Shown here one piece after another: positions 1-64,000 of a stretch of 64,000 nucleotides of DNA. Below the pieces are notes generated by a model. That model had not been told where the DNA came from. It was given only the letters and a program-made list of their open reading frames with translations, and did no database searches. The stretch is from Candidatus Bathyarchaeota archaeon (GTDB lineage Archaea; Thermoproteota; Bathyarchaeia; Bathyarchaeales; Bathycorpusculaceae): contig CAWEPZ010000011.1 in NCBI GenBank assembly GCA_963811105.1, positions 640,001 to 704,000 of the forward strand, given 5' to 3'. A program made the translations under genes and the position numbers. Numbering within the stretch: position 1 is the first letter of the stretch; each line of letters begins with the position of its first letter.

Positions 1-953
1 AAGTTTGTTAACGTTATATTTCCATAAAGTGTTACGTTATTCTGTCTGTCTAAGCTATATCCGATCCAAGATATGTTAGGGAAAGCATTCAAAGAAGATT
101 CAATTAGTGATTTGCTCAAAATGATTGGTTCGTCAATCAAAAACGTAAGTGGAACATTGCTTGAATTATAGACACTGTTTTGAGGAGACAAAACAGAGAT
201 AATCGGCGAAATCGGTAAGGCAAAAAAAGCATTATACTGTTTGTTATAAACAAAGTCAAGCATGGTGAAATAGACTGTTTCAGAAACTCCAACATTTCCA
301 GTTGCATCAACCGCATAAACAGTCATGTTATTCGCACCTACCTTATATTCTCCGATTGTTTTATTTCCAAATATCGTTACATTCGCTTGATTATTGATAC
401 TATATGTTGCCCAAACGATTGGTTTGCTAACCGAATAATTTAGGGGAAGCCCTGAGCCAAAGCCCATGTATGTTTCATTTTTTGGAGACTGTACTATGAT
501 TCTTGAAACGCTATCATCGGAGATTGGAGTAATTGTATCTACATGAAAGGTAACATTCGAACTAAAAACATGATCCATATCTGTTAGCCCATGAATCAAT
601 AATGTGTGTTCACCATTTCCCAAGCCAGATATCCATTCGGTTACAATTATTGGAGTGTACGCAGTATATTCATGAGGATAAGAGAATGCTATAACAACAT
701 CTGGTTTCCCATCTAAACTATAATAGAGATTTTTAATTTTCTCAAGGTTAGGTCCATATCCACTTAACGTAATTGTAAGAGCTAAAGGAACATTGGAACG
801 ATAGGTTTCATTCTGTAAAGGTGAGGATATAGCAAGCTCAGGAGGAGACCAATTAATAAAATTGGCTGACGCCATCTTAACCGGTACTCCAACAATTGCT
901 AAGGATAATAGCAACACTATTGTCATTACAGTCGTTGGTCTAATGTTCTTCAT
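1..953 (-). CDS. Secreted/surface protein with Ig-like repeats (3' end outside window)
   Basis: Hand translation from ATG at 953: MKNIRPTTVMTIVLLLSLAIVGVPVKMASANFINWSPPELAISSPLQNETYRSNVPL...YYSLDG; signal peptide and repeated 'SP.NETY'/'YS.D/N' Ig-like units; absent from ORF track because it runs off the window edge. Confidence 0.75.
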   Translation of the reverse strand, partial: MKNIRPTTVMTIVLLLSLAIVGVPVKMASANFINWSPPELAISSPLQNETYRSNVPLALTITLSGYGPNLEKIKNLYYSLDGKPDVVIAFSYPHEYTAYTPIIVTEWISGLGNGEHTLLIHGLTDMDHVFSSNVTFHVDTITPISDDSVSRIIVQSPKNETYMGFGSGLPLNYSVSKPIVWATYSINNQANVTIFGNKTIGEYKVGANNMTVYAVDATGNVGVSETVYFTMLDFVYNKQYNAFFALPISPIISVLSPQNSVYNSSNVPLTFLIDEPIILSKSLIESSLNAFPNISWIGYSLDRQNNVTLYGNITLTN

Positions 954-980
954 TTTATCAAGTAATTCTTCTTAAGTTTT

Positions 981-1042
981 CAATAAAAGGTTTGCAGTTA
1001 AACAATCTTGACTTGGTTTAGTCAAACTTTCTTGACCAGTTT
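981..1042 (-). repeat. Cassette-junction repeat copy 1: 28-bp inverted-repeat site (1015-1042) plus promoter
   Basis: GGTTTAGTCAA-ACTTTC-TTGACCAGTTT; 20-bp core identical to 2539-2558; contains the stop of the YVTN gene; followed on - strand by BRE/TATA-like CAAACCTTTTATTG. Confidence 0.8.
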
Positions 1043-2479
1043 TTTATACCTCAGTGTCAACGCAACACAGAATATTGAGGCAAACAGAGGCAGAATTGCT
1101 ATCAATGGCAACTCTGAAACGGAAGGTGTTGGTGCTGTAGTTGAGGTTTGTATGTCGGTTGGCGTGGTAATTCTTGCGAATGTTGCATTTATAGTGTGGC
1201 TGGTTTGAACATTGGGCAGGTTGTATGCGTTGATGGCTCCCTGCGATACTCCATTGTCTGTTACATCTAAAATTTGGTACCCGACATCTGGAGTTATTAT
1301 GAAGGTGAAGCCACTTCCCGGGTATGCGAAATAGGAATCATGCCCACGGATACCATTAATGTTTCCTCCTGAACCTGCATAAACGTCTACAGCATAATCA
1401 ACATAAAGTGTTTGCGTTGGTGTAGGAAGTACAGCATCGGTTGGTATAGCAGAACGTGAACCATCTGACAACACTGCGACTAAGTCGCTGCTGTCTGCTA
1501 CGAATATTTTGCCTGTTTCTTCATCACAGAGAATTTTATAAGGCATTAAAGGCAATGCCATAGTCTGAACAATGGTATTAGTGCTATCGGATATGATTGA
1601 GATAGAATTTGGGACTATGTTGCCAACGATTATTGCGCCAATGTTTGAATCATAAGCTATACCGCTTGTCATGGTGTTAGAAGGCAAATTGACTGTTGCA
1701 ACTACCGAATGAGAGATACCGTTTATTATTGAGACCTTGTCTGTACCTAAGTTAAGTGCGAATATCTCACCTTTGCCAGAATCGTAAACTATGCTTTGGT
1801 CACCCAATGCTACATTAACTGGGAAGGTTGCAGCCACTTTGTTAGTTGAATCCGATATAACAGAGATGAGGTTTCCTTCACCGTATAAAGAAACTGCAGA
1901 GGGATAACTGGTTACATATATTTCTCCTCTTCCAGAATTGTAAGCCAAGCAATGCGGTTGCCCCTCAATTGGTATAGTTGCTATGATGTAGTTAGTATTA
2001 TCTGAAATGACGGACACCGTGCCGGAGGCTGAATTTGCAACGAAGACCTCATTTTTACCGGAGTCATATACTATGCCTGTTGGGACACTTCCCACGCTTA
2101 TGTTTGCTACAACTAAATTTGTGGTATCAGAGATTACCAACACCGTGTCAGCGGCAGCGATGGATACGAATATTTCGCCTTTGCCCGAGTCATAAGCCAG
2201 GCAATAGGAGCTGTATCCCTTGTTTAGCTGGGCGCTTGTCAACTGAATGCTTGCAACTATATTATTATCAGTATCGTGTATAATTGAGATGGTCCCAATG
2301 GAAGAATAGGGTTGACCTGAAGAAACGAATACTTCACCCTTGCCAGAATCATAGGCTAAAGCCTGATTTCCAGTCGTAGAAAGATGAATAGTCTTAATTA
2401 CTGTGACTTGACAGGAAGCAGGCACAGCTAACAAGAAGACCAAAAACAAAAGAATGAAAACTTTGAACCAATTGTTCAT
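1022..2479 (-). CDS. YncE/YVTN beta-propeller surface protein with InlB-B-like repeat and C-terminal sorting/TM tail
   Basis: Repeated 'LAYDSGKGEIFV...VSVISD.TN.V' blades, signal peptide, Thr/Pro linker, 'PSVSEL'+TM+basic tail. Confidence 0.9.
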   Translation of the reverse strand: MNNWFKVFILLFLVFLLAVPASCQVTVIKTIHLSTTGNQALAYDSGKGEVFVSSGQPYSSIGTISIIHDTDNNIVASIQLTSAQLNKGYSSYCLAYDSGKGEIFVSIAAADTVLVISDTTNLVVANISVGSVPTGIVYDSGKNEVFVANSASGTVSVISDNTNYIIATIPIEGQPHCLAYNSGRGEIYVTSYPSAVSLYGEGNLISVISDSTNKVAATFPVNVALGDQSIVYDSGKGEIFALNLGTDKVSIINGISHSVVATVNLPSNTMTSGIAYDSNIGAIIVGNIVPNSISIISDSTNTIVQTMALPLMPYKILCDEETGKIFVADSSDLVAVLSDGSRSAIPTDAVLPTPTQTLYVDYAVDVYAGSGGNINGIRGHDSYFAYPGSGFTFIITPDVGYQILDVTDNGVSQGAINAYNLPNVQTSHTINATFARITTPTDIQTSTTAPTPSVSELPLIAILPLFASIFCVALTLRYKKLVKKV

Positions 2480-2501
2480 ATGTGCTTATTCGGTTTTTTT
2501 A

Positions 2502-2563
2502 CAATAAAAAGCTTGCAGTAAAATAACCTTGATTAAACTTAGTCAAACTTTCTTGACCTGTTT
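2502..2563 (-). repeat. Cassette-junction repeat copy 2: 28-bp inverted-repeat site (2536-2563) plus promoter
   Basis: AACTTAGTCAA-ACTTTC-TTGACCTGTTT; about 60 bp aligns without gaps to 981-1037. Confidence 0.8.
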
Positions 2564-2600
2564 TCGATGCCTCCTAACAAGCAACGAAAAGACAACAATG
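2543..2600 (-). pseudogene. C-terminal remnant of a surface-protein gene (IVVFSLLVRRHRKQVKKV*)
   Basis: Hydrophobic stretch + RRHRK + the same VKKV* ending as the YVTN gene. Confidence 0.65.
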
Positions 2601-2604
2601 AACC

Positions 2605-2830
2605 TCGACAACTGTTAACAGAAAAAAAGTCTATGCATTCTACTGCAAAGAGTCTAGGCAAAACCCTTTCTTTTGTGCAAATGAAAACATTTCGCTTAGG
2701 CTTAGTAGTTGTTGATGAGAGTGAAAAAAACACGCCATCAACAACTACCTTTACTAAGTTAGTTTTGCCAATTGAATCCTGCATACGAAGGTCTACTCAT
2801 TTTGGAAGAAGGCCAGCGCGCGATTTATAG
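2605..2830 (+). pseudogene. Provirus HTH/putative terminase small subunit remnant
   Basis: KSMHSTAKSLGKT...RLGLVVVDESEKNTPSTTT..KLVLP aligns at DNA and protein level with 10904-11048, which lies directly upstream of a terminase fragment. Confidence 0.55.
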
Positions 2831-2879
2831 CGAGACGATTCAGCTTGGCTGTGCAAAGCTTTTGGATTCCGCTTTTCTG

Positions 2880-3330
2880 ACCCTACGCAACTTGAGGCTT
2901 TTAGGCATATGATGGCAAAGCTTCAGCCACAAAATGTGGAGACCAAACTTATAAAAAGCTAATCGCATAAATTGTCTTCTTACCAAATATGCGTTTCGGA
3001 GACGAAAAATTTGGGACCGGAACAACTGTTTTAGCAGGTTCCGGAGAGAAGGATAGACATCGCTGGAAAACTCGTTGAATTTGCTTGGAAAATGCAAAAA
3101 GAAGGCTATGATAAAGAAACGATTCGAGGTGACTGCGGCTGCTTACGGGCATTGGATTTGCGGGGAGCGGAAATATACCATTGAGCACGCCCTTTTCGAG
3201 GCTGGTCGCTAACGACCAATTTATTGTTCATATTGCTGAAAAGTCTGAGGAAATCAAAGAACTTCCAGAAGCTGGGTTCGAATACGCTTGTGCGAAAGAT
3301 ACGTTAATATTCCTGAGAAAAGAAAATGAC
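2880..3330 (+). pseudogene. Tyrosine integrase remnant (internally deleted)
   Basis: Fragments 'EFAWKMQKEGYDKETIRG' and C-terminal 'EEIKELPEAGFEYACAKD..IFLRK', matching the tail of the integrase at 15743; abuts tRNA-His. Confidence 0.65.
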
Positions 3331-3373
3331 ACGAAAGCCAAGCATCTCCAGCAGGCGGAGACTTCCAAAATGT

Positions 3374-3447
3374 GGCCGGGGTGAGGTAGCTTGGTAGCCT
3401 AGAGGCCTGTGGAGCCTTTTGCCAGGGTTCAAATCCCTGCCCCGGCC
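3374..3447 (+). tRNA. tRNA-His(GTG)
   Basis: GCCGGGG/CCCCGGC acceptor, GAGGC-CTGTGGA-GCCTT anticodon arm, GGTTCAAATCC T arm, encoded G-1 with C73. Confidence 0.95.
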
Positions 3448-3470
3448 CTTCTTTGCTTTGGTATATAAGT

Positions 3471-3558
3471 GCAGAGGTCGCCGAGCATGGTCAAAGGCGT
3501 AGGCTTCAGGAGCCTATCCTGTAGAGGTTCGTGGGTTCAAATCCCACCCTCTGCACCA
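3471..3558 (+). tRNA. tRNA-Leu(CAG)
   Basis: GCAGAGG/CCTCTGC acceptor, TAGGC-TTCAGGA-GCCTA, long variable arm, encoded CCA. Confidence 0.95.
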
Positions 3559-3676
3559 ATTCTGATTAGCCTTGCTATTTTGAAACTCGTCTATTGCAGT
3601 AATTGACAGTTGTTCGTACAGTTTTTGAACTATAGTGCAAAACTTGTATAAGGAACCATGTTTAGCTTGTTTGGAT

Positions 3677-4360
3677 ATGGCTAAGAGAAGACTGCTTGCA
3701 ATTATAATCGCACTAATCTTAGTGATAACACCTATAGTCTTGTTGCGGGCAACAAGCTTTCCGACTAACAAGGCGCCAGTCACAAGCCCCATTCGAGTTG
3801 CATGTGTTGGGGATAGCATAACCGAGAAAAGCAAGTACACCGCTGATCTTCAGTCAATGCTTGGTCCCAAATACTTAGTAGGTAATTTTGGCGTAAGCGG
3901 ATCAACTGTTTCGCTTAGCACATATAAACCATATATGGATCAGCCTCAATTCCAAGACGCCGAGAATTTTGAGCCTGACGTCGTAGTTATCATGTTGGGA
4001 ACGAACGATGCTCATAGCGATCTTCAACAATACAGTGTAACCTTTGAAGGTGATTATGGCAACCTTATTGACTCATTCCAAAACCTCAGCAGCACTCCAC
4101 AAGTTTTGGTTGTGGAATCACCACCAGTCTATAACAATACGTTAGATCTAAACTCAACGTTTTTCAGTAGCACAATAATTCCCCACATACAAAATGTTGC
4201 AAATCAGCAAAACTTGCCCGCAATTGATGTTTATGATACTTTTGGCAACCGCTCGGATTATACCGTTGATGGAATTCACCCAAATGATGATGGGGCTGCA
4301 CTTATCGCTTCTCAAGTGTACAATGCAATAACGCCCGTAGATACAAGCTCAGCGCCTTAA
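3677..4360 (+). CDS. Membrane-anchored SGNH/GDSL hydrolase
   Basis: GDSIT, GNFGVSG, MLGTND, DGIHP motifs; N-terminal TM; start placed at MAKRR. Confidence 0.9.
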   Translation: MAKRRLLAIIIALILVITPIVLLRATSFPTNKAPVTSPIRVACVGDSITEKSKYTADLQSMLGPKYLVGNFGVSGSTVSLSTYKPYMDQPQFQDAENFEPDVVVIMLGTNDAHSDLQQYSVTFEGDYGNLIDSFQNLSSTPQVLVVESPPVYNNTLDLNSTFFSSTIIPHIQNVANQQNLPAIDVYDTFGNRSDYTVDGIHPNDDGAALIASQVYNAITPVDTSSAP

Positions 4361-4612
4361 CTCGTTATAATAAAAGATAGCTATTTTCTAAACATAACTT
4401 AGGCTGGTTTTACCTAAAAACACGAATACATGTGTTGCAATAGAGATCGAACATAATGGCAACCGAAAACAAACATTGTAGTTCAAGCAAGAACCAGAAA
4501 AAAAATTCATCCAAACAGAAAAGCAAATAAGGAAAGCGAAGATGAATCGGGAGAACTCCTTGCGTATGATAAAGCTCGGAAACTTGCGGAAAAATACTAT
4601 TAAGCTAGCCTC

Positions 4613-5758
4613 ATGAGTAATAAAAACATGTTCTTTCACGTAATAGTGACAACAGAATGCAATTTGCAATGCAAATACTGTTTTGGCGAATCGATGGATG
4701 ACTTCGACGAAGACTTCGGAGATAACGTTGAAGTTGATTACAATTTGCCTCGCCAAATTAATTATAACGTTGAATTTTTGGATGCGTTTTGTCGAAAAGA
4801 CCCTGACTGCGTCTTAACCTTTTACGGCGGCGAACCCTTGCTTGAAATTGATAAAATCAAACAGATTATGGATAAGGCGACGCCGAATTATTTTATGATT
4901 CAGACAAATGGCTTGCTGCTTGACAAGCTAGAGCCTGCATATGTCAACCGCTTTCATACGATTCTAGTTTCAATTGACGGAGAAGAAGCGTTAACGGACT
5001 ATTACCGTGGAAAAGGCACTTTCCGCAAAGTCATCGACAACCTGAAACTGATTAAGCAGAACGGTTTTCAAGGGGAACTAATTGCAAGAGTAACAGTAAT
5101 GGAGCAAACCGACATCTCCAAACAAATAAGATGGCTCCTGGATAACGATGGTTTTTCTTTTTCCTCAGTGCATTGGCAATTAAACGCAGGTTTTTGGGGA
5201 AACGATTACCAAAGACGCAACTTTGAACACTGGGCAAAAACAAACTACATCCCCGGCGTGAAAAAACTTGCAGAGTTCTGGGTTGACCAGATGGAAGAGA
5301 GAGGCGTTGTTTTGAAGCTTTACCCTTTGCTCGGCATCACCGATTCGATTTTGCGCGACGAAAAGAGTTGTCTGATGCGTTGCGGTGGAGGCTGGATAAA
5401 TTATGCCATACAAACAGACGGTTATATTATTCCTTGCCCAACAATGTGGGGGATGAAAAAATACTATTTAGGCCACATAAGCAACGCAGATCCGCTTACG
5501 CTTTCGAAAATCTTTGTAGACCAGTCGCCATGCCTAAATTGTTCAATCCTCAATATCTGCGGTGGCAGATGCTTATACACAAACATAACTAAGCGGTGGA
5601 ATGACGAAGCCTACAGTAAGGTCTGTAACACGGTTGCCGAGCTTGTCGAGTCAGTGAAGGCACAGATTCCTCGAATTCAGCGATTGCTCGCAGACGAAAA
5701 AATTAGCTTTAGAGATTTCGATTTTATGAAGTACAATGGCTGCGAAATTATACCTTGA
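4613..5758 (+). CDS. Radical SAM/SPASM protein (AF_0577-like, TIGR04084-type)
   Basis: CNLQCKYC, YGGEP, C-terminal CGGG..PCP..CLNC..CGGRC SPASM cysteines, ends EIIP. Confidence 0.88.
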   Translation: MSNKNMFFHVIVTTECNLQCKYCFGESMDDFDEDFGDNVEVDYNLPRQINYNVEFLDAFCRKDPDCVLTFYGGEPLLEIDKIKQIMDKATPNYFMIQTNGLLLDKLEPAYVNRFHTILVSIDGEEALTDYYRGKGTFRKVIDNLKLIKQNGFQGELIARVTVMEQTDISKQIRWLLDNDGFSFSSVHWQLNAGFWGNDYQRRNFEHWAKTNYIPGVKKLAEFWVDQMEERGVVLKLYPLLGITDSILRDEKSCLMRCGGGWINYAIQTDGYIIPCPTMWGMKKYYLGHISNADPLTLSKIFVDQSPCLNCSILNICGGRCLYTNITKRWNDEAYSKVCNTVAELVESVKAQIPRIQRLLADEKISFRDFDFMKYNGCEIIP

Positions 5759-6216
5759 GTTTTGGAAGAATCCATTGTCTTTTTACTTTCTTTTCCTGAA
5801 TAGTTTATGTCCCTCAATTTCTGCATGTAACTCAAATCCTCCTTCTCGCCCAGCTGAAGGATACGCACGTACTCTTCATTGTCAAGTTCCGAGTTGTGTT
5901 TACCCTTAAGCTTGTTTAGAATCTGCCTAAGCATACGCCTATCCACGTCGGTTACTTGCGACCGAAGAACTGGAGCAAAAAACTCGCCATGCCGCTTACA
6001 AATTTCTGTTCGCGTTTCACCATCAACCAATAACCCATCTTTGTTGGTGAGCATTGGGTAGGTCCAACCATACTTTTGTAAGCTACGCCAGATTTGCACT
6101 TGCTGCTTTAGCGTAGTTACATTAGGGTTGTTTTGGTCCGCATTCAATAGACGGATGTCTTCTACGATAGAGCCGTAGACTTCTGGTATTCTAAGGGTAG
6201 TTTTCTTTTCCATCAT
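5677..6216 (-). CDS. ParB/Srx N-terminal domain protein, provirus-type, probably truncated
   Basis: 'NNPN','SLQKYGWTYPML','LLVDGETR','ILNKLKG' ParB-N motifs; 3' end runs into the convergent rSAM gene. Confidence 0.7.
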   Translation of the reverse strand: MMEKKTTLRIPEVYGSIVEDIRLLNADQNNPNVTTLKQQVQIWRSLQKYGWTYPMLTNKDGLLVDGETRTEICKRHGEFFAPVLRSQVTDVDRRMLRQILNKLKGKHNSELDNEEYVRILQLGEKEDLSYMQKLRDINYSGKESKKTMDSSKTQGIISQPLYFIKSKSLKLIFSSASNR

Positions 6217-6230
6217 CTAATCTCCTTTTT

Positions 6231-6678
6231 CTATTTGCTAAATAGTGACATTGATCGTAGAAACGGTTCGTTTTTTGCAAGCTCGCTTTCTATTTCTGCC
6301 GATCGTTTTTCGGCATCTTGTTTTTCTTTAAGGGTTTCCAACCCCAGCAGTGCCACTAAACGGTCTGTGACCCTTAAGGATTTTACTTCTGGTGCATGTG
6401 TCCAGTTGCAAGTTAAATGCCAATACAATCGTAAACAGAGTTTTTCGTAATTTGAAGCTGTGTGCTGAAGAACGTCTACTTTGTCATAAATCGCTTTCAT
6501 TTGGAATAAGGCTTTAACAAAAACTTTCCGCTGTGGGTCTCCTTGGGTCTTTTCAATATTGATCTGGTAAGGTTCTTATGGTTCTTCATCCCACGGTTGC
6601 CCTAACATTTTGGCTTCTTCTTGGGATTGAGGGTATTTCTCAATTAGATATTTGCGGGCTTTGGCATATGTTATCATG
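6231..6678 (-). pseudogene. Provirus hypothetical gene, disrupted
   Basis: ORF 6231-6500 plus upstream fragment MITYAKARKYLIEK..GQPWDE interrupted by a stop; directly upstream of the ParB-like gene. Confidence 0.4.
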
Positions 6679-6949
6679 ATTTCCCATTCAGCGCCCGATA
6701 TTAAGGATAAACCGAGAGCTAGCTCTCAAGACAACACAAAACAAGACAACAATCACTATATGTTGTAATGACCAAACAAAACTTGTGCTGATGTGATAAT
6801 CAAATTAGTTTAACTGTAATACCGAAGTTATTGAATCAGCTATCTTTTCAATTCAGTTTTAATTTACCAAAAAAATATAGAGTAATTGACAAGTTCATAG
6901 TGTTTTTATACAAAAAAAAGAGGAAGAAACTTTGAGTCTTCATTATGGA

Positions 6950-9544
6950 TTACTTCTTCCGATAAAGTATTAGTCCTACTAATGCGACTGCAATAATAAC
7001 TGCAATTATTCCGCCGAGTATTGTCATTGTGTAATCAGGTATGATTATTTTCTGTTGTTGTCCTGTATTAGTTGATGTTGGTGCTGGAACAACAGTGATG
7101 GCAGTTGAGGCTCCTGAACTTCCATATGAGTCATCTCCTGCAAACGTTGAGATGATTTGGTAGGTACCTGTTGCTGGTGGTGTCCATTTAAGTGCAAAAG
7201 TGCCGTAGTAAGCGTTTGTAGTTGTAATGCCAATGTTTGTTGGGTTACCGTTATCGTCAATAGCAGTTAGTGTCACGGGTACTCCAGTCATAGTAATGTT
7301 GTTCCATATTCCGTCGATAGGATATTGCATGTGCAGGTATTCCATTTGTGTAGTCATGGATTCTTTAGATACGCATGGCGTGCCTGGTTGCCCGGGAGAT
7401 TGATCTAAAACTGTGCCAGTTAATACTGCGCTTTGCCCTAGTGATAGTTCTATTTTTGGTCCATCAATTGTTGTTGCACTTTGGCCTTTACCGAAAACGT
7501 ATTCGCACCCATCATATGCGTTGGATATTGCGATGTATCCGTCAGCTATAGCACCTTGGAATACTCTAGAGCCATCACCTCCCCCGGCTTGGGTAGCGGT
7601 TATGTTCCATATTCCTTCGCCATTGGTTGCATTAATGCAATGGAACTTCCAACCTCTTTTTAACGGTTGATCAGGCGAGTGTTCGGCGTTGAATGTATAG
7701 ATTTTACCGTCAGCAACGCAAGCTACTGCATGCCAAGATCCGACAGTTGTGCCATTTGAACCTGTATATGGCGTTTCGTATGGCAAGGTTCCAGACTCAA
7801 ATTTCCAAACTATTTTTCCGTTGTTCCAGTCAAGGGCGCAAATGCAATCATACTGGCTTGAAATTATATAGCCACCGTATGAGGTTGTACCGTATGTTCC
7901 GAAGGTTCCCCAAGGCCAACTGGACAATTCGCCTTTCCATAGAAATTTCCCTGAAGTTAGATCCCAACAATACCAATATCCGTCGTTAAAGCGTGTCGCA
8001 TATTTTCCATGATCTGCTAATGCAATTCCCGCACTGAATTGACCTGTATTGACACCGGATGAAATATTCCACAGCAACTGTCCTGTTATCAAGCTGGCAG
8101 CCATTAATCGTGTTTCAGTAGCGACTTGTGTGGCTGGATTAATTACACTGGCACTGGAAACGGCTATGCCTGTTTCAAAATCAGCACAGTTTCCTAAATT
8201 GCTGAATGGCCAAGATATGTTGCCAACTATTCTAGTGCCCGCAGTTGTAGTTAGGCTATCAAATGTCCCTTTTGTTGTCCAGTTAATCAATCTGTAGTTA
8301 GGATTAGCTGTGGTGCCGATATTCTGAACGCTTAGAACGTATGGATTATTGTAGAAAACTCCTGTTGTCAATGGATCGATTGAGTAGTTTCCTACTATCG
8401 CTCCATTCCATGGTCGATACTTTATCAGTCTTCCATTGCCTATATAGCCCAAATACGCCGTTGCTGTAAATGGCTGTGCGTTTGCGTCACTTTCACCCGC
8501 ATTACCACCCGGGTCATACATTATGAATGTGGGTGGTTGAGTAATGTTTGTCAGTTCAAAGTAGACTTCACCAGTGCGTATGTCATAACATTGCCAAACC
8601 GGCTGAGCCACTCCATTGAAAGTTTTCTGCACGATCTGGTAAGCTCTCCCATCATAGATAATAGTTGGATGCCCATAAATCACCGTGGTTGACTCGCCAA
8701 TGCTTTGTTGTCCCATTGATCCGCCTATGAGGCCGCCTATGGCAAACTGTCGCTTCCAAACTATGTGTGCAGTGTTTGGCGCTAATACGTAAGCGGCGTA
8801 ATAATTGTTCATTGTTCCCCCATTATAGACATTGTATTTGTTTGTATTTGCTGGCCAATTGGAGCCTCCGCCTACAACGCCTGTTGCAGGCCAGTTCCCC
8901 AGAATGGACCACCATTCTCTATTATGTGGGGCTACAGGTCTGGTCCAGTAATCAGTGGGCAATGATGATGTAGGCCAAGATGCTGCTTGCTCAGCGCTTA
9001 CCACTAGGGCGTAAGGTCCATCTGAACTTGGTTCATAGTACACTGAAGAGGTGAACTTTGTGCCTGAAGTATTCGTCACGATATATCCATTATAATATTG
9101 TCCTGCTGGGTAGTACATTCCTAGAAAATCAGACTTAATCGTCCAATTGCCAACTTGATCAGCTGTGTATTCAAACCATGCTGTTCCATCTCCAAGGTAC
9201 GAATCCAAAGGACCGATAACATCTTTGGTTCCATCAGGCTTAGTGATTGTAACGGTGAAGGCTTGGGTAAACATCCGCTGTGCATGAATTGGTGGTTGCA
9301 TCCATATGTTGACTAGAAATGGCTGTCCTAGCCCTACTGGGCGCGGTCTAAAGCTAAGGTGAGTGATTGTACTAATTGTTGCATCGACCGTAACGCCGTT
9401 TGGTAATGGTCCACTAGCTGGTTGTTGGGTGGCAAGTTGTGCTTTAGCTGGAATAATTATGTCATTTGTCATCATGAGGATTGGTGAGATCATAAGAAAA
9501 ATTGCTAGTGTTACTGCTAATTTTGACAGTTTAAAAGAGTTCAA
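6950..9544 (-). CDS. Large PQQ-like beta-propeller surface protein (paralog 1)
   Basis: Signal peptide, 'LPTDYWTRP','D..TG...W' blades,'EHSP.QP..RGW','FGKGQSATT','VLDQSPGQ', C-terminal TM. Confidence 0.88.
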   Translation of the reverse strand: MNSFKLSKLAVTLAIFLMISPILMMTNDIIIPAKAQLATQQPASGPLPNGVTVDATISTITHLSFRPRPVGLGQPFLVNIWMQPPIHAQRMFTQAFTVTITKPDGTKDVIGPLDSYLGDGTAWFEYTADQVGNWTIKSDFLGMYYPAGQYYNGYIVTNTSGTKFTSSVYYEPSSDGPYALVVSAEQAASWPTSSLPTDYWTRPVAPHNREWWSILGNWPATGVVGGGSNWPANTNKYNVYNGGTMNNYYAAYVLAPNTAHIVWKRQFAIGGLIGGSMGQQSIGESTTVIYGHPTIIYDGRAYQIVQKTFNGVAQPVWQCYDIRTGEVYFELTNITQPPTFIMYDPGGNAGESDANAQPFTATAYLGYIGNGRLIKYRPWNGAIVGNYSIDPLTTGVFYNNPYVLSVQNIGTTANPNYRLINWTTKGTFDSLTTTAGTRIVGNISWPFSNLGNCADFETGIAVSSASVINPATQVATETRLMAASLITGQLLWNISSGVNTGQFSAGIALADHGKYATRFNDGYWYCWDLTSGKFLWKGELSSWPWGTFGTYGTTSYGGYIISSQYDCICALDWNNGKIVWKFESGTLPYETPYTGSNGTTVGSWHAVACVADGKIYTFNAEHSPDQPLKRGWKFHCINATNGEGIWNITATQAGGGDGSRVFQGAIADGYIAISNAYDGCEYVFGKGQSATTIDGPKIELSLGQSAVLTGTVLDQSPGQPGTPCVSKESMTTQMEYLHMQYPIDGIWNNITMTGVPVTLTAIDDNGNPTNIGITTTNAYYGTFALKWTPPATGTYQIISTFAGDDSYGSSGASTAITVVPAPTSTNTGQQQKIIIPDYTMTILGGIIAVIIAVALVGLILYRKK

Positions 9545-9916
9545 TTTTGCTTTTCACCGTTTTCCAATCTATCAAATTGCTTTTAAGACTTATTGAAAAC
9601 ATAAAAAAAATTAATAAAAATGAAATTAATACTCATTTAATAGTTGAATATTTTTAAATAAGAACGCATGCAAACCCCAAAGCCGCAATCGTCAATTCGT
9701 AAGTAGTATCCAAAATAATGATTTAGCTACCCCCTAACTATTCAAACTTTGAATTCTACTATAAAATAAAATAGGAAAAAAGAGAAAATATGCGGGAGAT
9801 TTCTCCTCTGATTTTGTGTTAAGGATTTAATAAGAAATTAAAAAAAAGGGAGAAGGTATTGCGTGAGAATGGTGACATCACCACTGAAAACGAATGCGAA
9901 ATTATTCCTTAGTACT

Positions 9917-10177
9917 TTACAGTTTCTTGTAAACTACATCTTTTTCTTTTACAGGTTGAACCACTTTCAATCCTATGCTTTTGCCACCTTCAGCCCGCTG
10001 AATATCTTTTCTATCTATTTGCATTGATTCGATAGTTTGCTCAAAATCGGTTGAAGGCCCTTTAATGAGTATGCAATCTCCAACCGCCAGCGGCAATGAT
10101 AGTTCAACCACGGCCACATTTATCTTGGAGAAAAAATGTACAATGTGCCCGATCTCAATTACGGCTTCTTCAGTCAA
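9917..10177 (-). CDS. Translation-factor beta-barrel (EF-Tu domain II-like) small protein
   Basis: 'IGHIVHFFSKINVAVVEL..LAVGD.I.IKG..TDFEQTIESMQID'. Confidence 0.8.
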   Translation of the reverse strand: MTEEAVIEIGHIVHFFSKINVAVVELSLPLAVGDCILIKGPSTDFEQTIESMQIDRKDIQRAEGGKSIGLKVVQPVKEKDVVYKKL

Positions 10178-10354
10178 GCAGTTTGCCCCTTGTTTATCAC
10201 TATGATTGATGGCAATAAAAGATTTGCCTTCTTTATCTAGGTGTCAGGATATTTTATACAATTCTGAAAACATTGCCAAATTTTCTTGAAATTCAAAGCA
10301 GCTTTTTTAGCAAATACAATACATTTTTTAAAAAAAGAACACTGTATTTAGCCG

Positions 10355-10516
10355 TTACCATCCTGAAGTTGCGTCATCACCGGTTTGCTCCAGAGCTTTC
10401 TTTTCCTCATCGCTGACATCAAGAGGCAAATTAACTTGGTTGTGACCTTCTTCAATTATCTCCCGTTTCTTTTTCCGCTGTCTTATAGTAATTTGACCCT
10501 TCTTTTTCTCTTCCAA
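10355..10516 (-). CDS. 53-aa hydrophilic small protein
   Basis: TTG start with strong SD GGAGGTGA; MEEKKKGQITIRQRKKKREIIEEGHNQVNLPLDVSDEEKKALEQTGDDATSGW*. Confidence 0.6.
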   Translation of the reverse strand: MEEKKKGQITIRQRKKKREIIEEGHNQVNLPLDVSDEEKKALEQTGDDATSGW

Positions 10517-10662
10517 AAAGTTTCACCTCCCCTAAATATCGTTGAAAAAAGCTGTAGACCTCAGGAATAACCAGCTTTTTTTTAATTTTTACCTTTACTG
10601 ACCATTCAGCTTGTCAGATATGTTTGAATTTCTTCATCCTAAGAAATATCTGAAATTTGGCT

Positions 10663-10681
10663 GTATTAACTTGCGTGACTG
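10663..10681 (-). promoter_or_regulatory. CAGTCACG box + TATA
   Basis: CAGTCACG-CAAG-TTAATAC upstream of 10355-10516. Confidence 0.6.
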
Positions 10682-10839
10682 TGCAGTAACAACAACAAAG
10701 CCAAAAATGTTAAATCAATGAATAACCGAAATATTTTTGTCAGTTTAAGCATTTCCAAATGGCTGTCATCTTTTCTTTACAGAAGTCTTTGTAACCTGCA
10801 CTTTTAGAACTGCAATTCTTAAACGACTTGAAGAAAGCA

Positions 10840-11251
10840 AGGGGCATGGATTCTCAATTCTAAACTCCAGGTTAGCCAACGAATTGAAGACGGATTTGAA
10901 CACAAAAAGTCTCTGCGTTCCATTGCAAAGATTCTGGGCAAAACCCTTAATTCTGTACGGAAGAAAGCATCTCGCTTAGGCTTAGTTGATGATGATGGGA
11001 GTGAAAAAACAACGCCATCATCATCTACCCTTGATAAGTTAGTTTTGCCCGATGAGTTGCCTTCAATTGAGGAAAAACTCAAGACCTTAGTTGGAGCCTT
11101 GCAGCGCCTTGAATCGGGCGAATTGGATAAAATTGATGTTTTGCGTTTACGCTGCATCATCCAGGCCGTAATAGTGTACCAGGAGCTGACAGCGGAATAT
11201 ATCGACTATCGCGGGTTAGAATCTGAGAGGTTAGAGTGGAGAGAGAAGTAA
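10840..11251 (+). pseudogene. Provirus HTH/putative terminase small subunit, degraded 5' end
   Basis: KSLRSIAKILGKTLNSVRKKASRLGL...LPSIEEKLKTL...YIDYRGLE; immediately upstream of the terminase fragment. Confidence 0.6.
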
Positions 11252-11257
11252 AGGATC

Positions 11258-11727
11258 TTGCACAAAAATCCTCAGACGTTGCGTCCAAATCTGCATCTTA
11301 ACGAGCGAGCTAAAACTCGAATGGACGTAAGTTTATTGAAAATGTTAGCGCCAGTAAGGTGGTTGCTTTATAAGGTGATGTTAAAGAGTTTTTTGAGCAA
11401 GTTTTCGGTTTTACGCCTTATAAACATAAGGCTTGAATTGGCAGATTTATTTGAGAAGAACCAGTTCACGGCGGTGCGGTGGTGTAAGCAGAGTGGCAAG
11501 AGTTATTCGGTTTCTGCTTTGCTGCTCAAATATGCTTGGAAATATGCGGATAGCTATATTGTGATTGTGGGTCCCAGCTGGCGCCAAACAAAACTAAACA
11601 TTAGGCGTATGGGAGGTTCTGCAGAAAACTCCCAGTGTAACAAGGCCTATATGGGCAAAGGGCAAGAATCTTTTTGCCCGATGGGAGCATGATTGAGGCG
11701 TTTCCAAACAACCTTGATACAATTAGT
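11258..11727 (+). pseudogene. Terminase large subunit N-terminal fragment
   Basis: Walker A-like 'AVRWCKQSGKS', 'IVIVGPSWRQT', later 'IEAFPNN.DTI'; frameshifted and truncated. Confidence 0.75.
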
Positions 11728-11762
11728 TCCGTTGCACTCTTTTCGTGAGAAAAAGCTCGTGA

Positions 11763-12122
11763 CTATTTTTGGTTTTCAAGTTTTTCGGGAGATCTCAATT
11801 GATTTCGTATGATGATGAAAAGTCCAAAAAAGAGCACGCCAGCTATGATTCCTGAAGTGATGCCCATGATGTACAACGCCTCCCACGCTGGCATAGAAGT
11901 GCTGAGGTACTTGAACGAACCGATAAGTATGAACAGGGAAGCTGAACCAAGAAATGAAATTCCAAGAGCCATCAAAACACTGCCAACTATGCTTATGATT
12001 ATGAGTTTTTTGAGTCGTTTCTTAACAGCTGTTTCCGCTTCATTCATATATGCCTTGAGTATGGCTTTTATCTCACTTAGAATTGCTCCAATTATTTCCC
12101 TTAATGAAATCTTTTCTGACAT
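11763..12122 (-). CDS. Two-TM membrane protein, YqjE/holin-X-like
   Basis: Amphipathic N-helix then two TM segments, 'MPAWEALYIMG'. Confidence 0.65.
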   Translation of the reverse strand: MSEKISLREIIGAILSEIKAILKAYMNEAETAVKKRLKKLIIISIVGSVLMALGISFLGSASLFILIGSFKYLSTSMPAWEALYIMGITSGIIAGVLFFGLFIIIRNQLRSPEKLENQK

Positions 12123-12240
12123 CTAATAATTACGCCTCTTCCAAAAACAAATCTACCGAACCCTAAAAATCATGTTATTCACGCACGATAGCTGAGTAAA
12201 AATGTTTCAAGATTCTCATATTTAGTTTAGCTTAGTATCT

Positions 12241-12258
12241 ATTTTAAGATTGTGACTG
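12241..12258 (-). promoter_or_regulatory. CAGTCACA box + TATA
   Basis: CAGTCACA-AT-CTTAAAAT upstream of 11763-12122. Confidence 0.65.
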
Positions 12259-12326
12259 CATGACTGCAGCAAAGTAAATTTAAAAGCCTCTTTAGTCACC
12301 CCTTACTTGGTTGGAGTTCCTGATTT

Positions 12327-12652
12327 TTGGGTGCAATATACCAAGTTATTAATTTTATTACCTCTGGAAGCATCGGCGGTATTCCACCATTAGTTTTGAT
12401 GATTACTCCATTTGTTATCGGACTTATCATAGGCTACCTAATCCACAAAATGCTAAAGATCGCGATTTTAGCTGCGATTATATTGGTCGTGGTTGCTTAC
12501 TTTGGGTTCTTCGGTTTAAGTCTTGGCGCCTTGAAAAGCGTTGCTGACACATATGGCTCCTTGCAATTCAATATGGAGTACTTCTCATGGGCATACTACC
12601 ACTTGGTTTAGGGCTAGTCATTGGTTTCGTAATTGGCTTCGTACTATCGTAA
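12327..12652 (+). CDS. Small membrane protein (FUN14-like), 1-nt frameshift near 12558
   Basis: 'PFVIGLIIGYLIHKMLKIA'; continues in another frame LAIQYGVLLMGILPLGLGLVIGFVIGFVLS*. Confidence 0.65.
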
Positions 12653-13019
12653 GCAAACACTTCTCTCTGTAGGAAAACTAACCAAAATCGGCGCAAAAGA
12701 GGTACGAAATTATGCCATGTGTGTATTATCTGCGGGAACCCAACAAAAAACGAAGTTCTACAAGAAAGAAAAAAAACCAAAAAACAACCAACTCTTGCAA
12801 ACTCACTCAACCAGCCAAATACTCATCATATACCATTCTATCCCCAAGCTCGAAATAGATTCTTCAATTTAAAGAAAACCTATACAAGACAACAAAAAAT
12901 GATTACATGGCCAAAACAATAACAATAAGCAGCCAATAATTGAAAAAAAATATGTTCAAGTGGTAATGTTTCCTAGCGAAAAAGGATGTTTTCGTTTACC
13001 CCAACTGCGTTAAGGGTTA

Positions 13020-13217
13020 CTACTTCTTTTGTCTTACTGCGACCTTGGCTTTCATTTCAAAGATAGTATCTTCGCCGATTTTTCCAATACCAAAGTTCCA
13101 TTCTAATACATCAACTTCCATGTCTTTGAAGTGTGAAACCCAGGTTTTCTGGAATTCGTCCCATTTTTCGCCTATCTTCTGTATCTGTTCTTTGACGTCT
13201 ATTTGTTGTTCTGGCAT
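13020..13217 (-). CDS. 65-aa hypothetical protein
   Basis: ATG with SD GGAGGTG; protein-like composition. Confidence 0.7.
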   Translation of the reverse strand: MPEQQIDVKEQIQKIGEKWDEFQKTWVSHFKDMEVDVLEWNFGIGKIGEDTIFEMKAKVAVRQKK

Positions 13218-13285
13218 AATTTGTTACACCTCCTAAAATGCGCTAAAAAATTGCGCAGGCCCAAGTTTATAGCTAGTCATTGGTT

Positions 13286-13305
13286 GGTTTAAATGTGTGT
13301 GACTG
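13286..13305 (-). promoter_or_regulatory. CAGTCACA box + TATA
   Basis: CAGTCACA-CACA-TTTAAACC upstream of 13020-13217. Confidence 0.65.
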
Positions 13306-13419
13306 TGAAGCTGCAACTACAGATGTAAGTCATTATCGTCCAACAAGATTGACAAAACCTCAATTAAGGAAAAAAAGAAGTCTAAATAAAGAAGCAAACA
13401 AGCTGTTACTGTTTATTGA

Positions 13420-13438
13420 CAGTCACACATCTTAAAAT
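13420..13438 (+). promoter_or_regulatory. CAGTCACA box + TATA
   Basis: CAGTCACA-CAT-CTTAAAAT upstream of 13475. Confidence 0.65.
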
Positions 13439-13474
13439 AGACTGGCAAGTTAAAGATAACTAAGGTTTTTCAAA

Positions 13475-13633
13475 ATGGGCGCACTTGATTTTCTTTTCGT
13501 CGTAGCTGCGATTCTTGTCTTGCTGTGGCTTCTGGGCTTTTTCATCTTCAACCTTGGCACTATCATATGGGTTCTGCTTGTCATCGCCATCATCATAATA
13601 CTTGCTCGACTGCTTACAGGACGCAGAATATAA
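13475..13633 (+). CDS. lmo0937/DUF5670-family small membrane protein (52 aa)
   Basis: MGALDFLFVVAAILVLLWLLGFFIFNLGTIIWVLLVIAIIIILARLLTGRRI*; below ORF-track cutoff. Confidence 0.85.
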   Translation: MGALDFLFVVAAILVLLWLLGFFIFNLGTIIWVLLVIAIIIILARLLTGRRI

Positions 13634-13832
13634 CAGCAACCAAAAACATGGTAGCAGCGCCAAAAGCTGCTTCCCAACTTTTTTGTAAACAAAGAAATCG
13701 CACTTGTATAGGTAGGTTACGTCATTCAACGTTTTGATAATTATCTATCAGTATGCGCTATCCTAAGTTTTTCTCTATTGCCATTTTTGGATTTTTGGAA
13801 GCAATTGCTTATCGCTTGTTGGTGTCTGATAG

Positions 13833-13852
13833 CAGTCACAGATGTTTAATAA
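13833..13852 (+). promoter_or_regulatory. CAGTCACA box + TATA
   Basis: CAGTCACA-GATG-TTTAATAA upstream of csbD. Confidence 0.65.
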
Positions 13853-13887
13853 AAGCGCAAGACAGTATTATTTTATAGTGAATTTTT

Positions 13888-14052
13888 ATGAGCAAAGACG
13901 AAACTGAAGGTAAAATTAAACAGGGAAAAGGCAAAGTCCGTGAAGGCTTAGGCAAGATTACTGGCGACGATAGTGAACAGATTAAGGGCAAAGTGGAACA
14001 AGTCAAAGGAAAAATCCAGGAAGAAGTAGGCAAAGCAAAAAGAAAAGCCTAA
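13888..14052 (+). CDS. csbD: CsbD family general stress protein (54 aa)
   Basis: MSKDETEGKIKQGKGKVREGLGKITGDDSEQIKGKVEQVKGKIQEEVGKAKRKA*. Confidence 0.9.
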   Translation: MSKDETEGKIKQGKGKVREGLGKITGDDSEQIKGKVEQVKGKIQEEVGKAKRKA

Positions 14053-14279
14053 TAAAATTTAAAACCAACTATTCAACGCTTCAATAATCAGCCAAAATAA
14101 GATTTTCAAGAAATCGGAAAAAAACACTGTCAATTGTTAATGCAGATAGCTTACCCCCTTTTGGGGTTTTTTTTCTCAAGTTTTGGGGAGCATGTCAAGC
14201 AAGCGAAAACTTGAAGTTGCACTCTTTATTTTGCGTTCCCCCACAAAAGAACTAAACGGGATTTGGACTTAAAGTCTGC

Positions 14280-14546
14280 TTAGTTTTCTAATTCTTGGTT
14301 AGCAAAGAATAGAGTCTCGAAATGTAGTTCTACAAATTCGCTTCTGGATCTTTTTTGTTTTGAGGCTTCTCTATATATTTTCTCTAATGTGCGGTTAGAA
14401 AGGCTATGCTTACGGGGTGTTTGCGCACTGTAGCCTGAGTCTCCAAGTATTTTCCGCTTCTTAATAATTAACAATTGATTGTTAAAGGGAATTTGGATAA
14501 GGTGTTTGTGGGAGTTCTCACTAAAAAAGAGGTTGGTATTTGACAT
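14280..14546 (-). CDS. Putative ribbon-helix-helix DNA-binding protein
   Basis: C-terminal 'RKHSLSNRTLEKIYREASKQKRSRSEFVELHF' fits the RHH pattern. Confidence 0.55.
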   Translation of the reverse strand: MSNTNLFFSENSHKHLIQIPFNNQLLIIKKRKILGDSGYSAQTPRKHSLSNRTLEKIYREASKQKRSRSEFVELHFETLFFANQELEN

Positions 14547-14680
14547 TCACGACCTTTGTCACGGAAGCATGGGGACAACCTGAAGAAAATTACTTAGTTA
14601 AAAAAAATAAAAAAATTGAGCTGAAAATTCTTAGTATAGTCTGCGTCAAGCAGAACTAACGGTTTAATGTATGTTTATGT

Positions 14681-14890
14681 TTAGTGGTATTCGTGCGACT
14701 TCTGGTCGGAAACGGGTTCGTGTCCTTGGTTTTTGCTTCTTGCCTTAATAATTGTTGCTTGAGCTTTGTTTTCTGCCTTGTTCAACTTGCCTTTGTACCG
14801 CTCTCTTTCGCTGATAGCTGTTTTGTCTTCCTTTTCAGGATTTTCGCTTTTTGCCTGATCCTCTCTATCCTTCTTGTCTTGGTTACTCAT
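14681..14890 (-). CDS. 69-aa highly charged small protein
   Basis: ATG ORF with upstream TTTATTAA box; hydrophilin-like composition. Confidence 0.6.
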   Translation of the reverse strand: MSNQDKKDREDQAKSENPEKEDKTAISERERYKGKLNKAENKAQATIIKARSKNQGHEPVSDQKSHEYH

Positions 14891-15034
14891 AGAATCCCTA
14901 AAAACTTGCTTACGCCGGGTTTAATAAACACATGTTTTTGCTTAGAGTTATTTGCTAAACCAAGTTTTAAATAAAGCAAACCGATTGAAGACTTGAAGGA
15001 ACCAGCATCGTCTTTTCGCAAAATGGCTATAAGC

Positions 15035-15534
15035 TATAGACTTCGCAAATAAAAAAATAGCCATTTATCACCCAGCTAAAAGCAACAATACACGCACCAT
15101 CAGAGTAAGCGAAGATCGGATTAGCATGCTCCAGCAGTTACCAAGAAAGGGAAAACTTGTGTTTTCCTACAGAGAATATCAATATGCTGAAAAAGGATTC
15201 CTAAGAATGCGTCAACGAGCAATAGCAAAGACACGCAACCAAGAGCTTCGCAAAATACACTTTTACACCTGCCGATATTGGCGAGCAACCGATGAAAGAC
15301 ACAAAAAAGGCAACCCAGAACAGCGTTCAATACCTGCTAGGCCACACGTCGCTAAGCTACGTGGGATTATATGCTAGGCTAATCGTCGATTACTTTGGTA
15401 ACGATCAGGAATTTGACGTGCAAGAAGCCGACGACAACGACAAACCGAGAATTAGAATGCTACTGCAAAGGGGTTATGATCCAGTGCTAAATATCAACGA
15501 TGGAGGCGTCCACTATTTCAGAAAAGCTAAATAA
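15035..15534 (+). pseudogene. Tyrosine integrase C-terminal remnant
   Basis: 'HPAKSNNTR','KIHFYTCRYWRAT','VQYLLGHTSL..VGLY','YFRKAK'; frameshifted, N-terminus missing. Confidence 0.8.
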
Positions 15535-15613
15535 ATACTTGTCATACTCTCAATGCGGTCGCAGCATCGCCGCGAAAATAGTAGGACCGTCATCTAGCAA
15601 AAAGCATGGACAT

Positions 15614-15692
15614 GGGGCCGTCGTCTAGCATGGTTCAGGATACATGCCTGGGGCGTATGCGATCCTGGGTTCAAATCCCAGCGGCCTCACCA
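15614..15692 (+). tRNA. tRNA-Pro(GGG)
   Basis: GGGGCCG/CGGCCTC acceptor, CATGC-CTGGGGC-GTATG, CTGGG-TTCAAAT-CCCAG, encoded CCA. Confidence 0.93.
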
Positions 15693-15742
15693 CATTTCCA
15701 GTGGCCCTATTGGCGATGATTTTATTCAATTTTTTAGTCATT

Positions 15743-16140
15743 TTATTTTTGCTTCCTGAATAGTTTTACTTCTCCAAAGTCGCACACGTACTCAAATCCT
15801 GCTTCCACAAGTTTTTGGGCGTCTTCTACGGTTTTGGCGGTGGCTGAATGGAATTCGTCGTTTTTGAAGGTGATGAGCTGAGTGTACAGTAGGGTGTTTT
15901 GGATGTTTCTGTGTCCGAGTATTTTCATGACGTGTAAGATGTCTTTAGTTTTGGCGTATTCGGTTGTGGCTTTCCAGTGTCTTAATGTGTGGAAGTGGAT
16001 TTTTTTAAGCGGTCGTTTTTGAGATTAGAGGCGATTCGGCTTCTTTGTAGTCGGAAGGCTCTGGCGAAGTGTCTCTCACTGCACTTGTAGGGTTGCTCGT
16101 GGTCTCTTGGTAGGCTGTTTAGCATTGCTATGAGCAGAAG
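15743..16140 (-). pseudogene. Tyrosine integrase C-terminal remnant
   Basis: 'IHFHTLRHWKATTEYAKTKDILHVMKILGHRNIQNTLLY...VEAGFEYVCDF'; frameshift near 16000, N-terminus absent. Confidence 0.85.
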
Positions 16141-16261
16141 ATTTCCCCATCCCCAACCTACTTTAATACATAATTTAGGGACAAAGCGGCGTTATGCTTA
16201 ATTGCTTAATCTAAAACCTTTTAAGCAGTTCATTACAACGAGATAAATAAAGGGACAAGAA

Positions 16262-16754
16262 ATGAGAAAACTAGATTTACTTCCAAAAAAGAAGAGGCTT
16301 AATGTTGGAATAATTGCAGTTGCTTTAATTGTATTAATTGTTGGCGCAGCTTCATCTTGCTGCTTAAGCAGCGCAAGTGAATACCCGACTCTCTCAAGTA
16401 TGGCTGGCATTTATTCAAACGCATTAACAGGAACCGCAATAACTCTTTATGAGGATGGCACAGCACTATTTGGCACACATGATAGCATATGGCACATAGT
16501 CAACGCAACAAGCTTCGAAATCTCATATATTGGGGTAGCAGGCTTCCGTCAATTCTTTGAATTCAGAATCACAAATAACGGTTTCACAGAAGCCGAAACA
16601 GGAAACGTGTACATTAAAGCTCCGTCTGGTAACGTCCCCGAGCCCGACAGTGCCAGAATTCAGCAACACATCGTTCGCTTTAATCGTGACTATGATAGCA
16701 GTAGCAACTTGCACTGTTGCTTTAGCAGCAAAGAAAGAGAAAAAAACGATTTAG
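16262..16754 (+). CDS. Exported protein with PEF-CTERM-like sorting tail (1-nt frameshift near 16628)
   Basis: N-terminal TM in ORF 16262; tail TSPSPTVPEFS+TM+KKEKK in the next frame. Confidence 0.65.
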
Positions 16755-16775
16755 TCAAGGCATTTGGACAAACAA
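16748..16775 (+). repeat. Degenerate third 28-bp cassette-junction site
   Basis: GATTTAGTCAA-GGCATT-TGGACAAACAA overlapping the stop codon of the PEF-tail gene, same orientation relative to the gene as copies 1 and 2. Confidence 0.5.
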
Positions 16776-17157
16776 CAAGAAAGCTAAAATTCGAAAAACT
16801 CTCTTTTTTTGTTGAACATAGAAGAATCTGAAAAAAAGTAATTTCGGGACAAGGCAACGTGCTATGTCCTGCAATCTCTGACGAAGATAAGAAAAAGTAA
16901 TGCTCAAGAAATAGGCTCCTGTTCTATCTGAAGCAGGGCACGCTTGGTAATTTCTTCAAGCTCTTGGAAATCTGCATCAAAATTGAGGGCTAATCCTGAA
17001 AGGACAATTCGAATGATAACCGCGGCAACATCTATCTGTTTCTGATTCAATGGGTTAGCATCCAAGTGGGCATTGTTAGGAAAAAAGGGGAGAAGGCTGC
17101 GGAGCTTAAACAGACATTGTGGCGATAACTGGAAAAATGTCGCCTCGGTGGTCCGCC

Positions 17158-17182
17158 TTCAAATCCCAGCGGCCTCACCACA
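17158..17182 (+). repeat. attR-like copy of tRNA-Pro 3' end
   Basis: TTCAAATCCCAGCGGCCTCACCACA identical to 15670-15694. Confidence 0.9.
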
Positions 17183-17430
17183 ACTACACCAGGCTCCATT
17201 CGCAAATCTTGCTACTTGCGTTTTCTAAAAAGTTTGACTCCGCGTAGTCGCAACCGTAATTTAGATTCGTTGATACAATGCGAAGGTTTTAGTTGCGGGA
17301 AACCGCGGACGAATGGCTTTAAGTCCGCCCGCAAAGATTTAGGGACCGTTTTGGTAGCTTGAATTTCTTATTCGGTTTGGGTCTGATAACTTAGTCTTAG
17401 AAGAAGGTGGAAAGTACATATTCGTCCCGT

Positions 17431-17454
17431 GGGGTTCGAGTCCCAGCGAGCCCG
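17431..17454 (+). repeat. 3' fragment of a different tRNA (T arm + acceptor strand)
   Basis: GGGGTTCGAGTCCCAGCGAGCCCG; no 5' half upstream. Confidence 0.6.
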
Positions 17455-17650
17455 TCCTATTTCTTTTCCCAAGGGAAAAAGAGGATTTGCTTAATGTATT
17501 AAGCGCATCCCAAATTTTACAGAAATTTTAACTCAAAACCAGGAAAAAAGCTAAAGGTGTATTGAGAACACATGATCTGAGTTTCAAGGAATCTGTTCTA
17601 TTGCAATTATAGAAATGCTTATGACTAAATAGCCTCTAAGTAACTGAGTA

Positions 17651-18172
17651 TTGACAATGTCAAGAACAAAAAACCGAAGAATTGTAAAAATACTTATCGC
17701 TGTCGTAATAATTGGTGCGGTAGCTTCATCAATTCTTGTCGCATATAATTGGCAATCAATCTTTCCATCGAATTATCCAATAGCTCTCAGTAACATCATC
17801 TTTCCAATGGATAAGCAGATAGAGTCGGTATCCATAGGCATTAAAACATACCAAGCAAACGAACCGATTATAACAAATTTGATAACTATTAATACTACAG
17901 GCTTAGAGCCGTTGGCAACACCTCAAAACATTCCACAAGGTGGTAAGTACGCAACATCAGATTACATAACGCCAACAAAATATTCCATAGGCCAAACAAT
18001 TGTAATTGATAGAATATCTAACATTAGCCAGATACATGAACGACTGACAATAATGATTACCCCTAAAATGCTACAATATACCGCAGGCTATTACGTTAAC
18101 ATGCAATCAACACACACAGGGTACGCGATTGCTCCACCCATAAATGCAACATGGGTTTCAATTTCAGAGTGA
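17651..18172 (+). CDS. Membrane-anchored exported hypothetical protein
   Basis: Basic N-terminus + TM, Thr/Ile/Asn-rich ectodomain. Confidence 0.7.
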   Translation: MTMSRTKNRRIVKILIAVVIIGAVASSILVAYNWQSIFPSNYPIALSNIIFPMDKQIESVSIGIKTYQANEPIITNLITINTTGLEPLATPQNIPQGGKYATSDYITPTKYSIGQTIVIDRISNISQIHERLTIMITPKMLQYTAGYYVNMQSTHTGYAIAPPINATWVSISE

Positions 18173-18466
18173 TATGTTTTCGAGCGTTGAATTTTTCCGA
18201 CTCAGATAATTTTGTAGAGGATTTCATTAAGAAAGAGGATAATGTGGGTGACATCTCCATTGAAATATGGGTTAAAATCATCTAGCTGTCAAAGCTGTCC
18301 CCAGGTTTAAACACAAAGATTCTCAACATAGTCGAGCAAGAAATTGTACTTCAAATTAGAGCCTCCGTTTCCAGTACAATGTCTGACTTGATGTATATCG
18401 CAAATAATTTAAGCGTAGAAGAAGAAATGTAGCATTTCAGTTGCTAGATTGTAGGGAGATGATTGT

Positions 18467-19162
18467 GTGGTTGGTACATTCGTTTTGGTTCACGGTTCTT
18501 GGCATGGAGGTTGGTGCTGGAAGAAACTTACGCCCTATTTGGTTAAAAAGGGACATATCTGCTTCGCACCGACGCTTTCTGGGATGGGTGAAAGATTTCA
18601 CATCGCAACTTTCAACATGGGTCTGTCGGTGCATATCCAAGACATTGCCAATTTGCTTGAGTTCGAAGACCTAAACAACGTCGTCCTTGTCGGTCACAGT
18701 TACACAGGAATGGTCATCACCGGGGTCGCCGAAAAAAGTTCCCGTATCAGCAAACTCGTTTATCTTGATGCCATCGTCCCCGAACACGGGCAGAGCATGT
18801 TCTCGATAATGGATGGATTGGAAGCCCAGTTCAGGCGAAACGCAGACGCCAAAGGAATGGTTCCTTCATGGGCACCTGAAGACTTCGGGGTTACTGACCC
18901 ACGTGACATAGCCTGGATGAAATCGCGCCTTACTCCAATGCCTATTTTGACGCATCAGGAGAAGCTCGATGCCCCTAAAATGAACGCGAAGAAACTTCCC
19001 CGCTACTTTGTTCATTGCACGCAGTTTGGGCTAGGAGATTTTGCTGAGAAGTTACGACGCGAAGGTGGATCCGTCTTCGACTTGGATTCAGGACACGATG
19101 CAATGATAATTGAACCCGAGAAGCTATCATCGATTTTGGATAGAATAGCCTCTTCCTCATAG
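18467..19162 (+). CDS. Alpha/beta hydrolase (esterase)
   Basis: LVHGSWHGGWCW, GHSYTG nucleophile elbow, SGHDAM. Confidence 0.92.
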   Translation: MVGTFVLVHGSWHGGWCWKKLTPYLVKKGHICFAPTLSGMGERFHIATFNMGLSVHIQDIANLLEFEDLNNVVLVGHSYTGMVITGVAEKSSRISKLVYLDAIVPEHGQSMFSIMDGLEAQFRRNADAKGMVPSWAPEDFGVTDPRDIAWMKSRLTPMPILTHQEKLDAPKMNAKKLPRYFVHCTQFGLGDFAEKLRREGGSVFDLDSGHDAMIIEPEKLSSILDRIASSS

Positions 19163-19267
19163 GTTTCAGCATTTTTTGTTGTGGTAGTGTGGTGTAAGTC
19201 ACAATGTCTTATTTATCTGGGTCTTGAACATTACGAGTGACTTACTCCTTAAAGAGGTGAATAGTTA

Positions 19268-19570
19268 ATGAAGAAAGAAATGGACCCGTTGATGGCAGCT
19301 TCTAATGTTTACAAGTTACTGAATGAGAATGATAAGGTGCGTGTTCTTGAGGTAGTCTTTAAGCCTGGGGACGTTGCGAAAATGCATCATCATCCTGACC
19401 ACGTGGTTTATGCTTTGAATGGTGGAAAGCTGAGTTTTCTTTCTGGAGGCAAGACCCAAGAAATGGAAATAAAGGAAGGTTCAGTAATTTTCCTCGAAGC
19501 ACAAGACCATGAAGCGAAAAACGTTGGAAATACAACCGTAGACCTTATTGTGATGGAACTAAAGAAGTAA
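19268..19570 (+). CDS. Cupin domain protein
   Basis: 'ENDKVRVLEV.FKPGD...MHHHPDHVVY...HEAKNVG'. Confidence 0.88.
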   Translation: MKKEMDPLMAASNVYKLLNENDKVRVLEVVFKPGDVAKMHHHPDHVVYALNGGKLSFLSGGKTQEMEIKEGSVIFLEAQDHEAKNVGNTTVDLIVMELKK

Positions 19571-19757
19571 CCGCTTGATCTACTTTTTGCAGCTTCAATC
19601 TTCTTAATATTTTTTAGTCAAAAAAGCAGGATTAGCGGGAGATTCCTCCACTTTTGCTTGGGTTTAAACCGCAAAGAATAGAAGGTGTAAACTCCCTGAT
19701 CTGGTAACGATTTATATTTAATGCAAATTACCTTTTAGTCAGTTGAGGGTCAATCTT

Positions 19758-20048
19758 ATGCCAGGTAAGTTTAAAGCATACATGGGAAACATTCAGCAGA
19801 AGACGGATAAGAAGCCTGAATACTTTTGGAATTTAGCTAACGACAGGGGTTTTATCAAGGAAGGAAAGATTGTTGTTAAGCATGGTGATATGTTGACTTG
19901 GCTCAAGACTGACATGGGGTTGGGTCATGTTCAAGCAAACTTTATGATTCTTTATCTTCGTTTACGAACTAGTGATCCCAAGGTAAGTGAGCAAGCCAAA
20001 AAATGGGCTTATGAAACCGGATACCTAGAATATTGTCCTAAGAGTTGA
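19758..20048 (+). CDS. DUF4287-like protein
   Basis: 'FKAYMGNIQQKT.K','KHGDMLTWLKTDMGLGHVQAN'. Confidence 0.8.
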   Translation: MPGKFKAYMGNIQQKTDKKPEYFWNLANDRGFIKEGKIVVKHGDMLTWLKTDMGLGHVQANFMILYLRLRTSDPKVSEQAKKWAYETGYLEYCPKS

Positions 20049-20134
20049 GCTCAACAATAACTCAGGCTTTTCCTCCCGCTTGAATAATTCTTGAGGGCGA
20101 CTAAGAAGACTCACTTGACCGTCAATTAAAAACT

Positions 20135-20887
20135 CTATAAGTTCATCAAATGCGTTAGTATGAATGTCAGAACGAATATCAATACACATCCGAATGTGCA
20201 AAGAGCCATAGTGCGTCTAGGAGGGTTCTTTTCTTGCGCCTGCGGTAAAAGATCGCTTGCTCCCAGATACAGAAAACCGCCTGCAAAAAAGGGTAGAAAC
20301 AGAACAAGGTAGTACGGTGGCAACTTGAAGAAAACTGTAGCTACAACTCCCAAAACTGGAGCGACGGCATCCAGGATCAGCATTCGCAGAGAATTCTTCA
20401 GCGAGTTGCCAGAATTCAGCATCACAGCAACCGTACTGAGCCCATCAGTGAAGTCATGGAATATAACGGCGAAAGCAATGATTATGCCAACATGAATATC
20501 CGCTTCAAGACCGAAACCAATTGCCAAGCCGTCCATGAAACTGTGAACCGAAAGTTCTGATGTTGCAAAAATCCCACCCAAAGGATGTTTAACTTCAACA
20601 TATTTACCGTCCTCGCTGAAGACATGTCCACTTACCATTCTGGAAATAATGTAGAGAAAAAGGAATCCGACAACCGTCAGAACCATTATCTCCTCAAGGT
20701 CAACATTGGTAGAAATAGCAAGCTTGAAAGTTTGAGGCAGTATATCCACCAAAGAAGTTGTAATTAAGATGCCTGCAGCAAGGGCTCCGAGGATTCCTAT
20801 ATTCTTCCTACGCCGTGCAGCGAACAGCCCCCCGAACAACGTCGAGAAGCAGGTAACTATGCCCAGCAGAATTGGATCGAAGTTCAT
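20135..20887 (-). CDS. ZIP family metal transporter
   Basis: 'HSFMDGLAIG','HDFTDG','AGGFLYLGASDLLP'. Confidence 0.92.
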   Translation of the reverse strand: MNFDPILLGIVTCFSTLFGGLFAARRRKNIGILGALAAGILITTSLVDILPQTFKLAISTNVDLEEIMVLTVVGFLFLYIISRMVSGHVFSEDGKYVEVKHPLGGIFATSELSVHSFMDGLAIGFGLEADIHVGIIIAFAVIFHDFTDGLSTVAVMLNSGNSLKNSLRMLILDAVAPVLGVVATVFFKLPPYYLVLFLPFFAGGFLYLGASDLLPQAQEKNPPRRTMALCTFGCVLIFVLTFILTHLMNL

Positions 20888-20963
20888 AGTCTATTATTCC
20901 TCAACAATGATTAATTAATTATTTTCGTCATTTCTGTCAGTTTGGTGTTATGTAACAAGAGGT

Positions 20964-20986
20964 TTCAAATCCCAGCGGTCTCACCA
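20964..20986 (+). repeat. Second attR-like copy of tRNA-Pro 3' end
   Basis: TTCAAATCCCAGCGGTCTCACCA, 1 mismatch to the tRNA. Confidence 0.88.
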
Positions 20987-21107
20987 TAATCATTTAAAAC
21001 ATCATTGATTATGTTTAGCATGAACTACACTAAAGACAACAAAATTAGGAATATTCAACTGAAACCAAAAAAAGACATCAAAAATAGTAGTGTATTGATT
21101 CTTTTGG

Positions 21108-21206
21108 TTAGGCTTTTGTTTTGAGTTCGAGCCTGAGATTGTATACTACAACGGCTATTGAACCAAAGATTACAGCTATTGAAGCTGCATCAAGTATTCC
21201 AAACAT
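21108..21206 (-). CDS. 32-aa single-TM small protein
   Basis: MFGILDAASIAVIFGSIAVVVYNLRLELKTKA*; SD GGTGA and TATA TTTATATT upstream. Confidence 0.6.
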   Translation of the reverse strand: MFGILDAASIAVIFGSIAVVVYNLRLELKTKA

Positions 21207-21247
21207 ATTTTCACCTTTTTTTCTTATACATAGCTTTATGCTCAGTA

Positions 21248-21283
21248 AAATATAAAGTTGCTTATGAATTGTTCATAATTTTT
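21248..21283 (-). promoter_or_regulatory. 17-bp operator + TATA, copy 1
   Basis: AAAAATTATGAACAATT-N10-TTTATATTT; same layout at 23433-23468. Confidence 0.7.
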
Positions 21284-21385
21284 CATAAAACCTAAACATA
21301 CGTCTAAATCCAACAATAAATTTATATGCAAAGGAACATACACTTTCACAAGAAAAGTAGAGAAAAAAAATAAGAGGTAAAAAAA

Positions 21386-21622
21386 ATGAAAGCCTACATA
21401 CTCTTAAGCACTAAACCAGGCACATCATTGGACGTCGTTAAAAGATTCAAAGAAAAAGTCAAAGAGACCATCGTTGCGGATGCGATCTTCGGCAGATACG
21501 ATGCAATCGTAATATTGGAAGCACCGTGTCTTGAAGACATAAACCAGATAGTTTACAAAATAATCGAAAAAGACCCCAACGTAATCCGCACAGAAACATC
21601 CATCGTCCTGTCCCCAATGTAG
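21386..21622 (+). CDS. Lrp/AsnC ligand-binding (stand-alone RAM) domain protein
   Basis: 'KAYILL...PG','FGRYDAIVILEA','VIRTETSIV'. Confidence 0.88.
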   Translation: MKAYILLSTKPGTSLDVVKRFKEKVKETIVADAIFGRYDAIVILEAPCLEDINQIVYKIIEKDPNVIRTETSIVLSPM

Positions 21623-21717
21623 TTGTTGAAAAAACCAACAACACCAAATTTTTTTGTTTTAAATAAAGAAAGTTCGAAAATAAGAAACAAAAAAATGGAA
21701 ATAGGTCTTGGTAGCCA

Positions 21718-23265
21718 TCATTCTGAACTTAATCTTTTTATGCTGTATTTCATGTGCTTGTCTTCTTCTGCTTCTTTTCCTGGGAAGGGGAAAATTCCTG
21801 ACTCTTTGCTTCGCGAGTTTAGGCCGAAGTATGCAAGTCCTATAGCCATCCATATCCCCGTTATTGCTATTGCAATGAAAGCAGCCCACTGTGTATCACC
21901 CCCGCCTACCACGCCTAGCCATACGACTGCTCCCATCATGACCATGTTAGCGGCGAAGCCTGCGATTGGAATAATATATTTGGTCAGGATGGAGCGACGT
22001 TCTCTGGATAGAGCGGCAACTGCAATTAGGCAAGTTACTCCATAGAGCAGGAATGTACCGAAGTTGGATAACAGCATGACTGCGGTTAGGTTTCTAAGAG
22101 ATAGCACTCCGAATGCACCTATGAGCGCCGAAACCAATGTTAATACCCACGTGCCAACTGCTGGTGTTCCATATCTTGGGTTTAACTTGCCAAGTGGCTG
22201 TGGAACTTCTGTGTCACGACTGATAGCGTAGGTTACTCTTACTCCGGTGTTAAGGCATGCGAGTGTTGTGCCGAGAACTGCTGCTGCTACTGCTCCAGCA
22301 ACTACTATCATTATTGGGAAACCGCCTCCGCCAAACAACGCGTTAGTGGAGATACGCACAATGTCGCCCAATGGTCCGGCTGAAGCTGCCGCTGAAGCGA
22401 ATGTGTATTTGGAGTTAATCCAAGCTTGTATTCCGTAGAAGCCAAGCAAATAAGCGAATGCTCCCTGAATCGCTAGTGAGAGGATGACTGCGCGAGGGAC
22501 ATCTTTGGGGTTCTTTGCTTCGGAAGTCAACGCCGTTATTGACTCGAATCCTACAAGTACAAGTATGGCTAAGCTGGCTTGGAACAGCACGTGGCTAAAG
22601 TTGGAAGGTATTACAACGCTTGCAGGGTTGGAATAGTAGAAAGTAACGTGTTCAGGGTTAATGAAGCGGTAGGCAAGCGCTAAGGCTGTTACGCCTACTA
22701 GCATTGCAAGCTGTATTATGTTGATGATGAGGTTTGTTTTTGTTGATCCTTGAATGCCCCTGTATGCTATAAAACCAACAATAACTGCGAACACTACTAC
22801 GATGGCAATTTGTTCAAGCGTAGTTATAGGAAAGCCTACGGTTTGCAGAATGTATGTCATGAAGAAACCCATGAATGCAACCATTACTCCAGGGTAAACC
22901 CAATAGTACAAATGTGAAAGCCAGCCTACAATGAATTTAGCGTTTCGTGCTTTTCGGTTGCTGCTGCCTCTATCTAAGAGGGCACGCTGAGCAAAGTAAT
23001 ATGAGCTGCCAGTGCCTGCATCAGGGTAACGACGTGCTAACCAAGCATAAGACATGGCAGTTAAGAATGACAGAACCAATGCGATAAAGAGACCAAACCA
23101 AATGTCGGGTGCAGTTGAAACGCCTGAAGGATCAACCTGAGCTGCTTGTGCTTGGTAGTTAAGCCACAGAAAAGCCCCCGGTGCTATTAGCGCCATAGCG
23201 TTGATGGTTAAACCTGCAAGGCTTAATGTTTTCTTCATCTGGGGCGCAGTTTGTTCACTTGACAT
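21718..23265 (-). CDS. APC-family amino acid/cation permease
   Basis: About 12 TM, 'PDAGTGSSYYF','VGFES...SEAKNPKDVPRAV','RYGTP'. Confidence 0.92.
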   Translation of the reverse strand: MSSEQTAPQMKKTLSLAGLTINAMALIAPGAFLWLNYQAQAAQVDPSGVSTAPDIWFGLFIALVLSFLTAMSYAWLARRYPDAGTGSSYYFAQRALLDRGSSNRKARNAKFIVGWLSHLYYWVYPGVMVAFMGFFMTYILQTVGFPITTLEQIAIVVVFAVIVGFIAYRGIQGSTKTNLIINIIQLAMLVGVTALALAYRFINPEHVTFYYSNPASVVIPSNFSHVLFQASLAILVLVGFESITALTSEAKNPKDVPRAVILSLAIQGAFAYLLGFYGIQAWINSKYTFASAAASAGPLGDIVRISTNALFGGGGFPIMIVVAGAVAAAVLGTTLACLNTGVRVTYAISRDTEVPQPLGKLNPRYGTPAVGTWVLTLVSALIGAFGVLSLRNLTAVMLLSNFGTFLLYGVTCLIAVAALSRERRSILTKYIIPIAGFAANMVMMGAVVWLGVVGGGDTQWAAFIAIAITGIWMAIGLAYFGLNSRSKESGIFPFPGKEAEEDKHMKYSIKRLSSE

Positions 23266-23432
23266 TTAGTCTTCGCCCTCGATTCTTTTTTGAAAGATAC
23301 TGTGTGGTTGTTTTCGAGCGTCTAGAATGATTGGTTCTTCAATGTTTCTTGTAAATCTTTTGTGTAAGTTATTGAAGCTTTTTCCAATTGTTAACACCAA
23401 TTTTAAGTAATTACCAATTGATATGTTCAGAT

Positions 23433-23468
23433 AAATATAAATATAGTTAATAATTGTTCATAATTTTT
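23433..23468 (-). promoter_or_regulatory. 17-bp operator + TATA, copy 2
   Basis: AAAAATTATGAACAATT-N10-TTTATATTT upstream of the permease. Confidence 0.7.
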
Positions 23469-23555
23469 ATGAAAAGCTGAACTATTTTTCAGCAATTACT
23501 CTCTTTTAATAAACATTTAACAAGTCTGAAGTTGGACCCAGACAAAACAAGCTGA

Positions 23556-24470
23556 TCAAGTATTTCCTATAATTAGCCCTATAGTAAAGCTTAAAACCGG
23601 CGCAATTACCCAGCTTAACACTATCGTCAGAAATGGCTTTAGTGAGACAAACTTGGATTTGTAAGAGATGCTAGTTCCGAAAACCGCCGCCGAAAGGGCC
23701 TGAGTGTTAGAAAGTGGGATATTCAAAATTGTCGCTGTCTCCACAAGAATGGTTGAAGTTAAAAGCGTGGACATGGCGTTTGGATACCGCATAAGAAATA
23801 GCTCCTGGGAAACCCTTCGAATCTCACCAGCACTCAAAAAGAAAGTTCCGATAAATATTGCAGCGATTGCTAACGCCACTGTGGTTATGTCGAAACCGCC
23901 TGTAGCGACTATAAGCCCAATTGTATTTGCCCCTAGAACATATGACGTAGAAAACGCTAAAACGATGAGCAAGACTTTGTACGTTTGCAGTCTTTGCCAC
24001 AGGTTTTTTGGCCATCTTCTGTTTATGATTCTGATCAGGTAAAAAGCTAAAAATATGGCAACTATCGGTGCAGCGATCCATAACACAACTACTTCAACAA
24101 CGTAGATACCGTTTGTGAGTCCACCATGTGCAGTCGATAAGCCTGTAAATAAACCGACAAGCGACATGCTAAGAGACATCGGTGCTCTAATTAAGTCAGC
24201 AACGACGAAAATAATTATTGCCGCCAACAAAGCTTCTGCCCGAAATTGCGTAGCCATATTTGGCAATAGCAGATCCACGGTTTTTGTCATGCCCATACCC
24301 TGAATTACAAGTCCCAGCGAAAATCCTGCAGCGCCAAGCAACGCTCCAAATCGTTTAGTTATTATTCTTGACCCTACCGCTGGACCCACACATGCTGACA
24401 GGTTATTGCCTGAAACTAACATTACTGCAACAAAAGTTAGAACCAGAAGAGCGATTGAAAGCCACAGCAT
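23556..24470 (-). CDS. pit: PiT family inorganic phosphate transporter
   Basis: 'SGNN...VG.AVGSR','GANTIG','PLSNTQ', adjacent to DUF47. Confidence 0.85.
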   Translation of the reverse strand: MLWLSIALLVLTFVAVMLVSGNNLSACVGPAVGSRIITKRFGALLGAAGFSLGLVIQGMGMTKTVDLLLPNMATQFRAEALLAAIIIFVVADLIRAPMSLSMSLVGLFTGLSTAHGGLTNGIYVVEVVVLWIAAPIVAIFLAFYLIRIINRRWPKNLWQRLQTYKVLLIVLAFSTSYVLGANTIGLIVATGGFDITTVALAIAAIFIGTFFLSAGEIRRVSQELFLMRYPNAMSTLLTSTILVETATILNIPLSNTQALSAAVFGTSISYKSKFVSLKPFLTIVLSWVIAPVLSFTIGLIIGNT

Positions 24471-24477
24471 TGGAAGG

Positions 24478-25158
24478 TCACTTAAGTATAGAGGTAACCA
24501 CTGAAACGATCAAATCTGAAAAGTCCTCGCAAGAATCAAGGATATCGTCGCACTTGTGCAGAAGCTCCGAATAGTGATAGAATTGGAGGTAATGCAGTTT
24601 AGACGTCAGAGCATAAAGCCTGTCAAATCCTGAGTCCTTTACGTCATCACCCTGTTCCTCCAATGCTTCAATTTCTTTGCGCAACTCCAAAATCTCAGTT
24701 ATGTTTGACGAAGAGAGAGCCTGTTTAAGCTTTAATTGGGATTTTTCTGCGAGGGCAAGAATAATCTCATATACGGAGTCCCAATCGGCATGTTTTATAT
24801 CAAAACTCGCTGAGTAAGCTTTCGCCATTCGATTCAGTTCCCTGCTCAAATAATAGTATAAGTCAACAATGCTATCGGCCACTTGGACGCATTCTAGAAG
24901 GCTATCTATTACGTTGGGGCTTATAGCCCCGCTTGTGATATCTTCACTTATTCTAAAAGCAATTTCATCAGATTTTTTCTCAAGTGACTGCACTGAATGC
25001 ATCACGCCAATTAACTTTTTTTGGTCATAATCCATTTTGAACATGCTTGCTACAAACGTGTTGGCTTCTGTTGCGATGGCGACGATTTGTGTTAGCTCAC
25101 TGAAGATGTTTTTTTCTCCGACAACAAAAATACCCTTGAGGCTCTTCAATCCAGACAC
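24478..25158 (-). CDS. DUF47/PhoU-like phosphate transport regulator
   Basis: Duplicated 'LE...D' helices, 'CDDILDSCED'. Confidence 0.88.
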   Translation of the reverse strand: MSGLKSLKGIFVVGEKNIFSELTQIVAIATEANTFVASMFKMDYDQKKLIGVMHSVQSLEKKSDEIAFRISEDITSGAISPNVIDSLLECVQVADSIVDLYYYLSRELNRMAKAYSASFDIKHADWDSVYEIILALAEKSQLKLKQALSSSNITEILELRKEIEALEEQGDDVKDSGFDRLYALTSKLHYLQFYHYSELLHKCDDILDSCEDFSDLIVSVVTSILK

Positions 25159-25286
25159 CCATCTGTTGATTTCAGTGCAATAGATACTCGATAGACAATA
25201 TTAACTATTTAGAATTCCAAAGTTTGTCTGGCAAACACCCTGACCCGATGAGATAAACACCGGAAGCTTCGAAAACATTAACAGAA

Positions 25287-25760
25287 TCAAATTATCTTGC
25301 TATATTCTTTAACAGCGTTCATTGCAATCATCGTAGTTGTTCTTTTTATGAACCGCTCAGTTAACAGGTTTTTTAGAAAAGCATTAAGACAAGCGTTATC
25401 TCGAAACTTTGCTAAGACTACCGTATCATATTCTCCCGTTATTTCATACACAGATAGGACGTTGGTTTCCTTGGCAATTTCGTTTTCGACTTCAATTATG
25501 TGTCCGCCTTCAACTTGAATCATTATAATAGCTGTTAAAGCATAACCCATCTTTGCTGAATCAATAATAGGGGCATAGCCACGAATAACACCTTCACCTT
25601 CTAAACTATTGAGACGGTTATGCAGAATATTTGGGGTTAATCCAACTCTGTGGGCTAATTTGCGCAAGCTTACGCGTGAGTCATCTTCCAATGCGCGGAT
25701 GATTTGCAGGTCAACAGAGCCCAATTCCTTCTTTGGGCTTTTTGATAGTTTTAAGCCCAC
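25287..25760 (-). CDS. Lrp/AsnC family transcriptional regulator
   Basis: HTH 'DSRVSLRKLAHRVG','EGVIRGY','ITGEYD'. Confidence 0.92.
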   Translation of the reverse strand: MGLKLSKSPKKELGSVDLQIIRALEDDSRVSLRKLAHRVGLTPNILHNRLNSLEGEGVIRGYAPIIDSAKMGYALTAIIMIQVEGGHIIEVENEIAKETNVLSVYEITGEYDTVVLAKFRDNACLNAFLKNLLTERFIKRTTTMIAMNAVKEYSKII

Positions 25761-26027
25761 ACTTATCAGCTCCTAAATGGTATTTGACGTTTGTTTAGTA
25801 AATTAAGGTACATATAAACATATCTGCATAAAAATACTGCCATCTTAAACAATAGTAAGCATATTTGTCGCTAATATTGACAATCAGAACATAAAAAACA
25901 AATCAGCATTGCACAGTTTGACAGTTTCTAAAACCACCTCATTTAATTGTTTGTCTATCTTAAAACAGATACTTTTTTAATGCAAACATAACAGCCTTCA
26001 TCTCATTGAGGACAAATAAACATCCCA

Positions 26028-26460
26028 GTGGTTGGTAATTTGTTAAACGTTTGCAGCAGACACAGGTTTCGCGTGGAAATTAATGGAATCGCCCCAGTGG
26101 GGATCAGGGAAGTTGAGGTGTTTGCGTTAACATTGATGCCCAGGATTTCAAGGAAGGAAAAAGATATTTCGGCGATTTCTACAACAGACCCAGGTGTAGT
26201 TCATTATGGTTCCGCTTATTTTACGAAACGCTATGGCAGGTAATTGCAGATGACATGGATTTGTGGACGTGGATAAAACAAGTAATTGACGGAGAAGACT
26301 ATCAAAAGAAATGCGTCAATTATTGTCATGGATAGAAAAGGCAATGATAAATTTAGGTTCAATTTAACTGGAGCTTGGCCAAGCATTTGGCTCTTGGGAA
26401 AACTGGAAAGTCACTCTGGTTCCCTGTTATTTAAGGAACTGGTTCTTAGTATGAGAACCC
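26028..26460 (+). pseudogene. Phage-tail tube (T4 gp19/eCIS Afp1-5-like) gene, frameshifted
   Basis: 'RFRVEINGI','DMDLWTWIK','RNASIIVMDRKG...RFNLTGAWPSIW','ELVL' across shifted frames. Confidence 0.75.
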
Positions 26461-26596
26461 AAATGTTCCTTAACATTTCATTTTTCCAACACACTAAAAA
26501 GGAAGAATTGAAGCCTGAATTTTTTGCTCTTCAAAGCCATTTCACATGTTAACCTTATTACTGCCAAAATAATTCAGTTAAGGTGAGGCAAAACAA

Positions 26597-27298
26597 TTGT
26601 CAAATACTTCTAGCGCAAAAAAAGATTGCCGCATAAAGATCACAAAAAATGGCCCCTACATAGTTTCTGGAGCAGTTCCCCTTTTTGCTATGACAATAAA
26701 ATGCGATAAAGGGAGAACCCCAGCTCAATGGATAAAAGGGGAAAACCTCAAAACTGCAGAAAACTATGCCTTATGCCGCTGTGGGCAATCAAATAACAAG
26801 CCATTTTGTGATGGAAGCCATGTGAAAGTTAACTTTGATGGCACAGAAGCCAGCGACAGCGAGCCTTTTGAAAAAATGGCAAAAATAATTGAGGGACCCG
26901 AATTAACATTGAAAGACGCTGAGATTCTTTGTGCTTCAGCTCGCTTTTGCCATCGAGGTGGCGACATTTGGGATAATGTCCCTAAGTCAAATGACCCAAA
27001 AGCTAAGAGGAACTCAGTGGATGATGCATGTGATTGCCCTTCAGGCCGGCTTGTGCTTTTAGATAAGAAGACTGGCATGACAATTGAGCCTGCTCTTGAA
27101 AAATCGATTGGTGCAGTTGAGGATCCAAGTATTGGCGTCGGAGGACCCTTTTGGGTTCGAGGTGGAATCCCAATCTTCTCCGCCGATGGAAAACTCTATG
27201 AAGTCCGGAATCGCACGACTCTTTGTCGTTGTGGGAAGTCCACCAATAAACCGTTTTGCGATAGCAGTCACTACCCAGAAGAGGATAGAGAAAGGTGA
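26597..27298 (+). CDS. CDGSH iron-sulfur domain protein
   Basis: LCRCGQSNNKPFCDGSH and LCRCGKSTNKPFCDSSH, central CASARFC/CPSG ferredoxin-like unit. Confidence 0.93.
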   Translation: MSNTSSAKKDCRIKITKNGPYIVSGAVPLFAMTIKCDKGRTPAQWIKGENLKTAENYALCRCGQSNNKPFCDGSHVKVNFDGTEASDSEPFEKMAKIIEGPELTLKDAEILCASARFCHRGGDIWDNVPKSNDPKAKRNSVDDACDCPSGRLVLLDKKTGMTIEPALEKSIGAVEDPSIGVGGPFWVRGGIPIFSADGKLYEVRNRTTLCRCGKSTNKPFCDSSHYPEEDRER

Positions 27299-27624
27299 AA
27301 AGCATGGATGAGAAGGATCTAACGGAAGAAGGCATTGAAACTGCTTTATCGTCTAAAGAAAAAGCTTTTGTTCTTTTTTATGCTTCCTGGTGTCCTTTTT
27401 CCCAAAGGTTCTTACCTATTTTTGAAGAGTATGCACAGGGTAATCCGCTTGAATGCCTAAGTGTTGTAGTTGATGATAAACCAGACTTATGTGATAAATA
27501 CTCAATTGAATATTACCCTACGGTTATTCTTTTCAAGAAAGGCAAAATCTACAAGAGGCTTGATGCTGCGCCTGGGGCAGGATTAACCAAGAAGCAGCTA
27601 GCTGAGCTAACAAAGAAACCGTAA
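27295..27624 (+). CDS. Thioredoxin family protein (CxxS)
   Basis: FYASWCPFS, YSIEYYPTVILFK. Confidence 0.88.
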   Translation: MKSMDEKDLTEEGIETALSSKEKAFVLFYASWCPFSQRFLPIFEEYAQGNPLECLSVVVDDKPDLCDKYSIEYYPTVILFKKGKIYKRLDAAPGAGLTKKQLAELTKKP

Positions 27625-27774
27625 TCTTTTGCTTATCGCCTGCTGCTATTGAAGGTTGCTTTTTTCATATCACCTTTATTTGGTACTTTTTGTGTCTGCA
27701 GAAAGTCTAGTATTGATGATTGTTTTCAAAGCCTCAGTACTTCTGCAGGCGTTAGAAAGAAAATAAGTTGAGAT

Positions 27775-28530
27775 TTACTTCCATTTCGTCAATATCTCTT
27801 CTCTTTGGAATGTCGCTTTGCTCAAGTAGAATAGCGCGATGTCGGCAATCGCTAGTCCGAGTGATACGCCTACAGCCAGCCATACTGAGAGTTGAGCGCT
27901 GGTTGAGGCAAAAATTACAATAAAAACTAACGGTAACACCACCAAGCCGCCTAACTGTTGAGCCGCTCTTATGTCATTCACTTTGGATGACACGATTATG
28001 TTGGCTTCAACGCTCATGATGCATGAAAGTGGAGCTATTACACCTATTACCAAAACCCAGTACAAGTTAGGAATTAAGAAAAGGCCCAGTCTTGTGTAGG
28101 ACCAGTAATCTATGATTGGAGCTGAGATTACTGCGCCAAGAAAAGTTACCGCTATACATGGAATGAAAGCTGCTAAACTTTTGCCGAGTAACAGTTCACC
28201 GTCAGTTGTGGGCGTTGCCAACAAGGGTTCAAGACTCTTCTCGATTTTTTCTCCAACAAAACTGTAGGAAGCAATAATAGACGGGAGAATTGAGGCGATA
28301 AGTACTAAGTACATTGTGGCAATGCTCACAATTTGGTTTGCCGCAGCTAAGGCCATAGAAGTTGTTACAAGCGGGGACGAAATTTCCGCGTCCAAAGCAA
28401 AAATGAAAATCACTGGTAGCACGACACCCATTATCACTGGCATTGCAACCAAAGAGTAGAGCACATATTTGTTTTTCTTGAAAACACTAAGGTCTTTTTG
28501 GGTAACAATCCATGACTTCCATAATCTCAT
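27775..28530 (-). CDS. ABC-2 transporter permease
   Basis: 'SFVGEKIEKSLEPLLATP...LLLGK'. Confidence 0.9.
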   Translation of the reverse strand: MRLWKSWIVTQKDLSVFKKNKYVLYSLVAMPVIMGVVLPVIFIFALDAEISSPLVTTSMALAAANQIVSIATMYLVLIASILPSIIASYSFVGEKIEKSLEPLLATPTTDGELLLGKSLAAFIPCIAVTFLGAVISAPIIDYWSYTRLGLFLIPNLYWVLVIGVIAPLSCIMSVEANIIVSSKVNDIRAAQQLGGLVVLPLVFIVIFASTSAQLSVWLAVGVSLGLAIADIALFYLSKATFQREEILTKWK

Positions 28531-29456
28531 TGCACTGAAGCCTCCTTAATTAACTTCAAATATACATCCTCAAGCGTCGAACGCAACTCAGTGACGTACT
28601 GAATATTGCCACCTGCTTCCACAATAGCTCTAACAACCTCAGGGTTGTCTTTTTCAGGGTTATCTATGTCGAGAATCAACTTGCTATCGCTTATTCGAAC
28701 GTTCTTAACTGAGCTTAAATTTCGAACAGCTGCCGCAACCGAAGCTGTAACGCTGTCTAAGTGAACAATAGTCTTACGATTATACAGACTGTGCTCCAAA
28801 TTCTTGGGAGAATCAACCGCAATAAGCTTGCCTTTCAAAATTGCGATGCGATCGCAAAGCCTTTCCGCTTCATCCAAATTATGTGTATTAAGAAAAATAG
28901 TTGTTTTCTCTTTCTTAAGGTCCAAAATAAAATCTCGCACGGTTTTAGCTGCTTCTGGATCAAGGTTTGCTGTAGGCTCATCCAAAAACAGAACCAGAGG
29001 CTCATGAATCAGAGCCCTCGCAATAGCTATTTTCTGCTTAGTTCCCTTACTAAATGTGCCTACTGCATCCTCCCGACGCTCCCAAATTCCCAAAAGCCTC
29101 AGAAGCCGTTCAATGTTTTCATGCCGCTTCTGGTCCGGAACCTCGTACAGTTTACCATAAAAATCCAGGTTTCTATAAGCACTTAAACTATCATATAAAC
29201 CAACGTTTTCAGGTAGAAAACCAACTATTTTCCTAATTTTTAGGCAATCATTTTCATTTTCAACTGTGTAGTCGCCAATGCGAGCTTGCCCGCTGGTCTT
29301 ACCAATTAAACAACAAAGCATACGTACCGTTGTTGTTTTTCCCGCGCCGTTGGGTCCAAGAAACCCAAAAACCTCACCCTCTTCGACATGTAACGTAACA
29401 TTGTCAACGGCGGTTAAGTTGCCGAATTTTCTGGTTAGGTTTTCAGTATCAATCAT
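28527..29456 (-). CDS. ABC transporter ATP-binding protein
   Basis: GPNGAGKTT, FSKG, LFLDEPT, H-loop. Confidence 0.95.
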   Translation of the reverse strand: MIDTENLTRKFGNLTAVDNVTLHVEEGEVFGFLGPNGAGKTTTVRMLCCLIGKTSGQARIGDYTVENENDCLKIRKIVGFLPENVGLYDSLSAYRNLDFYGKLYEVPDQKRHENIERLLRLLGIWERREDAVGTFSKGTKQKIAIARALIHEPLVLFLDEPTANLDPEAAKTVRDFILDLKKEKTTIFLNTHNLDEAERLCDRIAILKGKLIAVDSPKNLEHSLYNRKTIVHLDSVTASVAAAVRNLSSVKNVRISDSKLILDIDNPEKDNPEVVRAIVEAGGNIQYVTELRSTLEDVYLKLIKEASVQ

Positions 29457-29480
29457 GTGCTAAACCCGATGACTTAGGGA

Positions 29481-29759
29481 TTATTGCCTTTCGTATTTAG
29501 AATCTTCGATCCGTTTTTGCTCTAATTCTTCCTCGGACAGCTTCGGCGAGGCAGTCTTCATTTGTTGTTTTTCTTCAAGAGGCCAAGTTACTGGATCTTT
29601 AACTGATGAATAGACATTTTGCCAACTGCGTTTTTTGCAGGCTGGACATTTGATATAGTGCAAAGGACCTATGTGCGGCGCCAAAACTGTTCCGCCTAAG
29701 CCTTGTTCAAAAACATTTGAACATTTTTTACATTTTACCCTAGTCATCCTAATCAACAA
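29481..29759 (-). CDS. Zinc-ribbon protein
   Basis: CKKC...CPAC. Confidence 0.7.
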   Translation of the reverse strand: MLIRMTRVKCKKCSNVFEQGLGGTVLAPHIGPLHYIKCPACKKRSWQNVYSSVKDPVTWPLEEKQQMKTASPKLSEEELEQKRIEDSKYERQ

Positions 29760-29858
29760 TAGGTCGATTATCAGATATTAGATTAAAAAGTTTGCTTAAC
29801 CGAAACTGTTTTTTATTGTCACATTATAATAGCAGAACTAAGCAAGGTTTGAGTTTAA

Positions 29859-30224
29859 ATGTTTGAACATCACTACGAGAATCTTTTGCCAAAACAAGCA
29901 TTTCTTAAGCGGTTAGCTAAGTATGCGTTGATCTCGCTTAGTTTAGTGATTGCTTCATTGATTATTGGTATGGTTGGCTACTACTCGTTTGAAGGCTACT
30001 CATGGGTTGATTCGTTTCTAAATGCTGCTATGTTAATGGGTGGAATGGGACCAGCCGGCACTTTGCACACAGATGCAGGAAAAATATTTGCTGGAATTTA
30101 TGCTCTATACTGCGGGTTAATTGAGCTGTTTGCGATTGGAATCTTCGCTGCTCCTCTTTTTCACAGGTTTATGCATCATTTCCATTTAGAGAGCGAGCAC
30201 AAACAAAAAGAAGACCGAGTCTAA
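29859..30224 (+). CDS. Pore-only ion channel-like membrane protein
   Basis: TM-'EGYSWVDSFLNAAMLMGGMGP'-'AGKIFAGIYAL' TM. Confidence 0.8.
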   Translation: MFEHHYENLLPKQAFLKRLAKYALISLSLVIASLIIGMVGYYSFEGYSWVDSFLNAAMLMGGMGPAGTLHTDAGKIFAGIYALYCGLIELFAIGIFAAPLFHRFMHHFHLESEHKQKEDRV

Positions 30225-30248
30225 AAGCTTGCCAGGTGAATTCTGAAT

Positions 30249-31491
30249 ATGACTTCGGCCATGTTATGGAAAAGGAATATACTTCCAAACGGTTTAAGAG
30301 TATTATCTTTCCCTCGGCAATCTGCAAATACCACCCAGCTGTCCATCGCTGTTGAGTTTGGTTCAAATCAAGAGCCGGAAGAAAACGCTGGAGTCGCCCA
30401 TTTTCTTGAACATATGCTTGCTGGAGGTTCCACAAAACGAATCCAGTTATCGCGAAGCGTTGAAGATTCTGGCGGAAATCTAAATTTTTACACAGATCAT
30501 GAGCACATGATGAGTACCATTGATATTCTGCCGGATAAATTAAGTGAAGCTGCGCTTCGTTCTTTCAGAGTTGCTGTTTAACAACGATTTTGAGGAAGAG
30601 AAATTTGGAAGAGAACAAAAGATAATTCTCAATGAACTCGCAGAAGCCTCAGACGACCCAACTGAAAAGACCGAAGAGTTATTGATGAAAAGTCTGTTTA
30701 AAAATCACCCGGTAAAGCGTCCAGTCGGAGGTTTTCCGAAAACCGTTAGAAAATTAACTTTAAAGCAACTGATTAAGGCGCATAGAACAAATTATATTCC
30801 CCAAAACATGATATTAATTTTAGCAGGCAATTTATCCGAAAAAAATAGTGGCATTGTTCTTAAAAACTTCGAGGACAAAACCTCCGAGAAATTGCGCTCA
30901 AAAAAGATCCACCCTTTGGAAATAGGTAAGCCTGAACCGTTGGTTGTTAAGAAAAAGTCGGGCATAGCTCAATCCTACTTTAGCATAGGGGCAAGAACGG
31001 TTTGTTCAGGTCACAAAGATGCGCCTACGTTAGATTTGATAAGTGCTATACTTAGCGGAGGAACTAGTTCACGATTATTCATAGAACTGCGAGAAAAGAA
31101 CGCCCTTACATATGATGTCAATTCAGACAATAACAAAGGGTTAGATTTCGGGTTTTTCAATATTGATTGTGCAGTTAAAGATAGAAATTTAGACAAAGCT
31201 AATGATTTGATCGGAAAAGAGTTAGCCAAGTTGAAGACTCAAAAGCCACCAACTAAGGAAATTGAAAGAACCAAAAATTTGATTACTGCCGAAATCCTCA
31301 GGGGAATGGATAATCCACATGAAACATCAGAAATTCTTGCCTATATGGAAATACAATTTAGAAATGAAAGATCGCTGCTAGACTATATTGACAAAATTAA
31401 GGCGGTCTCAAGTGAGAACATAACAGAAGCTGCCAATACTTACTTTCAAGAAGATTGTCTTTCAACCGTTATCCTCAAACCTAAGGAGTAA
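30249..31491 (+). CDS. M16 family zinc peptidase (1-nt frameshift near 30555)
   Basis: HFLEH motif in the first ORF; 'SSRLFIELREK..LTY' in the second. Confidence 0.88.
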
Positions 31492-31903
31492 AATCTTCAA
31501 ATAAAAGCATGAAGATTTTTCGTTAAAGTTAGTGTTTCAAGGTGCCGTTTGACAGACAACTCTAATTGCCTAAAAGGATGCCCAGAAATGCAGATTTGGG
31601 AGCCTAAGCCCCATAGTGCAGATCATGGACAGAGCCATATCATGGCAATAGGTTTATCTGCCAAACGACTCGAAACGTTTGCTGATATTATCTACGGATT
31701 CTATAGAAGATAAAAATTTGTGGTAGCGCCAAGACTATCACAAACAATCAAAATACCAACTCCCTTTGTTAAGAAGAAACAAACTTCTATGTTAAAGTAG
31801 AAACATGTAGCAGACCATGTACGCACATAAACATAAACGTCAAAGAAAAAAAGAGCTAAATACATAGAGACTATAATTTGTAACCTTTCAAGGGGACAAT
31901 AAC

Positions 31904-32212
31904 TTGCATTTGGAAGAGATGAAGAAAGAAATTGAAGCTCTCGTAATATCCAAAGGATTTTACAATAAGCCCGAGGACATTCCTAAGAAACTGCTTTTTG
32001 CTTTTATAGAGCTTGGCGAAGCCAGTGATGCTTGGAAGAAGGGTTTACCTGAACAGAAAATCGCCGAAGAACTCATTGATGTAGTCTTTTACATTTTGGA
32101 TGCAAGTCGTTTAGCATGTCCAAACATGAATATGGATGAAGTATTCAAAAGAAAACTTGAAAAAAACCTCGACCGCCCATTCCAGTATGGGGAAGGCCAC
32201 CGCAGTAAATAG
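31904..32212 (+). CDS. MazG-like nucleotide pyrophosphohydrolase
   Basis: 'IELGEASDAWKK','AEELIDV.FY'. Confidence 0.85.
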   Translation: MHLEEMKKEIEALVISKGFYNKPEDIPKKLLFAFIELGEASDAWKKGLPEQKIAEELIDVVFYILDASRLACPNMNMDEVFKRKLEKNLDRPFQYGEGHRSK

Positions 32213-32283
32213 CCTGAAAAAACCCAGAATCACCAATGAAGTTTTTATCTCCCAATATTTAAAATATAGAAGTTGAGTAAAAA

Positions 32284-32709
32284 GTGAATTTCACCTTTCC
32301 TGCCAAAATGAGATTCGAGTGTAATAGATGCGGGTTATGCTGTGGTGACACACAAGAAAAAACAAGGCACATTCTTCTATTACAAAAAGAAGCTAAACAA
32401 ATAGCTGAGCATGTTCGCATGCAAACGGCTGATTTTTCTTTGGAAATCAATGATAAGTTTCCTTACGGTTGTGAGATGAAAAAGACAAGTGATGGCCAAT
32501 GCGTCTTCTTAAAAGAAAATCAATGTACAATTTACTCGTTAAGACCGTTGATCTGCAGATTTTATCCTTTTCAATTGACATTTGACAAAGCTAAGAATTT
32601 GCATATTTTTGATTTTACCTTTGAATGCCCGCAGATAAATCAAGGCAAGATTCTGAGTCAAAAAGACTTTGAAAATTTATTTAAGTGGGCGCAAAAACAC
32701 TTGACTTAA
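32284..32709 (+). CDS. YkgJ/FliB-family cysteine cluster protein
   Basis: CNRCGLCC, CVFL, CTIY..RPLICRFYPF. Confidence 0.9.
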   Translation: MNFTFPAKMRFECNRCGLCCGDTQEKTRHILLLQKEAKQIAEHVRMQTADFSLEINDKFPYGCEMKKTSDGQCVFLKENQCTIYSLRPLICRFYPFQLTFDKAKNLHIFDFTFECPQINQGKILSQKDFENLFKWAQKHLT

Positions 32710-33170
32710 AGCTGCTTAAGAATATCAGTCTGCTCCAGAGTTATGCCGCAATAATGGCACTTCAACAGTAGAGGCTCCTCGTTTTTGATGTAAAACTTTG
32801 AAAACACAGGTTCTTCACTATTGCTTACGCAACAAGGATTTATGCATTTAATTATTCCTTCAACTGCTTTAGGTAGCTTAACCTCAAGTTTTTCGACAAC
32901 CTTGTAGTTGCGAACAATATTAATTGATGCATGAGGAGCCACCAAAGCTATCCGGTTAACTTCTTGAGAGTTAAGCGCTCTTCCCTCAATCTTCACTATG
33001 TCTTTAACTCCAAAACGTTTGCTTGGAACATTAATTGCAATTGTAATAACTCGTTTTTCTTTTCCTGTAATCCCTAAAATCTTTATGACATCCAATGCGT
33101 ATCCGCCTCTAATGTGGTCGATTACAGTGCCGTCTTTAATTTTTGAAACCCTAAGATCAAGCTCACTCAT
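32706..33170 (-). CDS. pyrI: Aspartate carbamoyltransferase regulatory subunit
   Basis: 'IKDGTVIDHI','KDIVKIE','CINPCCVS','CHYC'. Confidence 0.96.
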   Translation of the reverse strand: MSELDLRVSKIKDGTVIDHIRGGYALDVIKILGITGKEKRVITIAINVPSKRFGVKDIVKIEGRALNSQEVNRIALVAPHASINIVRNYKVVEKLEVKLPKAVEGIIKCINPCCVSNSEEPVFSKFYIKNEEPLLLKCHYCGITLEQTDILKQL

Positions 33171-33242
33171 AAGAAATTCTTCCAATAGAAGACTATATAT
33201 AAGCAACAAATAAAATTTTACTAAAAACTAAAAACAGTAAAC

Positions 33243-33965
33243 TCATTGACTAGATCTCAAATCTATGACTGTTGTTCCTGCGAACTTGTCAAAGTACCTC
33301 ATAAAAGTGTTGTCTTTAATTCGCCACATTCCAATAAGCAAGTCAAAAGGAAGCAACGGCAATATTTTCCCAAAGTTTCTAATCGCGGCATGATCATAGC
33401 TCATTTTCTTTCCATCTGTTCTAACGACTTTAAGTCCCGTAATTCGTTTGCCTAAACTTTGACCATTAAATCCTTCCAGTAGAGTCGAGTAAAGCCAAAG
33501 TAGCCCTATGGTTACGAAGAGCACTACACTAATTCCTCCGTTGAGAAAAGTCGCCGAGGATAAAGAAAGGGCTTGAGGCACAATAACTATTGTCACGGTA
33601 ATTGCTAAAATTATTCCAAAATCGACTAGGAAAGCAGCTGCCCTCTTTTTGAAGGATGAAAGCGGAAGGTGACTTTGTTTTCTTTGCACATCAGCAACTT
33701 CTGCCCAGCCTTCAATATCGTGAATAACTCTTATGGCGCTCTCTCCAGCCCTGCTAAGTTTGTATTTGCCACTTGGCGTTTGCTCTATGAACGCTTCTAG
33801 CGATCGAAGGTGAAAACTCAACTTTCCAGTGTCAACTTTTAATAAGTTTAATAGGTCAGTGAAAGATGACTCTCCCTTTTCGCTAAGGTTAATTAGTATT
33901 TCTCTTCGCAAGGGATGCGAAAGTATCGAAAGTACTTTCGAAATGTTTTCTTGATCTATAGCCAT
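33243..33965 (-). CDS. ArsR-like HTH fused to RDD membrane domain
   Basis: 'LSHPLRREIL..GKLSFHL' + 'KRAAAFLVD','GQSLGKRITGLKVV'. Confidence 0.88.
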   Translation of the reverse strand: MAIDQENISKVLSILSHPLRREILINLSEKGESSFTDLLNLLKVDTGKLSFHLRSLEAFIEQTPSGKYKLSRAGESAIRVIHDIEGWAEVADVQRKQSHLPLSSFKKRAAAFLVDFGIILAITVTIVIVPQALSLSSATFLNGGISVVLFVTIGLLWLYSTLLEGFNGQSLGKRITGLKVVRTDGKKMSYDHAAIRNFGKILPLLPFDLLIGMWRIKDNTFMRYFDKFAGTTVIDLRSSQ

Positions 33966-34114
33966 GTTTCAAAACCAAAGATTCTAGTTATAGGAAAGGT
34001 CGGTTTGGCATACAGCCCATAATCATGCATACTCCAATATAAGTCCAACCCAAAAAACTCAATTAAACACTGCAAAAAAACTCTTTAACTATGTAGAGCA
34101 CCTACCTTAGAGAT

Positions 34115-35014
34115 ATGTCAAGCGCTGAATTAGCAGTCAAAGTATTCCGCGAGTTGGAAAGCGAAGACTTTAGAATCCTCAACATTATCGAGGCAGCGAT
34201 GAGCAAACGTGAATTTGTGCCAATAGAACAGATCCAAAAATATGCTAACCTCCCCATGGTTCGTATAGAATTCACGTTGAGTAAATTAAACAAGTTAGGC
34301 TTAATCTACCGAACAAGAGGAGCCTATGTTGGTTACACATTAATCTATGCGGGCTACGATTGCCTAGCAATTAACACCCTGGTCAAAGCAGGAGTAATCG
34401 AATCCTTCGGGCAAAGCTTAGGTGTGGGAAAAGAAGCAGATGTTTACGACGCACTAAGCTCTGAGGGCAAACGGATAGCTATAAAATTTCATAGGCTTGG
34501 AAGAATAAGCTTTAGGCAAACAAGAAGAAAAAGAGGTTACATCCGAGAACACTCCACATGGCTTTTCCAATCACATGTGGCTGCAGAAAAAGAGTTCCAA
34601 GCAATGCAGCTTGTTTACAAAAACGGAGTCGCAGTGCCAGAGCCTATAAGTCACAACAGACATGTGATAGCAATGGGCATGATTGAAGGCGCAGAATTAT
34701 CCAAATACAAAGAAATACCTAAACCAGAAAAAATCGTAAAAGAAATCTTGCGTAACGTAAGGAAGACGTACTTAAAAGCTCATGTTATCCATGCAGACCT
34801 CAGCGAGTATAACATCATCCTGAGGCCAGATGGGCATATCCTCATAATTGATTGGCCACAATACGTTATGGCTGATCATGCGAATGCAGAAGATTTGTTG
34901 GAACGAGACCTAAAAAATATTCTCACTTTTTTCAGTCGAAGATTTAATTTGAAAGTAGATGTTGAGTTAGCTTGTAATTATGTAATTGGAAAAGCCAGAA
35001 GTTTGGCTATTTAA
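34115..35014 (+). CDS. rio2: RIO2 serine/threonine kinase
   Basis: wHTH N-domain, GVGKEADVY, KFHRLGRISF, IHADLSEYN, IDWPQ. Confidence 0.95.
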   Translation: MSSAELAVKVFRELESEDFRILNIIEAAMSKREFVPIEQIQKYANLPMVRIEFTLSKLNKLGLIYRTRGAYVGYTLIYAGYDCLAINTLVKAGVIESFGQSLGVGKEADVYDALSSEGKRIAIKFHRLGRISFRQTRRKRGYIREHSTWLFQSHVAAEKEFQAMQLVYKNGVAVPEPISHNRHVIAMGMIEGAELSKYKEIPKPEKIVKEILRNVRKTYLKAHVIHADLSEYNIILRPDGHILIIDWPQYVMADHANAEDLLERDLKNILTFFSRRFNLKVDVELACNYVIGKARSLAI

Positions 35015-35256
35015 TGCTTGTCAGCGTCTAGCACTATGTACAGAATGTTGTTTCCACGAAGCAGAACGTTTCCGTAGTTTGTCATCAATTGGTCGTCTTT
35101 GAGTTCATTTGCGCCTTCGAGAAGAATATTCATGTGCCCATCGCACTTTATCATTTTTCCCTTGTATTCATAACCGTTTTTGAGCACAACTTCAATGTTT
35201 CCGTGCATTTGTTTTATCAGAACGTTCAACGGTTTTTTACTTGGTTCCATCATCAT
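35011..35256 (-). CDS. LSm/Sm-like protein
   Basis: 'VVLKNGYEYKG..CDGHMNILL','LLRGNNILYI'. Confidence 0.93.
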   Translation of the reverse strand: MMMEPSKKPLNVLIKQMHGNIEVVLKNGYEYKGKMIKCDGHMNILLEGANELKDDQLMTNYGNVLLRGNNILYIVLDADKH

Positions 35257-35444
35257 ATTTACCGTATCCCCGTACAATGTTTGTAATATCCAAGAACCTA
35301 TCACCAAATATAAAAGGCTTATGAAAGACGTGCGGCGTAAAATATAACGCCTTGTTACAGAATAAGAGTGAGGACTTCTTCAGAGCGTAAAAAAAGAAGC
35401 ATTTGTGAATACTGAAAAGAGAGAATGACGTTTTTTCCTGTGTT

Positions 35445-35680
35445 TTAAGTTTTGGCTATTATTGATGTGAGCGCAACTACTAAGAAGGCAATACCAGTCC
35501 AGAAAAGTCGCCGCCAGAAACGAAATATTCGACGGCAGCCACGATGATTACTGGAATCAGAACTAAAAATGACTTTATAAGGACGATTATTACTAAGCCA
35601 ATGATAACCAGAATTATTAGAAAAGTTAAGTCAAATCCAGCAAGACCCAAACTGCTTAAAATAGAGTATATTATCGACAA
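35445..35680 (-). CDS. Small membrane protein (probable 1-nt deletion near 35503)
   Basis: Hydrophobic ORF; adding one T gives ...GGDFFWTGIAFLVVALTSIIAKT*. Confidence 0.55.
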
Positions 35681-35754
35681 CTACTTGCAGAATTCATAGA
35701 TAAGCCTCAAACCAACTGGGAAGAAAGCAAGTAATGTATTTTTGCTAAAAAAAT

Positions 35755-36267
35755 TTAAGCGTTGTTTTTTGATCTGATTCTTGGAATAACTTCCTTCTGC
35801 GTTTGGACAACACCATAAATGGTTATCCTAAACTTTTCATCGCCCGTCTTCTGCACCATCCCATTCTTAGCCAGCTCACCCAAGCGTGTACTGGTAATCT
35901 TACCGGTTTTCCCAAGTTTCGTTTGTAATTCATCCTTTGAGAGCGAGTCGCTGTCAACGATACCTAGTTTGCTACCCAGAAAGTAGGTTGTTAACCAAAC
36001 TGACAAAGCCTCATTATCCGTTAACTTATTTTTGGGCACCAACAAGTTTGCACCGTCGCTCGAAAAAGCCGCTATTCCACACAAGTCCTTGGCGAGTTGT
36101 TTTAGGTCAATACTTAGCCAAAGCTTCTGGGCAATTTCAAAAGAAGGAATAAAATCCTTAAAAAACTTGTCTATTAGAAACCATGCTTCTTGTGGTTCCC
36201 CAGAAAACTCTTGCTCAACTTCTTTATACTTCATTTGGATTTGGATTCTTTGCGGTTTTTCGCTCAA
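35755..36267 (-). CDS. Hypothetical protein with C-terminal winged helix
   Basis: 'LSKDELQTKLG..TSTRLGELAKNGMVQK..FRIT..G'. Confidence 0.7.
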   Translation of the reverse strand: MSEKPQRIQIQMKYKEVEQEFSGEPQEAWFLIDKFFKDFIPSFEIAQKLWLSIDLKQLAKDLCGIAAFSSDGANLLVPKNKLTDNEALSVWLTTYFLGSKLGIVDSDSLSKDELQTKLGKTGKITSTRLGELAKNGMVQKTGDEKFRITIYGVVQTQKEVIPRIRSKNNA

Positions 36268-36737
36268 CTCATTTTTCCTCTAAGCTTGGAAATGACTTCT
36301 TCCTCGACCCATTTCTCGCCTTGAATTGTAAGCTTGAATTCAGGCTTGTTTGGGTCCGGCTTGAAGATCTGCCCACGCTTGGTCATTTCATTTAACCGTG
36401 CGGGAACCATTGCGTTTATCCCGCTTGAATCTAAGAGTTTGCTAATTTGGGCTGCAGTGCTCTTTCTTTCTTCTGAAGCGTAAAGAATCAATCCAACTGC
36501 CTCATAATGGGTTAGTTTTTCCCGTGTCACTATTACTGGACCTTCGGTTGTGAGTTCAACGATCCCCTTCAATTGTGCTCCCGATTGGGTCAGTTTGTTG
36601 GATACAAAATCGTTTAGTTTTTCAACAAAACCTTCAGGGATAACTCCAAGCATGTCAAGAATTTCTTGCGGATTCTCCCCTTCAATGACGACTTCTCCGA
36701 AAGGAGTTTTTATATGTGCTTCAATGCGCTTCAACAA
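36264..36737 (-). CDS. Hypothetical protein with C-terminal winged helix
   Basis: 'TAAQISKLL...ARLNEMTKRGQIFK...FKLTIQG'. Confidence 0.7.
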   Translation of the reverse strand: MLKRIEAHIKTPFGEVVIEGENPQEILDMLGVIPEGFVEKLNDFVSNKLTQSGAQLKGIVELTTEGPVIVTREKLTHYEAVGLILYASEERKSTAAQISKLLDSSGINAMVPARLNEMTKRGQIFKPDPNKPEFKLTIQGEKWVEEEVISKLRGKMS

Positions 36738-36815
36738 GTAAGCCTCTTTATCTATAAGCTGCTTTGAGCCTTTTTAGGATTTGCGGCTTAGCATCGTTTT
36801 TTACGAAAAAGAGTG

Positions 36816-38711
36816 CTATTTTAGGCGTTCCCTCAAAAGTTTTGCGACCAATTCAGGGTTAGCTTTTCCCCGAACTTCCTTCATGACGGCGCCCATAAGC
36901 ATGCCGTAAGCATTCTTACTTAGTTTATCAATTGTCTGCTTATTAGATGCAACCACTCGGTCAATAATCGAACCTAAATCTGCTTCCGAAAACATCTTCA
37001 AACCTAACGCATTCACAGCATTCTGGACAGTTTCGCCATTGTTTTTTGAAAGCCAACCGAAGACGGCAGGCAGTGCTTCTTTCGCGAGTTCGCCTGCTCC
37101 GACAACACCAAAGATGTTTTTAATCTGTTCTTCATTGACATTGTCAACCTCGATGCCTTCACGTTTCAACGCTTTCAAAGTTTCAGTTAAGAACACAGCT
37201 ACTGTTGAAGCTTGAACGCCATTTTCCCGCAGGATTTCTTCAAAGAGCATGTTGAATTCTGAGTTGGCAATTTGTTTGGCTAATTTTTCGTTTAAACCGT
37301 ACTGTTTTATCAATCGTGAAACTCTATTTTTTGCGCTCTCAGGAAGGTTACTGCGAATCTTCTCCACTAACTCGTCAGTTATTGGTTGAGGCGGAATATC
37401 GGTTTCAGGATACATTCTCGCTGCTCCCGGTCTTGGGCGCATGTACCGTGTTGTTCCATCATCTTTTGCGGTTCGAGTTTCAGCTGGCACACCTATCATA
37501 GCTTCTTGCGCGCGCTCAACCACAGCTTTTAGGGCGTCCAAAACATTTTCTGATGTATCAGCTACAAAGACAACAGCATCCATTTCAGTCGCATTAACTA
37601 CTTTGCGTACAGCTTCAACTTCCTCGGTTGTAATGTCGTAGTTTGGCATTTCGTCGGTGTGGAAGATCCCGCCGACTCTGCCCCAGAATTTTGCACGGTC
37701 GGATAGTTCTGTTCCAACTCGGAAGTTAGGCATAAGCTCAAACTTCAATAGATTCGCAAACTTGGGCAGTTTAACAGCCATGACTTTTTGGTAGTTATCT
37801 ACTGCTTTTCGGATAACCTTGCATTTTGTTTTCTTGAAAATGTTCGAGACGTCAACAAATTCTTGTTTGATGGCTTCGGGCTTAACGCCTCGATTTGCAA
37901 GCTCATCTTTGACGCTGATTAAGCCGAGTTGTCTTTGAACCTCATATTCTACTACTTTAGAGATTAACTCAAGCTCTTGAACACCTTTTATTTCAATTAA
38001 CGCTCCTTTTGGCAGGGACACATTGAGGTCTTGCCTTATTGTACCCAAACCCCTCATAACTTTACCTGTATCACGCAAAATACTGCCAATGGCGAACGCA
38101 ACTTCCTGTGCTTCCATAGGCGTATAAATTACAGGAGCCGTTGCAACTTCAATCAGCGGTATTCCAAGGCGGTCTATTCGGTAACGGATAGTTTTGCCCT
38201 CATTCTGTGTGCCCGTTTTACGTGCTGCATCCTCTTCAAGGCTTGCGGCTTGCATCGGAATAGTTTTGTCTCCAACCTTAATCCAGCCGTCCAACGCAAT
38301 AATACATGTACGCTGAAAACCAGTGGTATTTGAGCCGTCTATGACAGTCTTACGCATCACGTGAACTTCATCAACCGGCTGCATATTCATCATTAACGAG
38401 GCTGTCAAAACTACTTCCACCGCTTCCATGTTTATGGGGTGCGGTGGCTCCTCATCCATCTCCACAAGACAGGAACTAATTTTGCTGGCTTCATAAAGGA
38501 TTCTTACGCCTTTTTGGAATTCGAAATAAGCCGCTGGGTCAATTTGCCCGAGTTCACTTTGAGTGGGTCGTAGCCTTCTGAGGAAAGTGATTTCTGGCTC
38601 GTCTTTGAAAAGTTGAGGCGGGCAACTACAGAAGAGTTTCGAGTTAACGTTTAGTTGCTGGTGTATTTCTAAGCCAACTTTTAAGCCCACCTTAGCATAG
38701 TCAATTGCCAA
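36816..38711 (-). CDS. gatE: Glu-tRNA(Gln) amidotransferase subunit E
   Basis: GLEIHQQL, VIDGSNTTGFQRT, RPRPGAARMYPETD; start placed at TTG 38711. Confidence 0.97.
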   Translation of the reverse strand: MAIDYAKVGLKVGLEIHQQLNVNSKLFCSCPPQLFKDEPEITFLRRLRPTQSELGQIDPAAYFEFQKGVRILYEASKISSCLVEMDEEPPHPINMEAVEVVLTASLMMNMQPVDEVHVMRKTVIDGSNTTGFQRTCIIALDGWIKVGDKTIPMQAASLEEDAARKTGTQNEGKTIRYRIDRLGIPLIEVATAPVIYTPMEAQEVAFAIGSILRDTGKVMRGLGTIRQDLNVSLPKGALIEIKGVQELELISKVVEYEVQRQLGLISVKDELANRGVKPEAIKQEFVDVSNIFKKTKCKVIRKAVDNYQKVMAVKLPKFANLLKFELMPNFRVGTELSDRAKFWGRVGGIFHTDEMPNYDITTEEVEAVRKVVNATEMDAVVFVADTSENVLDALKAVVERAQEAMIGVPAETRTAKDDGTTRYMRPRPGAARMYPETDIPPQPITDELVEKIRSNLPESAKNRVSRLIKQYGLNEKLAKQIANSEFNMLFEEILRENGVQASTVAVFLTETLKALKREGIEVDNVNEEQIKNIFGVVGAGELAKEALPAVFGWLSKNNGETVQNAVNALGLKMFSEADLGSIIDRVVASNKQTIDKLSKNAYGMLMGAVMKEVRGKANPELVAKLLRERLK

Positions 38712-38712
38712 C

Positions 38713-40059
38713 TTAGTTTCCTCCTTCAACAATGTTTTCTTGCGGAAGCGTTCTAGGCGATAATTCACCCGCAATGTTCGTTTTCAGCAGCTTTGCGGCT
38801 TCATTGGTGCTATCAGTTTGTCCGATAGACCACATGAGTTTAACAAGGGCGGTTTCGGGGAACATGTCCTCCATCGGAATAACGCCGAAAGACAACAAAT
38901 CTCTGCCCGTATCGTAAACGTTCATGTTTACCCTGCCCCAAATGCACTGAGAAGCCAACGCAACTACAACGCCTTTTGCTATGGCGTTTTTGATGCTGTC
39001 AAAGCAAAATTTGCTAACATGACCTAGACCCGAGCCCTCAAGCAAGATTCCCTTAATGCCTCTGTCAACATACCAATCGATGACGGCTGGGTCAAGCCCG
39101 GGGTAAAATTTGATTAAGGCGACTCTTTCGCTAAAGTTTGGTTTAAGAATAAGTTTTTTTGATGAGTCTCGGTGTTCGTATTGATTAGTCAGCATTGTTA
39201 CTTGTTGGTCTCTTACTTTGGCGATTGGGAAACCGTTGATTGATTTGAATGTGTCTCTCCGGCTTGTGTGGCACTTACGAACTTTAACACCTCTATGAAT
39301 AACAGTGGCAATATCTGATACAGACTCATGCATGGCTAAGCCTACTTCAGCGAACGGTCCTTCCCCAGCGGCTTTTACTGCCCCGATAAGGTTTGTTGCT
39401 GCATCACTGCTCGGTCGGTCACTGGAACGTTGAGCGCCGACAACTATAACTGGAACAGATAGGTTTTGCAGTGCAAAGCTCAGAGCAGCTGAAGTGTAAG
39501 CCATCGTGTCTGTGCCATGGGCAATTACGACGCCGTCTACACCTGATTCTACACGTTTGGCAACGGTTTCAGCTAGCTCTTTCCAATGCTTCTGAGTGAT
39601 ATTTTCACTATATAAGCTAAAAACTATTTCAGTGTCAACTTTAGCAATGTCTGAAAGCTCAGGGACAACGCCGTATAAGTCACTTGCAGAGATTGCTGAG
39701 CGAACAGCTCCCGTACGGTAGTCAACTCGGCTTGCAATTGTTCCACCTGTACTCATTATTACAACATGGGGCAAAGCGGGATTTTGTTTTGGCAAGGGAG
39801 ACGAAGCAAAAGCTGGTTTTGCTCCTTTCCCCGCCTTTTCGATTTTAACCTCTTCTGTTATTCGTATGCCAATGTTGTAGCCGCTTTTCATTTTTACAAT
39901 GACAACAGTGCCTTCGCCTAGTTCTGAACGGGGAATAAGGATGCCCTCGTAGATTTTGCCTTTGCTGTTAATTTGTATAATGTCGCCGACTTCGCATTCA
40001 GCTTTTCTTAAGGCTTCAAGTGCCGAGCCTTTATAACCTGAACTTTCAAGTTGACTCAT
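38713..40059 (-). CDS. gatD: Glu-tRNA(Gln) amidotransferase subunit D
   Basis: TGGTIASRVDYRTG, HGTDT, QRSSDRPSSD. Confidence 0.97.
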   Translation of the reverse strand: MSQLESSGYKGSALEALRKAECEVGDIIQINSKGKIYEGILIPRSELGEGTVVIVKMKSGYNIGIRITEEVKIEKAGKGAKPAFASSPLPKQNPALPHVVIMSTGGTIASRVDYRTGAVRSAISASDLYGVVPELSDIAKVDTEIVFSLYSENITQKHWKELAETVAKRVESGVDGVVIAHGTDTMAYTSAALSFALQNLSVPVIVVGAQRSSDRPSSDAATNLIGAVKAAGEGPFAEVGLAMHESVSDIATVIHRGVKVRKCHTSRRDTFKSINGFPIAKVRDQQVTMLTNQYEHRDSSKKLILKPNFSERVALIKFYPGLDPAVIDWYVDRGIKGILLEGSGLGHVSKFCFDSIKNAIAKGVVVALASQCIWGRVNMNVYDTGRDLLSFGVIPMEDMFPETALVKLMWSIGQTDSTNEAAKLLKTNIAGELSPRTLPQENIVEGGN

Positions 40060-41672
40060 TAAGTATTCTCCATTTTCTTAGAGACATAAACACCATCGCG
40101 CTCATACCCGAAACGCATGTAATACCTTCTTGTTCCTAACGCACTTATAACTAAAAGCTTTTTGACACCAAAATCTACGCGTGCTATGCGCTCGGCTTCC
40201 TTAAGCAAATCTGCGCCAAACCCCTTGTGTTGCCACGCTCCCGTCGAGTGCTTTCCCACGGGAACAAGTTGACCGTAAACATGAAGTTCGCGAACAATAG
40301 CGGATGGCATGGCACTGATTTCCGGTCTGTGAGCCTTCTCTGAGGGAATACGCAAGCGCAAATAACCAAGCAGGATATTGTTTTGCCTATCTTCGGCTGA
40401 AATAAATACTTCTTTGCCCTCTGAGGCTTCATAACAGAATGATTCAATTTTGACTTCTTTTAAATCAGGCTTCAAATGGTCAACAACCAACCTGTGCCCA
40501 ACCTCTCTACAACGGATACATTGGCATTTTCCGCCTTGTCCTTTTAGCACCTCGTTAGCAAGCTGGCGGAGATTGCTCTTTTTCACTCCCGCTAATATAA
40601 GCCCTGACGGAATGTCTCTTTGGACCCGCATGACTCTTATCCAGGGTGGAATGAAACTCTTAATTTCAGAGATAAGTGCTGCCGCCTCTTCTGTGGTGTA
40701 AGGTTTGTATGTGCCTCTTTGGTACCACTCATATGTTTTTGTGCCAGCTATACATAGGCAAGGGTAAATTTTTATCATATCGGGCTTGAAGGCTGGATCC
40801 GTGAAAACACGTTTGAATGCTTCAATGTCATTTTGCGGGTTGGAACCTGGCATACCAGGCATTAAATGATAAACAATTTTTAATCCGGCATCTTTCGCAA
40901 TCCTTGTTGCCTCTTGTACATCGAATACAGTGTGGGTTCTGCCCACTAAACGATAAATTTCGTTATTGGGGTTTTGAACGCCAAGTTCAATGCGTGTTAC
41001 ACCCATTTCGAGCATGGTGTCAATGTGGGGTTGTTTTGCCCAGTCAGGTCGCGTTTCAACGGTTATTCCTACGTTGCGCATAATGCTAGTTTCAGCATTT
41101 GCTTTTGCTTGCTCCAAGTTTTCGGAGGTTTTGCCCGTTATTGCGTCTAGGCAACGCTGAATATACCTCGTCTGGTAGCCTAAAGGGGTAGCTGGAAAGG
41201 TTCCTCCCATAATGATAAGCTCAATTTTGTCAACTTTATGCCCAATTGCTGTAAGTTGTTCTATGCGGCTTCTAACTTGGAGGTAGGGGTCAAAATTGTT
41301 TTGGGCCCCACGCATGGCGGCTGGTTCATGCCCAGTGTAACTTTGGGGACTGCCTTGAGTTGGTCCTCCTGGACAATAAGCGCATGGTTCAGGCTGCGGA
41401 CAAGGATAAGGTTTAGTCATGGTTGCGATTACAGTGACGCCAGAAATGGCCCGAGTATTTTTCCTTCGGATAATAGGCAGAAGTCGCTTTGTTTCTTTTT
41501 TGGTTAAAAGGTTGATTAGATCAGCGTTTGATGGAACTTCTTGGAGTGAGTATTTTGCTGCAGTTTTGATTTTTAATCGGTTCAGTCCTTCAGGGGTAGG
41601 ATGCGGCGTTTCCATTAAGATGTTAATGATTTCTCTCAGCGCATTTTCATTAGTCAAGGTTGAATGTACCAA
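40059..41672 (-). CDS. elp3: Elp3 tRNA uridine(34) acetyltransferase
   Basis: CAYCPGG, QSYTGHEP, ETRPD, RELHVYG, QHKGFG. Confidence 0.96.
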   Translation of the reverse strand: MVHSTLTNENALREIINILMETPHPTPEGLNRLKIKTAAKYSLQEVPSNADLINLLTKKETKRLLPIIRRKNTRAISGVTVIATMTKPYPCPQPEPCAYCPGGPTQGSPQSYTGHEPAAMRGAQNNFDPYLQVRSRIEQLTAIGHKVDKIELIIMGGTFPATPLGYQTRYIQRCLDAITGKTSENLEQAKANAETSIMRNVGITVETRPDWAKQPHIDTMLEMGVTRIELGVQNPNNEIYRLVGRTHTVFDVQEATRIAKDAGLKIVYHLMPGMPGSNPQNDIEAFKRVFTDPAFKPDMIKIYPCLCIAGTKTYEWYQRGTYKPYTTEEAAALISEIKSFIPPWIRVMRVQRDIPSGLILAGVKKSNLRQLANEVLKGQGGKCQCIRCREVGHRLVVDHLKPDLKEVKIESFCYEASEGKEVFISAEDRQNNILLGYLRLRIPSEKAHRPEISAMPSAIVRELHVYGQLVPVGKHSTGAWQHKGFGADLLKEAERIARVDFGVKKLLVISALGTRRYYMRFGYERDGVYVSKKMENT

Positions 41673-41753
41673 AAGAAGGTTTAGCTAAACGATAAATAAA
41701 AACTAAACAACTTTGAAAAGAATTTAAGCTTGAAAAAATGTTCTGCTCGTGGC

Positions 41754-41915
41754 TTACATCCAGTTTTGTCCAGGTTTCCTCTGCAGAATCACTCGTTTCT
41801 CATAGTTACGTCTGCTTCGGTTTTTTGGGCTTGGCGCTGTTTTTGGCGTTCCCTGGATTTTGGGTGTTTGAGAGCGGACTTTTCCAGCTTTTGATAACGA
41901 ACCGTGAGTTGGCAT
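41754..41915 (-). CDS. rps30e: Ribosomal protein eS30
   Basis: [20 protein letters not shown]...RNYEKR; below ORF-track cutoff. Confidence 0.95.
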
Positions 41916-42339
41916 TTAATGCACCTTTCACATAAAGCATGATTGTTACACTTAAATCTTTACCCATCTAGGCTACGTTTACCACTTAGAAAGCTGAATC
42001 GAAAACCTGTTTCGTTTTGGTTCTTATCTAAAAACTTTCGCATCTATTTTCTTTATTACTCAATTCTGAGTAATTTCAGGGGGGAACAATCTATAGAATA
42101 ATCTTTAGATTCAACCGATTTTGGTCAGAGCTCTCTTTTTGCGGCTTATTGATTGGAAGACCTTGCGGTGTTTTTACTCATTTCTTGCAGAGAAGCATCA
42201 AGGATTTCGGTGGAGTGAAAAGACCGGGGAGTTTCATACCTTTGGGACGAGTTTATCTCTTGATCTTTTTCTCTAGATCAACTAACTTGATGGAGTAGTA
42301 ATCTAAAAAGACAATTTTGGTATTTCAAGTTGAAACAAT

Positions 42340-42486
42340 CTATTTGACGAATTTTACGGCGTGTCTCTTGAATCTTTTTTTGCAAACTAGACTGCAGAAA
42401 TGATAGGTTTCACCCTCATAAGTGATTTTGAATTTCGCAGTATTCTCATCAAGAACCATGCCACAAACTGGATCTCTAAATGACAT
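42340..42486 (-). CDS. YHS/TRASH domain protein (48 aa)
   Basis: MSFRDPVCGMVLDE...YEGETYHFCSLVCKKRF. Confidence 0.9.
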   Translation of the reverse strand: MSFRDPVCGMVLDENTAKFKITYEGETYHFCSLVCKKRFKRHAVKFVK

Positions 42487-42659
42487 TATTTAATTTTAAG
42501 CCTCACGCAATCATTCTACTTTCTGCCTTTTATGGTTAATGGTAGAACAAACCTAAAACAGCCGTATTTCTATCGATCGAGTCGAAATTGTACCATTAAC
42601 CTGAGGCCGATTTTGTTCGGCTATATTTCATTGATTCTTTAGCTGTGATAAGCTGGCGG

Positions 42660-42941
42660 TTAATCTTCTTCCGAGTCTTCTTTAGCTAACTCAACCGAAA
42701 TTGAGTCATCATGGCTAACTGCGTTTTTGCTTGTTTGTTTTTTGCTTGGCGGTTCCTGTTCTCTGCCTTCCATGAAGCCTTCTTCTGCAGCTGTGATTTC
42801 ATCTTCATCCAGCATTGTTTCTCGCTCTTCAGCATCATAGACGTCGTCTGTTTGCTCTTCCTTCTCTTGTTTAGTTAGAGGGGGCCCATCATAAAAGTAT
42901 GGAGGCGCTTTCTTCCTTGCTTTTGTTTTACTCATAATCAA
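42660..42941 (-). CDS. Small acidic protein
   Basis: 'DDVYDAEERETMLDEDEITAAEEGFMEG'. Confidence 0.7.
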   Translation of the reverse strand: MIMSKTKARKKAPPYFYDGPPLTKQEKEEQTDDVYDAEERETMLDEDEITAAEEGFMEGREQEPPSKKQTSKNAVSHDDSISVELAKEDSEED

Positions 42942-43000
42942 ACCTTCCCAATTTTAAACGTTAAAGCACTTTGTTCTTAAACCAAATATCAATTCAATTA

Positions 43001-43020
43001 CTTTTATGATTATGTGACTG
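43001..43020 (-). promoter_or_regulatory. CAGTCACA box + TATA-like
   Basis: CAGTCACA-TAAT-CATAAAAG upstream of 42660-42941. Confidence 0.5.
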
Positions 43021-43285
43021 AGCCCTGACAACCACAAACGTTGCTTCGGCCTTTTTCTTCGGAACTCAGATGTCTGCACGAATAATGCAGTTTTGAAATG
43101 AAAAGTAATGTCTTTGTTGAAAAATGGTTTTGTGAATGTATCCAATTGCTTGAAATCAGGCTAAAGCTTTTTATACGCCCAAAGCCCACCCTTTGCATGT
43201 CACATTAACTCATGTATCACCCCAAAGCTCCTGAAGCTTTTAGAGAAATCATGAACAAATTCTGTGGCAGGAGAAAAAATAATAT

Positions 43286-44440
43286 ATGCAAATTCAATCA
43301 TTTAAGGACTTTCCCTTAACTGGCGAAATCCTAAGAAGTATAGAAGAACTCGGGTTTGAGAGTCTTTTTCCAATTCAAGCCCAAGCAATAATGCCTTTGC
43401 TTGAAGGCAAGGACGTTATTGGGCAAGCACAAACTGGTACGGGAAAAACAGCTGCTTTTGGCATTCCCATGGTTCAACGGTTAAACCGTGAAATTCGCGG
43501 TGTTCAAGGCCTGATTTTAGTGCCTACTCGTGAATTAGCTGTGCAAGTAGCCGAACACATGGCTTGTTTTGCGAAATATGCCCGAATTAAGGTTTTGGCT
43601 GTTTATGGTGGAGAATCCATTAATAAGCAGGTACATGCTTTGTCAAACGGTGTCCAAATTGTTGTAGGAACACCTGGCAGATTAATTGACCTAATGGAAA
43701 GGCGTGTGTTGAACCTCGGATCTGTTAAAATGGTGGTTCTGGATGAAGCCGACAGAATGTTAGACATGGGCTTTGTTGAAGATATAGAATTTATTCTGTC
43801 AAAAACACCTCATGATAGGCAAACAAGCCTTTTTTCAGCGACCATCGAGCAGTCAGTGATGAGGGTCTGCAATAAATACATGAGAAACCCGCAGAAAATC
43901 TTAGTCAGCAAAGACGAAATCGCATTAACCCAAATGAAGCAGTACTATACTGTTGTTAACCAAAGTGGAAAGTTTGATACTTTATGTGATATAATCCGCA
44001 CCGAAGGAGTGAATAAAGCCATAGTTTTCTGTAGAACACGCAGAGAAGCAAGCAGGCTCTCCGACCAGTTATACAGAAAAGGGTACCGAGTACAAGCACT
44101 ACATGCAGGCTACACACAATCACAAAGAGACCGCGCCATCAACGATTTTCGCTCAGATAGAATTAACTTGCTCATAGCAACAGACGTTGCAGCAAGAGGC
44201 TTAGACATTGAGGATATAACTCACATAATCAACTATGACGTTCCAATGGATGCTCCGGTATATTTCCACCGCATCGGCAGAACAGCTCGCAAAGGAGAAG
44301 AAGGCACAGCTATAACCTTGGTAAGCTACGGTGAAATGTCTGATTTCAACAACATCAAAGCTTTAACAAAGACTAAAATTCAAGAGATCAGCTCTGCAAC
44401 CGTTGAGAGCGACGATTCTCCAATCAAGAGCTTCTATTAA
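43286..44440 (+). CDS. DEAD-box RNA helicase
   Basis: AQTGTGKT, PTRELA, DEAD, SAT, HRIGRTAR. Confidence 0.96.
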   Translation: MQIQSFKDFPLTGEILRSIEELGFESLFPIQAQAIMPLLEGKDVIGQAQTGTGKTAAFGIPMVQRLNREIRGVQGLILVPTRELAVQVAEHMACFAKYARIKVLAVYGGESINKQVHALSNGVQIVVGTPGRLIDLMERRVLNLGSVKMVVLDEADRMLDMGFVEDIEFILSKTPHDRQTSLFSATIEQSVMRVCNKYMRNPQKILVSKDEIALTQMKQYYTVVNQSGKFDTLCDIIRTEGVNKAIVFCRTRREASRLSDQLYRKGYRVQALHAGYTQSQRDRAINDFRSDRINLLIATDVAARGLDIEDITHIINYDVPMDAPVYFHRIGRTARKGEEGTAITLVSYGEMSDFNNIKALTKTKIQEISSATVESDDSPIKSFY

Positions 44441-44453
44441 ACGCAAACTGAAG

Positions 44454-44477
44454 CTTCTTTTTTTTCTTTCTTTTTTA
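44454..44477 (+). terminator. Poly-T archaeal terminator
   Basis: Long T-rich tract just after the helicase stop. Confidence 0.6.
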
Positions 44478-44771
44478 GCTGCAAGATTCTTGAAACATTC
44501 AAGTCAGCGACCTGAATCGACTATTTTCATAAAACAAAACGCCTTTCTTTGGCGGCTGATTTCCTAAAGATGGCTAATCTTCATTTCTCTAAAGCCTGAA
44601 ATTCTTTAGAGAGGAGTTTAAGTTCCGGTTTTGATTTTCAAAAGGCAACGAGTTCGATATTTGTATCTTTAGATGTTTCTATATCAATAAGATTGCGGAA
44701 ACATAGATTACCGTGTTCAATTTAATCAAAAAAAATAAAAAAAGGAAATAGGGTTTGTTTTTTTCTCGCTT

Positions 44772-47501
44772 TTAGTGTTTCCTGAGGATGAGTAGTGTAG
44801 CAATTGCTAATGCAATTATCATAACGATAACTGCTACTACTATGTAGGTCATCAGATCAGATGTTTTGACTAATCCTTCTGTTGGACTGCTTGTGGGTGT
44901 TGGTGATACTGCATGTTCTGCTACAACCACTGCTGCTGTTTCTGCAGATGAGCTGCCGTATGAGTCGCTGCCTGCGAAGGATGCTGAAATCTTGTAGGTA
45001 CCTGTGGTTGTTGGTGTCCATGTGAAAGAGTATGTTCCGCTTTGGTCGCTTGTGGCTGTTCCAATGTGTACTACATTGTTGTTTGGATCAAGTGCGTCTA
45101 TTGATACTGGGACTCCGTTAACTACTGCATTGTGGTATATTCCGTCGATTGGCATTTGGAAGTGTAGGTAATCCATCCATGTAGCCATTGAAGCTTCGGA
45201 TACTGCTGGCGTGTTTGGTTGAGCTGCTGATTGGTCCATTACTGTACCGGAGATGATTATGGGTGATCCTGCGGTGATTGCTGTTTGTGGAGCTGAAACT
45301 GTTGTTGAGCTTTGTCCTTTGCCCATTACGACCATGGTTCCGTCATAGCTGCTGCTTGCGAATAGGTATCCGCTAGATGCTGGGCCTGCGCCTAAGTTTG
45401 TTCCCATTATCTTCCATAGGAATTGTCCTGTAGTTGCATTGAGAGCAATCATACCCCAGCCTCTTGTTGCGGGCTGAGATGGTGTGTGTTCGCTGTTTTG
45501 TACGTAGGCTACTGCGTCAGAACCAGAACCGAGGATTCTTATGTTTTGAACTGAATAGGTTTGTGAGCTGTTAGATGTGTATGGTGTTTCAAAGGGTACT
45601 GCTGGATCAGCATAGTGCCATACTATAGCGCCAGTGGCATCATTGAGTGCCCAAACGCCTGTGTATCCGACACCGTAGATCATGTCCTGGTATGCTGCTT
45701 CATCATACATCCAGAATTCGCCCCACGGGTAGTCAGGAATAGGAGTCGACCATGCTACTTGACCAGCTTTTGATCCGGTCAAAAATCGGGCTTCAATGTA
45801 TCCGCGTTCCATTTCAGCAATGTATAAGCCATCTCTGCACCAAGCGTTTGTCGGTCTATAAGCATCTTCCATTGAGTTCACTGGTGTTGTTACGTTCCAC
45901 AGATTTTGACCAGTTACCAAGCTTATTGCTTGATAGTTTGATCCGTAGAAACCACCGTAAATGAATCTGCTTTGAATAACGGTGATACCTGTATCTGGGT
46001 CGTATGCACCTAAATTGCCGTATCCTCCTGCTTGATAAAGTGTCCTAAAGCTTGTCGGTATAGTAACAGTTACGTTGCTTACGACTCTGGTGGCGAATGC
46101 CGAGTTTATCTGGGCTGTGGTTGCAGTATTAGATGTTGATGATCCTCCACTTACTGTCCAGTTAACTATGTATCCTGTGTAGGATGATTGGACTGTAATG
46201 CCTGGAGCTGGGGTAGTGCTGTTTGTGTAAAGTTGTTGGAAGCTTAAGATGTAGCCGTCTCGGATGAAGTATGTAGTGAGACCGCTTGGAAGTGTAATGT
46301 TTGTTGATAGTGCGCCAGTGGTTGGATTAATCTTGTAAAGTTTGCTTCCTGATATTGTGTAAAGTTCTGATTGGAATGATGTGTCAGCTGCTTCTCCTGG
46401 TACTGCGCTAAGACTTGGTAGATAGTAGTTAATGTTGGTTGGTGTAACGCCGGTTCCGCCTGAAGCGATTGTTAATATGTCGTAGTAGATTTGTCCAGTT
46501 TGTACGTCGTAGCATTCTGCAAATGATTGTGGTGCTAATCCGTCGATGGATTTGGTGACAGTCTGGTAGGCTCTTCCCATGAAGATCACGCTTGGAGTTC
46601 CGCCGCTGCCTGATAGTGCATAGTTACCTGTTTCTCCTCCAATTATGCCTGCTACTGAAGTTACTCTTTCCCAAAGAATGTGTGGAGTATGTACTGCTGG
46701 AATATAGGGACCATAGTATTCAGCATTCCAACTATTTTGTCCTCCGCTAACTCCTGTCAATGATTCGCCCCATGGATAGTTTCCTGCGATTGCTGCCCAT
46801 TCTCTGTTGTTTGGCTCAATTGGGTGGCTCCAGTAACTGTTCGGCAATGGAGATTGCCATGATATCACTTGTGCTTGCTGTACAGTTACATTCGTAACTG
46901 GTGACATAGCGGGTGCAACGTAGTCTGATGGGTTGAAAATTGCGCTTGCAAATGCGCCTGTACGTGTGGCTGAGTAGTTTCCGTTAGAGTAGTATCCAGC
47001 TGGATAATATTCGCCTAAGAACGAGAATTGGAATTGGTACGTACCAATTGAGGTTGGAATATATTGGAACCAGCTTGTACCGTCTGCAACGTATGATTGA
47101 AGAGTAACTGTATCATTAGTTCCATCCGGCTTGACTATATTGACTTTGTATCCGTTCATGAATTTGCCCTCACCTGATGGGAAGGTAATCCACATGTTAA
47201 CCAAAAGCAATTGACCAACACCGATTGGGTTAGGTGAAGCGCTTAAGAAACATAATGGATAGATTGTGAAATCTGCAGTTTGCCCGGCTGGTATAGTTGT
47301 CGGACCTACGTAGCCATTTTGAGTTGGAGCTCCGCCATGAACGCCTTCGTCTTGTGCTTTGACCGTTAAGCTCAACATTGCCATTGATGATAATAATAAA
47401 GCAATTGCGAGTATTGAGAGTATTTTTGGTTTATTCAACGATATTTTGGTTGTATTCATCGAATTTTTCAGCGAGTATATTGAATTTATTGGGTTTTTCA
47501 A
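44772..47501 (-). CDS. Large PQQ-like beta-propeller surface protein (paralog 2)
   Basis: Same motif series as 6950-9544 (EHTPSQP..RGW, GKGQSSTT, DQS..QP), C-terminal TM. Confidence 0.88.
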   Translation of the reverse strand: MKNPINSIYSLKNSMNTTKISLNKPKILSILAIALLLSSMAMLSLTVKAQDEGVHGGAPTQNGYVGPTTIPAGQTADFTIYPLCFLSASPNPIGVGQLLLVNMWITFPSGEGKFMNGYKVNIVKPDGTNDTVTLQSYVADGTSWFQYIPTSIGTYQFQFSFLGEYYPAGYYSNGNYSATRTGAFASAIFNPSDYVAPAMSPVTNVTVQQAQVISWQSPLPNSYWSHPIEPNNREWAAIAGNYPWGESLTGVSGGQNSWNAEYYGPYIPAVHTPHILWERVTSVAGIIGGETGNYALSGSGGTPSVIFMGRAYQTVTKSIDGLAPQSFAECYDVQTGQIYYDILTIASGGTGVTPTNINYYLPSLSAVPGEAADTSFQSELYTISGSKLYKINPTTGALSTNITLPSGLTTYFIRDGYILSFQQLYTNSTTPAPGITVQSSYTGYIVNWTVSGGSSTSNTATTAQINSAFATRVVSNVTVTIPTSFRTLYQAGGYGNLGAYDPDTGITVIQSRFIYGGFYGSNYQAISLVTGQNLWNVTTPVNSMEDAYRPTNAWCRDGLYIAEMERGYIEARFLTGSKAGQVAWSTPIPDYPWGEFWMYDEAAYQDMIYGVGYTGVWALNDATGAIVWHYADPAVPFETPYTSNSSQTYSVQNIRILGSGSDAVAYVQNSEHTPSQPATRGWGMIALNATTGQFLWKIMGTNLGAGPASSGYLFASSSYDGTMVVMGKGQSSTTVSAPQTAITAGSPIIISGTVMDQSAAQPNTPAVSEASMATWMDYLHFQMPIDGIYHNAVVNGVPVSIDALDPNNNVVHIGTATSDQSGTYSFTWTPTTTGTYKISASFAGSDSYGSSSAETAAVVVAEHAVSPTPTSSPTEGLVKTSDLMTYIVVAVIVMIIALAIATLLILRKH

Positions 47502-47747
47502 TTTTTTTTCTTCCTTCTATTTTTCTTGCTCAAGAAGCAAAAAGAGAACTCCTTACTCCTCAAGCACCATTTGCTAATCCAAAACCCACTTATAAGTTTT
47601 AAGGAGAAGTAAAGCATTAGGCAAGAAAACTATGGATACCAAAACTTTTCAAAACCTAATTTTGATAATCCACTTATTTTTTTTAAGTAAAAGTTACCAA
47701 AATAACACTTGTCATTGAGAAAGATTTCATAATAATCACGAAATAAA

Positions 47748-48819
47748 TCAAATTATTCCGACTAGCTTCTTCAAAGCCGGTATTTTACTAGTTGGATATA
47801 GAATTAGAAGGCAAATCAAGAGAGTAATTACAGTAACCAGAGGAATTTCCAAAATCGGGTTAAGCGATATAATACTTATTTGAACTCCAAAAAATCCCCT
47901 ATGAAGTGATTCTAACACAACTATATGCAACAAGTATATTGCCAACGAACTCTGGCCAATGAAATGGACCAACTTGCTTGCACGAAGGGACTTCTTACCT
48001 ACGTAATCCGCTGGAATATGGCTCAAAAGCATAAACAGAGCGGCTGAAGCTAAAATTACATTGATGCTAAGGAAATCATAGAAGAAATACTGAAGATGTC
48101 CGCCTACAAAATAAGTAATAAGATAAGTGCCGACAACTGTCCAAGCAAAACCAACAAACCACAAAACGTACAATGTTCTATTTTTCAGCTGCACGTCTAA
48201 AAGATACAGCCCTAACAAAAAGCATCCCACAAACCCCGTTAGCAAGAAAACATCGCTGCTCAAAGAGAAGGTCACAAATATGTAGAGAATGGGAGCTACA
48301 GCTGTTCCAACAAACCAAAGCACCAAGAAATATCTGAGCACTCTCCGACCCGCATTGGCAACTAGTACCCGCAATATTGGAGTCACTAAATAAAGGCCAA
48401 TAAGCGTGTATAGATACCAAAAATGATAATATGGACCTGAGACAATGCCTTGCCCAATTGAGTTTAAGGTAAGTGCTTCATTATTAGCAAAGTAGCGCCA
48501 AGCAAAGTAGATTGCACCCCAAAAAATCAGAGGCACCCCAATTCGAGCAACCCGTTTCTCTAAAGAAGACCTTAAGCGGCTCCTCAACCTTAAATGGCTG
48601 TAGAAGTAAAGCCCCACTCAACATAACAAAAAGTGGAACGCATACTCGGGATAGGGAATCGTAAATATTTACAGACCACCACCGCAATACTACTGCTTGA
48701 TTAACAATGTTATTGATTGGAACCGGCTCAATTGCAGCATGAAGCAAAATCACTAATACAATAGCGAATGTTCGTATGAGGTCCACTGGTATAGAGGAGC
48801 CCCGAGTGCTCGGGTACAA
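47748..48819 (-). CDS. Acyltransferase-3 (OafA/YrhL/WecH-like) membrane O-acyltransferase, 1-nt frameshift near 48560
   Basis: 'DLIRTFAIVLVILLH','VPLFVMLSGALLL','YHFWYLY','SLAIYLLH'. Confidence 0.88.
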
Positions 48820-48989
48820 AATATGGCCCTTTACCTTGCTTTCTAGAAATTGTGCTGTAATAAGAATAATAAGTCAAAATATGCATTAATGTAGTTCAAA
48901 AGTTGCACTGCAACCTTGCTACAATGCAAACAGAAATGAACATTAGTGGTAAAAATAGTTACACATCAGACTTAAAGAGAAAGCAAAGT

Positions 48990-49649
48990 CTAATCTATCG
49001 CATTATAGATTTGGGTTGCGATAATTTTTGCTCCTTCACTGTTTGGATGTACACCATCCCAAAAGTAGGTAGAATGATCAACCAATGGTGTGTATACATC
49101 AATTGTGGGTAAGCCAAGTTTACTTGCAACTTCTTTGATCCTAGGGACCACATCCTCCATAAGAATTGTACTGTCAGGACCTAAACTATTGTTAAAAATG
49201 GGTGGGGGCAATACAACGAAAATCTTAGGCTTTGTTGAAATGGCTTGGAATTCGTAAACTATCTTTTCGTAATCGCCAGCAAGACTGCCAAGATAATTTT
49301 TTCGGGATGGGAATGCATCATTGGTCCCAAGCATAATTATCACATAATTGGGCATGAACTTCTTAGCATTTTGTAACTCAGTCCGATTCAAATAGGACGC
49401 CTCAGACTGAAGAGAAACAGTGGCGCCACCCACACCAAAGTTACCCACAGTATAGTTCGTCCCAAGCATCATCCATAAGTCAGCAGGGTATTCAGTACCC
49501 TCAGTTATACTGTCACCAACACAAGCAACTCGAATGGTGTCAGTTGGATTTTTACTTCTCGATTTAGTCTCAAAATAGAAAGCGGCCAAACCAGCAATTA
49601 ATATTACCGACGCCAAACCAATTGCTAACCATTTTATCCTTGCCTTCAT
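48990..49649 (-). CDS. Membrane-anchored SGNH/GDSL hydrolase
   Basis: GDSIT, MLGTND, DGVHP; paralog of 3677-4360. Confidence 0.9.
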   Translation of the reverse strand: MKARIKWLAIGLASVILIAGLAAFYFETKSRSKNPTDTIRVACVGDSITEGTEYPADLWMMLGTNYTVGNFGVGGATVSLQSEASYLNRTELQNAKKFMPNYVIIMLGTNDAFPSRKNYLGSLAGDYEKIVYEFQAISTKPKIFVVLPPPIFNNSLGPDSTILMEDVVPRIKEVASKLGLPTIDVYTPLVDHSTYFWDGVHPNSEGAKIIATQIYNAID

Positions 49650-51510
49650 TTCTTTTTCTCCTGTAAGCAATAGTCACAGCAGGGAGAGCCATGAGAATTG
49701 CAAATGCTACGCAAGAGGCTAATAATTCAAAATCTCTGACCTGCCCATCTATATTATTTGCCAATTGGCTGGACTGATCAGCATTTTGTGCACTAATCTC
49801 TCTGGTATTGTATTCTGAGATGTACCTTGAATGAGTTTCATCAGAAGGATAGCTTTCACTTGAGGGGTAGGGGTAACTAGTCATGTTATGAAACGGTAAG
49901 GCATCCACAGTGAATGGCACGTATGGCAATCCTTCTCCTTTGAACCAGGCGGAAGCAACAACAAAATAGTCGCGAACCATACCTTTGGGAACAGCCGTCT
50001 CATCTGTGAACTTCAATTGCACGCTATCTCCCTGACGACCCACAACGAACATGTCATCAGCGCTTGAGATCAAGCCAGATACATCTCCATGGCGGGTAAA
50101 CTTGCCAGAAGAAGTTGAATTGGTTTCAAAAGCTTGGCTAAACATGGCTGAGTAAGGTGAAGAGTCGTGAACACTCATGTTTTGTTGGGCAGTAGTATCA
50201 ACTCCTAAATAATCAAAACAGTAGTCTTGATAGTAATGAATTCTAATCGAATAATCATTTGTAAAGAAAATACCAGTTAAGTTTACCACAAAGTTACTAT
50301 TATCCACAGGCGGTATTGGAAATTCTCTATCGTCGGAAACTTTCACCCATTTGCCATTCGCATCTTTAACCTCAATGTACGGAGGAGGCGACGGTGTAAC
50401 TCCTGGTTGACTTGAGAATTGCGAAGCCCAATTTCCCCCCGCCTCGTTTGTGGGCCAACTGGTTACTGCATTGACTACAAGTTTTATTTCCTTGGCACTT
50501 GATAAGTTGCCTAGGTTTAGTTCTAAAGTGTTCCAGGTCCATCTTGTGGCGGTTGTGTAGTTTGAGTCTATTTTGGAGATTTGGGGCAGCACATTTTCTC
50601 CATTGTTGATAGCCGAAAGTGGCGTTGCAAGATTTTTGCTGACAGTGTAAATTGTGCCAGGTCCCGAAAGACTATACAAGTAAGTGCCGCGGGTTGAATA
50701 AACATCTACATTTGGGGAATGATCTACAGTAAGTAACTTTACTGAATCTAAATAGAAGATCTCGTTTGATTGCTCGGTAATAGTCATGTCATAATAGCCG
50801 TTTACTGGCTGCAGAATGCTTGGGTTTAGCTTCATGTAAGACCAAGGATCGCTATTCGCAAATACTATGGATCCGTCAGCGTTGTAGTAGTCAACAAAGC
50901 CTAGCCACCCTGGACCATCAGAAACCTCCGAAGCATGAACATACCCCGTCCCATTCCAAACAAATAACGAAGGACACGATGTCCAACTCCTCGAACCACC
51001 GGAACTCCCAGAGCTAGATCCGCCAGAACCTCCAGTTCCAGAGTTTCCGGAACCTATCGTTATGGTTGGTTGGGGAGTTGGTGCGGGTGTAGCCGCTATC
51101 GGTGCATCAATTTTTAAAGTACTGCTTAAATTTCCAATATAAATTCCGTATATCCCGGAGTTTGGCTCGATTAAAGTAAAGTCTACAGTAGAATTTTGTC
51201 CGCCAGAAAGTGTCAGAGGTTTGCTTTCTCTTAAGGTTCCATTAATCCAGAGATCAGCAGAGTAGTTACCAGTTTGTTGACCCAAGTTTTCTACCTTAAC
51301 TGTGACCACAGCAGGCTGGTTAATACTTGTCTCAGTAGGAGCAACGGTCAAATTGCTAACTATAAACGATGCCGGTCTTAATACCGGATTTGCCGCGGCA
51401 ACTGCTTTGGAGGTTAAGTGACTATAATAATAAATTCCACTCACCACAGCAACTGCCACTATGGCTAATATTAAAATCGATTTAAAAGTGGTGGATAATT
51501 CAAGTTTCAT
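49570..51510 (-). CDS. Exported protein with CARDB/Ig domain and SCP-motif C-terminal domain
   Basis: N-terminal TM, CARDB-like unit, Gly/Ser linker, 'SCPSLFVWNG','LPFHNMTSYPY..EYNTR', C-terminal TM. Confidence 0.8.
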   Translation of the reverse strand: MKLELSTTFKSILILAIVAVAVVSGIYYYSHLTSKAVAAANPVLRPASFIVSNLTVAPTETSINQPAVVTVKVENLGQQTGNYSADLWINGTLRESKPLTLSGGQNSTVDFTLIEPNSGIYGIYIGNLSSTLKIDAPIAATPAPTPQPTITIGSGNSGTGGSGGSSSGSSGGSRSWTSCPSLFVWNGTGYVHASEVSDGPGWLGFVDYYNADGSIVFANSDPWSYMKLNPSILQPVNGYYDMTITEQSNEIFYLDSVKLLTVDHSPNVDVYSTRGTYLYSLSGPGTIYTVSKNLATPLSAINNGENVLPQISKIDSNYTTATRWTWNTLELNLGNLSSAKEIKLVVNAVTSWPTNEAGGNWASQFSSQPGVTPSPPPYIEVKDANGKWVKVSDDREFPIPPVDNSNFVVNLTGIFFTNDYSIRIHYYQDYCFDYLGVDTTAQQNMSVHDSSPYSAMFSQAFETNSTSSGKFTRHGDVSGLISSADDMFVVGRQGDSVQLKFTDETAVPKGMVRDYFVVASAWFKGEGLPYVPFTVDALPFHNMTSYPYPSSESYPSDETHSRYISEYNTREISAQNADQSSQLANNIDGQVRDFELLASCVAFAILMALPAVTIAYRRKRNEGKDKMVSNWFGVGNINCWFGRFLF

Positions 51511-51665
51511 GACATCAATATCTCTGTCATTTGCATTTATAAACTTGGTACATTCGTTGATTGTTGGACGCTAAATAGTAGATTGAGCTATTTTGAATTT
51601 TTCAATGTTTCTAAAGAAGATATTTAAACCAAAAAAAGAGAAGGAAAGATTTGGGTTATTGACTC

Positions 51666-54347
51666 TTATGCTCGTTTTCTTAGTATGAGCAAACCTACAA
51701 TTGCGACTGCGATGATTACAGCTATACCTGTTCCAACGATGTACATTTCATACGGTGGGAACACTACAGCTCCCTGTGTTGGCGTTGCTGTTGCGGTTGG
51801 TGCTTCGCTGACTATAGCGTGTGTTTCTGCCCATGAACTGCCATAGGAATTGTCGCCTGCAAAACTCGCGGTTATTGAGTATTGCCCTTCAATTGTTGGC
51901 GTCCACTTGTATGCGAATGTGCCGCTGGCGTCGCTTGTGGTATCTCCAATGTGTACGGTGTTTCCGTTAGGATCTAATGCATCAATGGAAACTGGAACAC
52001 CAATCACCGTCATGTTGTGGTACATTCCATCGATTGGTTGTTGATTGTATAGGTATTCCATGTATGTGTTCATTGTAGCGTCAGAAACGCATGCGACATC
52101 TACTAGTCCGCGGTTGTTTTTCATGGGTGCTTTTGCGCCGATTGGAGCGGTTGATGCCGGAACGATGCCTGGAGATTGGTCTAAGACTGAGCCGGATATA
52201 ACGACACTTGTTCCAGTGGTAATTTGAGTTTGCGGAATTGAAACAGAGGTTGCACTTGTGCCCTTGCCGAAGATGTACATGTAGCCGTCGTATTTGTCTT
52301 CAAAGGTTAAGTATCCGTCTGCTATTGCGCCCGGTGATCCACCGTCCATTTTACTCCATATTACTGCGCCTGTGGTTGCGTTGAGGCACCAAAGCCGCCA
52401 ATCTCTGTTCAAAGGTTCAGTTGGAGAGTGCTCACCGTTTGCATAATAGAGTTTTCCATCAGCGATTGTTGGGGCGTTGCTGAAAAGCGAAATAGATGGG
52501 TACCATGGAGACTCAAATGGTGTTCCTGGTGGAACAAAGTTCCAGGCTATTTTGCCTGTGTTCCAGTCGATTGCATAGAATCCACCGTAAGAGAAGTCAT
52601 AAAGTAAGCCACCGTAGGAAGCAGTCGTGTAAGGTCCGAAGTCTCCCCAAGGATACGATTCACCGCCACTTGAACCAGGTTTTGCAGTTTGCCATGCTAA
52701 TTGGCCTGCTTTGCTGCCTGTTATGTACCAGCTGTCCCACCATCCACCTAGGACACGAACTGCATACATGCCGTGGTCTGCGCATCCTGTGCTTGTGCTG
52801 AAGAAGACGTCGTTTGTTGTGACGTTCCATAGTACTTGACCTGTGGTTAAACTTACACCATAGATAAATTGTCCTTGTGTGGTGCCTGCGCCTGCTGGAG
52901 TTACTGAGCCAGTGTAAACGGATACCATTGATTCATAATCGGTTGTCCCTAAACTGCTTAATGGATAGGTAATGTTGTTTAGCACTGTGATTGATGTTGC
53001 GCTGCCGCTCATTGAAACTCCGATTGTTGTCCAGTTGACTAGGTAGTATTTTCCGCCCAGGTTTTGAATGCTTAAGACATAGGGATCGTTATAGAATGTG
53101 GCTGTGCTAAAAGGTAAGGAAATGTTCATCTGGACTGCACCGCTGTAAGGGTCGTATTTTATCATTCTTGTGCCACTTATGTACAGAAGTGAGTATGTGC
53201 CCGAGCCCATGCCTGTTTGTCCTGCACCCGGTTCCGAGGATACAACATTGTTATATGTTACTATGGTTGGGGTTTGTGTGATGCCTGTCTGTTCCCAGTA
53301 GATTGCGCCTGTGCGTATGTCATAGCACTGCCATACACTTACTGTTTCTTGCAATGTGGTGCCGTTAATTACTTCAGTCATTGGTTTGCTTATTGTTTGG
53401 TAGCCTCTGCCTTGGAAGATTATGTTTGGAGTTCCAGAGTAGGCACTTTCGCCTGGGCCGACCGAACGTATACCGTATTGTCCACCGCTAATTCCACCTA
53501 ATGCGCCTTCTCTTGCCCAAACTACGTGTGCAGTTTCAGGTCCTTGAACGTAGGGTGTGAACTTGTAGTTGTTTGCATAAGCATTGGTGTTTGCTGGCCA
53601 TCCTGGATAGGCACTCCCGCCTTGTCCAACGAATGGGTATTGTCCACCGATAGGCCACCATTCTCTATCAACGATGGATATGGGTCTTGTCCAGTAGTCA
53701 GTTGGCAATGGTGCAGCAGGGAATGAAGCTACCACTTCTTGTTGTACGTTGACTGTTGTTACGGGGCTTTGAGAGGGCTGGTAGTAAGCTGAATCCAAGT
53801 AGATTGGATTGCCGAAAGAGCTCACGCCGAGCAGAAGTGAAGCGGGAATGTCTGAAGCTTTATTGTATACAGCCCCGTTAAAGTATGTTCCATTAGGGAA
53901 ATAGTTGCCTGCAAAATTAAATACGAATGTCCATGCTCCTACTTGGTCAGGAACAAAAGTGAACCAGGCCGTCGCGTCTCCTTGATAAGAGTTTAATGGA
54001 CCTACAGTTTGTTTTGTTCCGTCTGGCTTTGTGATTGTAACGCTATATCCTGAGAAGAAGCGGTTCGTTTGTGCTGGAGGTTCAAGCCACATGTTGACCA
54101 GAAGCGTTTGACCAATGCCTACGGGATAAGGGGTAACGCTCATGAAAGAGGAGGTTGCGATAGTAATGCTTGCAGTGGAACCCTGCGGGATAGTCGTTTG
54201 CCACGGTGCATAAGTCGGTGCTCCAATACTTGTTACATCAGCTTTAGCCGGTAGAGGTATTGTAAATAATATAGCTGAAGCGATCAATAGAACCAAAATG
54301 ATTGACGTTGAGTTCGTTTTCTGCTTTGTCGAAAGATTAAATTGCAT
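51666..54347 (-). CDS. Large PQQ-like beta-propeller surface protein (paralog 3)
   Basis: Same motif series as the other two paralogs. Confidence 0.88.
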   Translation of the reverse strand: MQFNLSTKQKTNSTSIILVLLIASAILFTIPLPAKADVTSIGAPTYAPWQTTIPQGSTASITIATSSFMSVTPYPVGIGQTLLVNMWLEPPAQTNRFFSGYSVTITKPDGTKQTVGPLNSYQGDATAWFTFVPDQVGAWTFVFNFAGNYFPNGTYFNGAVYNKASDIPASLLLGVSSFGNPIYLDSAYYQPSQSPVTTVNVQQEVVASFPAAPLPTDYWTRPISIVDREWWPIGGQYPFVGQGGSAYPGWPANTNAYANNYKFTPYVQGPETAHVVWAREGALGGISGGQYGIRSVGPGESAYSGTPNIIFQGRGYQTISKPMTEVINGTTLQETVSVWQCYDIRTGAIYWEQTGITQTPTIVTYNNVVSSEPGAGQTGMGSGTYSLLYISGTRMIKYDPYSGAVQMNISLPFSTATFYNDPYVLSIQNLGGKYYLVNWTTIGVSMSGSATSITVLNNITYPLSSLGTTDYESMVSVYTGSVTPAGAGTTQGQFIYGVSLTTGQVLWNVTTNDVFFSTSTGCADHGMYAVRVLGGWWDSWYITGSKAGQLAWQTAKPGSSGGESYPWGDFGPYTTASYGGLLYDFSYGGFYAIDWNTGKIAWNFVPPGTPFESPWYPSISLFSNAPTIADGKLYYANGEHSPTEPLNRDWRLWCLNATTGAVIWSKMDGGSPGAIADGYLTFEDKYDGYMYIFGKGTSATSVSIPQTQITTGTSVVISGSVLDQSPGIVPASTAPIGAKAPMKNNRGLVDVACVSDATMNTYMEYLYNQQPIDGMYHNMTVIGVPVSIDALDPNGNTVHIGDTTSDASGTFAYKWTPTIEGQYSITASFAGDNSYGSSWAETHAIVSEAPTATATPTQGAVVFPPYEMYIVGTGIAVIIAVAIVGLLILRKRA

Positions 54348-54549
54348 TTTATCTTTCTCCTTTAGTTTTGAAACCTCTTATCAATGGGCTACTTTTAAAG
54401 TTTGTCAGAAATTTGCCAAGAATAGAAGATTTAGGTCTTCACCATGAAGAGTAAATTAGCAAGACCATTACAACTCAAAAAAGAAAAAATTTGTCGCAAA
54501 AAGAATATAAGGCGAAGCGATTTCGCTGGTAAGTTAACCAACGTTTATG

Positions 54550-55977
54550 CTATTCGCCCAGAATACGTCTGAATGCTGGAAACATTTCTGCTGCCCGCTC
54601 ACGCATTAGTAGTTCGTAGTATTGGTAAATGATGCCTACTGACAGCAAGATGCCCGTGCCTGACCCGAAAGCGCCTAGGAAGTCGGAGAGTCCAGCGATT
54701 AGTCCAACCATGATTCCGCCAAGCACAGTTACCACAGGAATGTAGCGTTTGAGAACAGCTTCTATGGGTCTTCCCGATCTGCGGTAACCTGGAATTTGCA
54801 TGCCTGAATCCATAAGTTGCTGTGCAACTTTTGCAGGTCCCAAACCGCCCACTTCAAGCCAAATTAGCGAGAAGACAGCGCAGAAAGCAACCACAACCGC
54901 TAGGTAACCGACCGCTCTCAACGGGCCTATTGCAACTTGTTGAATGTTCTGTGGTGCAGTAACAAAGTAAGCTAGACCACCAACAGGTTGAACACTGACA
55001 CTACCGGTACTTGATGTTGTCTGGTTAAAGTCGCCTATTATCTGGAATAACAAATTGGTGCCAGGAGGAGGCCGGTGAAATTGGCTCCAGAGTAGTTGAG
55101 AGAAGAAGTAAACGTTTGCGAACAGAGCCGATGCGAATATTACTGGGAGGTTTGAGACGTATAGCAGCTTGATTGGGTATCTGCTTCTGAAGCCTTTGTA
55201 CCCTGCATAACTCATTGGAAGTTCAATTCTGACTCCGTTCAAATAGATAACTATCATGAAGACAATGGCGGTTGCAACGAAGCCAAGCAAGGATGGGTAA
55301 ATTCCGTTGGCTGCACCAAATACCCATGTAAAAAGTGACTGATGCCCGCCTAAGTAACTTGAAAGAGAACCTACAAACAACCCAGTGGTGGGCGAAAATG
55401 TATCCCATAGAATAGTTTGGGCAACACCAGCCATGATAAACAAGCTGATTCCGCTACCCAATCCCCAGCCTTTCTGTACAAGTTCATCCATTAACATAAC
55501 AATTATGCCTGCGGCTATCAGTTGTAGGAAAATGACGATAATGACTGGTCCAGAAAGGCTTGGTCCATACATTCCGCTTATAATGTAAGCTGCAGCCTGA
55601 ATACCAGTGAGCAGAACACTGAAAACTTTGCTTGCCGAAGTGAATAATCCTCGATCTTCAGAATTTGACATGTCGCATTCAATTATGTTTGAACCTGCAA
55701 GCAACTGTAGAATTAAACCAGCTGTAACAATTGGTCCAATGCCTAGTTCCATTAGGGTTCCGCGGTTAGAAGCAAAAATAACGCGCAATGCGCTAAACTG
55801 ATCTGATGCAGATGCTGCAACCCCATAAAGGGGGATTTGAGTCATCACAAGGAAGATAACTAATACAAGAGCTGTCCAGAAGATCTTTTCGTTAAAGCTA
55901 ACTTTTCGCTCGGGCTTCTTTATTTCGGGTAGAATTCTGCCTATAGGTTTAAAGAGTCCGAGGAATCTTCCGGGCAT
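54550..55977 (-). CDS. secY: Preprotein translocase SecY
   Basis: GTLMELGIGPIVTA, GLGSGISLFI, YPIKLLYVSN. Confidence 0.98.
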   Translation of the reverse strand: MPGRFLGLFKPIGRILPEIKKPERKVSFNEKIFWTALVLVIFLVMTQIPLYGVAASASDQFSALRVIFASNRGTLMELGIGPIVTAGLILQLLAGSNIIECDMSNSEDRGLFTSASKVFSVLLTGIQAAAYIISGMYGPSLSGPVIIVIFLQLIAAGIIVMLMDELVQKGWGLGSGISLFIMAGVAQTILWDTFSPTTGLFVGSLSSYLGGHQSLFTWVFGAANGIYPSLLGFVATAIVFMIVIYLNGVRIELPMSYAGYKGFRSRYPIKLLYVSNLPVIFASALFANVYFFSQLLWSQFHRPPPGTNLLFQIIGDFNQTTSSTGSVSVQPVGGLAYFVTAPQNIQQVAIGPLRAVGYLAVVVAFCAVFSLIWLEVGGLGPAKVAQQLMDSGMQIPGYRRSGRPIEAVLKRYIPVVTVLGGIMVGLIAGLSDFLGAFGSGTGILLSVGIIYQYYELLMRERAAEMFPAFRRILGE

Positions 55978-55986
55978 TTAGCAGCT

Positions 55987-56412
55987 TTACTCTCCGTTGG
56001 CTTTGGAGCTAAGGATTTCTCCGCCAGCTTCTTGGATTTTTTTGGCTGCCGATTTAGAGTATGACGAGACCTTTATGGTTAGAGGTTTCGTTACTTTTCC
56101 TGTGCCTAGAAGTTTAGTATAACCTAATTCAGTCAGATTTATTTTTTGTTTTTCCTGACTGCCACTTTGTGTGATTTCTTCTAGTTTTTTGAGGTTTATT
56201 GTGTTTACTTTATTATGAAGACTCTGAGGTGAGGTAAAGCCATTTTTACCGAAGTAATGAGGTTCATGAGTTACAACCCAACTCCACAGGTGCTTATGCC
56301 TTCCAACTTTCCTGTGTCCTTTGGAGCCACTGTCTCGATGTTGACCTATTCTTCCGTAGCCCACAGTCCTGCTGCCTCTAAATTTTCGTATTTTTCTAAG
56401 TTTATGCGGCAT
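55987..56412 (-). CDS. rpl15: Ribosomal protein uL15
   Basis: RGSRT.GYGRIGQHR, GYTKLLGTG. Confidence 0.97.
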   Translation of the reverse strand: MPHKLRKIRKFRGSRTVGYGRIGQHRDSGSKGHRKVGRHKHLWSWVVTHEPHYFGKNGFTSPQSLHNKVNTINLKKLEEITQSGSQEKQKINLTELGYTKLLGTGKVTKPLTIKVSSYSKSAAKKIQEAGGEILSSKANGE

Positions 56413-56878
56413 TATAGTCAGCTTCTTTGTTTATTGCTGTTTCAGCTTTTTTTAGCTTAACTTCAAGTACACCATTCTTGAACTTGGTATACATGACGTC
56501 TGGAATCACTAACTTCGGCAGATTTAAACTTTTATAGTACCTACGATCTTTTGATTTTGCCGACAGTATAAGTTTCTGGTCTTTCAAATGAATTTTGAAG
56601 GTTTCCTTATTAAATCCTGCGATGTCAGCTATTATAATAATGTAGCTGCTTTCTTGGAATATATCAATCAACGGTTTTTGTTCTTGAAAGTTTCGTTGTG
56701 CAAAGCTTTTGGGCGCGCGGAAGTTTGCAGGAACAGAGACTGATTTTGCACGACAAGTGTGTTCTGGTGAGATGTTTACTCGTGGTTTCTTGGTTTTCGC
56801 TATTGTACTGTCAAAATCCAACCATTTTCGATTTTTTGTACTTCGACGCCATTTTGCGCTCGTATCTTTCCCCTCCAA
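56402..56878 (-). CDS. Hsp20/alpha-crystallin family protein
   Basis: 'PLIDIFQE','ADIAGFNKE','RYYKSLNLP','FKNGVLEVKLKK'. Confidence 0.85.
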   Translation of the reverse strand: MEGKDTSAKWRRSTKNRKWLDFDSTIAKTKKPRVNISPEHTCRAKSVSVPANFRAPKSFAQRNFQEQKPLIDIFQESSYIIIIADIAGFNKETFKIHLKDQKLILSAKSKDRRYYKSLNLPKLVIPDVMYTKFKNGVLEVKLKKAETAINKEADYNAA

Positions 56879-57127
56879 TTAACTAACGAATTTCATCTTT
56901 CTAATTATAAAAGATATCGCACATAAAGGGTAAGAAAACGCCAGATTCTCTTAAAGCAATTTACATACTAAAATGTTGACTCCAGACCTAATTTCACCTT
57001 AAGGCGGAAGGTCGAAACAAAGAATCACTTTTAACTCACTCTTCTAACAACCATAACATAATAGGAAAAACCTACTTAAACAGAAAAAAGATGTTGATTA
57101 AAAATTAATGGGAACAACGCTTAGCCT

Positions 57128-57616
57128 TTAGACCATGCGTTTTACTAAAGCGTTAATTGCTTCTCCACGGTAGCCTGATTCGCCGCCTGCGTTAAAGCCC
57201 TTCTTGGTTTTGCCCTTGTAGCCTTTGCTTGGTGGATGCATCTTAAATCGTGCTTCAATATCTGGGAGCTTCTTATATTGTACTTTGCAGCTTACGATTG
57301 CTTCTGCAAGGTCATCGACGGATTTGTAGCCTACTTTTTGGATATATTCATCGGTTAGTTTTTTGTCGCCCGCTAATCTAGCGCGTTTTTGCAGCATCAG
57401 AGCAACGGTTTCTTTTGTGGGCTCGCCATATGTGACATAGCTGTTTACTCGTTGAAGCATGCCTTTGTATGCTGCTCTACTGTCGATTATTACTGCATGG
57501 TTAGTTTGGGCTAAATGCAGGAAGTCAAGGGTTTCTCGTGTTTCTTTTTGGGCACTAACAGTTCCCCTAATCTTGACCACGACAAGGCACTTGTATTCTT
57601 CAGTTTTCTGCGCCAT
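57128..57616 (-). CDS. rpl30: Ribosomal protein uL30
   Basis: VKIRGTV, YVTYGE, HPPSKG, GYRGEAIN. Confidence 0.97.
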   Translation of the reverse strand: MAQKTEEYKCLVVVKIRGTVSAQKETRETLDFLHLAQTNHAVIIDSRAAYKGMLQRVNSYVTYGEPTKETVALMLQKRARLAGDKKLTDEYIQKVGYKSVDDLAEAIVSCKVQYKKLPDIEARFKMHPPSKGYKGKTKKGFNAGGESGYRGEAINALVKRMV

Positions 57617-58276
57617 TTATTTCACCCAGTCCACTTGAGTAATCAAATTATATGTTTTCCGTAAACCGTCAAAGATCGCACATGCGTAGGATGGCACGGT
57701 TCTTGTTGAACCGTAACTTCTCATCCATAAGTCTTTGACCCCGGCTAGGCCTAAGATGACTTTTGCTACTTCACTTGAGACTAAGCCTAAGCCTCTAGGA
57801 CCAGGAACAATAACTACTCGGACACCACCGCATTTTCCTTCAACTTGGAATGGAACTGAATGAGGTTTACCACAACCGCACTCCCAACTGCCGCATCCGC
57901 GCTTTACTGGAATAATGTTTAGACGGGCATTTACAGCAGCCTTCTCAATTGCGTTTCGCACTTGGCTGGCTTTTCCAGAGCCCAAACCGATATAGCCATC
58001 TCTGTTTCCAACGGCAACTATGGCTTTAAAGCGGGACTTTTCGCCAGCGTCAGTTTGTTTCTGCACCAGGTTAACGTTTATGACTTCTTCTTGAAGGTCA
58101 GGAATTAATGAGTCAACTATTTGGGATTCAGAAATCTTTATACCACTTAAGAACACATCTTCGATTGTTGTAATTTTGCCTTCTTGAATAAGCTTACCTA
58201 ATCTAGTTTTTGGAATCCATGCTTCTAAGTTAGTTTCTCGTTCTCTTGGTCTTTGCGAAGATTGACGACGACTCAT
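57617..58276 (-). CDS. rps5: Ribosomal protein uS5
   Basis: WIPKTRLG, VQKQTDAG, RGCGSWEC. Confidence 0.98.
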   Translation of the reverse strand: MSRRQSSQRPRERETNLEAWIPKTRLGKLIQEGKITTIEDVFLSGIKISESQIVDSLIPDLQEEVINVNLVQKQTDAGEKSRFKAIVAVGNRDGYIGLGSGKASQVRNAIEKAAVNARLNIIPVKRGCGSWECGCGKPHSVPFQVEGKCGGVRVVIVPGPRGLGLVSSEVAKVILGLAGVKDLWMRSYGSTRTVPSYACAIFDGLRKTYNLITQVDWVK

Positions 58277-59328
58277 GCTTTCTTTCCACCTTTCTTACTT
58301 GCCTTTTCCTTTGGCGCTGCCTTTTCCTTTGGCGCTGCCTTTTCCTTTGGCGCTGCCTTTTCCTTTGGCGCTGCCTTTTCCTTTGGCGCTGCCTTTTCCT
58401 TTGGCGCTGCCTTTTCCTTTGGCGCTGCCTTTTCCTTTGGCGCTGCCTTTTCCTTTGGCGCTGCCTTTTCCTTTGGCGCTGCCTTTTCCTTTGGCGCTGC
58501 CTTTTCCTTTGGCGCTGCCTTTTCCTTTGGCGCTGCCTTTTCCTTTGGCGCTGCCTTTTCCTTTGATTCAACTGACTTCGGTTTCTTTGCTGCAGGCATG
58601 GGCTTTGCTACTACTTTTTTAGCTGAAGGCTTTTTAACTTCTGTGGGAGTAAGTTTTTCTTCTTTTGAAGGAGCTTTTTCTTCTTTCGCTGGAATAACCT
58701 CTTCGACAGGTGTCTTTTTCTCTGGAACAACTTGTTTTCCAGTCCTAAAGGAATCCATGATTTCTGCCTTGACTTTGGTGAAGTGCTCCGGCATTTTTTC
58801 AGGAGCAACTCCTTTGGCTTTATATTTTGAAAACTTGGCGTTATATTCTTCTGAACCCGCTCCAAGGCTCTTGGCGTACTGGGCTATGTGTTCGCCTTTT
58901 GTGCGCTCTTTAACAATTTTTTCTTCACTATGCGGGATCTCTATGCCAGCGTCTAAAACTCCATTCAATGCGGCGAATATTTTGGCGCCTTTAGTTGGGG
59001 CAACCAAACCGATATCTAAAATGGCTTCTTTAATTCCGTTAGATTTCGCCTTTGAACCGCAAAGCAAACCTGTAAGGTAAGCTGCTGGAATGTTGCCAGT
59101 TGGAGCCTTCCAACTATAGTTTTTAACAAGTTCACGGCTATTGGCTGCAGCTAAAACCTCGTCACCATGCGGCTTAGCGATCAATATTTGTATTGTAATG
59201 TTTCTGTTTGCTGGTCGAGTAACAAGCCTAGGCTTTCTAGAACTTACTAGTGCCTTGCGTGCTTGGTAATCTGTTTTTCCCTCGCGTCTTCGTCTTAATT
59301 GTACGCGGTAATTGCTACTTCTTGCCAT
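58273..59328 (-). CDS. rpl18: Ribosomal protein uL18 with long Lys/Ala/Glu/Pro tail
   Basis: RRRREGKTDY, NIPAAYLTG, LDIG; C-terminal (KEKAAP)14. Confidence 0.95.
   Translation of the reverse strand: MARSSNYRVQLRRRREGKTDYQARKALVSSRKPRLVTRPANRNITIQILIAKPHGDEVLAAANSRELVKNYSWKAPTGNIPAAYLTGLLCGSKAKSNGIKEAILDIGLVAPTKGAKIFAALNGVLDAGIEIPHSEEKIVKERTKGEHIAQYAKSLGAGSEEYNAKFSKYKAKGVAPEKMPEHFTKVKAEIMDSFRTGKQVVPEKKTPVEEVIPAKEEKAPSKEEKLTPTEVKKPSAKKVVAKPMPAAKKPKSVESKEKAAPKEKAAPKEKAAPKEKAAPKEKAAPKEKAAPKEKAAPKEKAAPKEKAAPKEKAAPKEKAAPKEKAAPKEKAAPKEKAAPKEKASKKGGKKA
58301..58564. repeat. Perfect 18-bp tandem repeat x14.7 (GCCTTTTCCTTTGGCGCT)
   Basis: Directly visible; encodes KEKAAP in uL18. Confidence 0.97.
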
Positions 59329-59329
59329 C

Positions 59330-59785
59330 TTAACGTTTCCTCCATAATTCATTAGATTTCAAATTCCGTTCAAGCTCTGCTATAGATTGGAACCTACCGC
59401 TTCCTGCCATCCTGTAATATTGGCTGTAGGTATCCTCGGTTATGGTTCGGGTTGCTTTTAACTCACGCAACTTGCGTCTTAAAGAGCGGATTTTTATCAT
59501 CCAAACTTCTTTCTTTGTAACCTTTGCGTACCCTGCTCCTTTTAGGCTACCTGGTCCACTGCGTCTGCCTTTTCGTTTTTTCTCTCGGATGACTTTTGCT
59601 CTTGATCTGCTTACGCCTTTCTCAGGCAATGAAACAATGACTTTTTCGTGAATGAGTTTTCTTACTTCTTCGCGTGTAATTGCGCTTTCAACATCGCTCA
59701 TGTGCTCAGGATTAATCCAGACTCGGTTTTGCCCGATTTTTAAGATCTGTGATGCTAAGCGTCTTTGGCTCTTTAGATCAGTCAT
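59330..59785 (-). CDS. rpl19e: Ribosomal protein eL19
   Basis: QRRLAS, RVWINP, GRRSGPGS.KG. Confidence 0.97.
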   Translation of the reverse strand: MTDLKSQRRLASQILKIGQNRVWINPEHMSDVESAITREEVRKLIHEKVIVSLPEKGVSRSRAKVIREKKRKGRRSGPGSLKGAGYAKVTKKEVWMIKIRSLRRKLRELKATRTITEDTYSQYYRMAGSGRFQSIAELERNLKSNELWRKR

Positions 59786-60375
59786 TCTTTTTCTTCTCCT
59801 TTCTTTGGTTTACTTTTTGCTTTCTTCGGTGTCTTTTCTTTCTTGGGCTTTTCTTCTTTCTTTTCGACTTCTTTCGCTTCTTCCTGCTCTGTTTCTTCGA
59901 CTTCGGTTACTTCTTCCGCTTCCTCTTCGGTTTCTTCATCTTCTTTCTTTTCAACTTCAGTTGCCTTTGAAATCTTGATGTTCAAGATTTTGATGTTGAG
60001 TTTTTTGGCTTCCGCAATTATTGTTGCACGTTTCCTTTTGCCGACTCTATGGGCGATGCGTGCGGCTTGAGTATTGGGGTCAATATTTGAAAGTGCCTCT
60101 GCGTTGTAAACGATAACTTCTCGGTATCCAGATGGATGTAAACCTCTGGCAACTTTTGGTCCTTTGTAGCCAACGCTTGGACCTGGAGGCCAACCTTTGA
60201 TTTTTCGCCTAATCTTATTATCTAAGCCTTTGGGTTTTCTCCAGCTTAGGCTAAAGCGATCAAATTTCCAACTTTCAGCTCTTACGAATGCGGGCTTCTT
60301 GTTTTTTGCGCGTGCTCTAATTCTGAGCGCTTCGCGTGCTGGTGAAGGTTTCTTTTGGGTTTTTTCGGTAGTCAT
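59782..60375 (-). CDS. rpl32e: Ribosomal protein eL32 with acidic/basic tail
   Basis: WRKPKGLDNKIR, RGLHPSG. Confidence 0.97.
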   Translation of the reverse strand: MTTEKTQKKPSPAREALRIRARAKNKKPAFVRAESWKFDRFSLSWRKPKGLDNKIRRKIKGWPPGPSVGYKGPKVARGLHPSGYREVIVYNAEALSNIDPNTQAARIAHRVGKRKRATIIAEAKKLNIKILNIKISKATEVEKKEDEETEEEAEEVTEVEETEQEEAKEVEKKEEKPKKEKTPKKAKSKPKKGEEKE

Positions 60376-60920
60376 TATGCAACTCCCTCGTTTCTTTCAA
60401 ACACGTATATACCATCAAGGAAAACACGTGGGTCTTTTCGTCGTACTCTTGTGGATTGCTCGATGTTGGCAGCGGTTTGGCTAACATCTTCCAAGTTTGC
60501 GCCTTCAACGATGATGTCTTCGGGGTCAATTTTGACTTTAACATCGCCAATTATTTTCACTTTTCGTGCTCTTCGTTCGCCAGTAAAGTTTTCAATCATA
60601 ACAAATTTGCCTTGAATCTTCACTGAAATTGGGAAGTGGGAGAACACAATTTTTAGCTTGTATGTGTAGCCTTTTGTCACTCCGGTAATCATATTTTGAA
60701 TGTGTGAAGTTATTGTTCCTACGAGAGCAGCTTCCTTTTTGCGGGGCCAATTTGCCCAAATGCGAATGTTTTTGCCTTCGCCTTCTATTTCGATAGGAGC
60801 AAATGAAAAGTCACGTGTTAGAGAGCCTTTTGTGCCTTTAACACTAATTTTTTTGCCGTCTAGTTTGACGTCTACGTTGTCTGGAACCTGAATGGTATTA
60901 GATATTTCTGGAAGCCGCAT
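60375..60920 (-). CDS. rpl6: Ribosomal protein uL6
   Basis: NMITGVTKG, SHFPI, KDPRVFLDGIY. Confidence 0.98.
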   Translation of the reverse strand: MRLPEISNTIQVPDNVDVKLDGKKISVKGTKGSLTRDFSFAPIEIEGEGKNIRIWANWPRKKEAALVGTITSHIQNMITGVTKGYTYKLKIVFSHFPISVKIQGKFVMIENFTGERRARKVKIIGDVKVKIDPEDIIVEGANLEDVSQTAANIEQSTRVRRKDPRVFLDGIYVFERNEGVA

Positions 60921-60932
60921 AAATTACACCTT

Positions 60933-61316
60933 TTAATATACGAAGGCTAACAACCTTCCTCCAACGTTCTTTTCTTGTGCATCCTTGTGAGCTATAACGC
61001 CTTTTGAAGTGGAAACAACCATTATTCCTATGTCCCTGGATGGCAAAAATTTCTTTTCCCAATCTTCAAATTCGCCAACTTTAGCTGGATAGCGTGGTTT
61101 GATTGGCCCACACTTGTTTATTCTGCCGAGTAATTGGACTTTGAATTTTCCAGATCGGCCATCATCGATAAACTCGAATTCTCCGATGTAGCCATTAAGC
61201 TGCATTATGCGTAGTACTCTTCCCAAAAGTTTAGAGGCGGGGCTAATTATGCATTCGCGCTTGTTACGCATTTCATTATTTATGATAGTTATCAAACCAT
61301 TTGTTAAAGTGTCCAT
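60933..61316 (-). CDS. rps8: Ribosomal protein uS8
   Basis: GYIGEFEFIDDGRSG, STSKG. Confidence 0.98.
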   Translation of the reverse strand: MDTLTNGLITIINNEMRNKRECIISPASKLLGRVLRIMQLNGYIGEFEFIDDGRSGKFKVQLLGRINKCGPIKPRYPAKVGEFEDWEKKFLPSRDIGIMVVSTSKGVIAHKDAQEKNVGGRLLAFVY

Positions 61317-61328
61317 CTACTTTAGCTC

Positions 61329-61493
61329 CTACTCATATTTTTTAAACCCAAGTTTTGGGGCTGCCTCTCTGAAACAGTGCCTACATAAATATAAATCGTA
61401 CCGTCGAATAACGGGCCCGTACGAGCCGCACCTAACACATGGGCGAGAGCCTTTGCCGTATTTGCGTTCTTTCTTTACTTGCTGTTTTCCCAT
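61329..61493 (-). CDS. rps14: Ribosomal protein uS14 (zinc-finger type)
   Basis: [23 protein letters not shown]...[14 protein letters not shown]; below ORF-track cutoff. Confidence 0.97.
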
Positions 61494-61509
61494 ACATTTA
61501 TCCTCAGTT

Positions 61510-62052
61510 TTAAATGATTTCTACTCCCAGAGTTTGCTTCACAAACAATATTGATTCTTCTGGTGTTAACATGTGCTTAGGACCTATCGATTGTTTTTGT
61601 TTTCTGCGAATTTTCACTCGTTGCCCAGGACGGTTGACTGAAACACAAATATCCATTCCGAAGATGCCTATGTCAGGATCATATTTTACGCCGGGAATTT
61701 CAATGTGTTCTTTAAGACCGAAGGCAAAGTTACCGCGCACATCAAAGGAGCTCTTTGAAACTTTGTTGTCAACGACTGGCAGCACTTTCTTTAAGAAGTC
61801 AATTGCATTTTGCTTGCGCAACGTTACAACCACAGCTATTGACTCTCCTTCGCGTATGCCAAAATCTCGAATGGTTTTTTTAGCCTTTTTCTTTACAGGC
61901 GTCTGATTTGTTATTTCTTTGAGCACTTTGTTAGCTTTTTCGAGAGGTTCACCTGATTTTCCAACGTTCAGGTTTACTACAACTTTCTCAATTCGAGGCT
62001 TAAGCATTGGATGCTCCGCCCAATTCTTAATCATTGCTTCTTCCTCAGACAA
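61510..62052 (-). CDS. rpl5: Ribosomal protein uL5
   Basis: [22 protein letters not shown]. Confidence 0.98.
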
Positions 62053-62809
62053 CTGCAGATGCCTCCGGTAAACCTATGAGCGATGTTACTTCGCCTACAG
62101 TAAAGATGAAGTCTAAGATTGTTTGGTAACGCACACCTTGCGCGTCTTCAATAACCACAAGAGCTTGGCGACGTTTTTTGGCAACAGTTTTTTCTATTTC
62201 AACTATTCTGCCTTGTTTTCCAATGTTTTTTCCGCCTGTGATTACTGCCAAGTTTCCTTCCCTGGTTTTCAAGCGCTGTACAACTTGTTTTTCTGGAAAA
62301 GTCACTTTCAGGACATCGAAAGTCTCGTAGTCTACTTCCACAGGTTTCTTAGGATCTACAACTCTAATTAGCATATTTGAGCCGTCGTGGAGAGCAATTT
62401 GAACGCCATTTCTAACGACTACTTTGTTCTCAACTCGCGCCAACTTGAAGTTTGCTTCTTCTTTGCTTATAGGACTTAAAATCAGCCCTTTGATGGACGG
62501 CATTAAACGGTAATATTTGCCTGAATCAGACATTGAGATAACGTCCATCAAACCGACTGGAAAGTCGTCTTTTTTCATGACTTTATTGTTAACTTGTACT
62601 TTGCCTTGGGAAAGTATCATTTTACTTTCTCTCCTTGTTTGTGCAACGCCCAGAATGTCTCTTAGTATCAGGGTTAATGGTAAGCAATTCTGGAGCGAGT
62701 GAGAACCAGGTGAGGGCTTTACTATCCAGGGCATTTCTTTTCTGTGGATCGGCCAGAACCTTGGTGCCGGCTTACGTTTTAGCCTTGCTGTTTTTCCTTT
62801 TTTACCCAA
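62045..62809 (-). CDS. rps4e: Ribosomal protein eS4
   Basis: LKRKPAPRFW, FPVGLMDVI, ITGGKNIG. Confidence 0.97.
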   Translation of the reverse strand: MGKKGKTARLKRKPAPRFWPIHRKEMPWIVKPSPGSHSLQNCLPLTLILRDILGVAQTRRESKMILSQGKVQVNNKVMKKDDFPVGLMDVISMSDSGKYYRLMPSIKGLILSPISKEEANFKLARVENKVVVRNGVQIALHDGSNMLIRVVDPKKPVEVDYETFDVLKVTFPEKQVVQRLKTREGNLAVITGGKNIGKQGRIVEIEKTVAKKRRQALVVIEDAQGVRYQTILDFIFTVGEVTSLIGLPEASAVV

Positions 62810-62811
62810 AA

Positions 62812-63618
62812 TTATTGTCCTCCTTTATTTTCTTCTGAAGCTTTACTTTTAGCGCTTGACTTAGGCTGCTTTTCTTTGGCTGCCATTTCTTTAGCTGGTG
62901 CTTCTTTTTTTGATGAAGTTGATTTGCTTTCTGCCGTTTTTGGCTTTGCCACTTTTTTTGCGGTAACTTTTTGTTTGGCAGGTGCCTTTTTCTCTTGAAC
63001 TACTTCTTTTTCAGCAATAGGTTTCTTGGCGGCTGGTTTCTTGGCTACTACAGCTTTTGCAGTCGATTTTTCTGCTTTTTTCTCAGAAACCTTTTCTGAG
63101 GGTGCCTCTTCTCTTTCAACTTCAGGTATTATTTTTTTGGATTCTTCTGCTTCTATTGGTTTTGCTTCTTTTGCCTCTTCAACTTTAGCTCTAAGTTTTT
63201 CTGGTGCCTTTGCAGCTTTCTTTGCCGGTTTAGCTTTCGGCTTTTCTATTTCCTTCTTTCGTCCAAGAACGTTTTTGCGCCATTTGTCGTCTAGATTAAG
63301 GTTTCTAATCTGAACTTTAGATGGGTGAACTGCGATGAAAATGTTAGTTCCGTCCACTTTCTCGCGTGTTAATCCCTCAAGATAAACTCTGTATTCTTTG
63401 AGGTCAACTCTTGAAACTTTACCTTCGAACCCCTTGTTATCTCCACGTTGAACTCTAACTGTGTCGCCTTTCCTTACCGGAAGGGTCTTTGCGCCTCTTG
63501 AAGCAGCAAGCTCATTTGATAAGGGAGCTGCCATAAGCTTATGACGCAGGTGAGCAGGAGCGTTAAAAACTTTTTTCCGTTGTTTACCAGGATTCTTTAC
63601 TCGTTTTGTATCTTGCAT
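62812..63618 (-). CDS. rpl24: Ribosomal protein uL24 with ~145-aa Lys/Ala/Glu tail
   Basis: PGKQRK, VRKGDTV, HPSKV; then low-complexity tail. Confidence 0.96.
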   Translation of the reverse strand: MQDTKRVKNPGKQRKKVFNAPAHLRHKLMAAPLSNELAASRGAKTLPVRKGDTVRVQRGDNKGFEGKVSRVDLKEYRVYLEGLTREKVDGTNIFIAVHPSKVQIRNLNLDDKWRKNVLGRKKEIEKPKAKPAKKAAKAPEKLRAKVEEAKEAKPIEAEESKKIIPEVEREEAPSEKVSEKKAEKSTAKAVVAKKPAAKKPIAEKEVVQEKKAPAKQKVTAKKVAKPKTAESKSTSSKKEAPAKEMAAKEKQPKSSAKSKASEENKGGQ

Positions 63619-63628
63619 TATCTTGCAC

Positions 63629-64000
63629 CTACACTATTATGCTTGAGGCACTTGCGATTCGCGGCCATCTTTCAGCTGCCTCTCTTGCTACTGGACCTCT
63701 GATTTCTGAACCTTTCATTTCTCCTTCAGGAGTGATAATTACTGCGGCGTTATCTTCAAATTGAACCCAAACGCCATCCACACGTCTGAAGGTTTTTCTC
63801 TGTCGAACTACTACAGCTTGAAAGATTTTTTTCCTCATGTCTGGCGAACCTTGTCTGACCGAAACCGTTACTTTGTCGCCGACTGTTGCAGATGGATAAC
63901 GTCTCAGTCTGCCTTTGTAGCCCATTGCTTGAATGAGTCTTAGTACTCTTGCACCTGTATTATCGGCGCATCTCATTTCAGATCCTGATTGAAGGCCACG
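63629..64000 (-). CDS. rpl14: Ribosomal protein uL14 (5' end outside window)
   Basis: CADNTGAR, FEDNAAVI, KGSEIRGPVAREA. Confidence 0.97.
   Translation of the reverse strand, partial: RGLQSGSEMRCADNTGARVLRLIQAMGYKGRLRRYPSATVGDKVTVSVRQGSPDMRKKIFQAVVVRQRKTFRRVDGVWVQFEDNAAVIITPEGEMKGSEIRGPVAREAAERWPRIASASSIIV

Follow-up and report, generated by a model that had tools for sequence, protein, structure and literature searches.

A 24-bp dyad element just upstream of TATA-like boxes at many small stress-protein genes of soil Bathyarchaeota

Several of the gene families treated here have familiar bacterial settings, as CsbD, YqjE-type, PRC-barrel, and KatE-type families belong to the sigma-B, RpoS, and EcfG regulons. 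In archaea, the Pyrococcus heat-shock regulator Phr represses transcription from a site that covers the transcription start and does not lie upstream of TATA; in its operator of ~25 bp, bipartite half-sites flank a 5-nt spacer. TFB-RF1 (PF1088) of Pyrococcus furiosus has a short palindromic site, TCTG-N5-CAGA, just upstream of BRE/TATA and activates by recruiting TFB to weak-BRE promoters (PMC5937170). At the haloarchaeal gas-vesicle promoters, the GvpE upstream activating site (UAS) consists of two 8-nt portions with a 4-nt spacer and abuts the BRE; any change in BRE distance abolishes activation, the BRE-proximal portion is indispensable, and divergent promoters carry one oriented UAS each (PMC2241852).

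In soil Bathyarchaeota, we find an element that lies just upstream of TATA at many small stress-protein genes. Within the window, i.e., the whole 64-kb stretch of archaeal DNA analyzed, whose closest relatives are Ca. Bathyarchaeota MAGs, a sequence-only reading had listed five copies of CAGTCAC(A/G), and all five are indeed present, at 10674-10681(-), 12251-12258(-), 13298-13305(-), 13420-13427(+), and 13833-13840(+), each intergenic and on the same strand as the downstream small ORF. The promoter-proximal boxes number six rather than the five counted earlier, as a further one of identical architecture occurs at 43013-43020(-), 29 kb from the cluster and 5' of a 91/93-aa ORF. Each of the six is oriented toward a small gene and is followed 3-4 nt on by a TATA-like box (TTAATAC, TTAAAAT, TTTAAAC, TTAAAAT, and TTTAATAA after the boxes at 10674, 12251, 13298, 13420, and 13833, respectively). 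Over the whole window the excess of CAGTCACR is modest (7 seen, with 2.70 expected at an sd of 1.67 and 7 copies reached in 2 of 100 shuffles), so the signal is carried by clustering (five in 3.2 kb) and context. The seventh copy (3777+) sits within a GDSL-lipase ORF without TATA, and the bare 7-mer CAGTCAC occurs 11 times. The elements and their genes are as follows.

10355..10516 (-): probable target, 53-aa charged small protein; GGAGGTG Shine-Dalgarno-like site; start 165 nt downstream of core
10662..10697 (-): element and TATA-like box; left half TGTTGTTGT 10689-10697, core ACAGTCACG 10674-10682, TATA-like GTTAATACA 10662-10670; PWM score 32.7
11763..12122 (-): 119-aa membrane protein, YqjE/holin-X-like; start codon 136 nt past core
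12239..12274 (-): element and TATA-like box; degenerate left half CTTTGCTGC 12266-12274, core GCAGTCACA 12251-12259, TATA-like TTAAAATAG 12239-12247; PWM score 22.2, weakest of the six
13020..13217 (-): 65-aa protein conserved in related loci, target of the next element
13286..13321 (-): element and TATA-like box; left half TGTAGTTGC 13313-13321, core ACAGTCACA 13298-13306, TATA-like ATTTAAACC 13286-13294; PWM score 39.2, best in the window
13404..13439 (+): element and TATA-like box of the DUF5670 gene, divergent from the preceding element; left half TGTTACTGT 13404-13412, core ACAGTCACA 13419-13427, TATA-like CTTAAAATA 13431-13439; PWM score 36.5
13475..13633 (+): 52-aa lmo0937-family membrane protein (Pfam DUF5670, 3.8e-7; NCBIfam lmo0937_fam_TM, 3e-9; both above cut-off)
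13817..13852 (+): element and TATA-like box of csbD; left half TGTTGGTGT 13817-13825, core GCAGTCACA 13832-13840, TATA-like GTTTAATAA 13844-13852; PWM score 35.1
13888..14052 (+): 54-aa CsbD-family protein (Pfam CsbD, 2.2e-14, above cut-off); terminator-like hairpin and T-run 3' of the gene at 14153-14167
19180..19215 (+): candidate seventh site, weak; core TAAGTCACA; a cupin gene, 19268-19570 (Cupin_2, 2.1e-6), lies 72 nt downstream; as 20 shuffles give scores of up to 20.8, the PWM score of 16.1 is by itself not significant
42660..42941 (-): small acidic protein of low complexity, 91/93 aa, behind the sixth element
43001..43036 (-): sixth element and TATA-like box; left half TGTGGTTGT 43028-43036, core TCAGTCACA 43013-43021, TATA-like TCATAAAAG 43001-43009; PWM score 29.9

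The box proves to be one part of a larger structure. In a 24-bp imperfect palindrome, TGTnnnTGT-N6-ACAGTCACA, CAGTCAC(A/G) makes up the half next to TATA and is invariant; six of nine mirror positions are symmetric, and the proximal half is much more conserved than the distal one. An upstream inverted half had been noticed before and placed at variable spacing; this was a mis-registration, since the true half, TGTnnnTG(T/C), is fixed at -16 to -8 from the C of CAGTCAC and is in register in five of the six window sites, the one at 12258(-) being degenerate. With 27 archaeal csbD loci from public genomes (L001-L027) added, the window yields 84 sites, many of which are orthologous copies and not independent events; at 60% flank identity they form 36 non-redundant promoter clusters, and the flanks of different promoter families are dissimilar. 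Across these clusters, distal-half bases recur at G(-15) (27), T(-14) (30), and G(-9) (27). TGTnnnTG is complete and in register in 16 of the 36 and matches at four or more of its five positions in 26, compared with none or one cluster in each of six shifted registers. Such a bipartite, dyad layout is the one expected of an activator site of the TFB-RF1, GvpE, or Ptr2 type, read by an oligomeric factor.

The spacing to TATA is equally constrained, another UAS-like trait. From the 8-mer to the start of the TATA-like sequence there are 3 nt in five clusters, 4 nt in 14, 5 nt in nine, and 6 nt in four, so that 32 of 36 fall between 3 and 6 nt, most often at 4; the other four have either 0 nt (two) or no TATA-like match (two). 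An A at +9, 3 nt before the TATA start, is conserved in 25 of the 36. In all six window sites and the 36 clusters, the element directly precedes BRE/TATA and shares the strand of its promoter, as an activator site would, and its orientation follows that of the downstream gene. These observations also bear on the idea that the element acts in RNA (as a leader hairpin, sRNA, or thermometer) or is a mobile-element repeat, a restriction-modification motif, or a replication-origin motif. RNA pairing by the dyad is conceivable, and flanking the window cluster are a terminase fragment and an ORF (15743-15928) that looks by eye like the C-terminus of an integrase but gave no match in Pfam and PHROGs searches. 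However, the start codon lies at a variable distance, about 40 to 165 nt from the element, whereas the TATA-like box is at a near-fixed one; the strand specificity and the dissimilar flanks point the same way, folding of the leader behind the 10681 promoter is no stronger than in shuffled sequences (z 0.38), and the only Rfam matches in the window are tRNAs. We therefore regard these readings as highly improbable.

That the box should be enriched next to TATA was a prediction of the sequence-only reading, and 556,203 nt of related sequence (the window plus the 27 loci) bear it out. CAGTCAC occurs there 125 times; 87 copies are followed by a TATA-like tetramer (84 under a stricter TATA pattern), and 53 also have TGTnnnTG in register. 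For 420 same-composition permutations of CAGTCAC, the corresponding means are 47.8, 5.4, and 0.13, and the best other permutation reaches 34 with a TATA-like tetramer (GTCACAC, an overlapping word) and 1 with TGTnnnTG also. With a fraction of 0.70 followed by a TATA-like tetramer, CAGTCAC ranks first among 7-mers with at least 40 occurrences, and the 38 copies lacking the tetramer do not exceed the total that such a composition would lead one to expect.

Conservation upstream of csbD orthologs was likewise foreseen, and we find the core invariant in 20 of the 27 archaeal loci. The full element is present at 26 of these 27 loci, in 21 of 22 assemblies, whereas neither the full element nor the core precedes csbD in any of ten bacterial loci. 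Aligned over 21 distinct CsbD promoters, only TTGTTgGTG, CAGTCACA, the A at +9, and TTTAATAAAA are conserved, while the flanks diverge. Orthologous promoters show single changes only at core positions 2 or 4 or at the first base (CAATCACA, CAGTTACA, CAGCCACA, and TAGTCACA), and ACAnTnACA is retained despite these tolerated changes.

The genes behind the element belong to at least 12 unrelated families, namely CsbD, lmo0937/DUF5670, PRC-barrel, YqjE/holin-X-like, DUF3185-like, C2H2 zinc-finger mini-proteins, a long KatE-type catalase, and several clade-specific small proteins. Of the targets named earlier, CsbD and lmo0937 hold up, with matches above cut-off, and the YqjE-like protein has only a weak Pfam match to Phage_holin_3_6 (YqjE-type; 5.2e-5, 23.7 bits, under the 28.4 cut-off). 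The 12239..12274-type promoter is also present in L003, and four orthologs of its gene lie behind the element. DUF5670 genes follow the same promoter type at 13 sites in the window and loci. The 65-aa protein gave no match in Pfam and NCBIfam searches; its family is present in eight loci, with homologs behind the element in L004 and L018, and in some loci a PRC-barrel gene stands behind the same promoter type. The 53-aa protein falls among 152 protein clusters at E<=1e-3, where the sole names are "hypothetical protein" from Ca. Bathyarchaeia/Bathyarchaeota. For the 91/93-aa protein, which had no Pfam match, 409 clusters reach the same threshold; among the 120 listed, every name given is "hypothetical protein," in most cases from Ca. 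Bathyarchaeota/Bathyarchaeia and in one from a record titled Verrucomicrobiae.

Many unlinked stress-family genes thus share one promoter signature, and most lie in islands near csbD, which reflects a sample fetched via csbD and hence biased toward stress islands. The proposed stress regulon stands insofar as there is a conserved multi-gene set whose content resembles bacterial general-stress regulons; what finds no support is a BRE read by an alternative TFB as its sufficient cause. The assignment of lmo0937 to SigB is only partly backed by the literature (PMC3225968). Judging from sequence and gene content, we infer that the element genes have functional promoters and are stress-induced.

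The position of the element decides much about how it might be read. Counted from the TATA start, positions -12 to -5 hold the invariant core and about -28 to -20 the conserved distal half. TFB is expected to bind the 7 bp immediately before TATA, the BRE position, and of the core just the final ~3 nt reach into it. One could nevertheless take CAGTCACA as a non-canonical, extended BRE read by a specialized TFB paralog, giving a sigma-like stress regulon without a separate transcription factor. The core adjoins TATA, and the conserved A at +9 falls within the 7 nt where the BRE lies, a position that is presumably contacted by TFB; moreover, the proximal half is the better conserved one, which a second reader of that half would explain. 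The pre-TATA sequence ACAnAT(C/G) differs from the Pyrococcus BRE consensus VRAAA (PMC5937170), which may not be that of this clade. A search for the clade's own BRE consensus, in 72 TATA-like picks from 319 non-redundant upstream regions, gave no signal. Against this reading, the dyad reaches ~28 bp upstream of TATA, well beyond a BRE of 6-7 bp, with core and distal half outside it. Its 24-bp dyad shape fits a dimeric transcription factor, whereas TFB reads the BRE as a monomer. No TFIIB-family protein is among those scanned in the window and in four loci, a result of little weight as only 20-64 kb per genome was covered. In our view, a BRE variant is quite improbable. A broader version, in which a dedicated basal-factor variant (a TFB paralog, alone or with a partner reading the distal half-site) would recognize the composite CAGTCACA-TATA promoter and switch on the stress battery, is improbable as well. 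If true, it would be an archaeal counterpart of the bacterial general stress response, a sigma-like promoter class without sigma factors, in which small stress proteins, most of them of bacterial type, had been captured and brought under the control of a single archaeal promoter module.

A dimeric factor could act in either direction, as dyad symmetry is compatible with both kinds. The same 24-bp palindrome might be an operator at which a dimeric repressor, sitting over the upstream BRE/TATA edge, blocks TFB/TBP until stress releases it, a blocking logic known from the archaeal repressors Phr, MDR1, and LrpA. The ~3-nt overlap with the expected TFB site would suit such a repressor, as would TATA-like boxes (TTAAAATA, TTTAATAA) that look as good as those of other window genes. 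On the other hand, functional-looking sites share a single architecture throughout, in which the element precedes TATA and its strong half is the nearer one; neither TATA nor the predicted start, where archaeal repressor sites are commonly found, is covered by any of them, and the cores without a TATA-like tetramer do not exceed the number expected by composition. The divergent pair 13305(-)/13420(+) has two separately oriented elements, not one shared palindrome. The spacing is near-fixed across unrelated promoters, and fixed spacing matters for the activator GvpE (PMC2241852). We consider a repressor possible but rather unlikely.

We favor the second option of the sequence-only reading, a TFB-recruiting activator site. 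The element is probably the binding site of one dimeric (or dimer-of-dimers) transcription factor that would co-regulate small stress-type genes in a Bathyarchaeota clade, working with the basal machinery as an activator. A sequence-specific dimer would bind the palindrome abutting BRE/TATA and recruit TFB/TBP, as TFB-RF1 and GvpE do. Because the site is always directly upstream of, and slightly overlaps, the TFB contact position, because its spacing to TATA is near-fixed, and because the conserved half always faces the TATA box, an activator of this geometry appears more likely than a repressor. Protein binding, promoter identity of the TATA-like box, stress response, and activation are all putative here. 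The ordinary look of the TATA boxes in element promoters would fit a repressor equally well. As to the regulator itself, no transcription factor gene recurs as a consistent neighbor among the proteins scanned (20 + 41 from the window, 14 downstream from loci, and 77 from L001, L003, L018, and L023). A 108-aa protein is the sole winged-helix-looking regulon member; it is rare (3 of 28 sequences searched, 11 protein clusters), and its fold match is weak (predicted structure pLDDT 68.5, best Foldseek E 1.3e-3).

Among known systems, the bacterial general stress regulons (sigma-B, RpoS, and EcfG) are matched in content by CsbD, lmo0937-family, YqjE-type, and PRC-barrel proteins and the KatE-type catalase, and also in having one short promoter signature for many small genes of obscure biochemistry; the differences are the archaeal host, the TATA-type promoters, and a dyad upstream of TATA instead of a -35/-10 pair. 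The Phr operator has an overall geometry similar to TGTnnnTGT-N6-ACAnnnACA, with unrelated sequence. The GvpE UAS has its counterparts here in the near-fixed spacing, the invariant proximal half, and the divergent pair with two oriented elements, but its portions are direct repeats (YGAAAYGA), not inverted ones, and GvpE, a protein of haloarchaea, controls just one gene cluster. We know of no relative of GvpE in this Bathyarchaeota clade. The TFB-RF1 site is alike in its position relative to BRE/TATA and in its dyad nature, whereas the sequence differs, the dyad here is longer (9+6+9 bp), and two known TFB-RF1 target operons compare with at least 12 gene families behind the bathyarchaeal element.

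The window is archaeal, with a GC content of 41% and a ribosomal-protein operon plus SecY at its end (54550-63976). All five copies of the CAGTCAC(A/G) box claimed by the sequence-only reading (10674, 12251, 13298, 13420, and 13833) were found, with coordinates and strands correct; each is intergenic, oriented to the next small ORF, and followed 3-4 nt later by a TATA-like box. The same layout recurs in a sixth copy at 43013-43020 (-), ahead of a 91/93-aa ORF, and the seventh falls within a lipase ORF. Seven 8-mers against 2.7 expected, a number reached in 2 of 100 shuffles, is an unremarkable count for the window as a whole, and the signal therefore lies in clustering and context. Three of the targets could be related to a family, as follows.

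13888-14052: CsbD (2.2e-14)
13475-13633: DUF5670/lmo0937 family (Pfam 3.8e-7, NCBIfam 3e-9)
11763-12122: membrane protein, weakly holin-X/YqjE-like (5.2e-5, below cut-off)

Family matches thus back the CsbD and lmo0937-like targets named earlier, and the YqjE-like one stays at a sub-cut-off match. The 53-, 65-, and 93-aa targets in the window have no family match in Pfam or NCBIfam. The 53-aa and 91-aa proteins belong to real conserved families (152 and 409 protein clusters, respectively), named just "hypothetical protein" and nearly all from Bathyarchaeota/Bathyarchaeia.

The promoter at 10681 has an unusually long leader (window 10517-10681 (-)), the 53-aa ORF beginning 165 nt past the core. 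It holds a hairpin with A8/T6 flanks, and none of the related loci spans it. A structured leader or sRNA at this place was rejected, as the fold (z-score 0.38) is no better than that of shuffles; Rfam at gathering thresholds returned tRNAs only across the window.

Some further features of the window deserve mention. Mobile-element debris interrupts and flanks the stress-gene cluster (10700-11700 and 14100-16200). It includes an ORF at 11258-11692 matching a terminase large subunit (PHROGs 4.8e-6), surrounded by short broken ORFs, and a 61-aa ORF (15743-15928) that adjoins tRNA-Pro (15614-15692); by eye, the latter could be taken for the C terminus of a tyrosine recombinase, and it has no Pfam or PHROGs match. 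An 88-aa ORF at 26286-26552 (+) resembles the C-terminal part of a T4 gp19-like tail-tube protein (Pfam 5.5e-7, barely over the cut-off; no PHROGs match) and is an isolated fragment beside CDGSH and thioredoxin genes. The peptidase M16 gene at 30249-31491 (+) consists of two overlapping ORFs, encoding the N-terminal domain (30249-30581) and the inactive C-terminal domain (30544-31491), a split that may reflect a frameshift or sequencing error. Finally, three paralogues at 6950-9544 (-), 44772-47501 (-), and 51666-54347 (-) encode secreted or anchored proteins of ~860-910 aa with a PQQ-like beta-propeller and Big_3_5.

For comparison, the CsbD protein of the window was searched against one genome per species, yielding 37 csbD loci: by title 25 from Candidatus Bathyarchaeota MAGs, one from an "uncultured archaeon," one from Methanomassiliicoccales, and ten bacterial. 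None of the 37 is identical to the window; the closest, L001, is 94% identical over 0.9 kb, and synteny with both L001 and L003 is lost past csbD. Because the loci were fetched through csbD, stress islands are over-represented among them, and the sites include many orthologous copies.

The window and the 27 archaeal loci (556,203 nt) contain CAGTCAC 125 times. The proposed positional enrichment relative to TATA is supported by a permutation control over these 556 kb: 87 of the 125 copies have a TATA-like tetramer and 53 of these also a conserved distal half (described below), against means of 47.8, 5.4, and 0.13 for 420 permutations of the same letters. The runner-up permutation, the overlapping word GTCACAC, reaches 34 copies with the tetramer and one with the distal half. 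Likewise, of the 7-mers occurring 40 times or more, CAGTCAC is the one most often followed by a TATA-like tetramer (fraction 0.70). Together with conservation upstream of csbD, the composition-matched permutations and this ranking rule out a chance origin.

The anatomy of the element was derived from the 84 of 125 copies with a TATA-like box under a stricter pattern, which merge into 36 clusters at 60% flank identity. Counted from the C of CAGTCAC, a second conserved block stands at a fixed distance, with T(-16) in 26, G(-15) in 27, T(-14) in 30, T(-10) in 24, and G(-9) in 27 of the 36. The 7-nt spacer separating this block from the core shows no conservation, its final position being A (-1) in 22 of 36; after the spacer comes CAGTCACA, with A at +9 in 25 of 36. 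An in-register TGTnnnTG is complete in 16 of the 36 representatives and holds at four or more of its five positions in 26, where six shifted registers give 0-1 representatives each. Read on both strands, the element is an imperfect palindrome, TGTnnnTGT-N6-ACAGTCACA, symmetric at six of nine mirror positions, with an invariant TATA-proximal half and a degenerate distal one. The inverted half earlier placed upstream "at variable spacing" is this same distal half seen in shifting registers; once re-registered, it occupies -16 to -8 throughout. From the 8-mer to the start of the TATA-like box there are 3 nt (5 clusters), 4 (14), 5 (9), or 6 (4). With a position matrix derived from the 36 representatives, the six window sites reach scores of 22-39, against a maximum of 20.8 in 20 shuffles of the window; a candidate at 19196 upstream of a cupin gene scores 16.1, which is not significant.

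Transcription starting ~26 nt past the TATA box (centred near +15.5) would begin near +42. The start codons of the csbD, DUF5670, and zinc-finger genes lie at +48 to +58 and those of other targets as far as +165, so the predicted start would leave the former with 5' leaders of roughly 6-15 nt and the remaining targets with longer ones. A conserved variant in which T replaces A after the core and the distal half is off by one base, accompanied by a TTTTTATTAG box, occurs at L001 14274 (+), L003 13071 (+), and L006 14775 (+). It precedes a 92-aa ORF by just ~22 nt, with a beta-CASP RNase gene farther downstream; we list it as a candidate site.

Conservation upstream of csbD orthologs, as anticipated, was found in the archaea: in 20 of 27 archaeal loci the core stands ~52-55 nt before the start, and it is absent from all ten bacterial ones, where no matrix match exceeds 14 bits either. 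In 21 distinct CsbD promoters with at least two unrelated types of flanks, conservation of 90% or more is confined to TTGTTgGTG, the core, A(+9), and TTTAATAAAA. Orthologous promoters also carry single-base core variants (CAATCACA, CAGTTACA, CAGCCACA, and TAGTCACA) that retain ACAnTnACA. The seven core-less archaeal csbD genes are those of L019 (the Methanomassiliicoccales locus), L022 (a partial match whose upstream stretch has neither pattern), and five second-class paralogues. This second class (L018, L023, L024, L025, and L027) shares another conserved block ~100 nt upstream, TTCAGTTTCCTTYGAAG ... GTACCAATTTRTTTATTAG, which suggests separate control of csbD copies within the same genomes. 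When an element is defined by the core, TATA, and at least four of five distal positions anywhere in a locus, it is present one or more times in 26 of 27 archaeal loci and in 21 of 22 assemblies; the Methanomassiliicoccales genome is the exception.

Gene families behind the element, with number of sites
CsbD: 23
DUF5670: 13
C2H2 zinc-finger mini-proteins, 62-83 aa: 7
PRC-barrel proteins: 6
YqjE/holin-X-like: 4
Small two-helix membrane protein: 4
57-aa Cys-rich family: 4 (cores with one mismatch)
65-aa family: 3
DUF3185-like: 3
Cys/His-rich family, 76-117 aa: 3
108-aa protein: 2
KatE-type long catalase: 1
Response-regulator/PAS/histidine-kinase: 1
Window-only 53-aa protein: 1
Window-only 93-aa protein: 1

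A few listed sites without a distal half, such as that before a nitroreductase in L007, are probably due to chance. The catalase, sole enzyme of known function in the set, follows a full element at L021:7128 (+); its gene (7307-9484) starts 179 nt past the core and encodes a 725-aa long KatE-type protein with a DJ-1/PfpI-like C-terminal domain.

All functional-looking sites share one geometry, upstream of TATA with the strong half proximal and at near-fixed spacing, and the divergent promoters at 13305 (-) and 13420 (+) have one oriented element apiece. We are confident, if short of certain, in predicting that the element binds a transcription factor and marks out a regulon. A putative dimeric DNA-binding factor would occupy it and, by a modest preference overall that grows firmer once a factor site is granted, act as an activator. 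A repressor occluding the edge of the BRE from this same position seems unlikely to us. The earlier proposal of a non-canonical BRE, marking a promoter class of an alternative TFB that would read the box next to TATA directly, does not by itself explain the element and is quite improbable. The BRE comprises 6-7 bp adjoining TATA, whereas the invariant part of the element lies at -12 to -5 from TATA and the distal half at about -28 to -20. Since the element exceeds the BRE span and has dyad symmetry, a TFB paralogue alone would be insufficient and a dimeric factor sufficient. To ask whether the BREs of the regulon promoters are weak, a BRE/TATA logo for the clade was attempted from roughly chosen TATA-like 8-mers, but no signal emerged in their flanks and hence no consensus; upstream regions of tRNAs and genes were examined by eye only. 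A sigma-70-type reading was rejected, since the organism is archaeal and scanning for the consensus found 11 promoter-like sites where 8.9 were expected.

For the predicted factor itself, we searched the neighbourhood with Pfam (20 + 41 window proteins, 14 locus proteins downstream of elements, and 77 proteins of L001, L003, L018, and L023). No regulator gene consistently linked to the element was found among them; transcription factors are scattered, with an Lrp/AsnC protein (25287-25760) and an ArsR-type HTH plus RDD protein (33243-33965) in the window and PadR and TrmB-CBS proteins in L023. A 108-aa protein behind the element (L001:12085-12411 (-) and L018:9300-9626 (-)) matches nothing in Pfam or NCBIfam and has only 11 protein clusters in a large database. 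The Atlas points weakly to MarR_2 (42% of one rank-16 cluster at 0.90), and the AlphaFold model (pLDDT 68.5) has a best Foldseek E value of 1.3e-3 against the PDB; winged helices of the ArsR, Fur, and PerR types come up at 0.01-0.07. As a lead, it is possibly an autoregulated DNA-binding member of the regulon; as the general factor, it is ruled out because it is too rare. L001 also encodes a TFS/TFIIS-type zinc-ribbon protein in its stress island (17776-18126 (+); Zn_ribbon_TFIIS 4.4e-18), in the company of a beta-CASP RNase, a DUF4342 zinc-ribbon protein, a cupin, and a pair made up of a glycosyltransferase and DUF5752. We consider it a possible stress-linked paralogue of the RNA polymerase cleavage factor.

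To our knowledge, the transcriptional regulons of uncultured archaea are almost unknown, and our literature search found neither this element nor any described Bathyarchaeota promoter motif or stress regulon. The element is a sequence handle uniting at least 12 families of small proteins of unknown function, among them CsbD, lmo0937, and PRC-barrel proteins, for which the role in bacteria is obscure too. It predicts co-expression of its target genes, and its 24 bp can serve as bait for the regulator. Should that regulator recruit TFB, or be a TFB variant, this would show an archaeal general-stress-like response built without sigma factors.

CsbD, KatE, PRC-barrel, YqjE, and lmo0937 are families of bacterial general-stress regulons, and the overlap in gene content with the set described here is striking. 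The earlier labelling of lmo0937 as a SigB gene holds in part: according to PMC3225968, a sigma-B inhibitor lowers its expression, but it had not previously been called sigma-B dependent. In geometry, the Bathyarchaeota element resembles the sites of two archaeal activators. TFB-RF1 recruits TFB from a palindrome located immediately before a weak BRE/TATA (PMC5937170), and the GvpE UAS is bipartite and abuts the BRE, with the distance and the proximal portion being essential (PMC2241852). Factor sites that abut BRE/TATA are thus a known kind of object, and the novelty lies in the sequence, in the clade, and in a gene content resembling that of general stress.
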